Origin: an uncultured Gammaproteobacteria bacterium
GTDB lineage: Bacteria > Pseudomonadota > Gammaproteobacteria > UBA6002
Length of the DNA: 64,000 bases
Direction of reading: 5' to 3'
Assembly: GCA_963705725.1 (NCBI GenBank)
Contig: CAVPKM010000018.1
Location: forward strand, 4,657 to 68,656
Shown: piece by piece, positions 1 through 64,000 of the stretch
How positions within the stretch are numbered: position 1 is the first letter of the stretch
How the letters are laid out: each line of letters opens with the position of its first letter
Translations under genes and position numbers: made by a program
Notes under the pieces: generated by a model
Databases searched by the model: none
Seen by the model: only the letters and a program-made list of their open reading frames with translations
What the model was told of the DNA's origin: nothing

Positions 1-708
1 TATGTTACCGCGATGGACAGTGGAACTGATGTTAATGACATGGATATCATTGCACGAAAAAGTCATTACGTGACTTGTACCTCACAGGAAGGAGGAGGAG
101 ATCCTGCGCCCTATACAGCGCTTGGTGTTAAAAGAGGGATTGAGGCTGCCGTTCACTTCAAATTAGGCAGAACCTCTCTGCAAGGCATACATATCGCTAT
201 CCAAGGTGCGGGGCATGTTGGTTATTACTTGGCAAAAGCCTTAACTCAGGCAGGCGCTAGATTAACGATGACAGATATCAATCCTTTAAGTTTAGCGCGC
301 TGTCAACAAGAATTTGGAGTAAACGTTGTTGTCCCTGAAGATATTTACGAAGTGGAATGTGATGTATTCTCTCCCTGTGCGCTTGGTGCCGTAATCAATC
401 TGACAACCATTCCTAAAATTAACGCGTCGATTATTGCGGGATCTGCAAATAATCAATTAAAAGATATTTTACAAGATGACCAATTACTTTTTGAGCGCGG
501 CATTCTATATGCCCCGGATTTTTTAATTAATGCAGGCGGCTTAATTCATGCTGCCGCAGCTTATGATCGCGGGAATTTAGAAAACGCAGATAAGTTAATT
601 TGCGAAATTTATGACGCTAGTATGAATATTTTTAAACGTGCAAAAACCGAGAATAAACCGACACAATACATTGCTCAGATCATTGCAAATGAACGTTTAA
701 ATAGTTGA
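1..708 (+). CDS. Leucine dehydrogenase (Glu/Leu/Phe/Val dehydrogenase family), 5'-partial; the gene starts upstream of the window
   Basis: The frame is open from nt 1 (YVTAMDSGTDVNDMD...). A GAGxVG Rossmann motif is present (IQGAGHVGYYLAKAL). The C-terminal half resembles LeuDH. BCKDH genes lie immediately downstream. Confidence 0.75.
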   Translation, partial: YVTAMDSGTDVNDMDIIARKSHYVTCTSQEGGGDPAPYTALGVKRGIEAAVHFKLGRTSLQGIHIAIQGAGHVGYYLAKALTQAGARLTMTDINPLSLARCQQEFGVNVVVPEDIYEVECDVFSPCALGAVINLTTIPKINASIIAGSANNQLKDILQDDQLLFERGILYAPDFLINAGGLIHAAAAYDRGNLENADKLICEIYDASMNIFKRAKTENKPTQYIAQIIANERLNS

Positions 709-724
709 AACGTAAAGGATATCA

Positions 725-1789
725 ATGAAAGCCGTTGCGAAATTTGAAGTAGAATATTTTCAATACCTTGACGTTAATGGGGAAGTTAAGCAAGCACTGC
801 CGCATTTTGCAAAAGATAAGGCTACCCTCATCGAGCTTTATTCCCATATGGTTAGGACAAGACTTTTTGATGCAAAAGCCGTCGCCTTACAACGCACAGG
901 AAAAATGGGGACCTTTCCTCAATCACTTGGACAAGAAGCGGTAGCTGTTGGAATGGGTCATGCAATGACAATGGATGATATTTTTTGTCCCTATTATCGT
1001 GACCAAGGAGCGATGTTTCTTCGTGGCGTAACCATGCAAGAAATCCTTGCTTATTGGGGCGGGGATGAACGCGGTAGTGATTTTTCTATCCCCAAACAAG
1101 ATTTTCCTATTTCTGTTCCAGTTGCTAGTCAATGCCTTCATGCGACAGGCTGCGCCTATGCAATCAAATATCGCAAGGAAAAACGTGCCGTGGTAACAAC
1201 TGTCGGAGATGGAGGCACATCAAAAGGAGATTTTTATGAAGCGCTAAATTTAGCCGGCGTTTGGAATCTTCCCGTAGTTTTTATCGTTAATAATAATCAA
1301 TGGGCCATCTCTGTTCCCATTACAGCTCAAACCTATAGTCAAACGCTAGCTCAGAAAGCGATAGCGGCAGGCATAATAGGTATTCAAGTTGATGGCAATG
1401 ACGTGATTGCAGTTCGTGATGTCGTCAATCAAGCGCTTGAAAAAGCAAGAAATGGTCATGGTCCGACACTTATTGAAGCCATCACCTATCGCCTGTGTGA
1501 TCATACTACTGCTGATGACGCTAAGCGCTATGTGGATGGGACTTGTCTAACATCGGCTTGGACCGCAGAACCCATTAAAAGATTATCTGATTACCTGATT
1601 GCTCAGGGCCATTGGTCAAAACAACAAGATGAAATGTTGCAGCAAGACATTGCCAAAGAAATCGAGGAGGCTGTTTCTCTTTATTTAACCATGCCTTCTC
1701 AACCACCTACTGCAATTGTGGATTACCTTTATGAAGAATGGCCAAGTAATCTGCAGGATCAAAAAGATGAATTAGGAGCCATTGAGTAA
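725..1789 (+). CDS. bkdA1: Branched-chain 2-oxoacid dehydrogenase E1 alpha subunit (TPP-dependent)
   Basis: TPP-binding region (GDGGTSKGDFYEALNLAGVWNLPVVFIVNNNQWAIS). RBS AAAGGA precedes the ATG. Followed by E1 beta and E2. Confidence 0.85.
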   Translation: MKAVAKFEVEYFQYLDVNGEVKQALPHFAKDKATLIELYSHMVRTRLFDAKAVALQRTGKMGTFPQSLGQEAVAVGMGHAMTMDDIFCPYYRDQGAMFLRGVTMQEILAYWGGDERGSDFSIPKQDFPISVPVASQCLHATGCAYAIKYRKEKRAVVTTVGDGGTSKGDFYEALNLAGVWNLPVVFIVNNNQWAISVPITAQTYSQTLAQKAIAAGIIGIQVDGNDVIAVRDVVNQALEKARNGHGPTLIEAITYRLCDHTTADDAKRYVDGTCLTSAWTAEPIKRLSDYLIAQGHWSKQQDEMLQQDIAKEIEEAVSLYLTMPSQPPTAIVDYLYEEWPSNLQDQKDELGAIE

Positions 1790-2769
1790 TGACAGAAATT
1801 ACCCTGATACAAGCAGTGACCCAAGCCCTGGCTTATGAAATGGCAGCAGATAAGAATGTGATTGTTCTTGGTGAAGATGTGGGGATCAATGGCGGAGTTT
1901 TTCGAGCGACCGTCGGGCTTTTTGAGCAATTCGGTCCAGAAAGAGTGTTAGATACCCCACTTGCAGAATCCATGATTTCTGGCATGGCAATTGGAATGGC
2001 CGCGCAAGGTCTTAAGCCGGTTGCAGAATTTCAGTTCATGGGTTTCATTTATTCGGGCCTCGATCAAATTCTTTGTCATGCCGCTAGGCTGCGTAATCGC
2101 ACAAGGGGAAGATTGCATTGCCCCATTGTGTTTCGCGCACCATTTGGAGGAGGGATTCGAGCGCCAGAACATCATTCTGAAAGCACTGAAACATTATTTG
2201 CGCATATTCCAGGTTTAAGGGTAGTCATCCCCTCTTCGCCGGCTAGAGCTTATGGGTTGTTATTAGCGGCGATTCGCAATCCAGACCCCGTGATCTTTTT
2301 AGAACCAAAACGCATTTACCGCTTAGTCAAACAAGCGGTCCCAGATGACGGACAAGCCCTCCCGTTAGACAAATGTTTTATTTTAAGAGAAGGGAGTGAT
2401 GTCACCCTGGTCACCTGGGGGGCTAGTACTCATGAAACATTACAAGCCGCTGAAGAGCTGGCTATTTCGGGAATACAAGCGGAAGTCATCGATGTGGCTA
2501 CCATCAAGCCACTTGATATGCAAACTATTTTAAATTCTGTAGAAAAAACAGGGCGCTGCATTATCATTCATGAAGCAGCAAAAACCTGTGGAGTCGGTGC
2601 GGAAATTGCCGCTCAACTTGCAGAACATGGACTACTGTCCCTACTTGCTCCCATACAACGAGTAACCGGCTATGACACAGTCATGCCCTATTTTAAAATG
2701 GAAAAACTTTATATACCGAGTGTTGCAAGAATAATTAATGCTGTATCAAATGTCATGGAGTATGCATGA
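1789..2769 (+). CDS. bkdA2: Branched-chain 2-oxoacid dehydrogenase E1 beta subunit
   Basis: Transketolase-like pyrimidine-binding and C-terminal domains. ATGA start/stop overlap with E1 alpha. Confidence 0.9.
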   Translation: MTEITLIQAVTQALAYEMAADKNVIVLGEDVGINGGVFRATVGLFEQFGPERVLDTPLAESMISGMAIGMAAQGLKPVAEFQFMGFIYSGLDQILCHAARLRNRTRGRLHCPIVFRAPFGGGIRAPEHHSESTETLFAHIPGLRVVIPSSPARAYGLLLAAIRNPDPVIFLEPKRIYRLVKQAVPDDGQALPLDKCFILREGSDVTLVTWGASTHETLQAAEELAISGIQAEVIDVATIKPLDMQTILNSVEKTGRCIIIHEAAKTCGVGAEIAAQLAEHGLLSLLAPIQRVTGYDTVMPYFKMEKLYIPSVARIINAVSNVMEYA

Positions 2770-3890
2770 AAATTTTCAACCTCCCCGACTTGGGAGAAGG
2801 CTTGCCAGATGCTGAAATTCGAGAATGGCTAGTTAACGAAGGCGATGAAGTAAAAGAGGATCAACCCATTGTTTCAATGGAAACAGCGAAAGCGCTGGTA
2901 GATGTTCCCTCCCCCTATGCAGGTCGCATTACAAAATTTCATGGTAAGCCGGGTGACATCATTAAAACAGGCAATCCCCTAGTAGAATTTGAACAGGATG
3001 CCAATGAAGTAGCTAAGCAATCGTCTGATGCAGGCACAGTAGTTGGGAATATCGAGGTGGGACAGACTATTTTAAAAGAATCCCCAATCGGTATTGAACC
3101 GCGCACGAACTTGCAAGCAAATATTAAGGCCTCACCCGCCGTGCGGTCACTAGCAAAACAGCTGAATGTAGATTTAGACAAAGTCACGCCAACAGGCCCT
3201 GGTGGTTCAATCACGGCGCAAGACATAAAAAATGCCGGCAACCATACCCGCCCCATTGATAAGGATTATGAAGAACTGCATGGCCCAAGACGTGCGATGG
3301 CAATTAATATGGCAATGGCTCATCAAGCCGTCGTTCCTGTTACCTTGATGGATGATGCGGATATCCATCATTTTTCTTCGAATGAGGATATCACTTTTCG
3401 CCTTATTCAAGCGATGATTACCGCTTGTTTGACAGAACCAGCACTCAATGCCCATTTTAATGGTAAAAATTTAAGCCGATGTCTATTTACCTCAGTCAAT
3501 ATTGGCCTTGCAGTTGATACAGCAAAGGGCTTGTATGTTCCTGTACTTAAGGAAGCACAAACCCTATCTAAGGAAAAAATTCGGGAAGAAATCAATAAAT
3601 TTAAACAACAGGCTGAAAAACAAGAATTTGCTAAAGATACCCTGCAGGGTGCCAGTATTACTTTATCTAATTTTGGTGTTTTTGTAGGGAAATATGCCAA
3701 TCCTATTGTGGTCCCCCCCACTGTAGCTATTGTTGCCGTGGGCAAGTTAAGAGAGCAAGCAGTAGCGGTAGCAGGAAAAGTAGAAATTCACCGTATCGTA
3801 CCGATTTCTCTCACCTTTGATCACCGTGCAATTACAGGTGGAGAAGCGGCACGATTTTTGGCTGCTTTTATCAAAAGCCTGGAGGCTTAA
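2766..3890 (+). CDS. bkdB: Dihydrolipoamide branched-chain transacylase E2
   Basis: N-terminal lipoyl domain (METAKA lipoyl-Lys). Peripheral-subunit-binding domain (SPAVRSLAKQLNVDL). Catalytic 2-oxoacid DH acyltransferase domain with DHRAITGG. Confidence 0.85.
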   Translation: MKIFNLPDLGEGLPDAEIREWLVNEGDEVKEDQPIVSMETAKALVDVPSPYAGRITKFHGKPGDIIKTGNPLVEFEQDANEVAKQSSDAGTVVGNIEVGQTILKESPIGIEPRTNLQANIKASPAVRSLAKQLNVDLDKVTPTGPGGSITAQDIKNAGNHTRPIDKDYEELHGPRRAMAINMAMAHQAVVPVTLMDDADIHHFSSNEDITFRLIQAMITACLTEPALNAHFNGKNLSRCLFTSVNIGLAVDTAKGLYVPVLKEAQTLSKEKIREEINKFKQQAEKQEFAKDTLQGASITLSNFGVFVGKYANPIVVPPTVAIVAVGKLREQAVAVAGKVEIHRIVPISLTFDHRAITGGEAARFLAAFIKSLEA

Positions 3891-3915
3891 GGTCAGTTTT
3901 CTCCCTTCCGTGAAC

Positions 3916-4743
3916 TTACCGTTTGCTGCAACTTGTGGTCGCAGGAGTAGTATCATTCGAGTTTTTTGTTTTATTAGCCCTTTGCTTCTGGGTGACAATT
4001 TCTTGTAGCAAAGTTCTTGCAAATGGATAGGCTTCCAATTTCTTGTCAGTAATTTTATTAAATAGACCCACAATTGTTAAACCTTCATTATTTTTTAAGG
4101 AAGGATTGACATATTGATTAGTATCAGGCGCCGCTTTGATTAAAAAACCCGGTTTAATTCCATTTCTGCCTTTTAATAATTCAATAAGTACTAGGAATTT
4201 TGTGCTTGTTGCTTCCTTGAGAATACTAAGAATGGCATCATGCACCGGCGTATTACCAAGCTTATCTTGCACATTAATAATGTCAGGTTTTTTTTGCACC
4301 CATTGAGTACGATGAATATTATGATCTACTACTAACAAATAATTTATCGTATCTGCTGCTTCTCCTTTTACTGCACAATGAAGTGCATTTTGCCCTGTAT
4401 CAGCATCTTGAGCGGCTACCGCCATTTGCCCTAAGGTAAAGACACATTCCTTCAATCTCTTAGGATCATTGGCTTCAGCTGATTTTCTTAATCTCATTTC
4501 CGCAAGATAAATTGCTAACGATCTATCGGCATGATAGTTATTTTCTTTATAATTTTGTATCGCATAAACTGCTAATATAAAAAGGGTTAACCAACTATAC
4601 GGAGCATCTTCACTTTCAGATAAACAAGCCATCCCTGCCACCAAAAGAAACTGTAGAAAAGCGACTTGCTTAGCACGAGCTCGCTCAGTTAGGCGGTTTT
4701 TTCTTAATACCTCACCATATGTTTGCATCCGAGAACCTCTCAT
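3916..4743 (-). CDS. Ankyrin-repeat protein (eukaryotic-like; candidate secreted effector)
   Basis: Several ANK repeats (GNTPVHDAIL, GQNALHCAVKGEAADTINYLL). S/T-rich C-terminus. The true start is probably the internal MQTYGEV. Confidence 0.7.
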   Translation of the reverse strand: MRGSRMQTYGEVLRKNRLTERARAKQVAFLQFLLVAGMACLSESEDAPYSWLTLFILAVYAIQNYKENNYHADRSLAIYLAEMRLRKSAEANDPKRLKECVFTLGQMAVAAQDADTGQNALHCAVKGEAADTINYLLVVDHNIHRTQWVQKKPDIINVQDKLGNTPVHDAILSILKEATSTKFLVLIELLKGRNGIKPGFLIKAAPDTNQYVNPSLKNNEGLTIVGLFNKITDKKLEAYPFARTLLQEIVTQKQRANKTKNSNDTTPATTSCSKR

Positions 4744-4762
4744 TAAAATTTACTAGTAATTA

Positions 4763-4915
4763 TTCAGCACAGGATTGAAACGCTCATATTTTGCCACCTT
4801 CAAGCCAAAATTTAATTAAAAAGCGCAGCATACACAGGTATGTGAGCATTTTTAATTAAATTTTGGCTAAAATCTGAGCGTTTGAGCCCCTTTAGCGTTT
4901 GTGCTGAACAGTTAC
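4763..4915. repeat. Composite intergenic repeat element forming a roughly 150 bp imperfect hairpin. It has a perfect 20 bp inner stem (AGCCAAAATTTAATTAAAAA / TTTTTAATTAAATTTTGGCT, 4803-4822 and 4849-4868). Its outer arms carry the dispersed repeat-family motif.
   Basis: Direct reading shows outer arms TTCAGCACAGGATTGAAACGCTCA (4763-4786) and TGAGCGTTT...TGTGCTGAA (4875-4909). It lies between the SDR 3' end and the ankyrin gene 5' end. Related copies are at 50121-50157, 53449-53489, 18273-18300 and 17713-17748. Confidence 0.8.
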
Positions 4916-4981
4916 ATTTACTATTAGATATAAAAGCGATTAGGATAACATTTTTTATTAAAAAATAATACGTTTTAAAAT

Positions 4982-5743
4982 TTAAGCTTGCATTCTTAAT
5001 GCACCATCGAGGCGGATAACTTCACCATTTAAATAGGAATTTTCAATAATATGTGAGGCCAAATGAGCAAATTCAGCTGCTCTACCTAGCCGAGTTGGAA
5101 AAGGAATTTGGCTTGCAAGCTCCTCTTGAACTTTGGGTGAGAGACGTTCTAAGAGCGGTGTTTGAATCAAACCCGGTGCAATTGTCATGACACGAATTTG
5201 AAAACGTGCAAGTTCTCTTGCTGCAGGTAAAGTCAGGCCGCACACTCCAGCTTTCGAAGCGCTGTAACCACTTTGCCCGATTTGTCCTTCAAATGCTGCG
5301 ATAGAAGCCGTATTGATAATGACACCACGTTCTTCTTCATTTTTTAAAAGTTGCACTGTTGACATTAAAGCTGCAGTTAAACGCAGCATATTAAAAGTTC
5401 CAATGAGATTAACATCAATGACTTTTTTAAAATTCTCAAGTGGCATCGGACCATTCTTGGTCACTATTCGCTCTGCTGGAGCAATTCCTGCACAATTAAC
5501 TAACACGCGAGGTAAGTCGATACGCTGCTTTATTTCGTTAAGCGCTGATTCTACAGCTTTTTCAAGTGATACATCACACTGCAATGCTATCCCATCTATC
5601 TCTTTTGCGATCTGCGTTGCAGCAGTTAAGTCTTGATCTAATATTGCAACTTTCCCTCCCTTTTCACTCAAAAATCGAGCGGTTTCTGCTCCCATTCCGG
5701 AAGCGCCGCCGGTAATAACAATCGTTTTTCCTTTAATATTCAT
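4982..5743 (-). CDS. Short-chain dehydrogenase/reductase (3-hydroxyacyl-CoA dehydrogenase type II-like)
   Basis: TGGASGMG cofactor motif, NCAG, and S...YxxxK (YSASKAG). Confidence 0.8.
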   Translation of the reverse strand: MNIKGKTIVITGGASGMGAETARFLSEKGGKVAILDQDLTAATQIAKEIDGIALQCDVSLEKAVESALNEIKQRIDLPRVLVNCAGIAPAERIVTKNGPMPLENFKKVIDVNLIGTFNMLRLTAALMSTVQLLKNEEERGVIINTASIAAFEGQIGQSGYSASKAGVCGLTLPAARELARFQIRVMTIAPGLIQTPLLERLSPKVQEELASQIPFPTRLGRAAEFAHLASHIIENSYLNGEVIRLDGALRMQA

Positions 5744-5752
5744 ACTATTCCC

Positions 5753-6802
5753 TTAAGTCATTACCTCTTCAAGTAACTCATGATTTTCATTAATAGTGAG
5801 ACCTGCCTTTAACAGAATGCAAAGGGTAATTAACGGAAGAATGGCAATAAGGGTGATCAAGATTTCCCAGCGAGGATAAAAAATGCTTAAGATAGCAAGG
5901 GGGAACAGCCAAAATACATTAATATATTGTACCCGCAATACTACATGCCGATGACAACCCGTTTTTTTAACTGCTTGTTGAAAAGCATGACTGCGATGTG
6001 CTTGATACCAAGCTTCACCTCTTAATACCCGATGGATTAATGTCAGTGTGGCATCAACCCAAAAGCAACCAAGTAAAATCAGCCACTGCCATAGTGTCGA
6101 GGATCCCGTCATCAATGTTTCTATCAATAAAACGCCAAATATAAACCCTAAAAAACCACTACCGGTGTCTCCCATGAACACACTGGCAGGTGACCAATTC
6201 CAAATTAAAAATCCAGCGGAAACGGAGGCAAGCAATAAAAATAAAGGCAGTAAGGATGTATCTTTTTTAAGAAACAAAAGAAAAACCATGGAAATCGATA
6301 CAAAAATGGCTTCGCTACTAGCCAGGCCATCAATTCCATCCATAAAATTATAAAGATTAATTAACCAAACTAGCCCCAACAGTCCAATCATGTAGCCCAA
6401 TAGCTTCCAATGAACAACCATGAAGCCAAGATCTAAAGATGGCATTCCCCCAAATAAATACAATACCAAGGCAGCGGCCAGAAAATGAAAAAAAATACGC
6501 ACGCGAACAGCCACATGGTGGATATCATCAATTAAACCAACTAAAGCCAATAAAATGCCTCCGACTAAAAAGGAGATAAGCAGAGGTAAGCTTAGAAGGT
6601 GGCAAAGATAGAGCAGTACCACACCAAATAAAAAAGTAATGACCATACCAATTCCGCCACCAGAAGGCGTTGGCCTAGCATGCGAGCTTCGTGCATTAGG
6701 AATATCGAGCAAATGAAACCGAAAAGCTATTTTTTTAAAAAAAGAGACTAAGATAGAGGTGGCAATAAATCCTAACAAAATAATGAAAAGTGTTGTGTTC
6801 AT
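5753..6802 (-). CDS. Glycosyltransferase family 4 polyprenyl-phosphate sugar-1-phosphate transferase (WecA/WbpL/MraY-like)
   Basis: About 10 TM helices. Conserved DDxxD-like (IDDIHHV) and NxxNxxDGIDGL (NFMDGIDGLA) motifs. Confidence 0.75.
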   Translation of the reverse strand: MNTTLFIILLGFIATSILVSFFKKIAFRFHLLDIPNARSSHARPTPSGGGIGMVITFLFGVVLLYLCHLLSLPLLISFLVGGILLALVGLIDDIHHVAVRVRIFFHFLAAALVLYLFGGMPSLDLGFMVVHWKLLGYMIGLLGLVWLINLYNFMDGIDGLASSEAIFVSISMVFLLFLKKDTSLLPLFLLLASVSAGFLIWNWSPASVFMGDTGSGFLGFIFGVLLIETLMTGSSTLWQWLILLGCFWVDATLTLIHRVLRGEAWYQAHRSHAFQQAVKKTGCHRHVVLRVQYINVFWLFPLAILSIFYPRWEILITLIAILPLITLCILLKAGLTINENHELLEEVMT

Positions 6803-6822
6803 CCCGACATCACCTTACAAAT

Positions 6823-7938
6823 TTATACAACCTCAACGCGGAGTTTAATAATGTCGATCAATTCAGAAGTAATTTTTTCAATATCGCTGTCTGTTAGATA
6901 TGGATGGAAAGGTAAACTTAATACGCGTCCTGCAGAAAGTTCCGCTATTGGTAAATGGTTATAATAAGGCGCTAAATCTTCAAAAATTGGCTGTCGATGT
7001 AGCGGCACAGGATAATGAACTGCAGTTGGGATTCCCCTTTCCTGTAAAAGTTTTTGAACGTTGGTTCGATCATCAACTTGCAAGGTATATTGTGCATAAA
7101 TACTTTGATTATAGGGTTCCACATAAGGAATGGGCAGATGGGCTTTAAGTATTTCGTTATATTTATGTGCTATTCGTTGTCGCAGGCTAATTTCTTGTTT
7201 AAAAATTTCTAATTTAGCAAGCAGTATGGCAGCTTGAATAGAATCTAACCGGCTATTTAAACCCAATAATACATGATTATAACGTGTGTTTTGTCCATGA
7301 TTCCTAATTTTACGCATTTTATCAGCTAGGCAATCATCATCGGTGAAACATGCCCCTCCATCACCGTAGCAACCTAGTGGCTTAGCAGGAAAAAAACTGG
7401 TACAGCCAATCAACCCAAGATTGCAGGAAAACCGTCCTTTATAACTGGCACCAAAGCTTTGCGCCGCATCTTCGATAACAAAAAGATTATGTGCCGCTGC
7501 AATTTGATTAATGGCATCAAAATCTGCACATTGACCATATAGATTCACCGGCATGATGACTTTAGTTTTCGAAGTAATTGCTTTTTCAATTAACGCGGGT
7601 TGAATGTTATAAGTATCAGGATGGATATCTACAAAGACGGGCACTGCGCCAAGTAAACGTATCATTTCTGCTGTTGCGATAAAGGTGAACGGCGAAGTGA
7701 TCACTTCATCACCTGGCTGAATTCCAAGCGCCATCATCGCGACCAATAACGCATCTGTTCCGCTTGCAAGCGTAATACAATGCTTTGCTTGAACCGATAC
7801 TGCCAACTGAGATTCTAATTCAATAACTTCCGGGCCCATGATGTAAATGCCATGATCCAGGACTGATTTAATTCGCTCAAAAAGCGGATCTTTTATCAGC
7901 TCATATTGTTTTTTCAAGTCAACAAATTGCATCTTCAC
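6823..7938 (-). CDS. DegT/DnrJ/EryC1/StrS-family PLP-dependent sugar aminotransferase
   Basis: Fold-type I aminotransferase. Characteristic N-terminal region GPEVIELESQLA...ASGTDAL and C-terminal DegT signature. Confidence 0.85.
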   Translation of the reverse strand: MKMQFVDLKKQYELIKDPLFERIKSVLDHGIYIMGPEVIELESQLAVSVQAKHCITLASGTDALLVAMMALGIQPGDEVITSPFTFIATAEMIRLLGAVPVFVDIHPDTYNIQPALIEKAITSKTKVIMPVNLYGQCADFDAINQIAAAHNLFVIEDAAQSFGASYKGRFSCNLGLIGCTSFFPAKPLGCYGDGGACFTDDDCLADKMRKIRNHGQNTRYNHVLLGLNSRLDSIQAAILLAKLEIFKQEISLRQRIAHKYNEILKAHLPIPYVEPYNQSIYAQYTLQVDDRTNVQKLLQERGIPTAVHYPVPLHRQPIFEDLAPYYNHLPIAELSAGRVLSLPFHPYLTDSDIEKITSELIDIIKLRVEVV

Positions 7939-7952
7939 CTTAAATCTCGTAG

Positions 7953-9428
<1,476 letters not shown>

Positions 9429-9438
9429 GAATAAGACA

Positions 9439-10281
9439 ATGAGGCTTTCCATGGGGGATTGGTTGATCGAAAGAATTACGCACTGGTTGACCAAAAATCA
9501 TCCGCCCAGACGAGCATATCTTTGTGATTTTGAAAGAATTCGTTATGAACTGCGTCCTGGAGATGTGCTGTTAATTGAAGGTCGCAATCAAATTAGTCGT
9601 TTTATTCGGAAAGTTACTCAAAGTCCCTGGTCACATGCCGCGCTTTATTTAGGTCGTTTGTATGATGTCGACAATTTAAATCTTCGCAAAAAAATACAGC
9701 AACATTTTGGCGGCGCTTCTGATAGTCAATTGCTGATTGAAAGCTTAATCGGTAAAGGTACAATTATCACAGCACTCCCCCACTATCGACATGATCATAT
9801 TCGAATTTGTCGGCCACAAGGACTTTCACGCAAAGATGCACAGCTAGTGATTGGCTATGCAATTAACCGGCTTGGCGGCAAGTACGACGTTAGGCATGTT
9901 ATTGATTTAGCACGATTTATTTTACCTTGGGGATATTTCAGTCGTTGGCATTCTATTTTATTTGACCCCACCCCATCAAAAGCTGCTTATGATATTTGTT
10001 CCGCTATGATCGCAGAAGCGTTTGGTTCAGTTAAGTTTCCTATTTTACCTGTAGTAAAGCATGATGATGAAAATGGGATTGAATTAATACAAAGAAATCC
10101 CAGACTTTTTACGCCAAGTGATTTTGACTATTCCCCTTATTTTGACATTATTAAATATCCATTTTTTTCTTTATCAGAACAGCCACCCTATCACCACCTA
10201 CCTTGGAAAGAAGGCGCAGTCAGTATCGACGGTGGGAGAGATCTTTATATTAATGACAAAAAAGCCGATAAATCCTATTAA
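9439..10281 (+). CDS. YiiX/YaeF-like permuted papain-fold (NlpC/P60 superfamily) hydrolase, DUF830-like
   Basis: His-before-Cys permuted arrangement (WSHAALYLG ... YDICSAMIAEAF). Size and layout fit the YiiX family. Confidence 0.45.
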   Translation: MRLSMGDWLIERITHWLTKNHPPRRAYLCDFERIRYELRPGDVLLIEGRNQISRFIRKVTQSPWSHAALYLGRLYDVDNLNLRKKIQQHFGGASDSQLLIESLIGKGTIITALPHYRHDHIRICRPQGLSRKDAQLVIGYAINRLGGKYDVRHVIDLARFILPWGYFSRWHSILFDPTPSKAAYDICSAMIAEAFGSVKFPILPVVKHDDENGIELIQRNPRLFTPSDFDYSPYFDIIKYPFFSLSEQPPYHHLPWKEGAVSIDGGRDLYINDKKADKSY

Positions 10282-10934
10282 CGTTTCCTCGCCAAGGTCA
10301 ACCCATCTGCAATTGGAAGCATGCTAAGATCCACCCGTACATCTTGTAAAATTTTTTCATTCAAGGCATCAATTACACAAGCATTTTCATCCGTTGGGGT
10401 GATCACCCGCCCATCTTGAAAAACATTATCGATTGCGATCACCCCACCGGAACGCAGTAATTGTAAAGATAGCTCATAGTAAGTGGGATAATTTTTTTTA
10501 TCAGCATCAATAAAAATAAAATCAAAGCTGCTTGCTTCTCCTTGATGTAGTAATTCTTTTAAAGTTTCTGTCGCCTGCCCAAGCTTGAGCTCAATTTTTT
10601 GTGCTTGTTCCGCCAGCTGCCAATATTTTTTAGCCATGTTCGTCCATTCATTATTAATATCACACCCGATCACTTTTCCTTCGTCTGTCATTGCCATCGC
10701 GACAACTAAGGCGCTATAACCGGTAAAAACTCCGATATCCAAAGTCTTTTTAGCATTTAACATTTTTACCAAAAAGGCTAAAAACTGACCTTGTTCAGGC
10801 GCAATCTGCATTTTGGCTGCACTTAATCCTTTTGTTTCGAGACGTAATTGAGCAAGAATAGGATCTTCCCTCAAAGAATGGGTAAGATAATATTGATATA
10901 AACTATCCGTCATGGAAATTGTCATTCTTGACAT
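10278..10934 (-). CDS. Class I SAM-dependent O-methyltransferase (caffeoyl-CoA OMT family 3)
   Basis: LDIGVFTGYSAL SAM-binding motif and FDFIFIDADKKNY divalent-cation motif. Confidence 0.8.
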   Translation of the reverse strand: MSRMTISMTDSLYQYYLTHSLREDPILAQLRLETKGLSAAKMQIAPEQGQFLAFLVKMLNAKKTLDIGVFTGYSALVVAMAMTDEGKVIGCDINNEWTNMAKKYWQLAEQAQKIELKLGQATETLKELLHQGEASSFDFIFIDADKKNYPTYYELSLQLLRSGGVIAIDNVFQDGRVITPTDENACVIDALNEKILQDVRVDLSMLPIADGLTLARKR

Positions 10935-10983
10935 AATTTTCTCCTATTAATAAGGTACAGGCATTAATCTTTCTGAGTATAAA

Positions 10984-12252
10984 ATGAGTAATAAATCTAA
11001 GCCACTACCTAGGCCGTTATTTGACACATTAAACAGATTAGACCAGGAATCTGATTCAGGCTTGAATGATTATCTCCTAACCTTAGCTATTCCAGAAGCA
11101 ATACAAGAATACGCGCTAACCAGCGAATTTTTACGAAGTTATAGTGGTTCATCTGATACTTTTAATGCTTATAGGCGAGAAGTAGAAAGATTTTTACAAT
11201 GCGCTTGGTTACTAATAGAAAAACCAATCAAATTAATTGATCGTAATGACATACGAGACTACCTCCTATTAATTCAAAATCCACCAAAAAACTGGATTGC
11301 CACTAAAAATGTGGCCAGATTTATTATTAAAAATGGTCGGCGCATTCCGAATTCCGAATGGAGACCATTTGTAGTCAGAATTTCAAAGGTTCTTCACAAG
11401 GAAGGAAAACGTCCAGATAAAGCACAATATCAGCTCACGAATAAATCTGTTCAAGCCTTATTTGCAGGATTAAGTACCTACTTTACCTTTTTACAGCAAG
11501 AAGGTTACCTAGAAGTCAACCCAGTCCAATTAATTAGACAAAAAAGTCGTTTTATTCAAAAAGTCCAATCTCAAAAAGTTACACGAAAGTTAAGTAATTT
11601 ACAGTGGCATGTTGTCATTGAAACTATTGAAAATTTAGCGAATCAAGACGCTTTTTATGAACGCCATCTTTTTCTCATTTCTATTTTTTATTTGTTAGGC
11701 CTGCGTATTTCAGAAGTTTCTGAAACGCCTGGCAGAATACCTAAAATGGGTGATTTCAATCCTGATAAAAATGACAGATGGTGGTTTACAACAGTCGGCA
11801 AAGGCAATAAAGTACGCGATGTTGCTGTGCCAAACGCAATGCTCGAGGCTTTAAAACGTTACCGAATAAGTAGAGGTTTAACGCCGTTACCTGGCCGTAG
11901 TGAAATTTCACCGCTTATCCATAAAGAGAAAGGAAAAGGAGGGATTGGCACAAGACAAGTGCGAAAGTTAATTCAAATTTGTTTTGATCGAGCTATTTCT
12001 CAATTGCGTTTAGCAGGTAAGGAAGATGAGGCACAGGATTTAAATTTTGCAACCGTCCACTGGCTAAGACATACTGCAATATCTGCAGATGTAGAACACA
12101 GGCCACGCGAACATGTTAGAGACGATGCCGGTCATGAAAATGCAATGATTACAGATCGCTATATTGATACGGATCGAATTTCTCGTCATGAATCCGCTAA
12201 ACTGAAACCACTCAAACCCTTACTTGAGGATAATCTGGAGAAAGAATGCTAA
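10984..12252 (+). CDS. Tyrosine site-specific recombinase (phage-integrase family), with no adjacent tRNA
   Basis: Catalytic R (GLRISE), HxxR (HWLRHTAI) and Y (ITDRYI). N-terminal SAM-like domain. Its stop overlaps the start of the malic-enzyme gene. Confidence 0.75.
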   Translation: MSNKSKPLPRPLFDTLNRLDQESDSGLNDYLLTLAIPEAIQEYALTSEFLRSYSGSSDTFNAYRREVERFLQCAWLLIEKPIKLIDRNDIRDYLLLIQNPPKNWIATKNVARFIIKNGRRIPNSEWRPFVVRISKVLHKEGKRPDKAQYQLTNKSVQALFAGLSTYFTFLQQEGYLEVNPVQLIRQKSRFIQKVQSQKVTRKLSNLQWHVVIETIENLANQDAFYERHLFLISIFYLLGLRISEVSETPGRIPKMGDFNPDKNDRWWFTTVGKGNKVRDVAVPNAMLEALKRYRISRGLTPLPGRSEISPLIHKEKGKGGIGTRQVRKLIQICFDRAISQLRLAGKEDEAQDLNFATVHWLRHTAISADVEHRPREHVRDDAGHENAMITDRYIDTDRISRHESAKLKPLKPLLEDNLEKEC

Positions 12253-13961
12253 ATTTTAAAATAAAAAAAGATAAAAATAATGAGAATGCATGGATTGAAA
12301 CTAATCTGTCTGGTAAACCGCTTTTAATGATTTCTCAGTTGAACAAAGGCACTGCATTTACCGAAGAGGAGCGACATTTATTTGGACTCGTCGGAAAACT
12401 ACCCACACGGGTGGAAGAATTACATGAACAAGCGATGAGAGCTTACTTGCAATACAAATCTTATGATTCATTACTGCAAAAAAATATCTATTTACGTAAT
12501 TTGCATAGTCATAATGAAGTTTTATTTTATAAATTAATTAATAATCATCTTGAAGAAATGATGCCGATTATTTATACCCCTATCGTTGGAACGGCTGTCA
12601 TTGAGTATAGTAAGCAATTTCGACAGCCTCGAGGTATTTATATTTCCTACCCTGATATCGATAAGATGGAAGAAATTTTATCCAATCGCAGCAATCCAGA
12701 AATCGATCTTATTGTTGTTAGCGATGGCGAGGGCGTGCTTGGCATTGGTGATCAAGGCGTGGGGGCAATGGATATTCCTGTTGCAAAACTGATGGTCTAT
12801 ACATTAGTCGCAGGCATTAATCCTTTGAATACCCTCCCCATCCTACTTGATGTTGGCACAAATAACCAAAATTTATTGGATGATCCACTTTATCTAGGTT
12901 GGCGGAACAAGCGCGTATCAGGAGAAGAGTATGAACAATTTATAGACAAATTTATTCAAGCGATAAAGCAAACCTTTCCGAATGTTTTCTTGCACTGGGA
13001 AGATTTTGGTCGTCATAATGCCAGGCGGAATTTAGAACGTTATCGCAAAGAGATATGCACGTTTAATGATGATATTCAGGGAACGGGAGTGGTGACACTT
13101 GCTGCCCTACTTGCCGCTGTAAAAGCAACAAATACACCTTTACCTTCACAAAAAATTGTGATTTTTGGAGGAGGAACCGCAGGAGTAGGTATTGCTGATC
13201 AAATTACCGATGCGATGATGCGCGATGGGTTATCTGAAGACGAAGCACATCGCTGTTTTTGGCTACTCGATCGCTCTGGTCTGATGACTGAAAAATCAAT
13301 TAAACTTTCCCCGGAACAAGCGCGTTATGCAAGAAAAGCGGAAGAAGCCGCATCTTGGGTGACGCTTCAACCGAATTACATTAGCCTCGAAGATGTGGTT
13401 AAGCATGTTCATCCAACCATCCTAATTGGTGTCTCCACTTCTGCTGGCGCTTTCACAGAATCGATTATAAAAGAAATGGCAGCCCACGTGGAAAGACCCA
13501 TTATCTTTCCTCTATCCAACCCGACAGAAAAATCTGAAGCGACACCTGAATCATTAATTCAATGGACAGAAGGTAAAGCACTAATCGCAACAGGCAGCCC
13601 CTTTGCCCCTGTTTATTATGAGGAAAAACTGATACCGATTGCACAATGTAATAATGCCCTCGTTTTTCCGGGAATTGGGCTGGGCGTGATTGCAACAAAA
13701 GCAAAAGAAGTCACAGAAGAAATGTTGTGGGCTGCTTGTCAAAAAACCGTTTCCTGTTCACCTATTTTGAGAGAACCAAATGGTGCCTTGTTACCAAAAT
13801 TTGATCAAGCTTCTGAATTATCACGTGAAATTGCAATTAGTGTCGCAGAAGTAGCCATTCGTGAAGGCCTAGCGCGTATAGATCCGCTGGAATCACCGGA
13901 AAAATTGGTCGATCAAGCGATTTGGGAACCACATTACCTCCCTTATAAAAAAATCGAATAA
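12246..13961 (+). CDS. maeA: NAD-dependent malic enzyme
   Basis: NKGTAFTEEER N-terminal motif and GxGxxG NAD sites (GGGTAGVG). Full-length match. Confidence 0.9.
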   Translation: MLNFKIKKDKNNENAWIETNLSGKPLLMISQLNKGTAFTEEERHLFGLVGKLPTRVEELHEQAMRAYLQYKSYDSLLQKNIYLRNLHSHNEVLFYKLINNHLEEMMPIIYTPIVGTAVIEYSKQFRQPRGIYISYPDIDKMEEILSNRSNPEIDLIVVSDGEGVLGIGDQGVGAMDIPVAKLMVYTLVAGINPLNTLPILLDVGTNNQNLLDDPLYLGWRNKRVSGEEYEQFIDKFIQAIKQTFPNVFLHWEDFGRHNARRNLERYRKEICTFNDDIQGTGVVTLAALLAAVKATNTPLPSQKIVIFGGGTAGVGIADQITDAMMRDGLSEDEAHRCFWLLDRSGLMTEKSIKLSPEQARYARKAEEAASWVTLQPNYISLEDVVKHVHPTILIGVSTSAGAFTESIIKEMAAHVERPIIFPLSNPTEKSEATPESLIQWTEGKALIATGSPFAPVYYEEKLIPIAQCNNALVFPGIGLGVIATKAKEVTEEMLWAACQKTVSCSPILREPNGALLPKFDQASELSREIAISVAEVAIREGLARIDPLESPEKLVDQAIWEPHYLPYKKIE

Positions 13962-13987
13962 CTATTCAGAACAGAAGGAATCAAGGT

Positions 13988-15430
13988 ATGGAAACTAAAA
14001 TTGTGCCTGTTATTTTAGCGGGAGGCTCTGGTACGAGATTATGGCCCCTATCGCGAGAAAATTTTCCAAAACAATTCTTGAACTTGATTGGAAAGCATTC
14101 TCTTTTGCAAGAAACACTGCTACGCGTAAAAAAAGCCACAGATTGTCAGGAACTGATTATCATTACCAATGAAGCACATTATTTTCTTTGTCAAGACCAG
14201 TTAGCTCAAATTGGTTTTGATAATGCCAAATATATTTTAGAAACTTGTGCGCGCAATACTGCGCCTGCCATCGCAATCGCAGCTCAATATGTATTTGAAT
14301 ATATTAATCCTCAGGCAAATCTCTTAGTGCTGCCGGCTGACCACCTCATTGTAGAGACAGAGACTTTCAAAGAAGTCATACAACACGCGGAAAAAAATCT
14401 TGAGAAAGGTTCATTGACAATTTTTGGCATTTCCCCTAATGCGCCTAAAACTGGCTATGGCTATATTGAGAAGGGTGAAGCGCTAATACCCGGTATTTTT
14501 AGAGTAAAGAGATTTGTAGAAAAACCCAATCTTGAAACTGCTTTGCAATATTGTCAAAGCGGAAATTATTATTGGAATAGCGGCATGTTTTTATTTCAGC
14601 CTAAAACCTATTTAGATGAATTAAGAAAACATTCACCTATTATTCATGATCATGCTGTTCGAGCTTATCAACATAGCTTAAGAAAAAAGGATTATTTTCG
14701 TGTTGATAAACCTATTTTTACAGAATGTCCTAGTGATTCCATCGATTATGCGGTAATGGAAAAAACCGATATTGCCGTAATGGTAGAGCTCAATCTTTCC
14801 TGGTATGACCTAGGTTGCTGGGCATCGGTAGCAGAAGCGGGTGAGAAAGATGAAAACAATAATTTTGTTAAGGGTAATGTTCATTTGGAACAAAGTAAAA
14901 ATTGTTTGATTTCATCTGATGATAAATTAGTTTCTGCCATTGGGCTTGAAAACCAAATAGTAATTTGTACCGCAGATGCCGTTCTGGTTGCAGATAAGCG
15001 TTATTCTCAAGATGTCAAATCTGTAGTTGCCAAATTAAAAGCCCAAAGCAACCCGATAGCAGCAGACCATAAAAAAGTTTTTCGACCATGGGGTTATTAT
15101 CAAACATTAATTTCTGGCCCTTGTTACCAGGTAAAATATATTATGGTCAAGCCTGGCGGAAAATTATCCTTACAGCTTCATGCACATCGATGTGAACATT
15201 GGGTAGTAGTCAACGGTGAAGCTTTTATTCAAAATGGAGAAAAAGTTCTCACCCTTTATGAGAACCAATCTACTTATATTAATAAGGGAACCAAGCATCG
15301 TTTATCCAATATCACCGATAATCCCTTATGCATTATTGAAGTCCAAGTCGGCGAGTATTTAGGAGAAGATGATATTATTCGTTTTGAAGATATCTATGAG
15401 CGCACCGAAGCACTAGGGCCGGTGAAATGA
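13988..15430 (+). CDS. manC: Mannose-1-phosphate guanylyltransferase / mannose-6-phosphate isomerase (type II PMI, bifunctional)
   Basis: N-terminal NTP-transferase GGSGTRLWPLS motif. C-terminal cupin PMI domain. Confidence 0.85.
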   Translation: METKIVPVILAGGSGTRLWPLSRENFPKQFLNLIGKHSLLQETLLRVKKATDCQELIIITNEAHYFLCQDQLAQIGFDNAKYILETCARNTAPAIAIAAQYVFEYINPQANLLVLPADHLIVETETFKEVIQHAEKNLEKGSLTIFGISPNAPKTGYGYIEKGEALIPGIFRVKRFVEKPNLETALQYCQSGNYYWNSGMFLFQPKTYLDELRKHSPIIHDHAVRAYQHSLRKKDYFRVDKPIFTECPSDSIDYAVMEKTDIAVMVELNLSWYDLGCWASVAEAGEKDENNNFVKGNVHLEQSKNCLISSDDKLVSAIGLENQIVICTADAVLVADKRYSQDVKSVVAKLKAQSNPIAADHKKVFRPWGYYQTLISGPCYQVKYIMVKPGGKLSLQLHAHRCEHWVVVNGEAFIQNGEKVLTLYENQSTYINKGTKHRLSNITDNPLCIIEVQVGEYLGEDDIIRFEDIYERTEALGPVK

Positions 15431-17224
15431 GGGTACTTCACATGATTCCTCTCGTTTATCAACATTTGGCAAAGCTTTTAAAATACGAACTTTTAGCTTC
15501 TCGATATGCTTATCAAGGTTTGGCGTCTTAATTGAATCTCTTTCTAATTCAAAAGATTCAAACATGGCTTCAGTAAAATATTTTGCGCTTTTTGGCACAG
15601 ACTGAATGCAATTTTCAATTTCTGAAATCGATATAAAATAAAACGTTTCTAGCAACATCCATTCTTTTCCCTCAACAAAATTGTTTAACTCTTTGATAAA
15701 GGTAGGAGATTGCAATAAATACTTCATTATAATTGGATGCCAGTCACTTTCAGCAACATTTTGTAAAAAAACTTTTTCCCAAAATTGCATATTATCATTC
15801 AATAACCAAGCTAAGGCTGCATTCACTATGCGTTTAACACAGACAAAATCAATTATCGCTATTTTATCAGAAAGTAGCTGGCTATTTTGTTCTCCTTTGT
15901 TAATCGTTTCATCTTTGAAAAGCTGATTAAGTAGGTAGTGGTGATGATTATCAATTTCCGGATAATAAAAGCGATTTCTTTTTAAAAAGAATATTAGCTG
16001 AGATAAAGCCAATTTTGCATCAAGTCCTGCTTTAGCCATCACTCCGGGCATAGCCTCGGCAAGCAGTTCAAGCCAAACTGTCTGATAATACGACGCTAAT
16101 TGAGGGTGTGTTATGGGTTCAAACAAGCACAAAAAAGTCTTTACTTCTTGATTACAGGTATATTTATAAGCCAAGGCGGTGAGTAAGCGGTGGGCTTGAA
16201 GTTCCAGTGTATCATGTAGTGAAGGTGCTATTTGCTCGTTAAATCCAGGATAATAATGATTAATAGCAAGAAGCATGGAGGTCATTTCAACAGGATTACA
16301 TTCATCAATTTCATTGGATTCATGGAATATATTATTCCCCATAATCGTTCTCTCAAAGAAAGGAATGGGGTTATTAATAAAATCTTTTGTCTTTTCAAGG
16401 TATCTGATTGTTTCAGGAGGACTTGGTTGTGTGGCTTTTTCTAAAAATTGTTTAAAATAATAGTAATGATGAATATTGAAATTTTCAGGCTTCTTTTTAA
16501 TGGAATCCGGCATGATATTATCCATATCATATAAAATTTTTTTAATTTCATCATTATCGCTGTTTTCAGTAGCGATCTTTATTTGCCGAGTAAGTTCTCT
16601 TAGCTTACAGTTTCGATTTACTAGCTGTTCAACTAATGAATTAGACCCGTTTTGAACCCAGAAGCCACTTCGAACCGCATTAAAACTAGCAAGACCTAGG
16701 TTTAGGTTAGTTAAGAAAATGTTGTCACTTACCGCTTGGCAAATTGTTTGTATTCCTGCAACACTCATATCACCGAGAATCTCAAGAGTCTTGAGTCGAA
16801 ATTTTGATTTAAGCGTAGCAGCCAGAGTTAACACCCCTACATCACCAATTTGACAATTGTGTAGGCGTAAAGCGGTTAAGTCAGAATGATGTTTAAGTAC
16901 ATTAGCAAGTAAAATAATATCACTCTCAACTAAAGACCAATCAATTAAAATCACACTCAAATGAAATTGCTTGCAGATAGCAATTATTTTAGGGATAAGC
17001 AATCTTTGTAACTTTTCCCACATTGGCGGCAATAAGGCGGCTGAAAATTCATTACTACATTTAAGATGGATGCAATTTAATGTCCTTGATATTTTAGAAA
17101 GTATCAATTGAATATGATCGATTTGATGTTGAATGCTATCTAATACTGGAGAAAGATTATCGCAGTCTTTTTCATTAGCGTAATAATCTAATACTTTTTG
17201 AAGAAGTTCGTTAATTTCTTGCAT
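15413..17224 (-). CDS. Leucine-rich-repeat protein, ribonuclease-inhibitor (RNI/NLR) type; eukaryotic-like
   Basis: Repeats of the LxxLxLxxNxIGDxG type (LTALRLHNCQIGDVGVLTLAATLKS..., LTNLNLGLASFNAV). No other recognisable domain. Confidence 0.6.
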   Translation of the reverse strand: MQEINELLQKVLDYYANEKDCDNLSPVLDSIQHQIDHIQLILSKISRTLNCIHLKCSNEFSAALLPPMWEKLQRLLIPKIIAICKQFHLSVILIDWSLVESDIILLANVLKHHSDLTALRLHNCQIGDVGVLTLAATLKSKFRLKTLEILGDMSVAGIQTICQAVSDNIFLTNLNLGLASFNAVRSGFWVQNGSNSLVEQLVNRNCKLRELTRQIKIATENSDNDEIKKILYDMDNIMPDSIKKKPENFNIHHYYYFKQFLEKATQPSPPETIRYLEKTKDFINNPIPFFERTIMGNNIFHESNEIDECNPVEMTSMLLAINHYYPGFNEQIAPSLHDTLELQAHRLLTALAYKYTCNQEVKTFLCLFEPITHPQLASYYQTVWLELLAEAMPGVMAKAGLDAKLALSQLIFFLKRNRFYYPEIDNHHHYLLNQLFKDETINKGEQNSQLLSDKIAIIDFVCVKRIVNAALAWLLNDNMQFWEKVFLQNVAESDWHPIIMKYLLQSPTFIKELNNFVEGKEWMLLETFYFISISEIENCIQSVPKSAKYFTEAMFESFELERDSIKTPNLDKHIEKLKVRILKALPNVDKREESCEVPSFHRP

Positions 17225-17238
17225 AGTAACTCAATTAA

Positions 17239-17700
17239 TTAATTTTTTTTAGGGGAGAAGAAATAATCCAGTGAAAAAATATCGTGACGGTTAGAAGCAA
17301 TTAATAAAAAAATAACTAATGCCAAACGAGAAAAAGTCAGCCCTTGTGAAATATTATACAGTGGATCGATTAGTGAGTGTCCATAGGTGGTGACAATCAG
17401 TAATAAACCGGAAAGAAATGCCACTTCGCGTGCTTTAAATCCTATGCAAAATAAGATCGCAAATAATAACTCAAAAAAAGGTATCGATAATCCCAAGGTC
17501 CATAAGATAAAGTGAGGTATCCAAGTATTTTGGAAATTGGTAATAAAAAATTTTTCTGCATGACCAATTGGAGTCAGCACCCAAATTTTCCAGATAGCTG
17601 CATTTAAAAAGGAAATACCCAGTACTAAACGCGCAATGGTGTAAGCGAATCCCTTTGCTAATTCATCTGATAATTTGAATTTTTTTAATTTTAAAAACAT
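17239..17700 (-). CDS. DoxX-like integral membrane protein
   Basis: Four predicted TM helices. Paralogous arrangement with the adjacent DoxX gene. Confidence 0.4.
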   Translation of the reverse strand: MFLKLKKFKLSDELAKGFAYTIARLVLGISFLNAAIWKIWVLTPIGHAEKFFITNFQNTWIPHFILWTLGLSIPFFELLFAILFCIGFKAREVAFLSGLLLIVTTYGHSLIDPLYNISQGLTFSRLALVIFLLIASNRHDIFSLDYFFSPKKN

Positions 17701-17712
17701 GCTCTAGCTGCT

Positions 17713-17748
17713 CACGGGTAAGAGTCTGTTCAACGCACAAATGTTATA
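17713..17748. repeat. Dispersed intergenic repeat, degenerate copy (GGGTAAGAGTCTGTTCAACGCACAAATGTT)
   Basis: Shares the GTTCA(A/G)CGCACAAA(C/T)GTT core with the copies at 18273 and 4875. Confidence 0.5.
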
Positions 17749-18148
17749 GAGAGTACCGCCCTACTCCGTATACCATAATGAAAATTGCTCCACCGATTAT
17801 TGAAATATTTTTCATAAAATGATTCAGTTGATTCTGAAATTCAAGCGGGTCTGAATAGGTCCAAAATCGATGAAAAATAATCGTTGCAAACAAGGTGAAT
17901 AGTAAAATCAACCAAGCACCCCATCTTGCCTTCAAACCTGAAATAATCATAAAACCAGCAATTAATTCCAAAGTAATAACCAAAATTAATAGGATTCTTG
18001 GATAAGGAAGCCCAAAAGATTGCATGTAGTTAAGACTTCTTTGCGCATAAATAATTTTATTATAAATCGCGTCTTGAAAGCAGAAAACTGCAACAAACAA
18101 CACACGCGCTATCACAAGAGAAATGTTTTGAATAACTTCCAAATTCAT
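17744..18148 (-). CDS. DoxX family membrane protein
   Basis: Typical DoxX topology and size (134 aa). Confidence 0.6.
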   Translation of the reverse strand: MNLEVIQNISLVIARVLFVAVFCFQDAIYNKIIYAQRSLNYMQSFGLPYPRILLILVITLELIAGFMIISGLKARWGAWLILLFTLFATIIFHRFWTYSDPLEFQNQLNHFMKNISIIGGAIFIMVYGVGRYSL

Positions 18149-18272
18149 CCTTTCCTTATCGTAACCTTAACAAATAAAGAAATAATAAAGCGGAATATGC
18201 ATATTTTCAATAAAAATATAATATCTTTATGTATTATATAGGCATTTGCTAATTATAAGCAAACATAAGCTC

Positions 18273-18300
18273 GCGGGGTAACGCACAAACGTTCATATTA
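18273..18300. repeat. Dispersed intergenic repeat copy (GCGGGGTAACGCACAAACGTTCATATTA) at the pyrD 3' end
   Basis: Contains AACGTTCATATT, which is shared with the 50121 copy, plus the ACGCACAAA core. Confidence 0.5.
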
Positions 18301-19300
18301 TACTTTTGCAACACTTTGAAATCAGAGAAGGCCCTTGATAAATGAGTCCAGTATAAAGCTGCACTAAATCGGCGCCTGCCTTAAATTTTTCAATAGCTTG
18401 CTCGGGAGACATCACGCCTCCGCTTGCAATTAGCGAAATAGCATGACCAGTAGTCAATCGTTTGAATTCACTGAGGACTTGAGTGGATAGCTCAAATATC
18501 GGCTCACCGCTCAATCCGCCTGTTTCAGCAGCCAATGGCTGGGCTTTAATTTTAGTACGGTCAATGGCAGTATTGGTCGCGATAATACCGTCAACATGGT
18601 GTTGAATAAAAATAGCCGCCATTTCCTCTATTTGAGCTTGATTCAAGTCAGGAGAAACTTTAACCACAATAGGGACATAGCGATTTTGGGTTTGAGACAA
18701 CGCAAGTTGTCGATCTTTCAAGGCAGCAAGCAAGCTCGATAGATAAGCGCTGCCTTGAAGATCTCGCAAACCAGTGGTATTAGGAGAGGAAATATTCACC
18801 GTGACATAGCTGGCATAGGGATGAACTTTATCATAACAGAAGCAGTAGTCGTCAATTGCATGGTCAAGCGGGGTGCTAGCATTTTTTCCGATATTAATAC
18901 CAATTACGCCTAAATTATTTTGCTTCTCGAGCATCGCGACGAGATGATCCACCCCTTTATTGTTAAAACCCATTCGGTTAATCAAAGCCTGATTTGTTTC
19001 GAGTCGAAATAGCCTCGGTTTAACATTTCCTGGCTGGGGTTTTGGAGTAACGGTTCCAATTTCAATAAATCCAAAACCGAGCTTACAGAGTGCCTTAATA
19101 TAATCCCCATTTTTATCTAAACCGGCAGCAAGTCCAATAGGATTTGGGAAATCTATGCCAAATACTTTTCTTGGCAAAGGAATAGTTTTCCGGTGCAGAC
19201 AACCCAGTATTTCAAGTAGCTTAATCGCTTTTAAAGAAAAATTATGGGACAATTCAGGTTCTAACTGAAAAAGGATGGAACGAATTAGCTTATAAATCAT
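18293..19300 (-). CDS. pyrD: Dihydroorotate dehydrogenase (quinone), class 2
   Basis: N-terminal membrane-associated helix and FMN-binding TIM barrel ([16 protein letters not shown]; ASGGV). Confidence 0.9.
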
Positions 19301-19349
19301 TAATACTCACTCTTCACAACAGACGATTAGAATACGAAGGATCGACCCA

Positions 19350-20510
19350 ATGTTACAAGGATTAACTATTCAACAAGATGAAACCACACACCTCTTACGA
19401 GAAGCAATCCAAAATTTTGTCCAAAGTGAAATCACACCCATTGCAAGTAATATTGATCAAGAAAACACCTTTCCAAGACATTTGTGGCCAAAACTGGGCA
19501 GCTTAGGCTTATTGGGTATAACTGTTGAAGAAGCATTCGGTGGCTCCGGCATGGGTTATTTGCAACATGTCATTGCCATGGAAGAAATTAGTCGTGGCTC
19601 GGGGGCAATTGGACTGAGCTATGGAGCACATTCAAATCTCTGCGTGAATCAAATTCGACGATTTGCCACTCCAAAACAGAAGCAATGTTACCTACCAAAA
19701 CTTTGTAGCGGCGAATATGTGGGAGCCCTTGCCATGAGCGAAACTGGCTCCGGCTCAGATGTAGTCAGCATGCAACTACGTGCAAATAAACGGGGTTCTC
19801 ACTATGTGCTAAATGGGACTAAAATGTGGGTGACTAATGGCCCGGATGCCGATGTGTTAGTTGTTTATGCTAAAACTGATCCTGACGCAAAATCTCATGG
19901 AATTACCGCCTTCGTCATTGAACGATCTTTTAAAGGGTTCGCGACTGCACAAAAATTAGATAAATTAGGCATGCGCGGTTCAAATACCTGCGAACTCGTT
20001 TTTGAAGACTGCGAAGTGCCAGAAGAAAATATACTAGGCGAGCTCAATGATGGGATAAATGTATTAATGAGCGGACTGGATTATGAAAGAGTGGTGTTGG
20101 CAGGCGGGCCTTTAGGCTTAATGCAAAATGCACTAGATATTGTTCTACCCTATATTCATGAACGAAAACAATTTGGAAAAGCTATTGGGAAATTTGAACT
20201 GATTCAAGCAAAAATTGCGGATATGTATTGCACATTAAGCGCATGCCGTGCCTACGTTTATGCCGTTGCAAACGCTTGTGATCAAGAAAAAATTACCCGA
20301 CAAGACGCGGCAGGCGCCATTCTTTACACTGCAGAAAAAGCCACCCAGGTAGCATTAGAGGCGATCCAATGTTTAGGGGGAAATGGATATATCAACGACT
20401 ATCCAACAGGAAGGTTGTTGCGCGATGCCAAACTTTATGAAATCGGTGCAGGAACCTCAGAAATTCGGCGCATTCTAATTGGTAGAGAATTATTCAGTCA
20501 ACATGAGTAA
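19350..20510 (+). CDS. Isovaleryl-CoA dehydrogenase (acyl-CoA dehydrogenase family)
   Basis: ACAD N, middle and C-terminal domains. Sits in a cluster with MCC subunits. Confidence 0.85.
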
Positions 20511-20529
20511 CGACAACTAGGGGAAGAGA

Positions 20530-21723
20530 ATGTCAGAAATCGTTTATATTACAAGTGCTACTCGAACGCCAATTGGTCATTTTCAAGGTAAATTAAAAAA
20601 TTTTTCCGCTACAGACTTGGGTGCGATAGCGATAAAATCTGCAATTTTGCAAGCTAACTTATCTTATCAAGACCCGGATAGTGTCGTAATGGGTTGTGTT
20701 TTATCTGCTGGATTAGGGCAGGCTCCTGCCAGACAAGCGGCAATCCAGGCTGGCCTGCCAGCTAGTATAGATTGCACCACCATCAATAAAATGTGTGGTT
20801 CAGGAATGAAGGCCATCATGCTAGGCCACGACTTATTACAACAGCAGGAAGCGCGCATCATCATCGCAGGAGGCATGGAAAGCATGACCAATGCGCCATA
20901 CCTCTTGCCAAAAGCAAGAGCGGGTTATCGTCTTGGCCATCAACAAGTCATCGACCATATGTTTTATGATGGTTTAGAAGACGCTTATGAAAATGGCGTA
21001 TTAATGGGAGTTTTTGCTGACCGCTGCGCTGTTCAAGAAGCAATCAGTCGGGAAGAACAGGATAACTTTGCACTCGCTTCCTATGAACGAGCAAGGCTTG
21101 CGGTTAAACATGGACGCTTTACTCAAGAAATTACCCAGGTAGAACACAACACAGGAAAAAATCTAGAATGGATTAAAGAAGATGAAGGACCTTCACAAGC
21201 CAAGCCTGAAAAAATTCCCTTGCTTCGCCCCGCATTCACTAAAGATGGGACGGTCACAGCAGCAAGCTCAAGTTCAATCTCAGATGGTGCAGCAGCTGTC
21301 ACATTAATGACACTCCCTACTGCGATGAAGCATCATCTTCAGCCCTTAGCCAAAATTGTTTCTCATTCCACACATTCACAAGCGCCTGATTTATTTACTA
21401 CAGCACCGGTATTTGCCATTAAAAAATTACTCAAAAAAATTAATTGGCGAGCAGAAGAAGTAGACTTATGGGAAATTAATGAAGCTTTTGCGGTCGTCGT
21501 GTTGAATGCCATCCATTCTCTTAATCTTTCACCGAAAAAAGTCAACATCAATGGAGGAGCATGTGTACTCGGACATCCTATCGGCGCTTCTGGCGCACGT
21601 ATTGTTGTCACCCTTGCTCATGCCTTACAACAGCAGAATTTAAAACGCGGCATTGCAGCACTTTGCATAGGTGGCGGCGAAGCAACAGCGATTGCAATCG
21701 AACGAAACGAATTTACCAAATGA
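20530..21723 (+). CDS. Acetyl-CoA C-acetyltransferase (thiolase II)
   Basis: Thiolase active-site Cys region ([10 protein letters not shown]). C-terminal [11 protein letters not shown] signature. Confidence 0.85.
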
Positions 21724-21730
21724 AAATACT

Positions 21731-23338
21731 ATGTCAAAAATAAATTCAGAAATTAATTCTAAGAGTTCCGCCTTCAAGCAAAATTATCAAGAAATGTCTA
21801 AAAATGTAAAAGAATTAAAAACTATTATTGAGATGATTCAGCAAGGAGGCGAGATAAAAGCTAAACAACACCACTTAGAACAAGGAAAACTCTTAGCACG
21901 AGACCGTATCGACTACCTTCTTGATAGCGGTTCTCCTTTTTTAGAAATCGCCATGTTAGCTGGCTATCAACTTTATGAGAAAGAAGCGGTTCCTGCTGGT
22001 GGTATTATTACTGGTATTGGCCGAATTGCTGGACAAGAGTGCATGATTTTCGCCAATGATGCGACTGTCAAAGGCGGAACGTATTATCCCATTACAGTAA
22101 AGAAGCACTTGCGGGCACAAGAAATAGCGAGAGAAAATCACTTGCCTTGCATTTATTTAGTCGATTCAGGAGGCGCCTTTCTGCCTAAACAAGATGAGGT
22201 ATTTCCAGATAAAGAACATTTTGGACGAATTTTTTTTAATCAAGCTACGCTATCTGCAGAAAATATTCCGCAAATTGCCATTGTCATGGGATCGTGTACA
22301 GCAGGCGGCGCTTATGTGCCTGCAATGGCAGATGAATCTATAATGGTAAAAAATCAAGCAACGATTTTTCTTGGAGGGCCACCCCTCGTTAAAGCTGCAA
22401 CAGGCGAATCTGTCAGCGCGGAAGAATTAGGCGGAGCTGAAGTTCATTGCCAGCTATCAGGCGTGGCGGATCACTATGCGATGGATGATAAACATGCCTT
22501 ATCCATTGCACGAAATATTGTCAAAAATTTAAACCGAACCCCCCCTCTTTTTCAGACAAAAACTTACTCAGAGCCGGTATATGATGTAAAAGAAATGTAT
22601 GGGATTATTCCGGCTGATACGAGAAAATCTTTTGATGTCAGAGAAATTATTGCACGCGTGGTAGATGAATCACTTTTTGATGAATTCAAAATGCTTTATG
22701 GCCCTACCCTGGTCTGTGGTTTTGCGCATATTTTTGGGTATCTGGTGGGAATCATTGCAAATAATGGCATTTTATTTTCCGAATCTGCATTAAAGGGTAC
22801 ACACTTTATTGAGCTATGTAATCAGCGTGGCATTCCACTTGTCTTTTTACAAAATATCACCGGCTTTATGGTGGGAAAAAAATATGAAACTCAAGGTATT
22901 GCAAAACATGGTGCGAAGTTAGTCACAGCTGTCGCCTGTTCTCGTGTTCCAAAGTTTACTCTTATTATTGGCGGAAGCTTTGGTGCGGGTAATTATGCCA
23001 TGTGTGGTCGAGCATATGATCCTCGTTTTCTTTGGATGTGGCCCAACGCAAGAATTTCAGTGATGGGCGGCGAACAAGCTGCCCAGGTTTTATCACAAGT
23101 TCGCCAAGAAAAAAATGAAAGGCAAAATAAAATTTGGAGTGACGAAGAAAAAACTGCTTTTATAGATAAAATAAAAAGTCAATATGAGCAACAAGGAAAT
23201 GCTTATTACGCAGGTGCAAGATTATGGAACGATGGGATTATTGATCCTTTAGATACCAGAAGGGTACTCGGTCTTTGCATTTCTGCCTCACTCAATGCAC
23301 CGATTTCGCAAACGACTTATGGTATTTTTCGAATGTAA
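21731..23338 (+). CDS. Methylcrotonoyl-CoA carboxylase beta (carboxyltransferase) subunit
   Basis: Acyl-CoA carboxyltransferase N and C domains. Start chosen at MSKINSEI; the track ORF extends into the upstream thiolase gene. Confidence 0.85.
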
Positions 23339-23344
23339 TAAGAG

Positions 23345-24121
23345 TTGAAAATGGAAAATAATTTCATTCTTTGTGATATCAAAAAAAACGGGGTTGCGAC
23401 ATTAACGTTGAACCGATTAGACTGCCATAATGCATTTAATGAAGTCGTCATTCAATTATTAAACGACAAACTTATGCAACTTGAAAATAATTCTCAAGTA
23501 AAAATTTTAATGCTCACTGCAAATGGAAAAAATTTTTCCGCAGGTGCCGATTTAACCTGGATGAAAAAAATGATCCAGTATTCAGAGGAAGAAAACGAGC
23601 TTGACGCACTAGCACTCGCAACCATGTTCAAGCGATTATTTAATTTTTCTAAGCCGACAATTTGTATCGTAAAAGGTAAGACAATGGGTGGCGGAATTGG
23701 TTTGCCTGCTTGCTGCGATATTGTGATTGCCGAGGAAAAAGCTACATTTTGTTTTACCGAAGCCAAATTGGGATTGATCCCCGCTACAATTGCACCTTAC
23801 ATTATTCATGCTATTGGACCTCGAGCAGCAAAATTTTATTTTTTAACCACCAATTTTTTTTCAGCCTTTGAGGCAAAAGAAATGGGCTTGGTGCATGAAA
23901 TTGTTCCTGACGTGAATTTAGAACTAAAAAGCCAGGAAGTGGTTATGCAGTTACTCAAAAATGGTCAGCATGCCTTACAAAATATAAAAAAAGTTTTCAC
24001 AAAGTTTTTTGACTTTGATAATGAAGCATTAAAGGAAACAGCGAAGCTGATCGCTAAAATACGCTGTTCAGATGAAGCTCAACAACGACTTGCAGAGTTT
24101 TTAGATAAACGCAATAACTGA
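23345..24121 (+). CDS. Enoyl-CoA hydratase / methylglutaconyl-CoA hydratase (crotonase family)
   Basis: Crotonase fold (FSAGADL oxyanion motif). Lies between the MCC subunits. Confidence 0.8.
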   Translation: MKMENNFILCDIKKNGVATLTLNRLDCHNAFNEVVIQLLNDKLMQLENNSQVKILMLTANGKNFSAGADLTWMKKMIQYSEEENELDALALATMFKRLFNFSKPTICIVKGKTMGGGIGLPACCDIVIAEEKATFCFTEAKLGLIPATIAPYIIHAIGPRAAKFYFLTTNFFSAFEAKEMGLVHEIVPDVNLELKSQEVVMQLLKNGQHALQNIKKVFTKFFDFDNEALKETAKLIAKIRCSDEAQQRLAEFLDKRNN

Positions 24122-24216
24122 AGTCATCAGACTTGTTAAAGTGGAGAAAACGTTCAGACGTCGTCACGCGGCTTGTCCGTGCTAAATGGTTTAACTGAAT
24201 CTGATTTCGCTAATAA

Positions 24217-26193
24217 ATGGAAAAATACATGCCATTGTTTAATAAAATCCTAATTGCCAATCGCGGAGAAATTGCTTGTCGTATCATGCGCACAGCAAAA
24301 AAAATGGGCATCAAGACCGTGGCGATTTTTTCTGAAGCAGATAAGCATTCCCTCGCCGTAAAAATGTCGGAGGAAGCTTTTTTAATTGGTGGACAAAAAA
24401 GCACTGAAAGTTATTTGCAAATCGACACTATTATTAATTTAGCCAAAGCGACAAACGTCGATGCAATTCATCCCGGTTATGGCTTTCTTTCTGAAAATAG
24501 TCATTTTGCAGAAGCTTGTGAGGCAGAAAATATTGTTTTTATCGGTCCTTCAGCTAAAGCTATTCAAGCGATGGCAAATAAAAATTTAGCAAAATCGATC
24601 ATGGCTGAGCATGGTGTGCCTGTATTACCAGGTTACTATGATAAAAATAATGATTTAGCTCTCATCCAAAAAGCAGCGAAAGAAATAGGTTATCCCATCG
24701 TTTTAAAAGCATTAGCAGGTGGTGGCGGCAAGGGTTTACGAGTGGTTCATTCCGAAAATAATTTTGAAGAAGCTTATTATGCCGTAAGACGAGAAGCAAA
24801 AGCATTTTTTAATGATGACCAAGTCCTGGTTGAAAAATATCTTGAGAATGCAAGACATATTGAAGTGCAAATTTTATGTGATCATTTTGGCCATCAACAA
24901 TATTTATTCACTCGTGATTGTTCAATTCAGCGAAGACATCAAAAAATAGTAGAAGAGGCACCAGCAACAAATATTTCTGGTCCATTACAAAAGCAATTAC
25001 AAGCAACTGCATTTACTGCGGCAAGCGCAATTAATTATACTAATGCAGGCACAATTGAGTTTCTCATTGAAAATGAAAAATTTTATTTTTTAGAAATGAA
25101 TACTCGTTTGCAAGTTGAACATCCAGTTACCGAAATGATCACTGATCTTGACTTGGTTGAATGGCAAATACGCATTGCTTCTGGTGAAAAAATTTTTTCA
25201 AAACCTAAAGCAGCAAGTGGCCATGCAATAGAAATACGTTTAAATGCGGAAGACCCGGAACATGATTTCCTGCCTTCTTCTGGCTTATTGCAATATTTTC
25301 ATTTTGCTGATGAAGATAAAAATTTACGAATTGATAGTGGCTATCGAGAAGGAGACAATATAAATATATTTTATGATTCATTACTTGCAAAAATCATAGT
25401 TTGGAAAGAAAGTCGGCAACAAGCTATAGTATGTTTATCACAAGCTCTGAGTCAAACCTATATTTTAGGCATAAAAACTAATCTCACATTGTTAAAAGCT
25501 ATTTTAAATAATGAAGATTTTAAACTAGCTGCTTTCAATACAAATTTTTTGCAAATCAAGAAACTTACCAATTCACCTACACTGGAAAGATCGATCTCGA
25601 GTATCGCTGGTTTATTTTTATATTCAAAACAAAATATGGAAACAAAAAATAATCCTTGGCAATGGAACGATGGTTGGAGACTTTATGGTAATTCTTTTTT
25701 TAAGATAGCCTTATCCTACAATAAAATATTTAAAACTTTACTAATTCGAAAACAAGAAAATAATTTTATTGTTCAAGATCAAGATTATTGTTTTTATTAC
25801 CAATCTATTAGTCTCATTGAACAAAAAAATAATATTTATCAATTTAATTTTATTCTGGATAATCAGTATTTTGAAGCGATGATTTTTGAATCCTCTGCAA
25901 CTTTAGACTTAATTGTGAACGGCGAGCAGTATACGATAGATAAAGAAATCAAGCTTCACCTCTCTTTTGATCAAGGTGATCGCGTAGAACTGATCGCTCC
26001 CATGCCAGGAACCTTAGTCGCCTTATTGGTTGATTCTGGGCAGAAAGTTAGCAAAGGCGATAAGCTATTAGTGATTGAAGCCATGAAAATGGAACATGCA
26101 CTTTATGCACCCGCTGATGGTACAGTAAAACAATGTTATTACCAGGTTGGTGAATTAGTGAAAGAAGGTGATGAATTAATTCAATTCGAGTAA
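24217..26193 (+). CDS. Methylcrotonoyl-CoA carboxylase alpha subunit (biotin carboxylase + BCCP)
   Basis: ATP-grasp biotin carboxylase domain. C-terminal biotinyl domain with the EAMKME motif. Confidence 0.85.
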   Translation: MEKYMPLFNKILIANRGEIACRIMRTAKKMGIKTVAIFSEADKHSLAVKMSEEAFLIGGQKSTESYLQIDTIINLAKATNVDAIHPGYGFLSENSHFAEACEAENIVFIGPSAKAIQAMANKNLAKSIMAEHGVPVLPGYYDKNNDLALIQKAAKEIGYPIVLKALAGGGGKGLRVVHSENNFEEAYYAVRREAKAFFNDDQVLVEKYLENARHIEVQILCDHFGHQQYLFTRDCSIQRRHQKIVEEAPATNISGPLQKQLQATAFTAASAINYTNAGTIEFLIENEKFYFLEMNTRLQVEHPVTEMITDLDLVEWQIRIASGEKIFSKPKAASGHAIEIRLNAEDPEHDFLPSSGLLQYFHFADEDKNLRIDSGYREGDNINIFYDSLLAKIIVWKESRQQAIVCLSQALSQTYILGIKTNLTLLKAILNNEDFKLAAFNTNFLQIKKLTNSPTLERSISSIAGLFLYSKQNMETKNNPWQWNDGWRLYGNSFFKIALSYNKIFKTLLIRKQENNFIVQDQDYCFYYQSISLIEQKNNIYQFNFILDNQYFEAMIFESSATLDLIVNGEQYTIDKEIKLHLSFDQGDRVELIAPMPGTLVALLVDSGQKVSKGDKLLVIEAMKMEHALYAPADGTVKQCYYQVGELVKEGDELIQFE

Positions 26194-26265
26194 TATCTCG
26201 TATATAGGTATAAATAAATTACAAAGTATGTTATAATTCATTAAAATATAGTGAAAGGTCTAATC

Positions 26266-27303
26266 ATGTTTCTATCCACTTATGCACGCTTATTTATTGG
26301 CTTTAATGAAACTTTTAGCTCTCAAATCACGCATTATGCGAGACAAACGAGATCTAAGCAAACAGCTATATTGCCGATCACCATACTTTCCTCTGAACAA
26401 GTGAATCAGTCCCTTTCTCATCCTCAAAATCAATCTTTAAAGGATTTCATTGGCACAGCTTATGCCGATTCAATTCGAGCCGATAGAATGATTATTAAAG
26501 GACAAGAAAGTTTAAATGAACAAAAGATCTTCATCGAAGAAGCACTTGAAAACTTAGAAACCAAAAAAAAGTTTGCCTCTCCTGCAACTAAAGCCAGCAT
26601 TGAAAGCACAAAAAAAACACTTAATGATCAATATAAGTTATTGACGAATATCAAAAATGCACAAGAACATGGCTATAGTCAATTAAAAGGTTTAGGGCAA
26701 GAATTTAAAGATTTAAGCACAAAACAGGATGCAGAATGGTCTACCTATCGTGACTCAATGCTTAAAAAATTAGAGAATACATTGGAAACTGTTCTGGAAA
26801 CGGTTGGCCTCCCCTCCCTGCCTCAAGGCGAAATCGACAATCTTCTTCGCCAAGATCTCCAAGATGTGTTAGACCGTTTTGAAGATTTAGGGGCAAGTAA
26901 GGATCTCCCTCAAGAAGAATTATCCAAATTGCTAGGAATCAAAAAACCTGACTTAGATACTTATTTTAAAATGAAGGCTTATTTAGCAATACGATCAGTT
27001 TATCCATCTCGTGAAAATATATCCCAACACATGAAAAAATTAGATCATTTTTTCAACGAGGCGAAAGATGAAGGAAGAAAAATTTTACACCAGCACGAAT
27101 CTGAGATAAAAGCATTGGATAGCAAAGTCCAACCTATCGTCAAAGTCGCTGAATCCAATAATCGCACTCTAGATCAACTCAAATTTGGCAGAGAGCAGCT
27201 CGTCATGTCGGTTGCAAGCCTTGCGGATCTTGAAGCAATTCGCGAAAAAACCCAGCAAAGAATTACTACTGTTACGCCAGAACGAACACACTTCCAACGA
27301 TAG
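26266..27303 (+). CDS. Hypothetical coiled-coil protein
   Basis: Long ORF with a heptad-rich, charged sequence and no recognisable domain. RBS AAAGG 8 nt before the ATG at 26266. Confidence 0.4.
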   Translation: MFLSTYARLFIGFNETFSSQITHYARQTRSKQTAILPITILSSEQVNQSLSHPQNQSLKDFIGTAYADSIRADRMIIKGQESLNEQKIFIEEALENLETKKKFASPATKASIESTKKTLNDQYKLLTNIKNAQEHGYSQLKGLGQEFKDLSTKQDAEWSTYRDSMLKKLENTLETVLETVGLPSLPQGEIDNLLRQDLQDVLDRFEDLGASKDLPQEELSKLLGIKKPDLDTYFKMKAYLAIRSVYPSRENISQHMKKLDHFFNEAKDEGRKILHQHESEIKALDSKVQPIVKVAESNNRTLDQLKFGREQLVMSVASLADLEAIREKTQQRITTVTPERTHFQR

Positions 27304-27420
27304 TTCTACGCGACTTTTTGCTCTAGCCGCTTTTTAACCATCCAACACCTTAAAATTGGTCTATCCTTATTTAATTAGCAGTGAATTTCACTGGAAAAAT
27401 TAATTAACTAGGACATTTTT

Positions 27421-28338
27421 ATGGCAAAAGGATACTTGGCAACACATAACAGGGTTAAATCTCAAGAAGAAATTGATGACATCTGGAAGTATTTAGCAAC
27501 AGAAAGTTTTCAGCATATGCCAATTAAAACTCCAGAAGAGATTGAGAAATTAAAAACGGTGGGAGGAATTTGTGCGCGCATTCTTGAAGAAATTTCACCA
27601 CTCATTATACCTGGCGTAACAAAAAAACAACTTAATCTACGAGTCTACGAAAAAATTTGCAATAAATATCATGCAGAAGTAGATCGCCTTGCAAGCGATG
27701 CACAGCATGATGCGGCTCATCATATCTCTGCTTGCTTTGGTCACAATGATATTATTATGAATGCCGTTCCTGATGATGAAAAACTTCAAACAGGAGATAT
27801 TTTCGGCATTGATATTAGCTTGAAAAAAGATGGCTGGTGTGGAGATACACGAAAGACTTGGATCGTCGGCAGTGAATCTTCACCGATGATTAAACGCCTT
27901 TTTGCTATTAGTCATCAAGCGATGTGGTTGGCAATAAGCATGATAAGACCAGGTGCTAAACTGAGTGATATCGGTAATGCAGTTGAAAGATTTGTTAAAA
28001 AAAATGGGTTATCGGTATTAAAATTACCGGTTACCTCTGGTCATTCTATCGGAAAGGGCCATATGGATGGTTGGTTAATCCCGCTTTATAATTCTCCCGT
28101 AAATGAAGGAAGGGTGCTCGAAAAAGGCATGGTGTTCTCTATCGAACCTTTTATTAGTGCCGGATCAGGTGAAGCCTGTATTTTGAATAATGCAGTAGGT
28201 TCTGGCGTAACTAAAGATGGTGCTCCTGCTAGCTATTGGGAACATATTGTTGCAGTGACTGAAAATGGATGTGAAATTTTAGATCTGCGCGCTGACGAAG
28301 ATCCTAATTGGGCAGCACAGGCTGCTAAGTATCAATAA
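27421..28338 (+). CDS. Methionine aminopeptidase-like M24 family protein (divergent, second copy likely)
   Basis: Pita-bread fold motifs (GDIFGIDIS, KDGWCGDT, SGHSIG, VFSIEPF, WEHIVAVTENG), but they diverge from canonical MAP. Confidence 0.65.
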   Translation: MAKGYLATHNRVKSQEEIDDIWKYLATESFQHMPIKTPEEIEKLKTVGGICARILEEISPLIIPGVTKKQLNLRVYEKICNKYHAEVDRLASDAQHDAAHHISACFGHNDIIMNAVPDDEKLQTGDIFGIDISLKKDGWCGDTRKTWIVGSESSPMIKRLFAISHQAMWLAISMIRPGAKLSDIGNAVERFVKKNGLSVLKLPVTSGHSIGKGHMDGWLIPLYNSPVNEGRVLEKGMVFSIEPFISAGSGEACILNNAVGSGVTKDGAPASYWEHIVAVTENGCEILDLRADEDPNWAAQAAKYQ

Positions 28339-28383
28339 TTTCCATTTAATCTCCTATTCAAAATTTATTCTCAATATGTATAA

Positions 28384-28417
28384 TAGACTTGACAAATAAA
28401 ATGTGAAGTCTATTATA
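28384..28417 (+). promoter_or_regulatory. Sigma70-like promoter (TTGACA-17 bp-ATTATA) with a flanking inverted repeat ATAGACTT/AAGTCTAT, upstream of the XRE regulator
   Basis: TTGACA at 28389-28394, a 17 nt spacer, and a -10 hexamer at 28411-28417. The inverted repeat lies at 28384-28391 / 28406-28413. Confidence 0.45.
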
Positions 28418-28437
28418 CACTACGAGTTTTTGAAGGA

Positions 28438-28668
28438 GTGATCGTGCCACGAATAGAAAATAATCTCATCATAAAAAATTATATTCAAAATTTGCGTTTA
28501 GCTAAAAAATTAACTCAAGAGGATTTAGCAAACGCCGTTCATGTAACTCGTGCTACGATTATTGCTCTCGAAAAAGGCAATTATAACCCTTCGCTCGAAC
28601 TTGCTTTTCGCATTGCTCGCTTTTTCAAAACCGATATACAAAAAATATTTTTTATTAAAGGAAATTAG
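28438..28668 (+). CDS. XRE-family helix-turn-helix transcriptional regulator (YozG-like)
   Basis: HTH_XRE motif ([39 protein letters not shown]). 76 aa. Confidence 0.8.
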
Positions 28669-28669
28669 G

Positions 28670-29248
28670 ATGAACAAAATTGTACGATATATTCAAAGTT
28701 ATTTAATTTTTGGCTTTCCATTTATGATTGCCGGCATTTTTTGGAATAATTCGACGCAAAAACATTTCTTTATTCAATTAATTCAAGAAATAGTTTCTTT
28801 AAATTTAATATTATGGTTTACAGCGCTTACATTTTTTTTAATTTTATTAGTACTCGCTCCCACTGCCCGCGAACTCACACTGCGACGCTTAGCTAACATT
28901 CAAGAGAGAGATGAACGAGAAGAATATATTACCGGAAAGGCTTCCCGTGTTACTTATATTTCTACGCTCAGTCTTTTAATTTTGTTGTTTTTTAACTCTA
29001 TTATTTCCCTGAATATTACGAAACTGCCAGATAACCAAGCAATTAATGGCAAGCAGCATGCACTTAATTTAAATCTTGGTTTTAATTTACTTGAAAAGCA
29101 AGCTGAAAAAAGCAAACCGCAAGAAGCATTCATTTTATTTAATTCAACTGATATATCACTTTCTAAACCATTAACTCTACTTATTTTAATAGGATGGCAG
29201 TTAATCGTTTTCAACTATATTTCTCGAAGAGAAAAAATTCGGATGTGA
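28670..29248 (+). CDS. Membrane protein co-transcribed with the XRE regulator (DUF2178-like)
   Basis: ATG at 28670 directly after the XRE stop, with RBS AGGA. About 4 TM helices. The longer track ORF from 28550 overlaps the XRE gene in another frame and is an artefact. Confidence 0.55.
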   Translation: MNKIVRYIQSYLIFGFPFMIAGIFWNNSTQKHFFIQLIQEIVSLNLILWFTALTFFLILLVLAPTARELTLRRLANIQERDEREEYITGKASRVTYISTLSLLILLFFNSIISLNITKLPDNQAINGKQHALNLNLGFNLLEKQAEKSKPQEAFILFNSTDISLSKPLTLLILIGWQLIVFNYISRREKIRM

Positions 29249-29265
29249 AATAGAAATTTGATGAC

Positions 29266-30786
29266 TTACACTTCATTATATATCTCAACAATTTGTCCAT
29301 TTGTATTGACGGAAGCGGTTGTGCCTGATTGGACAAGGTCATTTCGTGTTTGATGAAGTTTTTTAAAATAGGTAGGACTAATCTCACCGGTGACATAGCG
29401 TCCAGTGAATACTGAATCTTCTAATTGCGTAATATTTGGATTACATAGTTGTATCGCTTTATAGAGATCTTCAAGGTCTTGATAGATCAGCCAATCTGCA
29501 CCAATTAATTTAGCAATTTCTTCAGTACTTCGATTATGCGCAATTAACTCATCAGAGGTTGGCATGTCAATGCCATAGACATTAGGAAATTTAACGGGTG
29601 GAGCTGCAGACGCAAAATAGACCTTTCTCGCGCCTGCATCTCTTGCCATTTGAATAATTTCTTTAGACGTCGTTCCCCTCACAATGGAGTCATCGACAAG
29701 TAGCACATTTCTATCTTTAAATTCAAGTGGAATAGGATTAAGTTTTTGCCTAACAGATTTTCTTCTGAGCTTTTGACCAGGCATAATAAAGGTGCGACCA
29801 ATGTATCGATTTTTTACGCAACCTTCACGATAACTCACCCCTAAGGTTTCTGCTAGAGGAAGCGCTGCTGTTCTACTGGTGTCAGGTATGGGAATCACGA
29901 CATCGATATCATGCTGAGAACGCATGCGTAATATTTTTTTAGCTAAAAATTCACCCATGAGTATTCTTACTTGGTGGACAGAAATACCATCAAGAATGGA
30001 ATCCGGTCTTGCTAGATAGATGTATTCAAATAGACAAGGTGCATGAAGGGTTTTAGTCGCACATTGCTGTTGATAAAGTTCTCCCTGCTTGGTGATATAA
30101 ACCGCTTCACCTGGTGCTAAATCTCCAATTAAATGATAGCCAAGCGCATCTAATGCAATACTTTCAGAGGCAATCATATACTCAGTGCCTCGCTCATTTT
30201 TTCTTGAACCCCAAACCACGGGTCGAATGCCAAAAGGATCACGAAAAGCTACAATGCCGTAACCAGCTATCATAATAACGCATGCATATGCCCCAAGACA
30301 GCGCGCATGAACTGCACTAACTGCATGAAAAACATCTTCTGCGGTCAAGTTGATCTTTCCCAAACATTGAAGTTCATGGGCAAAAACATTGAGCAATACT
30401 TCAGAATCAGATGAAGTATTAAGCTGTCGTAAATCCGCTTCTAATAAATTTTGAGTTAATTCTTCTGCGTTAATCAAATTACCATTATGAGCAATCGCTA
30501 AACCATAAGGAGAATTGACATAAAAAGGTTGAGCTTCAGCTGGGCTTGCACTTCCGGCCGTAGGATAACGAACATGACCGATTCCCATGTTACCTTGCAG
30601 TTGTAACATATGTTTTGCATGGAGGACATCTCGAACAAGACCGTTTGATTTACGCATGGCCACTTTTTTATCTTTACAGGTAATAATACCCGCTGCATCT
30701 TGACCCCGATGTTGCATTACTGTCAATGCATCATAAATATCTTGATTTACATTACTTGTCGCAACAATGCCAATTATACCACACAT
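29266..30786 (-). CDS. purF: Amidophosphoribosyltransferase
   Basis: N-terminal MCGI(I/V)G nucleophile Cys. PRTase motif ([13 protein letters not shown]). Confidence 0.9.
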
Positions 30787-30793
30787 AGATTTC

Positions 30794-31312
30794 TCAAGTT
30801 TTTGAATGCGTTAAGTGTTGAAAATGATACAGCTGCGAAGGAATAAGGTGCTGTAACCAGTTTGCAATACCAATAAAATAGGGAATTAAAACAGAATAAT
30901 GCCACCAAGTCGATTTGACAAATGAGGTCATCATTGTAAATAAAATTAAAATAGCAACCAACAAAATACCTCGCGCAAATCCAAAAATCATCCCCAAAAG
31001 ACGATTTGTTCCTGTAAGTCCAGTGCTTTTAATAAATGCTGAAAAAAAGTGGTTAATGACTGCGCCAACAATCAATACAAGAATTAGCACAATAAAAAAT
31101 GCAACAACCAACCGTAAATGCGGAGCGTGAATAGCGGTTAATAATAAATTTCCAACAGGTTCAGCAAATCTAAAGGCAACAATAGCAGCAATAATCCAGG
31201 TTAAAAGTGAGATAGCTTCAGCAATGAACCCACGCATTGAGCTGGTCAACGTGGAGAAAAGAATAATCCCGATAATGATATAATCAACAGCATTCATTGA
31301 ATAAATTGCCAT
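30794..31312 (-). CDS. cvpA: Colicin V production protein CvpA
   Basis: Four TM helices. Conserved purF-cvpA synteny. Confidence 0.8.
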
Positions 31313-31322
31313 ATTAGTTATC

Positions 31323-32018
31323 CTATTTTTTCACCACAATACCATTAATTTTAAGCGCTTTTGCAATGAGTTGTTGCTTGATAGTTGCTTCACGCTCTGT
31401 AGTTAACGGTCCGACTAACACCTGTATCACTTTTTTATCCTTTACTGATTTAAGCGACACAGGATAATTTTCTGCTTTTAATTTTTTCACTAATTTGGAA
31501 ACATTTTCTTGATTACTAAAACTACCCAGTTGTACCAGCCATAATTTTGAATCATCTTTAGTGGCATGTGCTAACGATTGTATTTTTAAAAAATCAGGTT
31601 TGCTTAATTCTACTCTCAATGGCTCACGTTGTTTGACTGAAAATTTCTGACCAAGTTGATTTGATTCGATTGATCTAATCATCTTATGTTGATTCTCAAA
31701 ATGATTTTCTTCTTCATTGGCAATTGGGATAGTCGCTTGTTTTTCAATTATTGCCGTTTGTTCCGCAAGATTTGGTATATTGTTTTGAGTAATTGAGTGC
31801 TGAGAGGAAATAATGGCATGTTCAATATCAGCAAATTGGTTTTTTCTTGGTGAAATAACAGCAGTCTCATCTCGTTTTTGTTCAAGGTGCTCTTTCTTCT
31901 CAAGAAGTTCAGGTCGATCTTTTCCAAAGATCCAAGGAAAGATTATCAATGCGAGAAAAATAAGCAAAATAATTCCGATGATCCGTTGCTTAAACCCGTT
32001 AATTACCATCTCACTCAT
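31323..32018 (-). CDS. dedD: SPOR-domain cell-division protein (DedD-like)
   Basis: N-terminal TM helix. C-terminal SPOR domain (WLVQLGSFSNQENVSKLV...VLVGP). Synteny with folC and cvpA. Confidence 0.7.
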   Translation of the reverse strand: MSEMVINGFKQRIIGIILLIFLALIIFPWIFGKDRPELLEKKEHLEQKRDETAVISPRKNQFADIEHAIISSQHSITQNNIPNLAEQTAIIEKQATIPIANEEENHFENQHKMIRSIESNQLGQKFSVKQREPLRVELSKPDFLKIQSLAHATKDDSKLWLVQLGSFSNQENVSKLVKKLKAENYPVSLKSVKDKKVIQVLVGPLTTEREATIKQQLIAKALKINGIVVKK

Positions 32019-33295
32019 AAATCATCATCTACATCTACAGCAATATCTACATAATTTTTCAAATAATTCAACACTTCTGCCACTGTAACAAAAGAACCGA
32101 ATACAATAATTCGCTGGTCAGCGCTCATCTCTGCAGCAGCGCTTTTAAAAGCATCAAGAACGGTATCATAATTATAACATTGTACCTCTTCAAAATCTTC
32201 AAAATTAGCGGCAAGCTCCGCTGAACTTGCTCCCCTTTCATGATTGAGTGTTGCAAAATGCCATTCTTTAATAATCGATCGGCAAGGCAGTAAAGTATTT
32301 GCAATATCTTTATCTTTCATCATTCCAACTACCGCCTTCAAGCGAAAATCGTTTCCTTCAGAAAGTAGGTTTTTCATTAATAAATCAGTCGCAGCAGGGT
32401 TGTGCGCCACATCTAAAATACAATTGATAGGATGATCAAATCTTTGAAATCTTCCAGGTAGGGCCGCGTTCAGAATACTACGATGCAGCAAGGAAAAGGA
32501 AAGGTGAAAAAATTGATCCAAGAGATGAATGGCCATTAAGGCAGTTGCTGCATTAATAAGTGAAAGATTCGGAATAGGCAGGGTATTAATTCTTTTTTCG
32601 CCACCAACCCACGACCACGTTGCTGTGTTTTGATCGAATGAATAATCTTTTTTTATTAAAAAAATCTGACAGTCTATCTCTTTTGCATAGTCAAGTAATG
32701 AAGCGGGAGGGTTAGGATCACCACAAATAGCAAGCCGTCCTGATCTAAAGATTCCTGCTTTTTCAAGTGCAATTTGTTCGCGAGTTGTGCCAAGCCATTC
32801 TTCATGATCAAGGTCGATAGAGGTAATAATCGCGATATCCGGATCGACAATGTTAACTGCGTCTAGCCTTCCTCCAAGCCCTACCTCTAAAATTAATAGG
32901 TCAAGATCAATTTGTTTAAAAAGCCAAAGCGCAGCTAAGGTCGTAAACTCAAAGAAGGTAAGAGGAATATCCTTTCTTCCAGCCTCAATGAATTCAAAGG
33001 CGGTGATTAATTGGCTATCCGATACCTCACGGTTATTGATTTTAATTCTTTCGTTAAAATTTAATAAATGAGGAGAGGTATAGACGCCTATGCGATAATT
33101 GTTCATACTCGCAATAGATTCAATCAACTTGACACATGAGCCCTTTCCATTGGTACCACCCACTGTAAGAACAGGGCAATTGAATCTTGTTAAACCTAGT
33201 TTTTTTCCAATAGATTTAATGCGGTCAAGTTCAAGTTCCATATTTTTTGGATGGATTTTTTCAATATAATTGGTCCATTCAGTCACGTTTTTCAT
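32015..33295 (-). CDS. folC: Bifunctional folylpolyglutamate synthase / dihydrofolate synthase
   Basis: Mur-ligase family P-loop ([10 protein letters not shown]). Confidence 0.85.
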
Positions 33296-34182
33296 TGAAT
33301 ATGCGTCACCTCTTCGCCGAAATCCTGTAATTGCTGATGAGTCAATATTGCAAGTAAACTTGCAATACGATTTCTCATGTCACGACGATCAACGATCATA
33401 TCAATTGCGCCATGTTCTAATAAAAATTCACTTCGCTGAAAGCCTTCAGGAAGTTTTTCGCGAACTGTCTGCTCAATCACTCTGGGACCGGCAAATCCAA
33501 TCAAAGCTTTTGGTTCAGCAATAATGATATCACCTAGCATTGCAAGACTGGCAGACACTCCGCCCATGGTGGGATCTATTAAAACACTAATAAAAGGAAT
33601 GCTTTTTTTCGAATTTCTTGCCAAAACTGCACTGGTTTTGGCCATTTGAAATAGTGAAATCAGCCCCTCTTGCATTCTTGCCCCACCGCTTGTTGCAAAA
33701 CAAACAAAGGGTATTTTTGCTTCATAGCTGGCATTTGCAGCTCGCACGAAACGCTCACCCACAGCGCTTCCCATTGAGCCACCAATAAATTCAAACTCAA
33801 AGGCGCAAGCGACAATTGGCATACCAACTAAGCGTCCTTGAATGGCAATTAACGCATCTTTTTCACCAGATTTTTTTTGTGCTGCGATTAAACGATCTTT
33901 ATATTTCTTAGTATCACGAAATTTCAGATAATCCACCGGTCCCACTTCAATCCCTAATTCTTTTCTATTGTCTTGATCTAAAAAAGCCTCAAGACGTTCT
34001 CGTGCCGTCATGCGAGTGTGAAACGTACACTTAGGACAAACACCAAGATTTTTCTTTAGCTCAGCGGCATATAAAATGGAATCGCAACCTGGACATTTGG
34101 TCCAAATTCCTTCTGGTACTCGCTTTTCGCTAGACAAAGTTCGAATTTTGGCAGGAAATAATTTTTTTAGCCAACTCATCAT
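33292..34182 (-). CDS. accD: Acetyl-CoA carboxylase carboxyltransferase beta subunit
   Basis: N-terminal Zn-ribbon (CPGCDS...CPKC). Carboxyltransferase domain. Confidence 0.9.
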
Positions 34183-35258
34183 TTATCCTTTTCATTTGAT
34201 AACTGTAAGATTTCGTTGAATATCATTTGATTACTATTTGGCAATCTATATGCTAATAAACGCGTTTTTTGTTCTTTTTTATGCTGAAAAACATGGTGAA
34301 TCATATTGTATAGTGACTCTTGACTTAAATTTTCTTCCAAAAGAATATGGCTCAATCCTTTATTAGCGAAATAATTCGCATTAAGTATCTGGTCTCCCCT
34401 ACTCGCTCTTAACGACAGTGGAATAAGGATGTGAGGTTTTTTTAGTTGTAATAATTCATATAATGAATTCGCACCTGCACGAGATACCACAACATCACTG
34501 CAGGCAAAAAGATCAGCTAATTCTTCATGCAAGTATTCAAATTGTTTATAACGAGGCTGATCATTAAACGTCGTATCTAATTTTCCTTTGCCACAGATGT
34601 GAATAATCTGAAAATGAATCAACAATTTTGGTAAAATTTCTCGTATTATTTGATTAATGACACTCGCACCCTGGCTGCCGCCTAAGATTAATATAACTGG
34701 ATCTTGATCATTAAATTCACAATATAGCCTTCCTCTTGCTGCAACGCCTTGTAACAAGGCTTCCCTAATAGGTGTGCCCGTAACCACAATTTTTTTTGAA
34801 GCAATATGCTGTTTTCCTTCTTCAAAGGTCACACAGATTTTATCTGCAAATGGGAAACTCATTTTATTAGCAAGGCCCGGGGTTAAATCTGATTCATGAA
34901 TGATAACCGGTATACGATTTAACCAAGCTCCGACTACAATCGGAAAAGCCACAAAGCCACCCTTAGAAAAAACGATTGTCGGCTTAATTTTGCGACACAA
35001 CCAAAATGCTTGCCATAAACCCATCCCTATTGCGATAGGTTCGAAAAATGTTCGCCAACTCAAATAGCGCCTGAACTTACCCACCCAAATCCCATAGTAA
35101 GGAATATTACTCTGGCGTTTGATAATCTCTTTCTCAACGCCTTGCCGGGATCCCGCATAAACCACCTTCCAGCTGGCAGTAAGAAATTTATTGATTAGCG
35201 CAAGGTTAGGTGTCACATGCCCCGATGTTCCGCCGCCAGTAAATAATATTGTTTTCAT
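34179..35258 (-). CDS. Glycosyltransferase family 28, MurG-like
   Basis: [15 protein letters not shown]-terminal G-loop, GGSQGA, and the RAGANS...E motif. It lies outside a dcw cluster, between accD and truA. Confidence 0.6.
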
Positions 35259-35308
35259 TTATACCTTTTATCAATGAATTTTTCTGCTTGCAAGCGTGTT
35301 TCTCGCGC

Positions 35309-36094
35309 CTAGCCTAACAAAAATAATGGATTTTTAAAACAGGTTGGCAGATTAAAATTGTCTCCATATTTCACCCCTGATAAATATAGGCCGTTTGCTA
35401 ACGCCGTTCTGCTAGCACAGTTTCGATTTTTAATGAGCAGCAGTTCGCTACACCAATCGACAGGCTGTCTATCCAAACCAATTTCAAGCAACACTCCCAC
35501 GATATTTCGGACCATATGATGTAAAAAACTATTCGCTATGATATCAATCATAATAAATGGGGGTTTGCTAACAACATTTATTGAAAAAATATAACGATTT
35601 GCTGTTCGCGATTGGCATGCGGCACTTCTAAAAGAGGAAAAGTCGTGCTCACCAATCAGCACTTGCGAGGCAAGATGCATTTTTTTAGCATTTAATGTTT
35701 GATTCACCCAAGTAGTCAAGGGTGAACAAAGACTGGAACGAACAGGATGATTATAAATGATATAGTGATAATGCCTCGATAAGGCTGAAAATCTGGCATG
35801 AAAAGTCTGATCGACTGGTGTTGCCCATTGAACACTGATTGTTGAAGGCAAATAGGAATTTGCTCCTTGTAACCACGCAACGATTTTTCTTTCCGCTTGA
35901 GTGTCAAAATGAATCACTTGATGGGTTGCGTGAACGCCAGCATCGGTTCTACCTGCACAGTAAACTTGTATGGTTTCATCGGCAATGCAAGACAGTGCTG
36001 TTTCGAGTGAACCTTGTACAGTTAAGGTATCCTTTTGTCTTTGCCAGCCATGAAAGTTCGCTCCATTATATTCAATTCCTAGCGCAATTCTCAT
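35309..36094 (-). CDS. truA: tRNA pseudouridine(38-40) synthase
   Basis: Catalytic Asp motif (CAGRTDAGVHA). Confidence 0.9.
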   Translation of the reverse strand: MRIALGIEYNGANFHGWQRQKDTLTVQGSLETALSCIADETIQVYCAGRTDAGVHATHQVIHFDTQAERKIVAWLQGANSYLPSTISVQWATPVDQTFHARFSALSRHYHYIIYNHPVRSSLCSPLTTWVNQTLNAKKMHLASQVLIGEHDFSSFRSAACQSRTANRYIFSINVVSKPPFIMIDIIANSFLHHMVRNIVGVLLEIGLDRQPVDWCSELLLIKNRNCASRTALANGLYLSGVKYGDNFNLPTCFKNPLFLLG

Positions 36095-36098
36095 TTGA

Positions 36099-37178
36099 TC
36101 AAGTCAGTGTATCTAATAAATCACGTGCTTGTTTTCGCTGTTCCTTATTACCATTTTTCAACACATCTTTAAGTGCGGTTTCTGCAGAAGCAGAATCACC
36201 CATATCGATGTAGGCTCGAGCAAGATCAAGCTTGGCAGGAATACTTTCACGGCTATTCATGAAATCATATTCATCAGATTTTTTAATATCAGGTTGTAAT
36301 GATGTTTTTAAATTGGGTTTGAAAGTACGAAACAATAAATAGCTTAAAAAAACAAGCGTTGCAAAGGCAGCAGTTAAGCCCACACTATTATGCTTTAAGT
36401 TAATTAGCAAAATTCGGTTAAAATTAGTCGTATCTTGAGCATGTTTGCTAGTTAGATGAACAAGTTGATAAGATAAAGACTGCAGTTGAGTCTCAGCTTT
36501 ATTAACTTTCGCCTGAATCAGCTTAACTTGTTCATTAATTTTATTAATTTGATTTTCCGTCTGCAAGGCAGCTACTTTATTAGCTTCAATCACCTCATTC
36601 AGCTTATCGCTAAGCGTATTTAATTGTTCTTTTTGTTGATCCATACTGGTACTGCTAACTAACTGGTTATCCTGCTTTTGCACATTGCTTGCAGTAGACA
36701 GTGAATGCTTAGCCGGAGAAGTGTTAAGTGAATTTTTAGCAGTGTTAGATGTATCATCAATCAGGGCTTTTTCGACTTTTTTTGTTGTTTTTTTCTTGGT
36801 TTTTTTAACGACATGCACTTTATTATCGCTTCTTTTTTCCCATATTTTATTTTGATAATTGACAATTTGTGCTGCTTCTGCGGGCGATACTTGCCTAATC
36901 ACAGCAAGTGGCGGCAAATTTAAATGATAACCGGCCTTTAAGGCATTGATATTATGTTGAACAAACGCATTGGGATTGACCCTGAGTATGGCTACCATCA
37001 TTTGGGGGATACTGATGTCTTGCTTAGGCCTGACACGGAGCGCAATGCGGTATAAATGTTCATTTTCAAAGGTGGGGCCATAAAAGGAGTAAGCGGCAAA
37101 AATATGCATTGGCATGCACATTAAGATAAATAGCATAAACCCTTTGATGATTTTACGCATGATCCCTCTCCTTGACAT
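36099..37178 (-). CDS. FimV-like protein (short form: LysM-like N-terminal domain, TM helix, FimV C-terminal TPR-like domain)
   Basis: N-terminal LysM-like region (YRIALRVRP...QMMVAILRVNPNAF...LKAGYHLNLP). TM helix VGLTAAFATLVFLSYLLF. C-terminal LDLARAYIDMGDSASAETALKDVL. Conserved position next to truA. Confidence 0.65.
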   Translation of the reverse strand: MSRRGIMRKIIKGFMLFILMCMPMHIFAAYSFYGPTFENEHLYRIALRVRPKQDISIPQMMVAILRVNPNAFVQHNINALKAGYHLNLPPLAVIRQVSPAEAAQIVNYQNKIWEKRSDNKVHVVKKTKKKTTKKVEKALIDDTSNTAKNSLNTSPAKHSLSTASNVQKQDNQLVSSTSMDQQKEQLNTLSDKLNEVIEANKVAALQTENQINKINEQVKLIQAKVNKAETQLQSLSYQLVHLTSKHAQDTTNFNRILLINLKHNSVGLTAAFATLVFLSYLLFRTFKPNLKTSLQPDIKKSDEYDFMNSRESIPAKLDLARAYIDMGDSASAETALKDVLKNGNKEQRKQARDLLDTLT

Positions 37179-37511
37179 ATAAGAGATAAATCATATAAGA
37201 AATTGAAACTCTTCGCCACTAATCCTTATCGGGGTACCAAGCGATTTTCATCTTTTTCAAAATTGCAATCCACAATAATTTCACCCTTATCTGTCTTAAA
37301 CTGGTCAGGAATGAAAGGTCTGGATTTTACTTTAGGCGCGGAGTCATTGGGATTGGAAGATATTGAGTGATGCGCTTCAATTTTTTTTTCACTTACGACA
37401 GACATTCAGCACCTTTTAAAAAAAGTTATCATGCTTTTAGAATAACAAGCCAGGCTTAAGGAAGTCTTAAGTAAAGAAAATATAATTTTTTTACATTTAT
37501 AAGGGTATAGC

Positions 37512-38534
37512 TTATAAATTATCCATCTGATTGATCAATAATTCGGCAATCTGTACTGCGTTCAAGGCAGCGCCTTTTCGAACATTATCTGCAACAATCC
37601 AAAGATCCAAGCCATTTGAGCAAGAAATATCTTCTCTAATTCTGCCTACATAAACCGCATCTTGCATTCCACCTATCCCTACTGCAGTCGGATAATCCTC
37701 TTCTTCATCCATAACGATGATTCCCGGCGCATTAGCAAGTAGGGCTTTTGCATCTGCTGCAGATAACTTTTGTTTCGTTTCTATATGAACGGCTTCAGAA
37801 TGACCATAGAACACTGGAACCCTAACCGCAGTAGGGTTAATAAAGATGCTATTATCGTTAAAAATTTTGCGTGTCTCCCAGACAATTTTCATTTCTTCCT
37901 TGGTATAACCATTTTCTAGAAAGACATCGATATGTGGAATAACATTAAATGCGATTTGTTTGGAAAATACTTTTGGATCGCTTCGTGGTTGTGCATTTAG
38001 CAGATTTGCTGTTTGTTCAGCAAGCTCAGTCATGCCATCTTTTCCTGCTCCTGATACAGATTGGTAAGTGGCTATATTGATTCGCGAGATGCCTACTGCA
38101 TCATAAATGGGTTTCAAAGCAACAACTAGCTGAATAGTGGAACAATTCGGGTTAGCAATAATATTTCGATTTCGATATAAATCAAGCATATTTGGATTAA
38201 CTTCAGGCACAATCAAGGGAATATCTTCGTCATAACGAAATTGCGAAGTATTATCGATGACAATACACCCCGCCTCTGCTGCAATTGGTCCATATTTAGC
38301 AGAAATAGTAGCACCAGCTGAAAACAAGCCAATTTGAACTTGAGAGAAATCAAAGGTTTCGGCATTTAATACCGAGAGACTTTTTCGCTTAAAGGTAATC
38401 ACCTCGCCTTCAGAACGTGAACTTGCGAGCGGATAAAGCTTATTGATAGGAAATTCTCTTTCCGCTAAAATTTCTAGCATAGTTTCGCCTACTGCACCAG
38501 TTGCACCCAGCACCGCTACATTATATTGAGTCAT
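37512..38534 (-). CDS. asd: Aspartate-semialdehyde dehydrogenase
   Basis: N-terminal GATGAVG NAD site and catalytic Cys region (NPNCSTIQ). Confidence 0.9.
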
Positions 38535-39600
38535 AGTCCTCTCTCTATTTTATTTACTGCAGACTGTCTTAACCAATAATCAATCAAGACTAATCTTAAC
38601 ATGGCTTCCGCAACTGGCACAGCACGTATTCCAACACAAGGATCGTGTCGGCCGGTTGTAACAATAGTTTGCTCATTGCCATTAATATCAATCGTTCGTC
38701 CAGGTAAGCGGATGCTTGGCGTGGGTTTTAGGGCAATTGAGACAAGAATATCTTGCCCTGTTGAAATTCCACCCAAAATTCCCCCTGAATGATTTGTCAA
38801 AAACCCTTTTGTAGTAAGCTCATCACGATGTGCTGATCCCAATTGCTCAACAACATCAAATCCCTCTCCAATTTCAACGCCTTTGACTGCATTAATGCTC
38901 ATTAAAGCACTTGCAATTGCTGCATTTAGTTTATCAAATACCGGTTCGCCTAATCCAACTGGGACGCCTTTTGCAATCAAGCAAACTTTTGAACCAATTG
39001 AATCTCCTTTTTTTCTTAAGGAGTGGATCAATTTTTCCAAATCGGAAAGGCAGGTTGAATCAGGGAAAAAAAAGGATTACACCTCGCTTCTTGAAGATCA
39101 ATTTTATTTGGAATAATTGATCCAACTTGGGCCACATAACCACTTACTGTAATTCCAAGGCTATCAAGATATTTTTTTGCAATTGCACCTGCAGCAACCC
39201 TAATCGCCGTTTCCCTAGCAGAGGCTCTGCCACCACCTCGATGATCTCGAATACCATATTTACCTTGATAGGTATAGTCTGCATGAGAAGGTCGAAAAAC
39301 ATCCTTTAGTGAATGGTAATCTTTAGACTTTGCATCTTGATTTTCAATTAGCAGGCCAATAGGTGTCCCTGTTGTTATGCCCTCGTAAGTTCCGGATAAG
39401 ATCTTAACTTGATCTGATTCTTGCCGCTGGCTAGTAAAGCGATTATTTCCTGGTTTACGACGATCTAGTTCTTCTTGAATATCTCCTTCAGAAAGCACCA
39501 TTCCAGGAGGACAGCCGTCAACAATTCCTCCAATTGCAGGTCCATGACTTTCTCCAAAGGTGGTTACTGTGAATAATTTACCAAAACTATTTCCAGCCAT
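38531..39600 (-). pseudogene. aroC: Chorismate synthase, split into two ORFs by a +1 frameshift in an A8 homopolymer (plus-strand 39063-39070). This is either a pseudogene or an assembly indel.
   Basis: The N-terminal ORF 39028-39600 and C-terminal ORF 38531-39040 together cover a full AroC. Removing one A restores [28 protein letters not shown], which matches the E. coli AroC region [29 protein letters not shown]. Confidence 0.8.
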
Positions 39601-39602
39601 GA

Positions 39603-40535
39603 TTAATTGACACGAAATAAATGCTGATAATCACAAAGCTGTTCATAAGTTAATAGAAAAACGCCATCCCCACCGTATTCAAAATCTAGCCAAATGAAAG
39701 GAGCAGTGGGAAAGGCTTCAATCAACGCATCTTGCGCATTCCCTACTTCTACAATTAATAGGCCTCCTGGTAATAGATAATCCACTGCTTGATTTAAAAT
39801 TCGCTTCACAATCGCGATACCGCTTTCTTCAGCAAGAAGAGAAATCATAGGTTCATGCTGATACTCACTAGGAAGAGAGCGGTATTCTTGCTCGGAAACG
39901 TAAGGGGGATTACTAACAATAATATGATATTTTTGTTCCACCTTCTCAAAAAGGTCGGATTGAATAAGCTCCACATTATTCTCTAAATCATATTTATTAA
40001 TATTAATTTTGGCCACAGCTAAGGCATTTTGATCAATATCTACCCCATCCACCTGACAATTTTCTATCAAAAGTGCACAAGCCACAGCTATACAACCACT
40101 GCCAGTACAAAGATCTAATACAACATAATTTTCTTCATTTTGTAACCAAGGCGAAAAACCATTAAGAATCAATTCGGCAATCGGCGAACGAGGAATAATC
40201 ACTCGTTCATCCACATAAAATTCTATGCCTGCGAACCAGGCTTTTTTAAGCAAATAAGCGGTAGGAATTCTGTTTTGAATCCGCTGAAAGATTAGATCAC
40301 ATAAATAACGACGTTCCATCATTGTCAACTTTGCATCGAACAATTCATTAGTTGACCCGGGTGGGAGATTAACTGCTGTCAATATTAAGGTTCGGGCTTC
40401 GTCTAGCGCATTATCTGTACCATGCCCATAAAATAAGTTAGCTTCATTAAATCGACTATAGGCATATCGGAAATAATCGCGCACAGTAGTTAATTCTTTG
40501 CTAATTTCCAATAAATTTTGTGTATTTAAACTCAT
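39603..40535 (-). CDS. prmB: 50S ribosomal protein L3 glutamine N5-methyltransferase (HemK family)
   Basis: NPPY catalytic motif (VSNPPYV). SAM-binding [11 protein letters not shown]. Conserved aroC-prmB synteny. Confidence 0.8.
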
Positions 40536-40605
40536 AGTAACCTTCGAATATGGATGCTAATATGAAAGATAGTACTTAAATTATCTTGATAAGCCTAGAC
40601 AAAAT

Positions 40606-41157
40606 TTGATGAGTCAATTAATGGATGATAACAATAGAGATTCGATAGATGATGAAGAGAAAACACTTTTTCGCCAGTCACTAAAAAATGTCAAACGCTT
40701 AAAGCCACAAGGAAGAGTGATATTTAAAAAAGCACCCTCAAAAAAAAAGTCGCAAATTATTTTAAGCGATGAAAAACCGATTTTTTATCTTTCTGATCAG
40801 ATCGATGTCCCAAATGTCGCACAAGAAGAACCGCTTTATTTTGCGAGACCTGGCATTTCACCCAAACAACTCACTAAATTCAAACAAGGAAAATTATTCA
40901 TTCAGGCAAGGCTTGATCTCCATGGCTATTATCTGGAATCTGCACGAACTGAACTCCTTCACTTCTTGAACAGGGCGTACGAAAAAAATTATAAAGCTGT
41001 ATTGATTATTCACGGCAAGGGTCACGGCGATCAGCCCTTGCTGAAAAACAAAGTTAACCAATGGCTTAGGCAGCTAGAAATAGTCTTGGCTTTTTCATCA
41101 GCTCTTCCCAAACATGGGGGAGCAGGGTCGGTATATGTATTATTAAAAACAAAGTAA
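40606..41157 (+). CDS. smrB: Smr-domain endonuclease (SmrB/YfcN-like)
   Basis: C-terminal Smr domain (LDLHGYYLESARTELLHFLNRAYEKNYKAVLIIHGKG). Confidence 0.7.
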   Translation: MMSQLMDDNNRDSIDDEEKTLFRQSLKNVKRLKPQGRVIFKKAPSKKKSQIILSDEKPIFYLSDQIDVPNVAQEEPLYFARPGISPKQLTKFKQGKLFIQARLDLHGYYLESARTELLHFLNRAYEKNYKAVLIIHGKGHGDQPLLKNKVNQWLRQLEIVLAFSSALPKHGGAGSVYVLLKTK

Positions 41158-41172
41158 CTATAGTTACCAAAT

Positions 41173-43938
<2,766 letters not shown>

Positions 43939-43972
43939 ACACTACCCTTAGCAAAGAGATTTAGGGTATATC

Positions 43973-46900
43973 TTATACACTAGCCATGTCAATTGCTTGT
44001 TGGATGTCAACAGATACCAGTCGAGAGACACCTGGCTCATGCATCGTGACCCCAGCTAATTGCTGACCCATTTCTATCGTAATTTTATTATGGCTAATAA
44101 AAATAAATTGTACTTTCTCTGACATTTTTTTAACTAATTTGCAAAATCTTCCCACATTGACATCATCTAAAGGTGCATCGACTTCATCAAGCACACAAAA
44201 GGGTGCAGGGTTTAAATTAAAGATAGCAAAAACAAGTGCTATCGCTGTTAACGCTTTTTCACCTCCGGATAATAAATGAATAGAGGTATTTTTTTTTCCG
44301 GGAGGTTGCGCTTTGATCACCACCCCTGTTTCAAGCACATCTTCACTTGTGAGTTCTAAATTTGCCACGCCGCCACCAAAAATCTCAGTAAAAATTGATT
44401 TAAAAAAATTATTTAATTTTTCAAAAGTTTCTTTAAATTTAACTCGCGTTTCGCGATCAATACGGCGAATTGCATTTTCAAGTATCTCTAATGCTTCTAA
44501 TAGATCATTTTGTTGCTTATCCATAAATACTTTTTTTTCTTCCAAGACGGAATACTCATCGATTGCAGCCAAGTTAATTGGGCCTAAGCGATTAATTCTG
44601 TTTTCAGTAAACTGCAATTTTTCTTCTGTTTGACGAATTGTTAACCCTTCAATCAAATTTTGTAACAATTCTTGCAAGTTAAAACCCGCGTTTCGAATCT
44701 GTTCTTCGAAATTTTGCTTTTTGATTAAAAATCCTTGGCAATGAATTCTTTGCTCTTCTAAATTTGTTCTCAACTGTTCGATTTCTTTTTCTAAACGTTG
44801 CCTAATTTTTTCAGACTCACCCAATTCAACTTCTATGTTTTCACAATTCTGTTTTGCTAGCAGCAAATCTTGCTGAACAATTGCTTGTCTCTCAAGCGCT
44901 TGCTGTAGACCTAAATTTAATTCTGGTAATGGATCATTTGTGTTGGCTAATGATTCCATAAGTATCTGACGCTTTTCTTCAATCGAAGCTAATTGTTTTT
45001 CTCCACGGGAAATGTTTTGGGTTAAATAATGAATCTGACTTTTCATGCTCTCTAAACGAACTTGATATTCATTTTCTTTTTGGATATGAAGATTAGCTAG
45101 TTGGCGTATTTGATCAAGCGCTGATTTACTTTGCTCTTTTTCTCCAAGCAACTGATCTCGCTGACCTTGATAAACATGAATTTCTTGGTTAATAACCTTA
45201 ACTTTATTGTTTGCATCTTCAAGCTGATTATTGACTTCAATTAATTGAATTTCGATTTCTGAAAGATCAGCAATCAACACCTGGTATTTTTCTTTTGCTT
45301 CACGAATTAAATTTTCTTTAGCATTAATTTGCACAATGAGTTCTGAATTTTTTGATTTTACTATTTGTAAATGTTGCTGTTTCGTATCTTTATCTTCAAA
45401 TAATTGTTTTAAATGATATTCATTGTCTTGTAAAAAATTATCTTCTGTAGCAATCAAACTTTGCTGATCGTTTATCTGTTGCTGAAGTGCTTTTAAATCC
45501 TGTTCCCGTTGTATTACCCCTGTTTTTTCACTCGTTTGTTTCGCTACTCGTAAAAAAGTCTGACTTAACCAAACCCCACCCTTGGTAATGATGGATTCGT
45601 TAGGGGCAAGCATAGAAATTTTTTCTAATGCTTCAGTTAAATTTTCAGCGACAAAAATTGTATTTAACAGCGCTGCAATAGGTAATGTTGTTTTTATTTT
45701 TGTTAATAACGAATCGTTTTTTCTGCTACTAGGAACAGTCTCGTGTAGAGTGCAAAAGGCAATATTTGCATGGTTAATTTTTTCGATTGCACTAGCTAGA
45801 TGTTTGAAGTCTTCAATACAAATTGCATCTAGATAGTTTACTAAAACTGTTTCAGCCGCAATTTCCCAACCCGCTTCAACTTCGAGATTTTCAGCAACAC
45901 TTGGTAGCTGATCAATTTGATTCTCAACTAGCCATTTTAGCTTTTCGTTATTATTTTTTCCTAATGCAATTTGCTGTAACGCTTGCATAGAAGCATGCTG
46001 TGCTTGCAAGTATCGAAGCTGTTTGGTCTGCTCTGTGATATTTTGTTGAATCTGTTGCTGTTTTATTTTTTTTTGTTCAATATTTTTTTGAATGAAATTC
46101 AACTGTTCTTGTAACTCATGAATTTTATCAAGAAAATTTTGCTGCTTCTCTCGGGCTATCATTAGCTCATCAGGAGATAAATTAATATCAGAGGAATTTT
46201 TTTCTTCGATAAGACGTTGTTGTCTTTGATTAAGCGACTGGCGCCTTTGTTCTAAATGGGTAATTTTGATTTTTTCAACCTCTACTTCTTTCAAAGCTTG
46301 TGAAGAGGCACGATTAAAGTCATCCCATTTATCTTGCCAAAGTAACATCTGTTTTTCTGAAATGATTAATTTATTTTGAAAATTCTCTGTTTCACTTTTG
46401 CTAGCTTGCCATAATTGTTCGACTTGCATTATATCTTCTGTAATTCTTGAATAATGCGCTTGGTCACCCAGATATTGTTGTTTAATTTCATGAAAATTAT
46501 GTTCAGTTTGTTCAAAATCATTTTCGATTTGTTTTTTTCTTTCCTTGGTATGCAAGATTTGTTGTTCTGTTTTACTAATTTGATTACTCAGAAGAAAATA
46601 TTCGCTTTGAACCTCATTCATTTTTTCATGATATTCAGAGCGCAAGAGACGCCGGGATTCAATTTTTTTATCATGATTTGTCAGCTCTGCAAGATTGGCT
46701 TGCAGCTTAATTTCTTCTTCTTTAATTTGCCTCTCAAGTTTAATGAACTCTGCATTAACCTCTTCTCGCCTTAGCACTTGCAATTCTGCTCGGAGCAAAT
46801 TTTGTTGTTTTTTTAATTCCTTATATTTTTCTGCTGCCTTAGCCTGTCGTTGTAAATGTTGTAATTGTTTAGCTTGCTCTTCGAGTATATCGCTTAAACG

Positions 46901-47473
46901 TTCTAAATTTTCCTTAGTTTGTTTAATCCGACTCTCTGTTTCTCGTCGTCGTTCTTTATATTTCGAAGTACCCGCTGCCTCTTCTATATGAAGCCGTAAT
47001 TCTTCTGGTCTTGCTTCAGTAAGACGAGATATCATTCCTTGTTCAATGATGGCATAACTATTATTGCCTAAGCCTGTTCCAAGAAAGATATCTGTCACAT
47101 CTTTTCTTCTGCAACGGGTACTGTTTATATAGTAGGTCGATTGACCATCTCGACTGATTTCTCTTCGGATTGAAATTTCTGGATAGTTTGTATATTCTCC
47201 TGAAATTCTACCATCACTATTATCGAAAACTAACTCAATGGCGGCTTGACTCACTGGCTTGCGCGTTGTGGTACCATTAAAAATGACATCCGCCATGAGT
47301 TCTGCTCTCAAATTTTTTGAAGTACTTCCGAGCACGCAGTGAATAGCATCCACAATATTCGACTTGCCACATCCATTTGGACCGACAATTGCAGTTAAAT
47401 TACTCTCAAAAGGCAATTGAGTTGGATCAACAAAGGATTTAAACCCTGCTAATTTTATTGAATTCAGCCCCAT
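43973..47473 (-). CDS. smc: Chromosome partition protein SMC
   Basis: Walker A (GPNGCGKSN). Long coiled coils and a hinge. C-terminal ABC signature LSGGEK and Walker B. 1166 aa. Confidence 0.9.
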   Translation of the reverse strand: MGLNSIKLAGFKSFVDPTQLPFESNLTAIVGPNGCGKSNIVDAIHCVLGSTSKNLRAELMADVIFNGTTTRKPVSQAAIELVFDNSDGRISGEYTNYPEISIRREISRDGQSTYYINSTRCRRKDVTDIFLGTGLGNNSYAIIEQGMISRLTEARPEELRLHIEEAAGTSKYKERRRETESRIKQTKENLERLSDILEEQAKQLQHLQRQAKAAEKYKELKKQQNLLRAELQVLRREEVNAEFIKLERQIKEEEIKLQANLAELTNHDKKIESRRLLRSEYHEKMNEVQSEYFLLSNQISKTEQQILHTKERKKQIENDFEQTEHNFHEIKQQYLGDQAHYSRITEDIMQVEQLWQASKSETENFQNKLIISEKQMLLWQDKWDDFNRASSQALKEVEVEKIKITHLEQRRQSLNQRQQRLIEEKNSSDINLSPDELMIAREKQQNFLDKIHELQEQLNFIQKNIEQKKIKQQQIQQNITEQTKQLRYLQAQHASMQALQQIALGKNNNEKLKWLVENQIDQLPSVAENLEVEAGWEIAAETVLVNYLDAICIEDFKHLASAIEKINHANIAFCTLHETVPSSRKNDSLLTKIKTTLPIAALLNTIFVAENLTEALEKISMLAPNESIITKGGVWLSQTFLRVAKQTSEKTGVIQREQDLKALQQQINDQQSLIATEDNFLQDNEYHLKQLFEDKDTKQQHLQIVKSKNSELIVQINAKENLIREAKEKYQVLIADLSEIEIQLIEVNNQLEDANNKVKVINQEIHVYQGQRDQLLGEKEQSKSALDQIRQLANLHIQKENEYQVRLESMKSQIHYLTQNISRGEKQLASIEEKRQILMESLANTNDPLPELNLGLQQALERQAIVQQDLLLAKQNCENIEVELGESEKIRQRLEKEIEQLRTNLEEQRIHCQGFLIKKQNFEEQIRNAGFNLQELLQNLIEGLTIRQTEEKLQFTENRINRLGPINLAAIDEYSVLEEKKVFMDKQQNDLLEALEILENAIRRIDRETRVKFKETFEKLNNFFKSIFTEIFGGGVANLELTSEDVLETGVVIKAQPPGKKNTSIHLLSGGEKALTAIALVFAIFNLNPAPFCVLDEVDAPLDDVNVGRFCKLVKKMSEKVQFIFISHNKITIEMGQQLAGVTMHEPGVSRLVSVDIQQAIDMASV

Positions 47474-47614
47474 TTGATTGTTTTTTCCAAAAATTAAAAT
47501 ATTAAAAATGATAAAACGTGATTTTATTGTAGGGAGGTTAAGTTATAAGTGCAAGTTGAATAATTATTGGTAAATATTTTCTTAAAAACTTAACATCGAG
47601 TATAATTTTGCTAC

Positions 47615-47688
47615 GCCCCGATGGCACAGATGGATAGCGCAATCCCCTCCTAAGGGATAGGTCGCAGGTTCGAATCCTGCTCGGGGCG
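47615..47688 (+). tRNA. tRNA-Arg (anticodon CCU)
   Basis: Cloverleaf read directly. Acceptor GCCCCGA/TCGGGGC. Anticodon stem ATCCC/GGGAT with loop CTCCTAA. T-arm GCAGG-TTCGAAT-CCTGC. Discriminator G. No encoded CCA. Confidence 0.85.
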
Positions 47689-47726
47689 CTGTTTTCTTGA
47701 TCATGGGAAGTAGTCTACCCTTTTGC

Positions 47727-48380
47727 TCATTGTAACTTTGCCAATACTTCAGGCGTGCTAACATTTACCCAAGTGCCTGTATAATGCTCACCCGTGGCAA
47801 GACCCTTCTCAATTGCTTTTACAAACAAGGGTGCGACACGAAAAAATCCTGGCTGGCAACTTTCAAAAAGCTTGGGATGATAAATACCAATACTGCCGAA
47901 TGTCAGCCTATTGTTATCGCTTAAAGATAATTTTTCACCAGTCAGCGCAAAATCTCCGTTAGGGTGTGCTTCAACATTATCGACTAATACCAAATGAATT
48001 AGTCCTGATAATGGCTTATTTTTTAACCTTGCAAAGGGATAATTTGTCCAAATATCACCACTAATGACCAGAAAAGGCCTCTCTCCTAACATGTGAAGCG
48101 CATTAAAAATTCCCCCACCCGTTTCTAGTCCACCTTCTTGCTCCTCTTTTGAATAGCGAATTTCTACTCCATAACGCTCTCCCTCGCCAAGCGCATGAAT
48201 AATTTTATCGGCTAAATAGGAGAGGTTAATTATTATTTCTTTAAACCCTGCCGCACTTAACCTAATAATCAAATGCTCAATGAGTGAAAAGCCCCCTACT
48301 TTAAGCAGCGGCTTGGGGGTTTCATTCGATAATGGCCGCATTCGATTGCCGCGGCCTGCAGCTAAAATCATGGCCTTCAT
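47727..48380 (-). CDS. Sugar-1-phosphate nucleotidyltransferase (MurU / mannose-1-P guanylyltransferase-like)
   Basis: N-terminal LAAGRGNRMRPLSNETPKPLL NTP-transferase motif. 217 aa. Confidence 0.7.
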   Translation of the reverse strand: MKAMILAAGRGNRMRPLSNETPKPLLKVGGFSLIEHLIIRLSAAGFKEIIINLSYLADKIIHALGEGERYGVEIRYSKEEQEGGLETGGGIFNALHMLGERPFLVISGDIWTNYPFARLKNKPLSGLIHLVLVDNVEAHPNGDFALTGEKLSLSDNNRLTFGSIGIYHPKLFESCQPGFFRVAPLFVKAIEKGLATGEHYTGTWVNVSTPEVLAKLQ

Positions 48381-48579
48381 GCATTACTCTCTTTTTCCTA
48401 AATTGTTGAAAGGATGAAAATTCGGGATATTTATTTAGCACATTCAAATACTGATCTATTAATGCCCACAACTTTACATGTCCTTGCAAGCCCATCCAAT
48501 CAAACTGAAGATGTTTTTATCACGAGCTGAACATATATGATACTCTCTGTCCAAAGTCCTCGATGCTAAATTTTTATAT

Positions 48580-48730
48580 TTTAGTATTGTCTATATTGAT
48601 TTGAATGCTGATGTTTCTAAAAAGGGCTTAGTCATGTAAGGAGAAGCACAATGCACTACTACATTTAGTTGGGGTATAAAAATCCTTAATAATTTCTCAT
48701 GAATTCGTCGAGTGTGTTGTTATTAATTTT
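48580..48730 (-). pseudogene. Short-chain dehydrogenase gene fragment (remnant), paralogous to the SDR pseudogene at 53050-53400
   Basis: About 75% nucleotide identity over 60 nt with 53135-53195. It encodes ...NVVVHCASPYMTKPFLET and then a stop. Confidence 0.4.
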
Positions 48731-48759
48731 AGTTCCCTCAATATGCTTGAATCGTAACA

Positions 48760-50076
48760 TTAGATTTTGCTTTCAGTAATGCTAATCATTTTTTCTAGTG
48801 CACGTCTTGCGTTTATCACAATCCATTGCTGTCCTTCTTCAGTCAACCGTTGCCTTGTGCCTTTGAATTCATGCACTATATCTCCAGGCCTAACAAGATT
48901 AAATAAAGGTGTTTTTCCCTTCCTTAACAAATCCAGAACAGCAACTAAATGAGGTGGGTCATTACGCGACATTGTTGCACAGCCACAGCCTCTCTTTTTA
49001 AATTGGTTTAATGGGATATCACTGAGATTAGCAACCTTAATTTTTTTACTTTCACAAACATCTCTCAAATTTGTTACCATGTGATTTTCGGTACCAACAG
49101 CGTACTTTCCAACTCCTGCACGATCGTTGAAAACCATGTCCCACAAATAAGCTGTGGAGCCATAACCATCAGCAATTTTAACAACCTCGTATCGACACTC
49201 AGGATGAACAACAACATGATAGCCTTGCTGTTGCCAATAAGTCACCATCTCGGGATGATAGTAACTATGCACACCGCATTCACTAGCAAATAAAATCAAC
49301 TGTGCTCTATCAAATCGTGAAAGAACTTCCTTGTTTTGTTCAGCCAACCGAAAATTAACAGCTTCTTGCCCTGAAGGCCAATATGCAATGTTATGTTTGG
49401 CTATACCTAGCCAAGCTGCTACATTTTCTCCCATATGGCGATCTGGAATAAATAATATTTTTTTATTTTCTTTAAGTGCCCATTGAAATATTTTTTTTAC
49501 ATTTGAACTGGTGCAGACGGCACCACCTTGTGCTCCAGTCATCGCTTTAATGCGTCCAGATGTGTTCATATAGCAAACAGGGAGAATGTTATTCACATCA
49601 TAACGTTCGTTTAACTGATCAAAAGCAGGTTGCACCATAAAATCCTTTGCCAGCATTTCCATGGTGCAACCTGATTTAGGATTGGTAATATAAACTGATT
49701 GATCATGGTTTGCCATGATACTAATTGACTCAGCCATAAAATGAACAGCAGATTCAACAATGACTTTTTTTTCAGGATGTTGAACGGCCATCAGCGCAAG
49801 TTGATAAGAATCACCAATCGTACCACCAAAATACTTTATCATTTTGACAATTTCCCCACCCATATAATAATGAGCGAGCAATAACAATGAATCACCAAAA
49901 TATTTGATAGAGGACTCTATGTACGGTTGCATCCACATCAGTGTAGTCAAAATATTACGGTCAGGTAATGATTGATATTCCTCTGCATAGGGCATAAATT
50001 CCTGCTGATACCAATCAAGAGGGTAATCATCTTGACAAACTTGCATATTTGATTTTAGGACAGTATGAGTTTTCAT
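48760..50076 (-). CDS. nadA: Quinolinate synthase (long form)
   Basis: Motifs align to NadA: LLLAHYYM, HFMAESISI, VCYMNTSGRIKA, IPDRHMG, VHPEC, GYGSTAYL, GCGCATM. Start taken as the internal MKTHTVLK. nadB and nadC lie downstream. Confidence 0.7.
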   Translation of the reverse strand: MKTHTVLKSNMQVCQDDYPLDWYQQEFMPYAEEYQSLPDRNILTTLMWMQPYIESSIKYFGDSLLLLAHYYMGGEIVKMIKYFGGTIGDSYQLALMAVQHPEKKVIVESAVHFMAESISIMANHDQSVYITNPKSGCTMEMLAKDFMVQPAFDQLNERYDVNNILPVCYMNTSGRIKAMTGAQGGAVCTSSNVKKIFQWALKENKKILFIPDRHMGENVAAWLGIAKHNIAYWPSGQEAVNFRLAEQNKEVLSRFDRAQLILFASECGVHSYYHPEMVTYWQQQGYHVVVHPECRYEVVKIADGYGSTAYLWDMVFNDRAGVGKYAVGTENHMVTNLRDVCESKKIKVANLSDIPLNQFKKRGCGCATMSRNDPPHLVAVLDLLRKGKTPLFNLVRPGDIVHEFKGTRQRLTEEGQQWIVINARRALEKMISITESKI

Positions 50077-50120
50077 AATCGACTCTTTTATATCTATAAA
50101 TTTTTGTGTTCGAAGATAGA

Positions 50121-50157
50121 AAAATATGAACGTTTCAATCCTGTGCTGAATAGTTAC
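50121..50157. repeat. Dispersed intergenic repeat copy (AAAATATGAACGTTTCAATCCTGTGCTGAATAGTTAC) between nadB and nadA
   Basis: Near-identical to the reverse complement of 4763-4792 (1 mismatch in 30) and to the 3' part of 4875-4915. Confidence 0.75.
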
Positions 50158-50307
50158 GTGATTTATTAATAAAATCCTCTCGATAATGACCGCCACGACT
50201 TTCACGGCGATTAATTGCAGAACGAACAATCAATTCAGCAATTAAGATAATATTTCTGAGCTCTATGAGATCCTTTGTGATGCTATATTTCCAATAATAA
50301 GCTTCTA

Positions 50308-51759
50308 TCATTTTTTTCGCGCCAGTACTAAGTTGAGTTGATCTCGTAAGCCGGCTTCTGTGCGTATAATGCCAGCGTAAGAACTCATCTCACCACGTAA
50401 CCCGCGCCAATGTACATTGATCTGGCTTGCACGTCGTAAATCGACAGTACTGGTAGAATCCCAATCCTTGACAGGCTGAAATAAACTAAGCGGTGTCTCT
50501 AATGCTGTACAACTAATTGCAGCAACATGACGTCCCATAACAATGCCCTCTAATAATGAATTACTAGCCAAACGATTCGCACCATGTAACCCGGTAAAAG
50601 CCGTTTCACCAATAGCATAAAGCCTTTTTAAATCTGTATTTCCATGAATGTTTGTTAGAATGCCGCCGTTCATATAATGAGCAGCCGGTACAACAGGAAT
50701 TAAATCTCGGCTTAAATCTAAATCAATATCAAGCAGCTTACGATAAATCATTGGAAAGCGTTGCTGTAAAAAAACTTTATCTTTATGACGGATATCTAAA
50801 TGAACATAGTCATAGCTGCTTTGTTCGATTTCACAAAAAATAGCACGTGCAACCACATCACGAGTAGCTAATTCCATTTTGTCAGGAGCGTAATGTTGCA
50901 TGAAGCGCTCACCTGTGGCTGGCAATCTTAAATAAGCTCCTTCGCCTCGTAATGCTTCAGAAAGAAGGAAGTTATTAAGTTTTGAAGAATATAATAATGT
51001 CGGATGAAATTGATAAAACTCTAATCCGTCAACTCGAGCACCTGCACGATATGCCATTGCCACTCCATCACCGGTGGCAACATTGAGATTTGAAGTATAT
51101 CGATATACTTTCCCTGCACCACCTGTCGCCAGAACAACCGCATTGGCAAGAAATGTATGTATCAGTCCAGTTTTAACTTCGAGCGCATATAGACCCACTA
51201 CTTCAGGAAAGCAAGCTGGCTGATGAGGTACCACCTGCGTAATTAGATTCACCGCGACATGTTCTTCAAATATAGTTATTTGTTGAAAATACTTTAGGCG
51301 CGCAATCAATGATTCAACAATTTCTTCACCTGTCCTATCCCCTACGTGATAAATACGTCGTTTCGAATGACCAGCTTCTTGACCACGAGCTAAGTTATTA
51401 TCAATATCACGATTAAAATTAACGCCTTGATTAAGCAGATATTGAATACTCTCAGGGCCCTGGTTCAAGATAGCTACGACAGCTTCCTCATTACATATAC
51501 CATCGCCTGATGATAGTGTGTCTGCTATATGCTGAACGATATCCTCCTTGCTTTCAGCAGCGGCAACGCCACCTTGCGCATAATAAGTATTGGATTCCTT
51601 GAGCTTACCTTTGCACACCAACGCAATTTTTAGACGAGGCTGTAACTTCAATAATTCTAATAAACAACATAAGCTTGCAATTCCACTTCCAACCATAATG
51701 AGATCAAATTGAAATCGGTGACCACGCTGAGAAATCGTTTTTTGCATGTTAAATATCAC
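50308..51759 (-). CDS. nadB: L-aspartate oxidase
   Basis: N-terminal FAD GxGxxG (VGSGIASL). Succinate DH / fumarate reductase flavoprotein fold motifs. Confidence 0.9.
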   Translation of the reverse strand: MIFNMQKTISQRGHRFQFDLIMVGSGIASLCCLLELLKLQPRLKIALVCKGKLKESNTYYAQGGVAAAESKEDIVQHIADTLSSGDGICNEEAVVAILNQGPESIQYLLNQGVNFNRDIDNNLARGQEAGHSKRRIYHVGDRTGEEIVESLIARLKYFQQITIFEEHVAVNLITQVVPHQPACFPEVVGLYALEVKTGLIHTFLANAVVLATGGAGKVYRYTSNLNVATGDGVAMAYRAGARVDGLEFYQFHPTLLYSSKLNNFLLSEALRGEGAYLRLPATGERFMQHYAPDKMELATRDVVARAIFCEIEQSSYDYVHLDIRHKDKVFLQQRFPMIYRKLLDIDLDLSRDLIPVVPAAHYMNGGILTNIHGNTDLKRLYAIGETAFTGLHGANRLASNSLLEGIVMGRHVAAISCTALETPLSLFQPVKDWDSTSTVDLRRASQINVHWRGLRGEMSSYAGIIRTEAGLRDQLNLVLARKK

Positions 51760-52633
51760 ACCTCATCGACAGATCGATATTTTCTGCTGAGTGAGTCAAC
51801 CCACCAACAGAAATAAAGTCAACTCCTGTTTCTGCAATGTCAACGACATTATCAAGACTTATATTTCCTGATGCTTCAGTAGGAATGATACCTTGGCACA
51901 TAGCCACACACTTTCCCATTAGGGGAAGCGTCATATTGTCTAATAGAACCCGGGTTACGATTTTTAAACCTTGTTTAATCACGATAGCCAATTCCTCTTG
52001 GCTACGCACTTCTACAATGACTGGAATTGGTGATGTGACATTTTTCATAAGCACATCCAAGGTTTTTTTCACACCACCTAATAAATCAATATGCGTATCT
52101 TTCACCATAACAGCATCATACAAACCCATACGATGATTAATGCCTCCTCCACAAAGGACTGCATATTTTTCTAGATGACGAAACCCAGGAAGTGTTTTGC
52201 GAGTATCCAAAATCTTTGTTTTTGTATGTTTCACTTTGGTAACGAACTGATTCGTAAGCGTTGCAATAGAAGAAAGGCGTTGAAGAAAATTAAGTAAAAG
52301 CCGTTCTGCAGCAAGTAATACTTGAGCAGGTCCTTTAACAGTCAAGACAACAGTAGCAGGAGGAATAGAATCTCCATCAAAATAGGCAGAGTGCACATCA
52401 CAGTGCACACTCAATTTTTGAAGTACTGCTCTAACAATAGGTAGACCGCAAATAATAACATCCCGTGGATGCTTTGATATGATTTTTGCACTCGCAATCT
52501 TATTATTATTTTCAGGGAATAACGCCATGGTAGTGACATCTTTATATGGCAACCCTAAATCTTCAGCAAGGGCAATGTCTATCAATCGTAAATCTAATTG
52601 ATTCAATTTTAAGGGTAATATTGTTGAAACCAT
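51749..52633 (-). CDS. nadC: Nicotinate-nucleotide pyrophosphorylase (carboxylating), quinolinate phosphoribosyltransferase
   Basis: QPRTase N and C domains. Overlaps the nadB start (operon). Confidence 0.85.
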   Translation of the reverse strand: MVSTILPLKLNQLDLRLIDIALAEDLGLPYKDVTTMALFPENNNKIASAKIISKHPRDVIICGLPIVRAVLQKLSVHCDVHSAYFDGDSIPPATVVLTVKGPAQVLLAAERLLLNFLQRLSSIATLTNQFVTKVKHTKTKILDTRKTLPGFRHLEKYAVLCGGGINHRMGLYDAVMVKDTHIDLLGGVKKTLDVLMKNVTSPIPVIVEVRSQEELAIVIKQGLKIVTRVLLDNMTLPLMGKCVAMCQGIIPTEASGNISLDNVVDIAETGVDFISVGGLTHSAENIDLSMRCDI

Positions 52634-53049
52634 AAAAAAATCCGATGTTCAAATGATAAAGAAAATTATACAACAAAATATTTTTGATGGAAATCAAATA
52701 AGGGTGAGGTTAAGTCAGTATGACAAACTATTCAAACCCTGCAAGGAATTTAAACTCGCAACTACTCAACACAGGATTAAAACATTTTTCTCTTTGGTGC
52801 AAATTTTTATGCCAAAACATTGCTACATAAGGTCCAAGAACAGATACATATGGAATCTTTGCCATTCGCATAAAAGTTTCTAGTTTCATGCAAAATGGAC
52901 TAGGGCTTGGCAGATTCCAAACCCGGTTGATATAGTTTTACAGTCAGATTTTTCATCAATCTACAAACTTGCAATTTAAGTATGAGAGGATGGAAACTCG
53001 ATAATCTCATTAGAATTTATATTGTATGTACCTATATTTTCTTTAGACA

Positions 53050-53398
53050 CTATTTTTTTATTGCTTGCTGAGCAAAATATTGATCACTTAGCATACAAGA
53101 AGTATATTCTTGCATTTCCTCAAAAGTCGTTTCTAAAAATGGTTTAGTCATATAAGGTGATGCACAATGTATCACTACCTCAAGGTGTGGTATTTCATTG
53201 AATATAGTAGATACCGATTCTTTCGTGTTATTCATTAAATCAAATTGAAAATTACGTTGAGTGTGAATTCTCTTTAATTTTAATACCGCTTGAAGATTAT
53301 GGAGATCTAGCAGCAGCATAAAGCTTTGCATTTCTTTCTTGAGCAACCCTCGGTAAAATTTCTCAACCTAATCCTCGATTAGCTCCGGTGACCAGCAT
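53050..53398 (-). pseudogene. Short-chain dehydrogenase pseudogene (N-terminal about 115 codons, disrupted by a stop and frameshifts)
   Basis: MLVTGANRGLG is followed by a stop. In a second frame: EILPRVAQERNAKLYAAARSP, then a stop. In a third frame: LDLHNLQAV...LEVVIHCASPYMTKPF. It is truncated before the catalytic S/YxxxK. Confidence 0.55.
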
Positions 53399-53448
53399 AT
53401 AAAACTCTGATGCTTTATATAGTATAATTTTTCCTCTAAAAAAAAATC

Positions 53449-53489
53449 TGAACGTTTAGCGACTTCTAGCGTTTCTGCTGAATAATTAC
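53449..53489. repeat. Dispersed intergenic repeat copy (TGAACGTTTAGCGACTTCTAGCGTTTCTGCTGAATAATTAC)
   Basis: Same architecture as 4875-4915 (TGAGCGTTT-GAGCCCCTT-TAGCGTTTGTGCTGAACAGTTAC). Confidence 0.7.
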
Positions 53490-54028
53490 AATAAAATTTA
53501 AGTAATTATTTTCAGGTATAGTTATTAGAAAAGCGGATACCATGATCTGTTCATATACTAATATCAGCTGGCACAGTTATTAAATAACAAATAATGTCGT
53601 TAAATCTGGCATTAGCTTTCTCATCGTTATCAGCTTCTTCAATTAAAGTAGAAAATAATTCATAGTAATTCTTTGCCAGTTTATTATCTATACACTGAAA
53701 ATAAAAAAATATTATTCAAGCAACTAAGCACAATGTTAATTCTGTAATTGACACGAATAAAATCTATAATAGGCCAGTCACTTTAATTGGCATAGTTTCG
53801 GTGGTGTTGTGATCAGTCAAGTAGCCGAACGAATACCTGAGCGGATTAAAGAATTAATTTACATGTGTGCTTTTATCCTTCCCAACGATTATACCATAGG
53901 CCACATCATTCAAGATGTCGGGGTTTATTTCATCGCTTTGCAATGAATTCATCTTTGATATGTGCACTGATGTAAAACCGTTCAACTCAAATAACGTAAT
54001 GATTGACTCATTTTTGATAAAAAATTTA

Positions 54029-54325
54029 CTACATTTGATTTTCTACGCTTTTAATTCTGTCTTTCATGCTTTCAGTTTTATCGGTACGACTATTTATCTT
54101 AATATTAGTCACCAAACGTGGAGCACCTAGCTTGTGTACTGCTTCAATACAAGATTTTATTGCATCAAGAACCTCATTGTAATCGCCTTCTATATTGGTT
54201 CCTTCCGCATGTAATTGAATAACTAACCCTTTATTTTTTAGAATACGTTCACATTCCGCGATGTATTTTGAAAAAGACACCCCTACACCTATAGGGATAA
54301 TTGATAATTCAACGATGATTTTCAT
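54029..54325 (-). CDS. MTH1187/YkoF-family (UPF0045) thiamine-binding-like protein
   Basis: MKIIVELSIIPIGVG...LHAEGTNIEGDYNEVLDAIKSCIEAV...GAPRLVTNIKINSRTD matches the family profile. Confidence 0.65.
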   Translation of the reverse strand: MKIIVELSIIPIGVGVSFSKYIAECERILKNKGLVIQLHAEGTNIEGDYNEVLDAIKSCIEAVHKLGAPRLVTNIKINSRTDKTESMKDRIKSVENQM

Positions 54326-54405
54326 ATAAAAATTCTCCAATTAATTAAATTTCTATCAACCTTTCACACAAGCTAACGCTTTTAAAAAAGTAACACGGCG
54401 GGTAA

Positions 54406-54804
54406 TCACACTAATTCACTTAATTCGTCCCTAACCGCATCCAAACCAGATTGAGCACATAACTCATCCAATTCAGGTGTTGCCCCACTAATCCCTATGC
54501 TACCTATGTGTTGACCATCTTGAGTGATAATGGGTAAACCACCACCGAGTAGCAGAATATCAGGTATTGCACTGTAAGGATTGGCAGCCATTTTTGAGCT
54601 TCGCTCTGCTAACGTTTTTGATGATAGTGGCATACTTGCAGAAGTCTTTGCTTTAAGTTGAGAAATCCTAATACTTCCATAACTAGTGTTATCCATGCGC
54701 TGAAAATATTTAAGATTGCCGCCATTGTCATAAATACTAATAACGATATTGATCTTGTTTTCGATAGCTTTTTTTTCTGTTGCTAGCGCTATTTTTTTTG
54801 CCAT
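54406..54804 (-). CDS. GlcG/HbpS-like (DUF336) protein, possibly N-terminally truncated
   Basis: LTLDMAKKIALATEKKA...NIVISIYDNGGNL...RISQLKAKTSA...LLLGGGLPI...IGSIGISG. The frame is open upstream with no ATG start. Confidence 0.55.
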   Translation of the reverse strand: MAKKIALATEKKAIENKINIVISIYDNGGNLKYFQRMDNTSYGSIRISQLKAKTSASMPLSSKTLAERSSKMAANPYSAIPDILLLGGGLPIITQDGQHIGSIGISGATPELDELCAQSGLDAVRDELSELV

Positions 54805-55106
54805 ATCCAGCGTTAGTGTTTTTTTAAAATTGTCATAACCCCCCTGATTTTAACTCACCTAGTATTCGCCCTGCCCTACACAATGACTTTCCAGTCATTA
54901 ATATCATTAACCTATATCATATCAGAAAGCCCCCAATAACATCATTTTGAGATAATTTTCATTGAATATCTCAAAGCAAAGTAGATATGTCACCATCCTA
55001 AGATACTTTGTTACCTCAAGCAGTTATCCCTAGGTCCCTTGAGGTTTCAGGAACAAAAATCGAGAAGTAAAAAGGTTATAAAGCTTTCTTAAAGTGCATA
55101 TGCGAT

Positions 55107-55199
55107 ATGAATATGATATTGAACAAAGATATATTAGTTGCTGGATTACGTTCTCGTGATGGAGCATCATATCAAATACTGCAGAATATCCCGAACTGA
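55107..55199 (+). pseudogene. ECF sigma-factor region-2 remnant
   Basis: A 31-codon fragment (MNMILNKDILVAGLRSRDGASYQILQNIPN) matches the DxxLVxxxxxGDxxAYxxLxxxY region-2 signature and is followed by a stop. Confidence 0.25.
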
Positions 55200-55495
55200 A
55201 AAATAAAATTGGTTATCTCTGTGACTCTTTTTATAGAATATGAATCGGTTTTAGAGCGACCCAGCTTTTTTTCAGACTCACAGAAAAGATGTCGATGCGA
55301 TTTTAAATATGCTGGGTTCAAAAGCGATTAGAACCCCCATTCAGCAAAGGGTTGAAACGTCCATATATTGCCGTCGGACTGTTTTTAGGTTAAAAGTTTA
55401 GTTGTAAAATATATTTTTTTCTTGGATATTTTAATATCTTTACGATATTATGATAATATTTAACGCGGAAAGTATCTAGATTAAAAAAAGCAGGC

Positions 55496-55972
55496 TTGTT
55501 AAGCAAGGAGACTATTGCAATTATTACTCGTGCTGCCCTGCTAACCTCAGCCGTTACGTTGCCTTTATTTACTGAAAGCTTGATCACGATAAATCAGCGT
55601 CTTACTGTGAGTAAGTTAATGATAGAGTATCTATTATCTAATGTGAATCTATCCACTTTAGTGACAAAATCTCTTCTTCGACTTAACCAGTTTTCGATTT
55701 GCACTGATCAGAATATTGAAATTTTGTTAAATCAACAGACTCACCCTCAAGAATTGACTAATTGTTTTGAAAAAATTATTAGCGATCATCTCGAAGAAGC
55801 TAGGTTGTATAATGATATGCAAATCAATTCTCTTGCACCAAAAGACGCCTGGACAACGATTTTTAGTTTTTTTGATAATAATGAGAAATTAAATTTAAAA
55901 AAGGTATCAACCCTGTTTGAACAAATTGCCAATGAACCTGATCATGGAAACAGCACTCAGAATAGAACTTAG
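55496..55972 (+). CDS. Hypothetical protein with a possible F-box-like motif (eukaryotic-like)
   Basis: LAPKDAWTTIFSFFDNNEKLNLKKVSTLFEQI resembles the F-box consensus LPxEiLxxIfsyLdxxdLxxlxxVcKxW. Confidence 0.3.
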   Translation: MLSKETIAIITRAALLTSAVTLPLFTESLITINQRLTVSKLMIEYLLSNVNLSTLVTKSLLRLNQFSICTDQNIEILLNQQTHPQELTNCFEKIISDHLEEARLYNDMQINSLAPKDAWTTIFSFFDNNEKLNLKKVSTLFEQIANEPDHGNSTQNRT

Positions 55973-56209
55973 GATCATGCACAAAATAAATATGGATTTT
56001 TAGGCTAGGAGATTTTTAATATTATCCAAATTTCAACAGAAAACTTAGAACTAAAATTTCTATAGAAGAATAATGAGCGTATAATATTTCAGTCCATTAT
56101 GAGAAATATGGCACTGGGCAAACAATGCGATCCCCTTCTCATAAAAAGTTTGCGCTCTTAGCGGTTCGAGTAATTTAAAACTCATGCTAAGAAAAATCAC
56201 AGGTGAAGA

Positions 56210-56617
56210 TCAGTGACTGTTGATTCTAGGAACATTAACCACACGTTCTAATGTACCTTTCTCAAGCGAGGATTGTTTTTTATTGAAGCCGGAATAGACA
56301 AATTTTAAATGCTCATGATCGACAATCAAGGTGTTAACTGAATGATCTTTTCCATACCATTGCAGGATTTCAATGGCATTTGCAATATTTACATGCTTAA
56401 CTTTATTTTTTTCTTGTTTGTTATTTTCGTTACTTGATAATTTTTTCCAATAGATCGTATCACGCCCTAATATAAGGTCATAACTGATTTTTCCATGATT
56501 GTAAATTGCCTTGTAATGTAGAGCTGTCATGGTCGTACCTGCTTGCGCTGCTGTGATCATACTGATGAAAAATAAGGTAAGTAAAAAGCGTTTTATTTTC
56601 CTGCAATCTCTTCTCAT
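56210..56617 (-). CDS. Hypothetical secreted protein (signal peptide)
   Basis: N-terminal basic region plus hydrophobic core plus AQA cleavage-like site. No recognisable domain. Confidence 0.35.
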   Translation of the reverse strand: MRRDCRKIKRFLLTLFFISMITAAQAGTTMTALHYKAIYNHGKISYDLILGRDTIYWKKLSSNENNKQEKNKVKHVNIANAIEILQWYGKDHSVNTLIVDHEHLKFVYSGFNKKQSSLEKGTLERVVNVPRINSH

Positions 56618-56675
56618 TTGATTTTATCCTCTCATATTATCAATTGCTTCTAACCCGATTGGTTTATCCCCTCCC

Positions 56676-56864
56676 TCAGGGCCTTGCACTTGCGCCTAGC
56701 CTGACCGAATAGATCGTACTCCACTTGGGGATATAAAAATTCTTCTTTACGCATTTCATTCTAGCGCGTACCTGGCCATGAGCAGGACTTTCAATCACAT
56801 ACGCTAATACTGCCTCCTCTGCCCCTTCAGCAAATCGGTAAAACGTAGCTCTTGAAAAGCCCAT
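56676..56864 (-). mobile_element. IS481-family transposase N-terminal remnant (internally deleted HTH region)
   Basis: GFSRATFYRF...EEAVLAYVIESPAHGQVRA parallels the IS481 motif SRATFYRW...EAAVLALRRAHPAWGPRKI. The segment is locally GC-rich relative to the surrounding AT-rich DNA. Confidence 0.45.
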
Positions 56865-56881
56865 TACTTTACAGGCTGTTA

Positions 56882-57619
56882 TTATAAATTATTGAAATTT
56901 AAATTTAAGTCTGTTTTGTCAATGTAATCTATCTGTTGATCTTTTTCATATGTTGAATTATTGACCTCGAGAGCTATATCAATTGCATCCATAATTTCTT
57001 TGTAAACACCTTCAGTTTCAGAATATCGGGTGAATGCTCCCCACAAAACGTAAGCGCCAGTCATGATTTTCAAGTAACGGCATGGTTGATCATCTGCGCT
57101 AAGGTTAGTAATAACAGTTTTAAGTTCAGACGCTTGATCTTTATTCAAATAAATGAGGGAGCACATAATTAATTTCTTTGCCAACATTTTCTTTGTTGTA
57201 TTGGTAAATAAAAAATTACACCCTATTTTTATCAATTCATTTTTCAACCAATCGATAGATGTATTTTTCAAATCGATAAGATCATATTTATTAATACAAT
57301 CATCAATATTAGTTACCACAAAAGAACCTAAACTAGAATGAGATACTACACTCAAATCCATAGATTTCATAAACTGAGATATCTCTAGATGTAGAATATC
57401 AATCATAGCTATATTTTTTGTTGTGTTATTTAATGAAACTCCACAAAAGAATTTTCCATCAAAAAAAGTCTCTAACTCAATTGCTATAACAGGACATAGC
57501 CCCTGAGCCAGATAAAGATTGCTACTATTTTTGACTACCTCTGATGAATATATCTCTAAAAGAGTAGTTTTTTTATCCATAGCCTCTAAGCGGGTAAATT
57601 TTTCATGCATTGTTATCAA
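56882..57619 (-). CDS. Hypothetical protein (245 aa), no recognisable domain
   Basis: Long ORF with a clear upstream region. N/K/I-rich composition typical of an accessory or effector gene. Confidence 0.35.
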   Translation of the reverse strand: MITMHEKFTRLEAMDKKTTLLEIYSSEVVKNSSNLYLAQGLCPVIAIELETFFDGKFFCGVSLNNTTKNIAMIDILHLEISQFMKSMDLSVVSHSSLGSFVVTNIDDCINKYDLIDLKNTSIDWLKNELIKIGCNFLFTNTTKKMLAKKLIMCSLIYLNKDQASELKTVITNLSADDQPCRYLKIMTGAYVLWGAFTRYSETEGVYKEIMDAIDIALEVNNSTYEKDQQIDYIDKTDLNLNFNNL

Positions 57620-57723
57620 CCTTACTTCAGTTTTATATCTTAGTGAAAAGAAAATTTATAAATAATAGAATTGCATAATAATAAAAAAAACACTTTAATA
57701 AAATAGCCAATTTTGATAGATTA

Positions 57724-57743
57724 TTGTTTCATATATGAAACAA
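57724..57743. promoter_or_regulatory. Perfect 20 bp palindrome TTGTTTCATATATGAAACAA (LysR T-N11-A box), 10 bp upstream of the LysR gene start
   Basis: Read directly from the sequence. It sits in the divergent intergenic region between 56882-57619(-) and 57754(+). Confidence 0.6.
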
Positions 57744-57753
57744 TGGAACTAAT

Positions 57754-58647
57754 GTGATTCGGAATGCCTTATCATTTACAGCTGTCATTAAAGCAGGCAG
57801 CTTTTCAAAAGCAAGCAAAGTGATTGGGCTTTCAAAAGCTCAATTAAGCCGCCATGTAAGTGAATTAGAAAAACAACTTGGCATCCAATTGTTATATCGC
57901 ACGACAAGAAAGCTTTTGTTAACAGAGTCGGGCAGGATTTTTTTTGAGTCATGCCTTGAAATAGAGAAAAGTTATGACATGGCACTGGATAAAGTCACTA
58001 AAGATAATACTTTAATTAAAGGTCCTTTACGAATAACAGCCCCCATTTCTTTTGGATCTGAGCTTCTGCTTAAGATAATCAATAATTTTGTTAAGAAATA
58101 TCCAAACATTAATATTACACTTTCATTGAATAGCGTAACAGAAGATCTGATTGAGAATAATTATGATATTGCTTTACGAGTTGCATCTGCTTTGCCAAAC
58201 TCAAATCTGCGCATGAAAGTTATTCATCATTTTGATATGGTTTTATGCGCATCTCCAGATTATTTTAAAAATATTAGTCATCCAAATGAGCTTGAAGAAC
58301 TCAAATATTTCAAATTTATTACGCCAGTGAATAGAAACAATGAAGTTAAAAATATTAAATGGCCATTTATCATCAATGAAAAAATTGTTAACTATTCACC
58401 AAATAGCTTAATTCAGGTAGATAGCTTACGAATGCAAATTGAGCTTGTTTTATTAGGTGCTGGTATTGGTAGAGCTCCAAGATTTATGATCAAAAATGAA
58501 TTAGAAGAAAACAAATTAGTAGAAATTCTTGCCCACATAAAACAACCCAAATATCATCTTTACCTTCTTTATCCTAATAGAAAACACTTGCCAAAAAAGA
58601 CAAAAGTTTTTATTGATTTCCTAGCAAACTCTTTAGCTAACATTTAA
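57754..58647 (+). CDS. LysR-family transcriptional regulator
   Basis: N-terminal wHTH (LSFTAVIKAGSFSKASKVIGLSKAQLSRHVSELEKQLGIQLLYRTTRK). C-terminal substrate-binding domain. GTG start. Confidence 0.85.
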   Translation: MIRNALSFTAVIKAGSFSKASKVIGLSKAQLSRHVSELEKQLGIQLLYRTTRKLLLTESGRIFFESCLEIEKSYDMALDKVTKDNTLIKGPLRITAPISFGSELLLKIINNFVKKYPNINITLSLNSVTEDLIENNYDIALRVASALPNSNLRMKVIHHFDMVLCASPDYFKNISHPNELEELKYFKFITPVNRNNEVKNIKWPFIINEKIVNYSPNSLIQVDSLRMQIELVLLGAGIGRAPRFMIKNELEENKLVEILAHIKQPKYHLYLLYPNRKHLPKKTKVFIDFLANSLANI

Positions 58648-59072
58648 AGAATTATGTCGTATTTACAGGATTTCCGGGTGATATTCAATAGGACTGCAAC
58701 ACGCCTGCTATTTTTTATTACCTAAGTAAAATTCGATCCTTCTATTTTCAAAACCTCCCGCGCCGTACTCCAGGAATTCTGGAAGAGCCAATTTTCTGAA
58801 TCACTTTATTCACATTTTTTGAAATCTGCTCATAAATTTATTCGGGCAGCCTAATAGCTTACCAAGATTTTCAATAGGATAGCTATATTCTGACCCCATC
58901 TTTATCAGCATATGGGCAATGAGTTCTTCTGCAGCATAAATACCCTCCTCATCTGAACTAAGAACGTATTCGCCACACCGTTTAAAACCATTCAAATGAA
59001 AAACTGACACAGTTTTTTGAACACTCCCCAACTGCTGATCAAGTCTAAAATTTTACAGCTAATATTTCCATA

Positions 59073-59378
59073 TTATTTAACTACAACTCCTATATTTTGG
59101 AATTCCATAGCTCCAGTAAAATTTATTAAAATTTCTTTCTGCTTTTCTTTAGATACCAGTGTTCCATCATCCCATTTTACGAATGCATTTGAGCTAACTA
59201 TTACACAAAATCTACCGTCTGATAAACGCCCATAATCAACTTTCAATGGATTGGCATTTATTTCCTTCTCGATATTCAATTTTAAATCGGGCAACAGATT
59301 GAACTATAAATCCTTTACTACTTTTTACACCTTGCTTATTTATCCATGTAAACATTTCTAACACTTCTTTTAATTAAT
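59073..59378 (-). pseudogene. Cassette gene c1, frameshifted paralogue of c2 (61243-61551)
   Basis: The C-terminal ORF 59073-59294 (…DGRFCVIVSSNAFVKWDDG…KQKEILINF) aligns to c2 (…DARKWILVSNGIKFELVHDD…SEQLVLEI). The N-terminal part lies in another frame at about 59295-59378 (GFIVQSVARFKIEY ~ VTFSVVNDWDSFDKLVTF). Confidence 0.45.
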
Positions 59379-59520
59379 ATCCAAAATAATACTTTGGCTT
59401 TATATTTAATTCATCTAACCTAAATTATTTCTATTTGCTCGAAGAATATTTCAGTGGCGATTATTTAAATAGTGAAAATTCAAACTAATTCAAATAAGGC
59501 ATCTCTAGGTTTTGATGGAT

Positions 59521-59808
59521 TTAAGAAGCCCAACAAGTTTTATCTGGAAGCTCGCCGTTTTTCCAATGCTTTATTATTGCTAATATTGCTCGCTGGATAT
59601 ACATACCCTTATCTCCTTCCGCAAGCTCCACAATGTCAACATCACCAGTGGTTTTGTTAATTTTAACTCTGCCCCGCACCAATTTTGATATCCCTCTTAA
59701 CCTACCCGCTGCATTTTTAATAGGCTCAGTGGGTAAATTAAATTCGTACACATAATAAACAAAACCTTGCTGGTCAATATCTTTATATAGCTCAATAGAA
59801 AATGCCAT
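59521..59808 (-). CDS. Cassette gene b1, a small protein of unknown family with C-terminal HWxxGExPxKTxWAS
   Basis: 95 aa. Paralogue of b2 (61684-61971) across the full length (roughly one third identical). Its ATG directly follows the TAA of a1. Confidence 0.5.
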   Translation of the reverse strand: MAFSIELYKDIDQQGFVYYVYEFNLPTEPIKNAAGRLRGISKLVRGRVKINKTTGDVDIVELAEGDKGMYIQRAILAIIKHWKNGELPDKTCWAS

Positions 59809-59991
59809 TTATGGCCTCAAGCTCATTGTAGATGTAGTTACAAACTCATCAGGATTCCAAGTCCGACTTGAGAGATTTGAGGCATTATGAGTTATATAAT
59901 CGTTTTTAAATAATATTTCCAACCTAGTTTCGAAATATTCGTGTTGTAATAGCTCGATATCTTGTTTAACAAAATTACCTTTCTGCCTCAT
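59809..59991 (-). CDS. Cassette gene a1, a small protein of unknown function
   Basis: 60 aa. Its C-terminus SSRTWNPDEFVTT aligns with a degraded copy upstream of b2 (TGRIWNLEKFIT). Confidence 0.4.
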   Translation of the reverse strand: MRQKGNFVKQDIELLQHEYFETRLEILFKNDYITHNASNLSSRTWNPDEFVTTSTMSLRP

Positions 59992-60189
59992 GCGTCAGCA
60001 TTTTCTATATATGGAGCAAATCAATTTAGACCGGTAGAAAGCTGATGTACATCAAAAAATAAATGTTGCTTAATACGTTAGATTTTAAAATCTTTCATTA
60101 GCTTCGGTTGCTAACTCTCACAAAGCAGTAAAGCTTGTGAATTAATTTCTTCCAGGCCACTTGGATAGATAATATCAATACTCTTTAAT

Positions 60190-60429
60190 TCATTTTTTAT
60201 TTTCATACCATCCTTCACGAAAAGCCTGATCAGATATTTTTAAAACCCAACTCTGCCCACATTTAATGCATTTATATTGTAACTCAATAAAAGGACTCTT
60301 AGGCTTAATTTCACCTAGCTTAATCAAAATATCTTCTTTTATCAAAACATGAATTCTATTAGCAAATTTTAAATAGATTTCTTCAGTTTTAAATGGACCT
60401 TTTTTTAAATTACAAAATATACAACTCAT
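60190..60429 (-). CDS. Small CxxC...CxxC zinc-ribbon protein (P3), last gene of a three-ORF overlapping operon
   Basis: SCIFCN ... CIKCGQ. Its start overlaps the P2 stop (ATGA). Confidence 0.45.
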   Translation of the reverse strand: MSCIFCNLKKGPFKTEEIYLKFANRIHVLIKEDILIKLGEIKPKSPFIELQYKCIKCGQSWVLKISDQAFREGWYENKK

Positions 60430-60711
60430 TTTTTTAACCTATAAACATACACATCTTCAATCGAAACAGGTTCAATTAAAAATTGTGGCGAATGTCCAGA
60501 ACCTGCATTTGGATATGAATTTGTAAATGGCTCGTAACCAATTTCAACATTATAACCAATCTGTTTTTTTTTGCCTTGCCATGCGGTAATGTACTGTGCG
60601 CCGTCTGCGTTTTGGTTGCTCTCTTGGACCCATATTAATCAGAATGTGAGCTGCTGCTTTTTGAGCTGGACCTAAATCTTCGCATAATAATATGTTAATG
60701 GATTTATTCAT
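60426..60711 (-). pseudogene. Small protein P2, interrupted by a frameshift in a T9 homopolymer (plus-strand 60564-60572). With 8 T it would be a 94-aa protein.
   Basis: Frame A (60550-60711) encodes MNKSINILLCEDLGPAQKAAAHILINMGPREQPKRRRRTVHYRMARQKK... Frame B continues ...KKQIGYNVEIGYEPFTNSYPNAGSGHSPQFLIEPVSIEDVYVYRLKK to the stop at 60426. Its start overlaps the P1 stop. Confidence 0.4.
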
Positions 60712-60988
60712 TCATACATTTCGATAATTTATACCCAAGCTCAGTAAGTTCTGTGCAACGTTTAAATATTGGTTTATCCCAATCCATGCTTTCTAGACAA
60801 AATCTATCTAATAAAATAGTAGCCTTCTCCACACTACCTGAAGTATTTGCATTAATTATATTTTTCAAATAGGTATTAAGATTATTTATCAAATACCATT
60901 CCAAGCTTTCAGTTTGAGGAAATGTATTTTTAAGGTCATTAATATATTGCTTAATTTTACTCATTAATTCTATTTTACTAATATTCAT
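60704..60988 (-). CDS. Small hypothetical protein P1 (94 aa), first gene of the P1-P2-P3 operon
   Basis: ORF with no recognisable domain. Tight overlap with P2. Confidence 0.35.
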   Translation of the reverse strand: MNISKIELMSKIKQYINDLKNTFPQTESLEWYLINNLNTYLKNIINANTSGSVEKATILLDRFCLESMDWDKPIFKRCTELTELGYKLSKCMNE

Positions 60989-61242
60989 AATTAATAACCA
61001 TATTCATAGTATTTCTCGGCATCATTATTTCATTAAATTTATATTGACCTAGTGGTCCTAATAAAAATTTTTGCATTTCCCCTTCAATCAGTCCTGGACT
61101 AAATCTTAACTGTGGAGCAAACTTAACCTTTACATTTGAATTAATACACAATTCTTCATTTAAGAATGCAGGGTCTCATTCTGGTGATGGCACTACCATT
61201 GGTGGTTTAAAAGAGTACCAAAATTATTAAAAACAGCGATAT

Positions 61243-61551
61243 TTATTTATTATTTTGAAGTCTTTGTTCTAAATCAGCAGTAATTTCAAGAACTAGCTGT
61301 TCACTTTCTTCCGTAGGAGCTAAAAAATAATTACCATAAACATCATCGTGGACTAATTCGAACTTAATGCCATTACTTACTAGAATCCACTTTCTAGCAT
61401 CCGGACCATCAGCTTTTGTCAAAGCCTTAGCCGAATAATGACTTTCAACAAAAGTCACCAATTTATCAAAACTATCCCAATCATTAACTACTGAAAAAGT
61501 GACTTCCAAAGGCTTTCCTGCTGTTTTTGTGATCATTCGTTTAATTTTCAT
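61243..61551 (-). CDS. Cassette gene c2 (intact, 102 aa), unknown function
   Basis: Paralogue of the frameshifted c1. Acidic C-terminus. Confidence 0.45.
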   Translation of the reverse strand: MKIKRMITKTAGKPLEVTFSVVNDWDSFDKLVTFVESHYSAKALTKADGPDARKWILVSNGIKFELVHDDVYGNYFLAPTEESEQLVLEITADLEQRLQNNK

Positions 61552-61683
61552 TATTTCCTCTTAGGTGCAAATTATTCGTAAGCCCACAAGCTTCATCTAC
61601 TTTAATATTTGTCCGCTGAGCTATCAGCCACATATCCTCACAAAGTATCATAGGCCTTCTCCACATTATCATCGAATATTTAT

Positions 61684-61971
61684 TCAAGAAGCCCAAGTAG
61701 TTTTCTCTGGAAACTCTCCTGTTAGCCAATGTTTCATTAATGCCCAACTGGCTCTTTTTGCATGGTTGCCTTGATCACCTTCAGCAAATTCAATCACATA
61801 GACATCTCCTTTTAGCTTATCTAGTTTTAAAATTCCTGAGACTAATTTTGATTTAAATCTAATTTTACCGGTAGAAGATTTGTATTGATCCCCAGGAAGC
61901 TTAAATTGATATTTGTAATGAATAAAATACTTGTCTTCTTTCATTTTGATTACCTCCACATAAAATGCCAT
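61684..61971 (-). CDS. Cassette gene b2, paralogue of b1
   Basis: MAFYVEVIK...HWLTGEFPEKTTWAS; start taken at MAF. Upstream of it (about 61972-62090) is a frameshifted a2 remnant (FESRFEGIFKTD / NGLITAHEAANDTGRIWNLEKFITQFGMCWKK). Confidence 0.5.
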   Translation of the reverse strand: MAFYVEVIKMKEDKYFIHYKYQFKLPGDQYKSSTGKIRFKSKLVSGILKLDKLKGDVYVIEFAEGDQGNHAKRASWALMKHWLTGEFPEKTTWAS

Positions 61972-63334
61972 ATTATTTTTTCCAGCACATTCCAAATTGC
62001 GTTATAAATTTTTCTAGATTCCAAATTCTTCCTGTATCATTGGCTGCTTCATGTGCAGTAATTAGTCCGTTTTAAATATACCTTCAAATCTTGATTCAAA
62101 TCTGAGCCAAAAGAAAAATTGCGATGATGCAAGGAATATTAAACACTATCCACACAATTTTCATTTATTACATACTTAACTTCTTTTATATTTATTGGCT
62201 TCTCTATAATAGAAATTTCTAATGGATAGATGTCTAGATTCCTTGAAGACAAGAGTCTATTAATTATCGCTTCTCCTATGACTTTTTTGTCTGAATTTGC
62301 TAAAAAAATAAACTTCTTGGAATTTAGCATTGTTAAATAATCAACACTTACGATTATTATCCATGAATTAAAAACAAATAACATTTCATTTCAGGAATAA
62401 ATATCGACACTTTTTTTTAACATCTCTTCATTATCCCAATTGAATATCTTATGGTGTCTATACATAAAGTCTCTTACATGCCATTCTCTAAAGACAGTTG
62501 TCTCAAAGCTTGTATGTGAATTCCCCAAATTTTAGATTGAACACCATGAAGCAACTCTTCTACAATAGTTAATCTAGGATTTCATTTTAATAATAATTGA
62601 TAAATTATCAGGCCCTCCTGCGGCTGCATCAGCTTTTACCATTTCTAAAAATCTAAGATTATCAGAACCTGGCTGAGAATATAAATATCGCTTTTTTTAA
62701 AAATTAATTCCGTCTAACTTCTAGACCAAGCTGATCGCACCACTTATCCTACATTTAATCAGTTAGCTACCTCTCTTGGCCGTGATGGATTGAAAGACAG
62801 CGTATTAGATTATCCTTATGCCCTTTGCTAAGCGAAGAAATATCAGGCCTAATGAAGGGAAATTTCTAAAATATCTCACTTCGCGTTTAAAATTAAAGAC
62901 GAGATTGTTTAAAAACTAGGTGCTTTATCAAAAGCAAATAATCTGGCTGCAGCAGGCATGCAAGCTACTTCAAAGGATAACAGGGATTCCCGAACTCAAA
63001 CCCTACTACTTGAATATCTTGATTTGGAGCTTAAACAAGAAGTCCTTAGTAGTTATTCTGAAATAAAACATCGGTTAATAAATAAAACTACTTGTCAACA
63101 AGATATTTTATATCTCTATCGCAAATCAAAAAGCGCAACCAAAGTCAAACCAGTTATCTAAAGCAAAGCCTGTACTTTTTCTGAAAACTATATCGGGCAG
63201 CGAAAAGGATATGTACCCAGGCAACGGGTGAAATTCTGGCAAACTCGTCAATAACCTCTTGAGAAGCGCCTTCCTGAATCATTTTCTTATAAACAGTCAG
63301 AACCGGACAAACTACTTAATTAGACATAGATCAC

Positions 63335-64000
63335 CTATAGTTTTGTTTGTAACAAATTTTGGCTCGATAAGCTATTAACTTTTTCTTCTAGAAATTTAGA
63401 GATAGTAGTCCTTTGCTTTCTAAAGCCAGCTTTTCTATCAATTGGATCTAGTTTATCCTCTTCTTTTAAATTCCTATTCATTTCACCAAATATTTCCTTA
63501 AGTTCTTTGTACTGAGCTTCTGACATTGTTATTGCAAAAGGCGCAATAACAAATCTTAAGCCCGTCCGAAATCCATAGGTACTAGATCGTAAACTTGCCC
63601 AACTGTGATATATAAGAGAATCCTGATTTTTAGCCTGATCAAAGTATTCCATGAATAATTTTTTATAATTGGTAGAAATATCCAATTGTTTCATGTTAAG
63701 TGTTAAATCATCTTTCTTATCTGATCTTTTCCATTGGATGACTTCTTCTAATTGATTAATAGAATGCAATAATTCACTGATCTGTGGATTATCCTCATTG
63801 CCTATTTTTAATGGGAACCCAATTGCCATTAATCTTTTTTTATTTGGATTACCTTTATGATTAAATTCAAATACAGTGTGAATTTCGCCATCAAACTTTT
63901 CGCCATCTAAATCATATTCATTCTCTTCACCATCTTTTTCAAAATGAATATGTGTGTGCTGTAAGGTATAGTCAGCGCCGCGGAAATGAACTCGCGTATT
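63335..64000 (-). CDS. Alpha-class carbonic anhydrase-like protein (eukaryotic-type), 5'-partial; the gene starts beyond the window end
   Basis: The frame is open from nt 64000. YTLQHTHIHF...GEENEYDLDGEKFDGEIHTVFEF aligns to the alpha-CA zinc-ligand region SYRLIQFHFHWG...[21 protein letters not shown]. Confidence 0.6.
   Translation of the reverse strand, partial: NTRVHFRGADYTLQHTHIHFEKDGEENEYDLDGEKFDGEIHTVFEFNHKGNPNKKRLMAIGFPLKIGNEDNPQISELLHSINQLEEVIQWKRSDKKDDLTLNMKQLDISTNYKKLFMEYFDQAKNQDSLIYHSWASLRSSTYGFRTGLRFVIAPFAITMSEAQYKELKEIFGEMNRNLKEEDKLDPIDRKAGFRKQRTTISKFLEEKVNSLSSQNLLQTKL

What the first reader, a model, noticed from the sequence alone, without database searches (positions are those of the whole stretch)
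4763..4915. Novel dispersed intergenic repeat family; one copy is a roughly 150 bp composite hairpin with a perfect 20 bp stem
A motif of roughly TGA(A/G)CGTTT...(T/C)TGCTGAA(C/T)A(G/A)TTAC with core AACGTT recurs in the window:
- twice in inverted orientation at 4763-4792 and 4875-4915, enclosing a perfect 20 bp inverted repeat (4803-4822 / 4849-4868) around a 26 nt loop;
- at 50121-50157, between nadB and nadA (1 mismatch in 30 against the 4763 arm);
- at 53449-53489, with the same bipartite structure as 4875-4915;
- degenerate copies at 18273-18300 (pyrD 3' end) and 17713-17748 (between the DoxX genes).

Every copy is intergenic and mostly sits at gene 3' ends. This is consistent with a REP/MITE-like element, a terminator or mRNA-stability hairpin, or a small RNA. 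I do not recognise it as a described repeat.
Basis: seen in the sequence. Interest (0 to 1): 0.55.

Follow-up and report, generated by a model that had tools for sequence, protein, structure and literature searches.

The report
Small non-autonomous transposon (MITE) family
The repeats are copies and fragments of a roughly 160-base miniature transposon that carries no transposase gene and has the end sequences of one known group of insertion sequences; it is ordinary genome "junk DNA", though this family does not seem to have been described.

Summary
Four strong copies of GTAAYTRTTCAGCA–N8-18–AAACGYTCAKATTTT lie at 4756-4792, 4869-4915, 50121-50157 and 53443-53489. There is a degenerate fifth at 55339-55372, and two inverted copies enclose a perfect 20-bp hairpin.

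The 160-bp composite (4756-4915) is the real unit. It is a MITE with a long end (47 bp), a short end (37 bp) and a central AT-rich hairpin, flanked by an exact 8-bp direct repeat, ATTTACTA. Two other uncultured gammaproteobacterial contigs (L056, L006) carry homologous 174-bp composites at unrelated sites. Each has its own flanking duplication, and their hairpins keep pairing through compensatory changes.

The terminal 15 bp (GTAACTATTCAGCAC) plus the 8-bp duplication match single-ORF IS66-family insertion sequences of the ISBst12 group: 14/15 to an IS on Geobacillus pHTA426, and 13/14 to the published ISDge4 end.

The solo copies are half-elements. One replaced the tail of nadB, and four relatives lack it at that junction. 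Two others abut truncated pseudogenes.

I found no transposase, terminator signature or Rfam match. The genome-wide copy number and the parent IS could not be determined. Verdict: a new member of a known kind, of low to moderate interest.

The parts
4748..4755 (.). Left target-site duplication, ATTTACTA
   Evidence: It is an exact 8-bp direct repeat of 4916-4923 and abuts the element end directly.
4756..4792 (+). Short-type terminal inverted repeat (copy A, 37 bp), read from outer end to inner on the + strand: GTAATTATTCAGCACAGGATTGAAACGCTCATATTTT
   Evidence: E = 3.8e-9. Two Logan contigs of the same organism break and overlap here, at 4755-4783.
4803..4868 (.). Central AT-rich hairpin: perfect 20-bp stem (4803-4822 / 4849-4868) and a 26-nt loop with a small apical stem
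   Evidence: The same position and structure, with different sequence and compensatory pair changes, occur in L056 and L006.
4869..4915 (-). Long-type terminal inverted repeat (copy B, 47 bp), read from outer end to inner on the - strand: GTAACTGTTCAGCACAAACGCTAAAGGGGCTCAAACGCTCAGATTTT
   Evidence: E = 1.9e-14.
4916..4923 (.). Right target-site duplication, ATTTACTA
50103..50157 (-). Copy C: half-element, made of the short-type end plus part of the inner region. Its outer end lies at 50157, and it encodes the last 7 codons and the TGA stop of nadB.
   Evidence: It is 84% identical to 4756-4810 over 55 nt, with profile E = 1.8e-9. Homology to relative L058 stops at its outer end. The element is absent from the nadB-nadA junction in L058, L071, L072 and L073.
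53443..53489 (-). Copy D: half-element, made of the long-type end. Its outer end lies at 53489. Its inner side abuts a decayed short-chain dehydrogenase pseudogene.
   Evidence: Profile E = 3.8e-13, alignment, and the pseudogene.
55339..55372 (+). Copy E: degenerate short-type end that has lost its outermost bases. It abuts a 3'-truncated PIN_3 pseudogene.
   Evidence: Profile E = 1.1e-3, sequence, and PIN_3 at 6.4e-8.
18263..18301 (+). Possible very degenerate remnant at the pyrD stop codon; not established
   Evidence: Profile E = 0.058. pyrD's Pfam domain runs to its last residue, so the adjacent similarity is probably native coding sequence.
24124..24158 (+). Possible very degenerate long-type remnant; not established
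   Evidence: Profile E = 0.048, with the sequence.

Best explanation
**What it is.** The repeats are copies of a miniature inverted-repeat transposable element (MITE), a 160-174-bp non-coding element.

**Architecture.** The complete unit reads, in order:
- a long end of 47 bp;
- a short spacer;
- an AT-rich hairpin with an 18-20-bp stem;
- another spacer;
- a short end of 37 bp in inverted orientation.

Both ends start GTAAYTRTTCAGCA and carry a subterminal box, AAACGYTCAKATTTT. The long end has 10 extra bases between these two boxes.

**How it moves.**
- Shown: the ends carry the terminal signature of single-ORF IS66-family insertion sequences (ISBst12 group), and insertion is accompanied by an 8-bp target-site duplication, as for those ISs.
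- Inferred: a DDE transposase of that group, encoded elsewhere, binds the two ends and moves or copies the element.

**Copies in this window.**
- The composite at 4756-4915 is one intact insertion, lying between a short-chain dehydrogenase gene and an ankyrin-repeat gene.
- The copies at 50121, 53443 and 55339 are half-elements left after deletion or decay.
- One replaced the variable C-terminal tail of NadB and now supplies its stop codon.
- Two sit against truncated pseudogenes.

**Open point.** Conservation of the central hairpin across genomes suggests it matters for transposition or for the stability of the element or its transcript. That step is inferred, not shown.
For: **(1) Terminal inverted repeats and strong fold.**

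**(2) Target-site duplications on 3 of 3 complete elements.**
- Window: ATTTACTA on both sides, an exact 8/8 match.
- L056: ATTGCTTT / GTTGCTTT.
- L006: CATATTGT / TATATTGT.
- The chance of an 8-mer match with at most 1 mismatch is about 4e-4 per element (my arithmetic).

**(3) The three composites are homologous end to end** (66-82% identity) but sit in unrelated flanks. They are therefore independent insertions.

**(4) Similarity between copies stops at the GTAA ends.** The flanks are unrelated.

**(5) Insertion polymorphism at the nadB-nadA junction.**
- Four relatives with 82-88% NadA identity have nadB and nadA overlapping or 28 nt apart, with no element.
- Homology to the window breaks exactly at the outer end of copy C.
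- No copy occurs in about 72 kb of those relatives.

**(6) The termini match ISBst12-group ISs.**
- The IS66-like single-ORF IS on Geobacillus pHTA426 ends in GTAACTATTCAGCCC / GTATCTATTCAGCCC, with 8-bp duplication GACGAGTT.
- B. thuringiensis: GTAACTACTCAGCTT.
- Vibrio casei: GTAACTATTCACCCA.
- Octadecabacter: GTAACTCCCAAGCAC, with duplication TGTTTTTA.
- Streptomyces: GTAAGCATTCAGAAG, with duplication AAGCCGAG.
- All five encode DDE_Tnp_IS66 plus DUF6444 transposases.
- Published ISDge4 (ISBst12 group) has ends GTAACTGCTCAGCA / GTGACTACTCAGCA and an 8-bp direct repeat (PMC12898284).
- Identity to the window consensus is 11-14 of 15 for these, against 8/15 for a canonical three-ORF IS66 end.

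**(7) No coding capacity.**

**(8) A second family with the same termini.** A Desulfobulbaceae contig (L015) holds two inverted elements of about 160-180 bp with the same termini but an unrelated interior, so this IS group has spawned MITEs elsewhere.

**(9) Weak hint of further copies.** Two Logan contigs of the same organism end and overlap inside copy A. This is consistent with further copies in the genome.
Against: - No IS66-type transposase, intact or degraded, was found in the window or in any related locus fetched, by tblastn or by a profile against six-frame translations. The mobilising partner is therefore unidentified.
- The subterminal box AAACGYTCAKATTTT was not seen in any full-length IS examined.
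- The source genome is not in the searchable genome or metagenome collections. The genome-wide copy number is unknown, and only two other genomes with the family were found.
- Only one complete element lies in the window. The other copies are halves without recognisable duplications.
- In L006 and L056 the duplication is 7 of 8, not perfect.
- Two of the plasmid ISs examined showed no clean duplication, and four gave no clear ends.
Confidence: 0.82

Rival explanations
1. REP/BIME-like elements: short extragenic palindromes spread by a RAYT (IS200/IS605-like) transposase. The composite would be a BIME, a pair of inverted REPs.
For: Copies are dispersed, short and mostly extragenic. Some are single and some are paired in inverted orientation around other sequence.
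Against: - Single units are not palindromic and fold no better than shuffles (z between -0.3 and +0.9).
- Complete elements carry 7-8-bp target duplications, which RAYT-type single-strand transposition does not produce (general knowledge).
- The termini match DDE-type IS66-family ISs.
- No RAYT gene was seen in the window, although not every ORF was scanned.
Confidence: 0.03
2. A cis-regulatory site: a two-box operator for a DNA-binding protein (boxes GTAAYTRTTCAGCA and AAACGYTCAKATTTT, spaced one helical turn differently in the two forms) that controls the downstream genes.
For: - Four copies (B, C, D, E) point from outer end to inner end towards the start of the next gene downstream.
- The 10-bp length difference between the long and short forms keeps both boxes on the same face of the helix.
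Against: - The downstream genes are functionally unrelated: an ankyrin protein, nadA, a dead dehydrogenase and an unknown ORF.
- The site is absent from the nadB-nadA junction of four relatives.
- Target duplications and IS-type termini are not expected for an operator.
- With only four cases, the orientation bias is not significant.
Confidence: 0.04
3. A structured RNA gene or a transcription terminator / mRNA-stabilising hairpin. It could have been co-opted from a MITE, as Coxiella's CbsR16 was from QMITE2.
For: - The fold is very stable on both strands (-64 and -68 kcal/mol, z -6 to -7.5).
- The central hairpin keeps pairing through compensatory changes across three genomes.
- The composite lies 3' of a dehydrogenase gene on the same strand.
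- QMITE2 is transcribed at one locus in Coxiella (PMC5896051).
Against: - No Rfam family matches. The best matches are far below threshold, to eukaryotic miRNA hairpins.
- The element contains no promoter-like or intrinsic-terminator-like site.
- The stem is AT-rich and is not followed by a T-run.
- Palindrome symmetry can also be maintained at the DNA level.
- This reading does not conflict with the element being a MITE. It would be a secondary role.
Confidence: 0.1

Closest known systems
ISBst12-group (single-ORF) insertion sequences of the IS66 family, such as ISBst12, ISDge4 and the IS66-like element on Geobacillus kaustophilus pHTA426
   Same: - The terminal sequence GTAACTATTCAGC is shared: 11-14 of 15 identical in five ISs from four phyla, and 13/14 to one published ISDge4 end.
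- The target-site duplication is 8 bp.
- The ends are imperfect inverted repeats.

Sources.
   Different: - The window element has no transposase gene and is 160-174 bp rather than about 1.6 kb.
- Its ends extend to 47 and 37 bp, with a subterminal box (AAACGYTCAKATTTT) not seen in the ISs examined.
- It has a central hairpin.
- No cognate IS was found in the same lineage.
QMITE2 of Coxiella burnetii (Wachter et al. 2018, PMC5896051; review PMC10969869)
   Same: - Size is 150-190 bp, with terminal inverted repeats and unique flanking direct repeats of 7-9 bp.
- The core folds very stably.
- Most copies are truncated.
- Copies overlap the 3' ends of ORFs by a few bases.
- The host is a Legionellales-type intracellular gammaproteobacterium with many pseudogenes.

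Sources.
   Different: - Sequence relatedness could not be tested, because the QMITE2 sequence is not in the text held.
- The one REP-like palindrome in a 20-kb C. burnetii sample (L069 16883-16963) is GC-rich and unrelated.
- The QMITE2 core is described as a GTAG REP targeted by IS1111. No IS family has been assigned to QMITE2.
Other bacterial MITEs, such as Neisseria Correia elements, Rickettsia palindromic elements and ERIC (from general knowledge)
   Same: They are small, non-coding, dispersed, hairpin-forming elements with inverted ends. They insert near or into gene ends and can donate stop codons or C-terminal residues.
   Different: - Correia elements duplicate TA and carry an IHF site.
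- RPEs insert in frame inside genes.
- None has GTAA…TTCAGC termini with an 8-bp duplication.
REP/BIME elements
   Same: They are short, dispersed and mostly extragenic repeats, sometimes paired in inverted orientation.
   Different: REP units are themselves palindromic and leave no target duplication. Here the units do not fold and duplications are present.

Membership tests
[quoted passage not shown] | Small size (about 100-400 bp) and no coding capacity | tested here: met
   The elements are 160 bp (window) and 174 bp (L056, L006). The longest ORFs within the window element are 21-28 codons.
[quoted passage not shown] | Terminal inverted repeats | tested here: met
   The arms 4756-4792 and 4869-4915 pair along their conserved boxes. 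The same holds in L056 and L006.
[quoted passage not shown] | Flanking target-site duplication that differs between copies | tested here: met
   Window: ATTTACTA, 8/8. L056: (A/G)TTGCTTT. L006: (C/T)ATATTGT. That is 3 of 3 complete elements.
[quoted passage not shown] | Multiple dispersed copies in one genome | tested here: inconclusive
   The window's 64 kb holds 4 strong and 1-3 degenerate copies. The rest of the genome is not available. Contig breaks in copy A hint at more copies.
[quoted passage not shown] | Presence/absence polymorphism (empty sites in relatives) | tested here: met
   The nadB-nadA junction lacks the element in L058, L071, L072 and L073, and homology breaks at the element's outer end. 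No clean empty site with a single copy of a duplicated target was obtained.
[quoted passage not shown] | A related autonomous IS with matching ends that supplies the transposase | tested here: inconclusive
   The terminal 15 bp match ISBst12-group ISs of other phyla. No such transposase occurs in the window or related loci.
IS66 family, ISBst12 group (as the source or mobiliser of the ends) | Ends beginning GTAA, with the group-specific continuation GTAACTAYTCAGC | tested here: met
   Identity to five ISBst12-type IS ends is 11-14 of 15, against 8/15 for a canonical IS66 end. Published ISDge4 ends are in PMC12898284.
IS66 family, ISBst12 group (as the source or mobiliser of the ends) | 8-bp target-site duplication | tested here: met
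   The window element has 8 bp. The pHTA426 IS, the Octadecabacter IS and the Streptomyces IS each have 8 bp. ISDge4 has 8 bp.
IS66 family, ISBst12 group (as the source or mobiliser of the ends) | Encodes a DDE_Tnp_IS66 transposase between the ends | tested here: not met
   There is no ORF in the element and no IS66-like coding sequence in the window. It is therefore not an IS of this family, only a non-autonomous derivative or dependant.
REP/BIME | Each unit is an imperfect palindrome forming a hairpin; no target duplication; associated RAYT | tested here: not met
   Units fold no better than shuffles and duplications are present. The RAYT gene was not searched for genome-wide.
Intrinsic terminator | GC-rich stem followed by a T-run on the transcribed strand | tested here: not met
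   The scan finds no terminator-like site inside 4744-4981. The stem is AT-rich and is followed by GGCTTGAAGG / AAAATCTG.
Any Rfam RNA family | Match at or above the gathering score | tested here: not met
   Only a tRNA-Arg scores in the window. Permissive hits in 4700-5000 are all far below threshold.
Coxiella QMITE2 | Sequence similarity to the QMITE2 / CbsR16 consensus | not testable with these tools
   The sequence is not in the paper text or the held supplements. A 20-kb C. burnetii sample has no hit to the window profile.

The most novel reading that the evidence does not exclude
The central hairpin is under selection, rather than being just a leftover of an internal deletion. It keeps its position, stem length and pairing through compensatory changes in three genomes while its sequence diverges. 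On this reading it is either a required cis element for transposition by the poorly understood single-ORF IS66-type transposases, or a co-opted RNA or regulatory structure. The 10-bp difference between the long and short ends would then reflect an asymmetric two-site transposase-DNA complex. If so, this family would be a compact natural substrate for working out the ISBst12/IS66 mechanism.
Probability: 0.15. Interest if true: 0.45.

Novelty: new member of a known kind. Interest (0 to 1): 0.25.

Why it matters
- **Annotation.** The finding explains the only substantial dispersed repeat in this window. It also explains why short-read assemblies of this organism break here.
- **Effects on host genes.** The element has reshaped the 3' end of nadB, and copies sit next to two decayed genes.
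- **IS biology.** It links a MITE family to the ISBst12 group of the IS66 family. A recent review of prokaryotic MITEs (PMC10969869) does not mention IS66. The conserved ends plus hairpin could help define what that little-studied transposase recognises.
- **Overall.** Otherwise this is an ordinary selfish element, in an uncultured gammaproteobacterium that looks related to Legionellales/Coxiella.

Tried and rejected
- **Genome scan.** A pattern scan of 185,579 species genomes gave 15 hits, and the source genome was not among them. Only L006 was homologous. L015 shares only the termini, and the rest are chance matches, several inside coding genes.
- **Metagenome scan.** It gave 40 hits. About 30 are one coding gene of a human-gut Clostridia species. 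Only L056 is homologous.
- **L054.** It looked like the left end of a full IS, but the contig has no transposase and little coding potential, so I dropped it.
- **Other collections.** The viral contig scan gave 0 hits. blastn of the composite against plasmids gave only short AT-rich chance hits.
- **Transposase search.** tblastn with nine IS66-type transposases, and an HMM of them against six-frame translations of the window and related loci, found nothing.
- **Empty site for the intact composite.** The neighbouring dehydrogenase has no close orthologue (best 68%), so this was not possible.
- **Are C and D two halves of one element split by an inversion?** Rejected. They are in direct orientation, and the nadC-nadB-nadA order matches the relatives.
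- **Does similarity extend beyond the GTAA ends?** No.
- **Organism name.** Cluster look-up gave no names.
- **Termini of four more plasmid ISs.** Pseudanabaena, Deinococcus QL22, ISAs21 and ISKpn15 could not be resolved.

Full report
**Observation**

The region 4744-4981 lies between two genes on the minus strand: a short-chain dehydrogenase (4982-5743) and an ankyrin-repeat protein (3916-4743).

It contains a perfect 20-bp inverted repeat (4803-4822 / 4849-4868) around 26 nt. Outside that repeat lie two further inverted arms, 4756-4792 and 4869-4915. The region folds much better than shuffled sequence on both strands, with z = -6.1 and -7.5.

The arm motif recurs at 50121-50157 and 53443-53489. 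Both halves of the motif are enriched over dinucleotide shuffles; 0 of 100 shuffles reach the observed counts.

A profile of the units gave these results across the window:
- The four strong copies score E = 1.9e-14 to 3.8e-9.
- Two borderline candidates lie at 24124-24158 and 18263-18299 (E about 0.05).
- Nothing is detected at 17713-17748.

This is the only substantial dispersed repeat in the 64 kb.

**Anatomy**

Read from the outer end inward, every unit is GTAAYTRTTCAGCA, then a variable stretch, then AAACGYTCAKATTTT.

There are two forms:
- A short form of 37 nt: copies A (4756), C (50157) and E.
- A long form of 47 nt with 10 extra bases: copies B (4915) and D (53489).

Single units do not fold.

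The composite at 4756-4915 is one long end, a hairpin and one short end in inverted orientation. The exact 8-mer ATTTACTA flanks it on both sides, at 4748-4755 and 4916-4923. It is a direct repeat, not an extension of the inverted repeat.

**Relatives elsewhere**

The source genome is not in the searchable genome or metagenome collections. Pattern scans found only two truly homologous loci:
- L006, an uncultured Gammaproteobacteria MAG.
- L056, a JGI metagenome contig.

Both carry a 174-bp composite with the same layout of long end, AT-rich hairpin and short end. They sit in unrelated flanks, and each has its own flanking direct repeat:
- L056: ATTGCTTT / GTTGCTTT.
- L006: CATATTGT / TATATTGT.

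The three composites align end to end at 66-82% identity. The ends are the most conserved part. The central hairpin differs in sequence but keeps its stem through several double changes, for example AU/UA/CG at one pair.

So there are three independent insertions in three genomes, each with inverted ends and a 7-8-bp duplication. That is the signature of transposition by a DDE-type enzyme.

**Insertion polymorphism**

Copy C lies at the nadB-nadA junction.
- In four relatives with 82-88% identical NadA (L058, L071, L072, L073), nadB and nadA overlap or are 28 nt apart, and no element is present.
- Nucleotide homology between the window and L058 stops exactly at the outer end of copy C.
- In the window the element encodes the last seven residues (RNYSAQD) and the stop codon of NadB, replacing a tail that varies between relatives.
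- No copy of the family occurs in about 72 kb of those relatives.

Copy D abuts a decayed, N-terminally truncated short-chain dehydrogenase pseudogene. Copy E abuts a PIN_3 pseudogene that has lost its 3' part.

The solo copies also retain some inner sequence of the matching half of the composite. I therefore read them as half-elements left by deletion, not as a separate kind of unit.

**Which transposon family**

A literature search turned up ISDge4 of Deinococcus geothermalis. It is an ISBst12-group, single-ORF member of the IS66 family, with ends GTAACTGCTCAGCA / GTGACTACTCAGCA and an 8-bp direct repeat (PMC12898284). One of those ends is 13/14 identical to copy B's terminus.

I checked this on real records.
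- The IS66-like single-ORF element on Geobacillus kaustophilus pHTA426 ends in GTATCTATTCAGCCC and GTAACTATTCAGCCC. The 8-mer GACGAGTT flanks it.
- A tblastn search with its transposase found relatives in many phyla.

Of eight relatives examined, four gave clear ends:

| Host | Terminal sequence | Duplication |
|---|---|---|
| B. thuringiensis | GTAACTACTCAGCTT | none seen |
| Vibrio casei | GTAACTATTCACCCA | none seen |
| Octadecabacter | GTAACTCCCAAGCAC | TGTTTTTA |
| Streptomyces | GTAAGCATTCAGAAG | AAGCCGAG |

The other four were unresolved. All five transposases (pHTA426 plus these four) carry DDE_Tnp_IS66 and DUF6444.

Against the window consensus GTAACTATTCAGCAC, these ends score 11-14 of 15. 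A canonical three-ORF IS66 end scores 8/15 (sequence from PMC12888890).

A Desulfobulbaceae contig (L015) holds two inverted elements of about 160-180 bp with the same termini but a different interior. This IS group has therefore given rise to MITEs more than once.

**What was not found**
- No IS66-type transposase, intact or degraded, in the window or in any related locus.
- No Rfam match other than a tRNA.
- No promoter-like or terminator-like site inside the element.
- No similarity in plasmid or viral collections.

Two Logan contigs from run ERR10755948 are identical to the window. They end and overlap by 29 nt inside copy A, as expected if that sequence branches to other copies. This is weak evidence, because other contig ends fall in unique sequence.

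**Conclusion**

The repeat family is a MITE. It is non-autonomous, and its ends and target duplication are those of ISBst12-group IS66-family insertion sequences.
- Shown: the structure, the duplications, the insertion polymorphism and the terminal match.
- Inferred: mobilisation in trans by such a transposase, and any role for the conserved hairpin.

**Comparison with what is known**

In architecture and host type, the closest described element is QMITE2 of Coxiella burnetii: 150-190 bp, 7-9-bp direct repeats, a strongly folding core, mostly truncated copies and overlaps with ORF 3' ends (PMC5896051, PMC10969869).

Homology to QMITE2 could not be tested. One Coxiella palindrome I sampled is unrelated.

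The host appears to be an uncultured Legionellales/Coxiella-like gammaproteobacterium. The evidence is 37% GC, ankyrin and F-box proteins in it and its relatives, and best named homologues from Legionellales and Coxiella.

This is a new family of a well-known kind of element. Interest is low to moderate.

Noticed in passing
window 50308-50312: The window has a 1-nt deletion relative to an otherwise identical Logan contig (L059) of the same organism. The deletion splits nadB (483-aa ORF plus an out-of-frame tail), whereas nadB is intact (537 aa) in L059. It is probably an assembly or homopolymer error, or a minority variant, rather than a true pseudogene.
   Followed up: yes
window 53050-53400 (- strand): A decayed short-chain dehydrogenase. 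The N-terminus MLVTGANRGLG is followed by an in-frame stop. Pfam adh_short matches only profile positions 3-109 of 195. It lies immediately inside copy D.
   Followed up: partly
window 55110-55335 (+ strand): A PIN_3-domain pseudogene with one stop and one frameshift. It is truncated after profile position 84 of 115, exactly where degenerate copy E begins.
   Followed up: partly
window 58650-64000: More than 5 kb with only short ORFs (164 aa or fewer) and no convincing Pfam hits. This could be a degraded gene region or lineage-specific small genes.
   Followed up: partly
L015 4344-4522 and 4620-4775 (Desulfobulbaceae MAG JANTGB010000038.1): Two adjacent, mutually inverted elements of about 160-180 bp. 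Their termini are the same, GTAACTATTCAGCA, but their interior is unrelated to the window family. This is probably a second MITE family of the same IS group. No clear target duplications were seen.
   Followed up: partly
window 4932-4943 and 55320-55331: The exact 12-mer AAAAGCGATTAG lies just outside copy B and just outside copy E, in opposite orientation relative to the elements. It is probably chance. At E it lies within PIN pseudogene coding sequence.
   Followed up: partly
window 10984-12252 (+ strand): A 422-aa ORF with a weak tyrosine-recombinase (Phage_integrase) domain sits among housekeeping genes, with no adjacent tRNA. No other mobile-element genes were noticed nearby.
   Followed up: no
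L069 16883-16963 (Coxiella burnetii chromosome): A perfect 33-bp-stem palindrome lies immediately after the pnp stop codon. It is probably one of the REP-like 'small QMITE2' copies described for Coxiella, and it is unrelated in sequence to the window element.
   Followed up: partly
window 50046-50076; L071, L072: NadA in this lineage has a 10-residue N-terminal extension (MKTHTVLKSN in the window) before the conserved MQVCQDDYPL. In relatives the nadB stop overlaps this nadA start. The element was inserted just upstream of it.
   Followed up: partly
window 3916-4743; L072 2021-6930: There is an ankyrin-repeat protein in the window, and large ankyrin and F-box-like proteins in a relative. These are eukaryote-like domains typical of Legionellales effectors and suggest a host-associated lifestyle.
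   Followed up: no

What the first reader, a model, noticed from the sequence alone, without database searches (positions are those of the whole stretch)
52634..64000. AT-rich gene-graveyard accessory region downstream of nadABC
Coding density falls sharply after nadC. The region contains:
- an SDR pseudogene with an in-frame stop and two frameshifts (53050-53398);
- an ECF-sigma region-2 remnant (55107-55199);
- an IS481-like transposase HTH remnant on a locally GC-rich patch (56676-56864);
- unassignable gene fragments at 62400-62830 (for example RYLYSQPGSDNLRFLEMVKADAAAGG on the minus strand and LDQADRTTYPTFNQLATSLGRDGLKDSVLDYPYAL on the plus strand);
- small intact genes (YkoF-like, GlcG-like, a LysR regulator), a secreted hypothetical, a possible F-box protein, the duplicated cassette and an alpha-carbonic anhydrase.

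This pattern is typical of horizontally acquired DNA undergoing reductive decay in a host-restricted bacterium. tRNA-Arg(CCU) lies 5 kb upstream, but there is no adjacent integrase, so the island boundaries are unclear.
Basis: partly seen in the sequence, partly recalled or inferred. Interest (0 to 1): 0.55.

Follow-up and report, generated by a model that had tools for sequence, protein, structure and literature searches.

The report
Decayed toxin-immunity cassette array
The gene-poor, AT-rich stretch beside the NAD-synthesis genes is an accessory region, and its right-hand 4 kb is an ordinary array of leftover bacterial toxin-tip and immunity-gene cassettes in which the toxin pieces have decayed and the immunity genes are intact.

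Summary
The observation largely holds. ORFs of at least 80 aa cover 95% of 1-52633 but only 52% of 52634-64000, and GC drops from 38.3% to 32.8%.

Confirmed features:
- an SDR pseudogene;
- an IS481-type HTH remnant;
- intact YkoF-like, GlcG-like and LysR genes;
- a diverged duplicated gene.

The 'ECF sigma remnant' is really a truncated PIN_3 (VapC-like) pseudogene.

The main result concerns 58.8-62.7 kb, which is not random debris. It is a same-strand array of orphan polymorphic-toxin C-terminal (CT)/immunity cassettes.
- Two intact 95-aa paralogues (46% identical) belong to an immunity-like family.
- In 17 of 25 evaluable metagenome loci that family sits directly behind a conserved ~110-aa toxin tip.
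- That tip caps large proteins elsewhere, and occurs as an orphan behind a 3801-aa RHS gene.
- In the window the same tip is present only as stop- and frameshift-ridden remnants.

Independent Logan contigs reproduce most of these lesions exactly. 'Reductive decay of a host-restricted bacterium' is not supported. This is a known kind of locus; the two toxin tips and the immunity family match no Pfam family, and tip A and the immunity family have no solved relative.

The parts
52979..53398 (-). SDR (adh_short) pseudogene. Only the N-terminal half survives, with in-frame stops and frame changes.
   Evidence: Three-frame reading. The stitched 153 aa hit adh_short at E 6.6e-8, profile positions 3-110 of 195. 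Coordinates. Identical in Logan contig L041.
54029..54340 (-). Intact YkoF/Thiamine_BP-family gene.
   Evidence: Pfam PF01910, E 7.8e-30.
54406..54804 (-). Intact GlcG/HbpS-like gene.
   Evidence: Pfam PF03928, E 1.5e-30.
55071..55328 (+). PIN_3 (VapC-like) pseudogene. It has an in-frame stop at 55197-55199 and lacks the C-terminal half.
   Evidence: Pfam PF13470, E 2.6e-6, 28.7 bits, profile positions 7-61 of 115; seen again. The stop lies within Logan contigs L041 and L010, which match at 100% there.
55496..55972 (+). 158-aa hypothetical protein. The F-box resemblance is below threshold.
   Evidence: F-box E 0.0075, 16.6 bits against a cut-off of 20.5. No PDB sequence match.
56210..56617 (-). 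135-aa hypothetical protein whose N-terminus looks like a signal peptide.
   Evidence: The sequence begins MRRDCRKIKRFLLTLFFISMITAAQA (judged by eye). No Pfam hit.
56679..56876 (-). IS481-family transposase N-terminal HTH remnant on a GC-rich patch.
   Evidence: HTH_29 E 4.6e-4. tblastn to annotated IS481 family transposases at E 5e-7. Local GC 0.476. No DDE domain found.
56882..57619 (-). 245-aa hypothetical protein.
   Evidence: No hit in Pfam, PHROGs, NCBIfam, PADLOC, the PDB or plasmids.
57754..58647 (+). Intact LysR-type regulator.
   Evidence: HTH_1 and LysR_substrate.
58810..59031 (-). 73-aa ORF, the last small gene of the array. Candidate immunity gene; inferred from position only.
   Evidence: Same strand and same size class as its neighbours. 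No homologue found.
59076..59355 (-). Array gene of about 100 aa, split by one frameshift near 59255.
   Evidence: Intact homologues exist: a 101-aa ORF next to an immunity-A gene in L014, and L018 12612-12896. Sequence. No Logan contig fetched here covers this stretch, so the frameshift is unconfirmed.
59521..59808 (-). Immunity-like gene A1, 95 aa, intact.
   Evidence: Family alignment with 27 invariant columns. HMM E 1e-47. AlphaFold pLDDT 89. A GAGG lies 8 nt upstream of the ATG.
59812..60098 (-). Decayed toxin tip, type A (remnant A1). It covers about the last 100 codons, with two in-frame stops and a frame change, and abuts the A1 start codon.
   Evidence: tblastn with the L009 599-aa protein, E 1.3e-28. 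HMM E 1.4e-26. Identical in Logan contig L008.
60190..60429 (-). 79-aa ORF with two CxxC pairs. Candidate immunity gene; inferred from position only.
   Evidence: ORF list. No homologue found.
60704..60988 (-). 94-aa ORF, overlapped by 11 nt by an upstream 57-aa ORF fragment (60978-61151). Candidate immunity gene with a toxin-tail remnant; inferred.
   Evidence: ORF geometry. No homologue found.
61243..61551 (-). 102-aa gene of a DUF3630-related family. It has a strong Shine-Dalgarno sequence and is overlapped by 11 nt by an upstream ORF fragment (61541-61747). Real gene; its role in the array is inferred.
   Evidence: 134 cluster representatives at E<=1e-3. 18 of 36 members hit DUF3630, best E 1.2e-6. 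AAGAGGA lies upstream of the ATG.
61684..61971 (-). Immunity-like gene A2, 95 aa, intact, 46% identical to A1.
   Evidence: BLASTP E 4e-33. HMM E 2.9e-48. Identical in Logan contig L040.
61976..62100 (-). Short remnant of toxin tip type A (remnant A2): the last 42 or so codons, in two frames.
   Evidence: tblastn with the L009 protein, residues 558-599. Hits to six loci.
62139..62384 (-). 81-aa ORF directly behind the type-B remnant. Candidate cognate immunity gene, by position only.
   Evidence: ORF list. No detectable similarity to the genes that follow type-B toxins in L018 and L035.
62394..62696 (-). Decayed toxin tip, type B, in three frames.
   Evidence: It aligns to the C-terminus of the RHS protein of L018 (joint E 6.7e-5 for two segments). 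More weakly, but collinearly, it aligns to the 696-aa ORF of L035. Identical in Logan contig L040.
63335..64000 (-). Alpha-carbonic-anhydrase-like ORF that runs off the window.
   Evidence: Carb_anhydrase E 2.4e-6, 27.8 bits against a cut-off of 27, profile positions 77-176 of 254.

Best explanation
The region has two parts.

**Left part, 52.6-58.7 kb.** This is a low-GC accessory patch. It mixes a few intact small genes (YkoF-like, GlcG-like, LysR and three hypotheticals) with three dead genes: an SDR, a PIN_3 toxin and the HTH of an IS481 transposase.

**Right part, about 58.8-62.7 kb.** This is an array of seven or eight orphan polymorphic-toxin cassettes, all on the minus strand.

*Shown:*
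- Two cassettes are 'type A'. Each has a remnant of a conserved toxin C-terminal domain of about 110 aa, followed directly by an intact 95-aa immunity-like gene.
- One cassette carries a remnant of a second toxin tip, 'type B', which ends an RHS protein elsewhere.
- One cassette gene of about 100 aa is frameshifted.

*Inferred:*
- The other small ORFs (58810, 60190, 60704, 61243, 62139) are further immunity genes, some with short toxin-tail remnants overlapping their starts.
- The mechanism is taken from what is established for Rhs and CDI loci (PMC3150448, PMC3967940). Toxin-tip/immunity modules arrive by horizontal transfer and recombination, and are displaced or stranded without the N-terminal delivery part.
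- The stranded toxin fragments cannot be delivered, so they decay.
- The immunity genes stay under selection because they protect the cell against neighbours that deliver the matching toxins.
- Two immunity paralogues only 46% identical would widen protection to two variants of the type-A toxin.

The biochemical activity of the type-A tip is unknown. It is predicted to be all-helical and has invariant His, Glu and Asp residues, including an HEYxE motif.
For: **Conserved pairing**
- Immunity-A homologues were found in 28 metagenome loci, plus L009 and L039.
- In 17 of the 25 loci that have upstream DNA, the ORF immediately upstream on the same strand ends in the type-A tip (HMM E 1e-18 to 1e-83).

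**The tip is a polymorphic-toxin end**
- It ends a 2291-aa ankyrin-repeat protein in L025.
- It ends the 599-aa L009 protein. The 882-aa relative P0013 shares the body of that protein (62% identity over 82% of the query) but has a different C-terminus, followed by its own 125-aa gene.
- In L039 it is a 99-aa orphan with a 95-aa immunity gene, directly behind a 3801-aa RHS gene and that gene's own 123-aa partner.
- Type B ends a 3112-aa protein with RHS repeats (E 1.2e-43) in L018. That gene is followed by an array containing an immunity-A homologue, a RES-domain orphan and a homologue of window gene 59076-59355.

**Window anatomy**
- Remnant A1: E 1.3e-28, two stops and a frame change. Remnant A2: the last 42 codons only. 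Remnant B: three frames.
- Both immunity genes are full length and keep all 27 family-invariant residues.

**Sequence reliability and statistics**
- The lesions are reproduced at 100% identity in Logan contigs.
- ORF excess is strand-biased: 10 against 0.71 expected.
- GC is low, and GC3 is lower in the region's genes: 0.267 against 0.303, p=0.008.
- There are no anti-phage (PADLOC), phage (PHROGs) or RNA-family hits.
Against: - No full-length toxin gene and no RHS-core remnant is visible in the window. Upstream of the array lie 630 bp with no Pfam-recognisable remnant and a carbonic-anhydrase-like gene, and the window then ends.
- Five of the small ORFs have no homologue among the fetched loci or the curated libraries. 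Their immunity role rests only on position, size and strand.
- The 61243 gene belongs to a broad DUF3630-related family that is not known to be an immunity family.
- ORF 62139-62384 shows no similarity to the genes that follow type-B toxins elsewhere.
- Neither toxicity nor neutralisation has been tested for this pair. The toxin model is only moderate (pLDDT 67), and neither model has a meaningful PDB match.
- The frameshift at 59255 is not independently confirmed.
Confidence: 0.78

Rival explanations
1. One reading: an unstructured graveyard of horizontally acquired genes, eroding as part of genome reduction in a host-restricted bacterium.
For: - The region holds real pseudogenes: SDR, PIN_3, the IS481 remnant and the toxin remnants.
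- Coding density is low.
- The non-ORF DNA has the same GC as backbone intergenic DNA, 0.33.
Against: - The backbone is 95% coding, so there is no sign of genome-wide erosion in the 52 kb that can be seen.
- The decay in the array is selective. The toxin tips are broken, while both immunity paralogues are intact with all invariant residues.
- The small ORFs sit almost entirely on one strand, far beyond chance.
Confidence: 0.12
2. An acquired immunity island, comparable to the acquired interbacterial defence clusters of Bacteroidales. On this view the cassettes were imported as a defensive set and this locus never held a resident toxin gene.
For: - No main toxin gene or RHS-core remnant is present in the window.
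- An IS481 remnant lies nearby.
- GC is low.
- Solitary members of the immunity family occur elsewhere, for example in L019, L022, L033 and L034.
Against: - The immunity genes still carry pieces of their toxin tips, as in Rhs and CDI orphan modules.
- No recombinase or integrase gene is in the region.
- The sequence beyond 64000, where a main gene could lie, was not available.
Confidence: 0.2
3. The small gene pairs are chromosomal type II toxin-antitoxin or anti-phage defence modules, not secreted-toxin cassettes.
For: - A PIN_3 remnant shows that TA-type genes have been in this region.
- The pairs are small and overlap.
- Rhs orphans have been reported to behave like TA modules in Salmonella (PMC7043789, title and abstract seen).
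Against: - The type-A tip is found at the end of proteins of 600 to 2291 aa and behind an RHS gene.
- The gene order is toxin first, then immunity.
- There are no PADLOC or PHROGs hits.
Confidence: 0.05
4. The fragmentation is an assembly or sequencing artefact of a metagenome-assembled genome.
For: - The window differs from Logan contig L041 by one base in an A7/A8 run, which splits nadB at about 50310. So at least one homopolymer discrepancy exists.
- The frameshift at 59255 lies in a stretch that no Logan contig fetched here covers.
Against: - Logan contigs are 100% identical to the window across the SDR, PIN, IS481, A1, A2 and B lesions.
- Many of these lesions are stop codons or large truncations, not single indels.
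Confidence: 0.03

Closest known systems
Orphan rhs-CT/rhsI modules downstream of Rhs genes (Dickeya dadantii, Salmonella Typhimurium, Serratia; PMC3150448, PMC3967940, PMC10539506)
   Same: - Toxin-tip fragments without the delivery part, each followed by a small immunity gene, in same-strand arrays.
- The type-B tip ends an RHS protein in L018, and the type-A tip is an orphan behind an RHS gene in L039.
   Different: - No RHS repeats, no RHS core and no main rhs gene are seen in the window.
- The toxin fragments here are degraded by stops and frameshifts. In the published cases the orphans still encode active toxins.
- The type-A tip also rides on non-RHS bodies: an ankyrin-repeat protein, and the L009/P0013 type.
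Orphan cdiA-CT/cdiI arrays of contact-dependent inhibition loci (E. coli EC93 and EC869, Yersinia; PMC3150448)
   Same: - An array of up to about ten toxin-tip/immunity pairs.
- The toxin fragments lack start signals while the immunity genes can be expressed.
- The proposed role is a repertoire of immunity genes.
   Different: - There is no CdiB or CdiA and no VENN junction motif.
- The sequence families are different.
Acquired interbacterial defence (orphan immunity) gene clusters of Bacteroidales (PMC12247911, PMC10470768)
   Same: Intact immunity genes are kept without a working cognate toxin. Their presumed role is protection against toxins delivered by neighbours.
   Different: - Those clusters are mostly immunity genes alone and are often linked to a recombinase.
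- Here toxin-tip remnants are still attached and no recombinase is present.
Pfam DUF3630
   Same: The 102-aa gene 61243-61551 and half of its sampled relatives give weak to moderate DUF3630 hits.
   Different: - The window protein itself is below the Pfam cut-off: 18 bits against 25.
- The family has no known function, and no paper in the library mentions it.

Membership tests
Polymorphic toxin system (toxin C-terminal domain plus immunity pair) | The toxin domain sits at the extreme C-terminus of large proteins. | tested here: met
   Type A ends the 2291-aa protein of L025 and the 599-aa protein of L009. Type B ends the 3112-aa RHS protein of L018 and the 696-aa ORF of L035.
Polymorphic toxin system (toxin C-terminal domain plus immunity pair) | The same protein body carries alternative C-terminal domains (polymorphism). 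| tested here: met
   P0012 and P0013 are 62% identical over 82% of the query, but their C-termini are unrelated and each has its own downstream small gene.
Polymorphic toxin system (toxin C-terminal domain plus immunity pair) | A small immunity gene lies immediately downstream on the same strand, and this linkage is conserved. | tested here: met
   17 of 25 evaluable loci pair the type-A tip with the 95-aa family. In the window both copies abut or overlap the remnants.
Polymorphic toxin system (toxin C-terminal domain plus immunity pair) | The C-terminal domain is toxic, and only its cognate immunity protein neutralises it. | not testable with these tools
   This needs expression and competition assays. 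No Pfam, PDB-sequence or Foldseek match suggests an activity.
Orphan module of an Rhs locus | The module lies downstream of a full-length rhs gene. | tested here: inconclusive
   Nothing RHS-like was found up to 64000, but only 1.3 kb upstream of the array can be seen. The arrangement is present in L039 and L018.
Orphan module of an Rhs locus | The orphan keeps part of the RHS core or the junction sequence upstream of the toxin tip. | tested here: not met
   tblastn with the last 700 aa of the L018 and L039 RHS proteins matches only the type-B tip itself. So the cassettes are filed as polymorphic-toxin cassettes, not specifically as Rhs orphans.
tRNA-linked genomic island | An integrase next to the tRNA and a direct repeat of the tRNA 3' end at the far border. 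| tested here: not met
   No integrase was found in six-frame Pfam scans of the region. The 23-nt 3' end of tRNA-Arg occurs once in the window, even with 3 mismatches allowed. The conserved nadA, nadB and nadC genes lie between the tRNA and the region.
Short-chain dehydrogenase (adh_short) | A full Rossmann fold with TGxxxGxG and the catalytic YxxxK. | tested here: not met
   TGANRGLG is present, but only profile positions 3-110 of 195 survive, interrupted by stops and frame changes. No YxxxK segment is present. It is a pseudogene.
   No sigma-70 hit even at E<=5. The stretch matches PIN_3 instead.
IS481 transposase | An N-terminal HTH plus a DDE catalytic domain. | tested here: not met
   Only the HTH part is present, and no DDE or rve domain appears in any frame. 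It is a remnant.

The most novel reading that the evidence does not exclude
The type-A toxin tip and its 95-aa partner could be a previously undescribed toxin/immunity family with a new fold or activity.
- The tip is about 110 aa and predicted to be all-helical. Its invariant residues include H69, H75, D87, E89, H112-E113-Y114-x-E116 and H131 in P0014 numbering.
- The pair is spread across bacteria with 32-68% GC and rides on RHS, ankyrin-repeat and other bodies.
- On this reading the organism, a deep-branching gammaproteobacterium, has dropped the weapons at this locus but kept two diverged shields. That would imply regular contact with toxin-bearing relatives.
Probability: 0.35. Interest if true: 0.45.

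Novelty: new member of a known kind. Interest (0 to 1): 0.33.

Why it matters
- **Annotation.** A stretch that looks like junk is largely an ordered immunity repertoire. Its small ORFs should be kept as genes, not discarded.
- **Ecology.** Intact orphan immunity genes beside dead toxin tips suggest that this little-known gammaproteobacterium meets neighbours armed with RHS-type and other polymorphic toxins. That fits poorly with the picture of a secluded, host-restricted organism.
- **Biochemistry.** The type-A tip and its immunity partner, and the type-B tip, match no Pfam family; type A and the immunity family also match no solved structure. They are candidates for characterising new toxin activities.
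- **Limits.** None of this is surprising in kind. Orphan toxin/immunity arrays are well documented.

Tried and rejected
- **Synteny.** The only genome-contig scan, run with NadC, found relatives at 65% identity or less. They share the nadC-nadB-nadA block but nothing upstream of nadC, either with the window or with each other. Synteny therefore cannot place the borders of the region.
- **Extending past 64000.** Exact-protein look-ups returned only short Logan contigs of ERR10755948. The 135-kb NCBI contig was never delivered.
- **First six-frame Pfam scan.** I scanned concatenated stop-to-stop segments. This missed the SDR and PIN remnants because stops cut them apart. Frame-continuous readings recovered them. 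A second scan of the remaining gaps added nothing.
- **Library searches of the small ORFs.** PHROGs, NCBIfam and PADLOC gave nothing.
- **Other searches.**
  - Plasmid tblastn for immunity A and for the 245-aa protein found no match.
  - Rfam found no match.
  - Repeat search found no flanking repeats of note.
  - phmmer of the unassigned small ORFs against all fetched loci found no hits.
- **Rejected ideas.**
  - ORF 62139-62384 is homologous to the type-B immunity genes of L018 and L035.
  - The 123-aa gene of L039 belongs to the DUF3630-like family.

Full report
**1. What is there**

The window is about 38% GC and tightly packed up to nadC (51749-52633, minus strand).
- Non-overlapping ORFs of at least 80 aa cover 95% of 1-52633 and only 52% of 52634-64000.
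- GC is 0.383 in the backbone and 0.328 in the region. No 11.4-kb backbone window is below 0.366.
- Genes in the region are lower in GC at all codon positions. GC3 is 0.267 against 0.303 (p=0.008). The non-ORF DNA has the GC of backbone intergenic DNA, 0.33.
- tRNA-Arg(CCT) is at 47615-47689. It is separated from the region by an NTP-transferase gene and by nadA, nadB and nadC.
- The order nadC-nadB-nadA is kept in the four nearest genomes.
- The region lies upstream of the nadC start codon, not downstream of the operon in the transcriptional sense.

**2. Is the sequence reliable?**

Four contigs assembled independently by Logan from run ERR10755948 match the window.

| Logan contig | Window span |
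|---|---|
| L041 | 48412-55216 |
| L010 | 55189-59039 |
| L008 | 59388-61292 |
| L040 | 61486-62810 |

- Inside the finding they are 100% identical. The stops and frame changes of the SDR, PIN, IS481, A1, A2 and B remnants are therefore not errors of the MAG assembly.
- The only difference is outside the finding. An A7 run in the window against A8 in Logan, at about 50310, splits nadB in the window. With A8, nadB is an intact 537-aa gene.
- No Logan contig fetched here covers 59040-59387, 61293-61485 or 62811-64000.

**3. Left part, 52.6-58.7 kb**

- The SDR pseudogene is real. At 52979-53398(-) it carries the TGANRGLG motif, then an in-frame stop, then further stops and frame changes. The stitched reading hits adh_short at E 6.6e-8, but only over profile positions 3-110 of 195.
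- The YkoF-like, GlcG-like and LysR genes are intact.
- The GC-rich patch at 56679-56876 (GC 0.476) encodes an HTH that matches annotated IS481 family transposases (tblastn E 5e-7). No catalytic domain is left.
Read through its in-frame stop (55197-55199), the stretch 55071-55328(+) matches the N-terminal half of PIN_3, a VapC-type toxin domain, at E 2.6e-6 and 28.7 bits.
- The F-box suggestion for 55496-55972 is below threshold.
- The 135-aa and 245-aa proteins have no detectable relatives in any curated library.

**4. Right part: the key result**

*The immunity-like family*
- The 'duplicated cassette' is a pair of 95-aa proteins, 59521-59808 and 61684-61971, that are 46% identical.
- They belong to a family with 27 invariant positions, of the form ...ELAEGDxG...GEFPDKTCWAS.
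- I fetched 28 metagenome loci with an alignment of this family, plus L009 and L039.

*Its toxin partner, type A*
- In 17 of the 25 loci that have upstream DNA, the ORF immediately upstream on the same strand ends in one conserved domain of about 110 aa. Its pattern is ...NTGMPxFQ(V/I)QRIKxHLF..TH.L..G..RFxPDxEIAxAW.RL..G.F..QD..LL.HEY(F/Y)E.RF.G(I/V)...(D/N)Y.TAH....
- That domain ends a 2291-aa ankyrin-repeat protein in L025.
- It also ends a 599-aa protein in L009. The 882-aa relative P0013 shares the body of that protein but has a different tip and a different downstream gene.
- In L039 it is a 99-aa orphan with its 95-aa partner, sitting right behind a 3801-aa RHS gene and that gene's own small partner.
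- Together these are the defining features of a polymorphic toxin/immunity pair.

*What the window holds*
- The window carries the same tip only as wreckage.
- 59812-60098(-) matches the last 100 or so residues (E 1.3e-28) but has two in-frame stops and a frame change.
- 61976-62100(-) keeps only the last 42 or so codons.

**5. More cassettes**

  - ...PGSDNLRFLEMVKADAAAGGPDNLSIIIK
  - ...TIVEELLHGVQSKI
  - ...HVRDFMYRHHKIFNWDNEEML
- This tip ends a 3112-aa protein with RHS repeats (E 1.2e-43) in L018 and a 696-aa ORF in L035.
- Downstream of the L018 RHS gene there is an array containing a frameshifted immunity-A homologue, a RES-domain orphan toxin, and a homologue of window gene 59076-59355.
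- Window gene 59076-59355 is split by one frameshift. It is intact in L014 and L018.
- The remaining minus-strand ORFs (58810, 60190, 60704, 61243, 62139) have the size, strand and spacing of immunity genes. Three are overlapped or preceded by short ORF fragments, as if by toxin tails. This role is inferred only.
- One of them, 61243-61551, is certainly a real gene. It has 134 cluster representatives at E<=1e-3 and is related to DUF3630.
- The minus strand of 58700-62400 has 10 stop-free stretches of at least 70 codons, against 0.71 expected.

**6. How it most likely works**

This follows what has been shown for Rhs and CDI loci (PMC3150448, PMC3967940; the review PMC4436062 was seen only as title and abstract).
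- Tip/immunity modules are exchanged horizontally and stranded without the delivery part.
- Stranded tips are useless and decay.
- Immunity genes are kept because they protect against neighbours that deliver the matching toxin.

The asymmetry seen here fits that model: every recognisable toxin tip is broken and both A-type immunity genes are intact. It does not fit neutral erosion of the whole region. Whether a main toxin gene lies beyond 64000 or elsewhere in the genome could not be checked.

The activity of the type-A tip is unknown.
- It has no Pfam family and no PDB sequence match.
- Its model is all-helical with pLDDT 67 and has no structural match.
- The immunity model is confident (pLDDT 89). 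It shows five strands and one helix (DSSP) and also has no meaningful structural match.

**7. Comparison and verdict**

- The locus works like an orphan Rhs or CDI module array, or like an orphan-immunity island.
- I do not file it as an 'Rhs orphan' in the strict sense. No RHS core or junction sequence and no main rhs gene is present in the window.
- It is not a tRNA-linked island, nor a phage or anti-phage system.
The 'reductive decay in a host-restricted bacterium' reading is replaced by a small accessory patch with a few dead genes, plus a decayed polymorphic-toxin cassette array that keeps its immunity genes.
- The kind is known. The two toxin tips and the immunity family match no Pfam family, and type A and the immunity family have no solved relative. 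Interest is modest.

Noticed in passing
window 50300-50320 (nadB): The window has A7 where Logan contig L041 has A8. With A8, nadB is an intact 537-aa gene. In the window it is split into a 483-aa and a 58-aa ORF. This is probably a homopolymer error or a variant in the MAG, and it lies outside the finding.
   Followed up: yes
window 55071-55328 (+): A truncated PIN_3 (VapC-like) toxin pseudogene with an in-frame stop. No antitoxin gene was recognised upstream of it.
   Followed up: partly
P0021: A 4561-aa protein in the representative library matches the 102-aa DUF3630-like window protein in 52 separate stretches. It appears to be a giant tandem array of this small domain.
   Followed up: no
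window 59040-59387 and 61293-61485: The Logan contigs fetched here end and restart at these two places. The first gap coincides with the frameshifted array gene. This could reflect strain variation or low coverage there.
   Followed up: no
L018 10234-11328; L025 13079-17746: Related arrays carry other toxin types. L018 has a 364-aa orphan with a RES domain behind its RHS gene. L025 has a second large ankyrin-repeat protein that ends in Tox-MPTase4.
   Followed up: partly
window 63335-64000 (-): The carbonic-anhydrase-like ORF keeps the three zinc-ligand histidines (HTHIH...EIH, read by eye). Only positions 77-176 of the Pfam profile match, at threshold. The C-terminal half is very divergent, and the gene is cut by the end of the window.
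   Followed up: partly
context of P0013 (GCA_041443065.1): The 882-aa relative of the L009 toxin body is preceded by overlapping ORFs of 722 and 772 aa with no Pfam hits. It lies near ankyrin-repeat and CsrA genes. This may be one very large toxin of an undescribed type, split into three ORFs.
   Followed up: no
It remains unexplained.
   Followed up: partly

Follow-up and report, generated by a model that had tools for sequence, protein, structure and literature searches.

The region examined lies within a 64,000-nt window, the whole stretch of DNA that was analysed, from an uncultured gammaproteobacterium. An earlier note had listed three minus-strand ORFs (P1, 'P2' and P3) and a T9 homopolymer here, and all were present as listed (Table 1). 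'P2' was indeed continuous at 94 aa only if T9 was read as T8: a one-base deletion in the run fused the 53-aa ORF with the downstream frame, giving a product that ends in ...VYVYRLKK and a stop codon. Two further ORFs had been missed in that three-ORF inventory, namely the one at 60978-61151, which shares its last 11 nt with the start of P1, and the truncated one at 60111-60206. The ATGA-type chaining described for the three ORFs was found at the 'P2'/P3 junction, where ATGA is the overlap of the 'P2' stop with the P3 start, but not at the P1/'P2' junction, where the overlap is 8 nt (ATGAATAA). The cysteines of P3 follow the pattern C3xxC6...C54xxC57. P1 and 'P2' matched no Pfam, NCBIfam or PADLOC model, and P3 and the neighbours of all three gave no match to the same collections at threshold.

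Table 1. Features of the region and of the surrounding island (window coordinates).
Feature	Position	Strand	Description
P1	60704-60988	-	94 aa, intact; predicted immunity protein for toxin A
53-aa ORF	60550-60711	-	'P2' start; residues 1-46 = 60573-60711
P3	60190-60429	-	79 aa, intact, four cysteines; predicted immunity protein for toxin B
T9 homopolymer (A9 on coding strand)	60564-60572	.	Exact start of detectable toxin B homology
Toxin A vestige ORF	60978-61151	-	Toxin A homology at 60999-61124, 42 aa
Toxin B vestige	60426-60563	-	Last 45 codons and stop of Rhs-associated C-terminal toxin domain; without its own start codon
Third-gene stub	60111-60206	-	About 30 aa; overlaps P3 end
Neighbouring module	59521-59991	-	60-aa tail ORF (59809-59991) abutting 95-aa gene (59521-59808)
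Second module copy	61684-62071	-	Tail-like stretch about 61976-62071, then 95-aa paralogue (61684-61971, ATG at 61971)
'Gene X', frameshifted	59073-59364	-	Homologue of the 105-aa gene directly after the P1 homologue in locus L012

We searched for relatives of P1 and of the ORF that precedes it. A protein search returned P0003 as the sole relative of P1 (61% identity), and a metagenome scan with a P1 alignment added seven loci (L011-L017; 44-56% identity), which brought the P1 homologues to 10 other loci (L001-L003 and L011-L017). In all 10 of these, a protein bearing a domain that we call toxin A ends where the P1 homologue begins. P0003, encoded on contigs L001-L003, starts 3 nt past the stop of a large truncated protein whose last ~45 residues are homologous to the window ORF at 60978-61151, and the 11-nt toxin A/P1 overlap of the window is also found in L011-L014, L016 and L017. 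The toxin A tail of the window was 55-62% identical to L001-L003, L011, L014 and L015 in tblastn. In L011, L012 and L017, toxin A is borne by proteins of 2002 aa or more; RHS_repeat scored 23.7 bits in the L011 protein (Pfam cut-off, 22), and classical orphan arrays lie 3' of the P1 homologues in L011 and L014. A local HMM of toxin A (172 positions) matched the window at positions 124-165 only (50.4 bits), so the window keeps just the last 42 aa of toxin A. Judged from these alignments, P1 is a conserved downstream partner of toxin A, and its gene position predicts that it is the immunity protein for this toxin.

The relatives of the other toxin, toxin B, surfaced only by exhaustive phmmer, and word-indexed searches missed them; word-index protein searches with 'P2' and P3 gave self-hits only. 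When the corrected P2 was run with phmmer against 1.8 billion representatives, P0006-P0010 were obtained (E 1e-7 to 1e-4), all of which align through their extreme C-terminus to 'P2' residues ~50-93. Directly after P0006 (locus L005), with a 4-nt overlap, a 77-aa protein is encoded that is 45% identical to P3 (E 1e-20). A genome scan with a toxin B alignment led to Sedimenticola, a gammaproteobacterial MAG, Massilia, Cupriavidus and Legionella lytica, which together with a metagenome contig are the sources of L005-L010, and the toxin B tail of the window matched L005-L010 in tblastn. P3 homologues were found in seven loci, and in six of the seven (L005-L010) the homologue, 34-49% identical to P3, overlaps the toxin B stop at the same CC/CG-ATGA junction. 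Upstream of toxin B, L005 has a 2132-aa gene for which a faint RHS_repeat hit was precomputed, and L008 a 2812-aa protein. The domain contains the invariant motifs YVFRYLSE.GL and RGY[ST]TT; its local HMM (170 positions) matched the window at positions 126-169 only, all of them 3' of the A-run. In Legionella lytica (L010), a start-less toxin B tail of 29 aa, with a stop codon directly before it and a P3 homologue after it, sits in an array downstream of a 2096-aa Rhs protein (RHS_repeat E 1e-86, LysM, Pesticin C-terminal domain). This pair is an independent vestige of the same cassette as that in the window, hereafter cassette B.

Within the P3 family, C3, C54, C57 and a DQA.R motif are invariant and C6 is present in six of the seven sequences. 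The zinc ribbon proposed for P3 was thus borne out as far as two conserved CxxC pairs are concerned, but the zinc-ribbon Pfam models stayed below threshold. Pfam Imm27 matched two of the seven family members, both below threshold (best E 0.019; for the L006 homologue, 14.8 bits and E 0.027 against a cut-off of 27.3), and the window P3 gave no Imm27 match. P3 homologues in L005-L009 and in the toxin-less Vibrio locus L018 are followed by a third gene of ~137 aa. The window retains a stub of it, MKIKNELKSIDIIYPSGLEEINSQALLLCES followed by a stop, which aligns with the N-termini of these post-P3 genes, and the similarity ends at the window stop codon after ~30 codons. From gene position, P3 is predicted to be the immunity protein for toxin B, although the conservation of the third gene may mean that P3 lacks this role or shares it.

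As to activity, there are weak hints of an ART-fold/TNT affinity of toxins A and B. TNT PF14021 matched one of seven toxin A sequences (E 0.12), and the model of the toxin B domain (pLDDT 59.8) had CC0527, KptA and TreTu as its best Foldseek matches, all at E >= 0.055. Foldseek searches against the PDB with this model and with that of P3 (built from a single sequence, pLDDT 67) returned nothing significant, PDB profile searches gave no match, and hhalign detected no relation between toxin A and toxin B (probability 0.3).

We then asked whether 'P2' is one gene of its own, as had been supposed. Its homology is confined to the last 45 codons, 3' of the A-run, and the sequence upstream added nothing to the toxin B profile score: the 45-aa tail alone scored 53.1 bits, the corrected P2 (A8) 52.3 bits and the uncorrected same-frame 70 aa 53.5 bits. 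Shuffled upstream sequence equalled the score in 62 of 200 trials for the corrected P2 and in 39 of 200 for the uncorrected one. A BLASTP alignment with P0008 extends toxin B homology across the A-run to residue 37, but the profile scores and shuffles gave it no support in either frame; since the upstream part does not raise the profile score, we do not regard this extension as significant. The N-terminal part of the 53-aa ORF (60573-60711) had no detectable relatives in the phmmer search of 1.8 billion representatives, where the only non-self match was P0005. That match (a 3125-aa protein, 12 stretches, E 8e-17) was judged spurious, a random resemblance that recurs through the tandem Ig/PKD-like repeat of that protein. 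The N-terminal part is probably junction or filler sequence and not a gene. On this sequence evidence, 'P2' is most plausibly a stub of toxin B that adjoins unrelated sequence, and its one-base fusion a coincidence. Even when corrected, 'P2' would lack ~125 of the 170 toxin B positions, including both invariant motifs.

From the P1 stop to the A-run there are 131 nt whose GC content, 44%, exceeds the 26-32% of the neighbouring segments. This GC-richer stretch gave no Rfam match, no RNA structure on folding, and no match in plasmid DNA or protein searches. A promoter/terminator scan of the region was uninformative. The cassette reading developed below offers no account of this stretch, nor of the coincidence of the A9 run with the boundary of toxin B homology.

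The region is part of a low-GC island (~58.8-62.4 kb) that contains further tail and small-gene modules and a frameshifted gene X. The two 95-aa genes of the flanking modules are 46% identical, and the sequence immediately before the 61684-61971 paralogue shares 39% identity (E 9e-7) with the last 31 aa of the 60-aa tail ORF. These modules had been described as cassette copies; no DNA repeats of 30 nt or longer were found in 58.6-64 kb, and the copies are therefore diverged paralogues. Gene X matches L012 6306-6623 in two frames (87% over 38 aa and 63% over 41 aa). Upstream of the island, the next ORF comes after a gap of 0.9 kb; it is carbonic-anhydrase-like and is cut off by the window end. 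No integrase/recombinase-associated structure was seen.

Taken together, we read the region, with a probability of about 0.8, as a patchwork of vestigial Rhs-type polymorphic-toxin cassettes with orphan immunity genes and not as a three-gene operon. In cassette A, the intact immunity gene P1 would come after the 42 C-terminal residues of the toxin A domain, and cassette B would consist of the last 45 codons of the toxin B domain, the intact partner P3 and a 30-codon stub of the third gene. Toxin A, toxin B and the third gene are truncated in the window, and the toxin-then-small-gene pairs are conserved elsewhere; both toxins have been deleted to stubs incapable of toxicity. By analogy with Rhs and CDI systems, in full-length loci the small gene that overlaps the toxin stop would be co-translated with the toxin and would neutralise it in the producer. 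P1 and P3 would have persisted in the window as orphan immunity genes and could still protect against toxin A or B of competitors. 'P2' would have arisen by juxtaposition, the unrelated 53-aa ORF abutting the toxin B stub at the A9 run. The ORF overlaps, which had been taken for strict translational coupling of P1, 'P2' and P3, are better understood as ancestral toxin-immunity junctions.

The opposing reading is that P1, P2 and P3 form one translationally coupled operon in which a 94-aa P2 is switched by slipped-strand or transcriptional slippage at A9. It draws on the one-base deletion that fuses the frames, on the overlapping ORFs, and on the Y-x-h-A-R match through which the BLASTP alignment with P0008 crosses the A-run. 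We consider it very unlikely: the N-terminal half has no homologue among the 1.8 billion representatives, the corrected frame does not raise the profile score, and the Legionella lytica counterpart is a short stub immediately preceded by a stop codon. None of the 18 other loci examined has homologues of both P1 and P3, so that the P1-P2-P3 synteny for which a check had been suggested was not found; the two genes are parts of separate toxin systems. The T9 run is also not unusual; A9/T9 runs are rarer in the window than expected by chance (6 observed vs 16.5 +/- 5.4 in dinucleotide shuffles). The idea of a phase-variation switch is unsupported: the run falls within, or just borders, a fragment missing ~125 of 170 domain positions, the N-terminal half has no relatives and the corrected ORF gains no score. 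A related possibility, which we likewise hold to be highly improbable, is a slippage-dependent chimeric mini-protein made of the 53-aa ORF, A9 and the toxin B tail, which would carry the P3-recognised part of toxin B and provide the orphan immunity gene with a switchable decoy or regulator; if true, such a decoy would be a new use of a toxin vestige. Alternatively, T9 may be a homopolymer assembly error. The true run would then be T8 and the chimeric 94-aa ORF would be unbroken, though its product would be a remnant without toxicity all the same. The gene zipA, which is essential in gammaproteobacteria, is broken in the window by what looks like the loss of one nucleotide from a short T-run near 43470, so assembly indel errors are possible. 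However, nine A also stand in the Logan assembly of ERR10755948 (contig L004), which agrees with the window at every base of a 1905-bp stretch but possibly derives from the same reads; its contig numbering points to a metagenome, so the DNA of the window probably comes from a MAG. In addition, long intact ORFs (smc and the 40606-41157 ORF) contain three other A9/T9 runs in frame, and ~55 other genes of the window are intact. We thus regard an error at T9 as rather improbable, and one that would leave function unchanged, as the toxin domain is ~75% missing. If 'P2' is an accidental juxtaposition, the length of T9 would have no functional consequence for the toxin, be it a real mutation or an assembly error.

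A different question is which gene of cassette B confers immunity. The ~137-aa third gene could be the immunity protein and P3 an accessory or regulatory zinc-binding partner, in which case cassette B would be dead and the intact P3 incidental. This would suit the place of the third gene behind P3 in L005-L009 and the toxin-less pair of the two genes in L018, as well as the Legionella lytica P3 homologue, whose CxC first motif and W74C may reflect decay. Characterised Rhs/CDI systems, however, place the immunity gene directly after the toxin (PMC3967940), the ATGA overlap with the toxin stop is kept in six of six loci, P3 of the window retains every invariant residue, and two independent vestigial cassettes (window and Legionella lytica) kept P3 and lost the third gene. 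We consider the third-gene alternative unlikely. The ORFs could also be spurious products of AT-rich non-coding DNA, as the missing Pfam/NCBIfam matches and a word-index protein search that returned only P3 itself might suggest. This is hardly credible and is refuted for P1 and P3, both of which have full-length homologues (34-61% identity) at conserved positions in many phyla-spanning loci; the earlier note had named a lack of conserved counterparts as what would undo its proposal, and for these two ORFs that objection fails. It is possible for the 53-aa ORF alone.

The type of locus is already known, from Rhs orphan modules and orphan immunity genes, whereas the protein families found here are unnamed. 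Orphan rhs-CT/rhsI toxin-immunity modules occur downstream of main rhs genes, for example at STM0292 of Salmonella Typhimurium (Koskiniemi et al. 2014, PMC3967940). Like these (PMC3967940), the window has toxin 3'-end fragments without a translation start, each with a small partner gene directly after it, and several unrelated modules strung together, and other genomes encode full-length RHS-repeat proteins that end in homologous toxins. Classical orphans have a whole toxin domain and mostly some of the conserved region as well, which allows their redeployment by recombination, whereas of toxin A the window keeps only positions 124-165 of 172, and of toxin B only 126-169 of 170. These pieces of 42-45 aa are much shorter than classical orphan toxins, which counts against the cassette reading, and they lack the catalytic bulk and the conserved pre-toxin region, so they cannot be put back into use through recombination with a main rhs gene. 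Also unlike the rhs-CT/rhsI orphans, there is no main rhs gene within the 64-kb window; Rhs core similarity was found nowhere in it, and the absence of a classical array behind a main rhs gene likewise counts against the cassette reading. CDI orphan cdiA-CT/cdiI modules resemble the window in their displaced toxin tips and linked immunity genes, but the full-length relatives here have RHS repeats and not CdiA/FHA repeats.

The hunch that the locus resembles toxin-antitoxin or defence loci was partly right: P1 and P3 lie directly after toxin domains, in a polymorphic toxin layout, but no TA-family or phage-defence model (PADLOC) matched P1, 'P2' or P3. Type II toxin-antitoxin operons share with the window small overlapping gene pairs in which one product neutralises the other. 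They differ in that the window has no intact toxin, that the order is toxin and then immunity gene, and that the toxin relatives are C-terminal domains of >2000-aa proteins and not stand-alone small toxins. Orphan immunity genes and immunity islands are another parallel, and the acquired interbacterial defence clusters of Bacteroidales are an example of them. In Serratia, orphan immunity to Rhs NADase effectors is described (PMC10539506). The window similarly holds intact predicted immunity genes without a functional cognate toxin, which presumably resist the toxins of other strains, and it differs in that the P1 and P3 families are unnamed and only predicted to confer immunity, with no integrase/recombinase-associated structure.

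Juxtaposed cassette remnants can thus mimic chained small ORFs and a homopolymer 'frameshift', and homologues are needed before an operon or a phase switch is called. P1 and P3, previously unannotated and 'hypothetical', can now be regarded as candidate immunity proteins; they and a third, accessory gene are linked to two unnamed Rhs C-terminal toxin domains, and the toxin-small gene pairings are conserved across several Proteobacteria. A Legionellales-like genome without a visible cognate toxin keeps the predicted immunity genes, which fits orphan immunity as a defence in interbacterial competition.

Downstream of P1 (the predicted immunity gene for toxin A), two overlapping ORFs in different frames correspond to a single gene of a metagenome locus, L012, in which that gene lies directly 3' of a P1 homologue. 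The identities of the two ORFs to the metagenomic protein are 87% and 63%, and the pair is a frameshifted pseudogene. In the window, cassette B (the toxin B stub, P3 and a stub of a third gene) and a 60/95-aa module now lie between P1 and the pseudogene.

Small-gene features and the upstream edge of the window
Feature	Window position	Strand	Relationship or match
Overlapping ORF pair, different frames	59073-59364	minus	Jointly match one 105-aa gene of L012
Two 95-aa-gene modules	59521-59991 and 61684-62071	minus	Diverged paralogues
Carbonic-anhydrase-like reading frame	63335-64000, continues past window end	minus	Pfam Carb_anhydrase

The earlier note had placed the P1-P3 region between two cassette copies. 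These are diverged paralogues, their 95-aa genes sharing 46% identity, and no DNA repeat common to both was found. Each 95-aa gene is preceded by a homologous tail of ~30 aa (39% identity between the tails, E = 9e-7), and the two look like further toxin-tail and immunity modules. Within the same island, a stretch of 131 nt (60573-60703) has a GC content of 44%, against 26-32% in its surroundings, and terminates at the A9 run, the exact start of toxin B homology. Homology searches, an Rfam scan and RNA folding found no relatives, RNA family or structure for this stretch.

The island is separated from the carbonic-anhydrase-like gene by ~0.9 kb (62400-63330) without a sizeable ORF, in which every minus-strand frame has stop codons and which may be degraded sequence. 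The 164-aa ORF as listed is the C-terminal portion of the longer carbonic-anhydrase-like frame, whose match to the alpha-type family scores 27.8 bits (cut-off, 27). Another gene-poor stretch (52650-56200), flanked by a nadC-like gene and a LysR regulator region, holds short ORFs only, and more pseudogenes might be present there. A further frame break affects zipA, a presumed essential gene: a short T-run (…gataaaatacttttagcc…; protein expected across the break, …KDKILFSLAAAN…) seems to have lost 1 nt, leaving two overlapping ORFs (43393-43938 and 43184-43420; junction near 43465-43475) in place of one. The cause is an indel introduced by the assembly or else a genuine frameshift.

In Vibrio campbellii LJC015 (2-Mb replicon, 7992-8595), a P3 homologue is paired with the third gene and adjoins other small ORFs; no toxin B domain was found near the pair, and the genes upstream, in a record without annotation, look like phage-tail or baseplate genes. 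In Legionella lytica DSB2004 (contig00002, 145-11517), small ORFs form an array behind an Rhs protein that carries RHS repeats, LysM and a Pesticin-like C-terminal domain; among them are a 29-aa toxin B tail with a P3 homologue (Cys motif changed to CxC, and W to C) and a second tail-like ORF (…RGGETQYF…) with a 98-aa gene. Two other loci, L007 (9944-15992) and L009 (7128-12942), contain long arrays of orphan modules, every module opening with a conserved junction (VVPN/VVPD and IAFGNALG, respectively), and in both the toxin B, P3 and third-gene cassette is a single unit among many.
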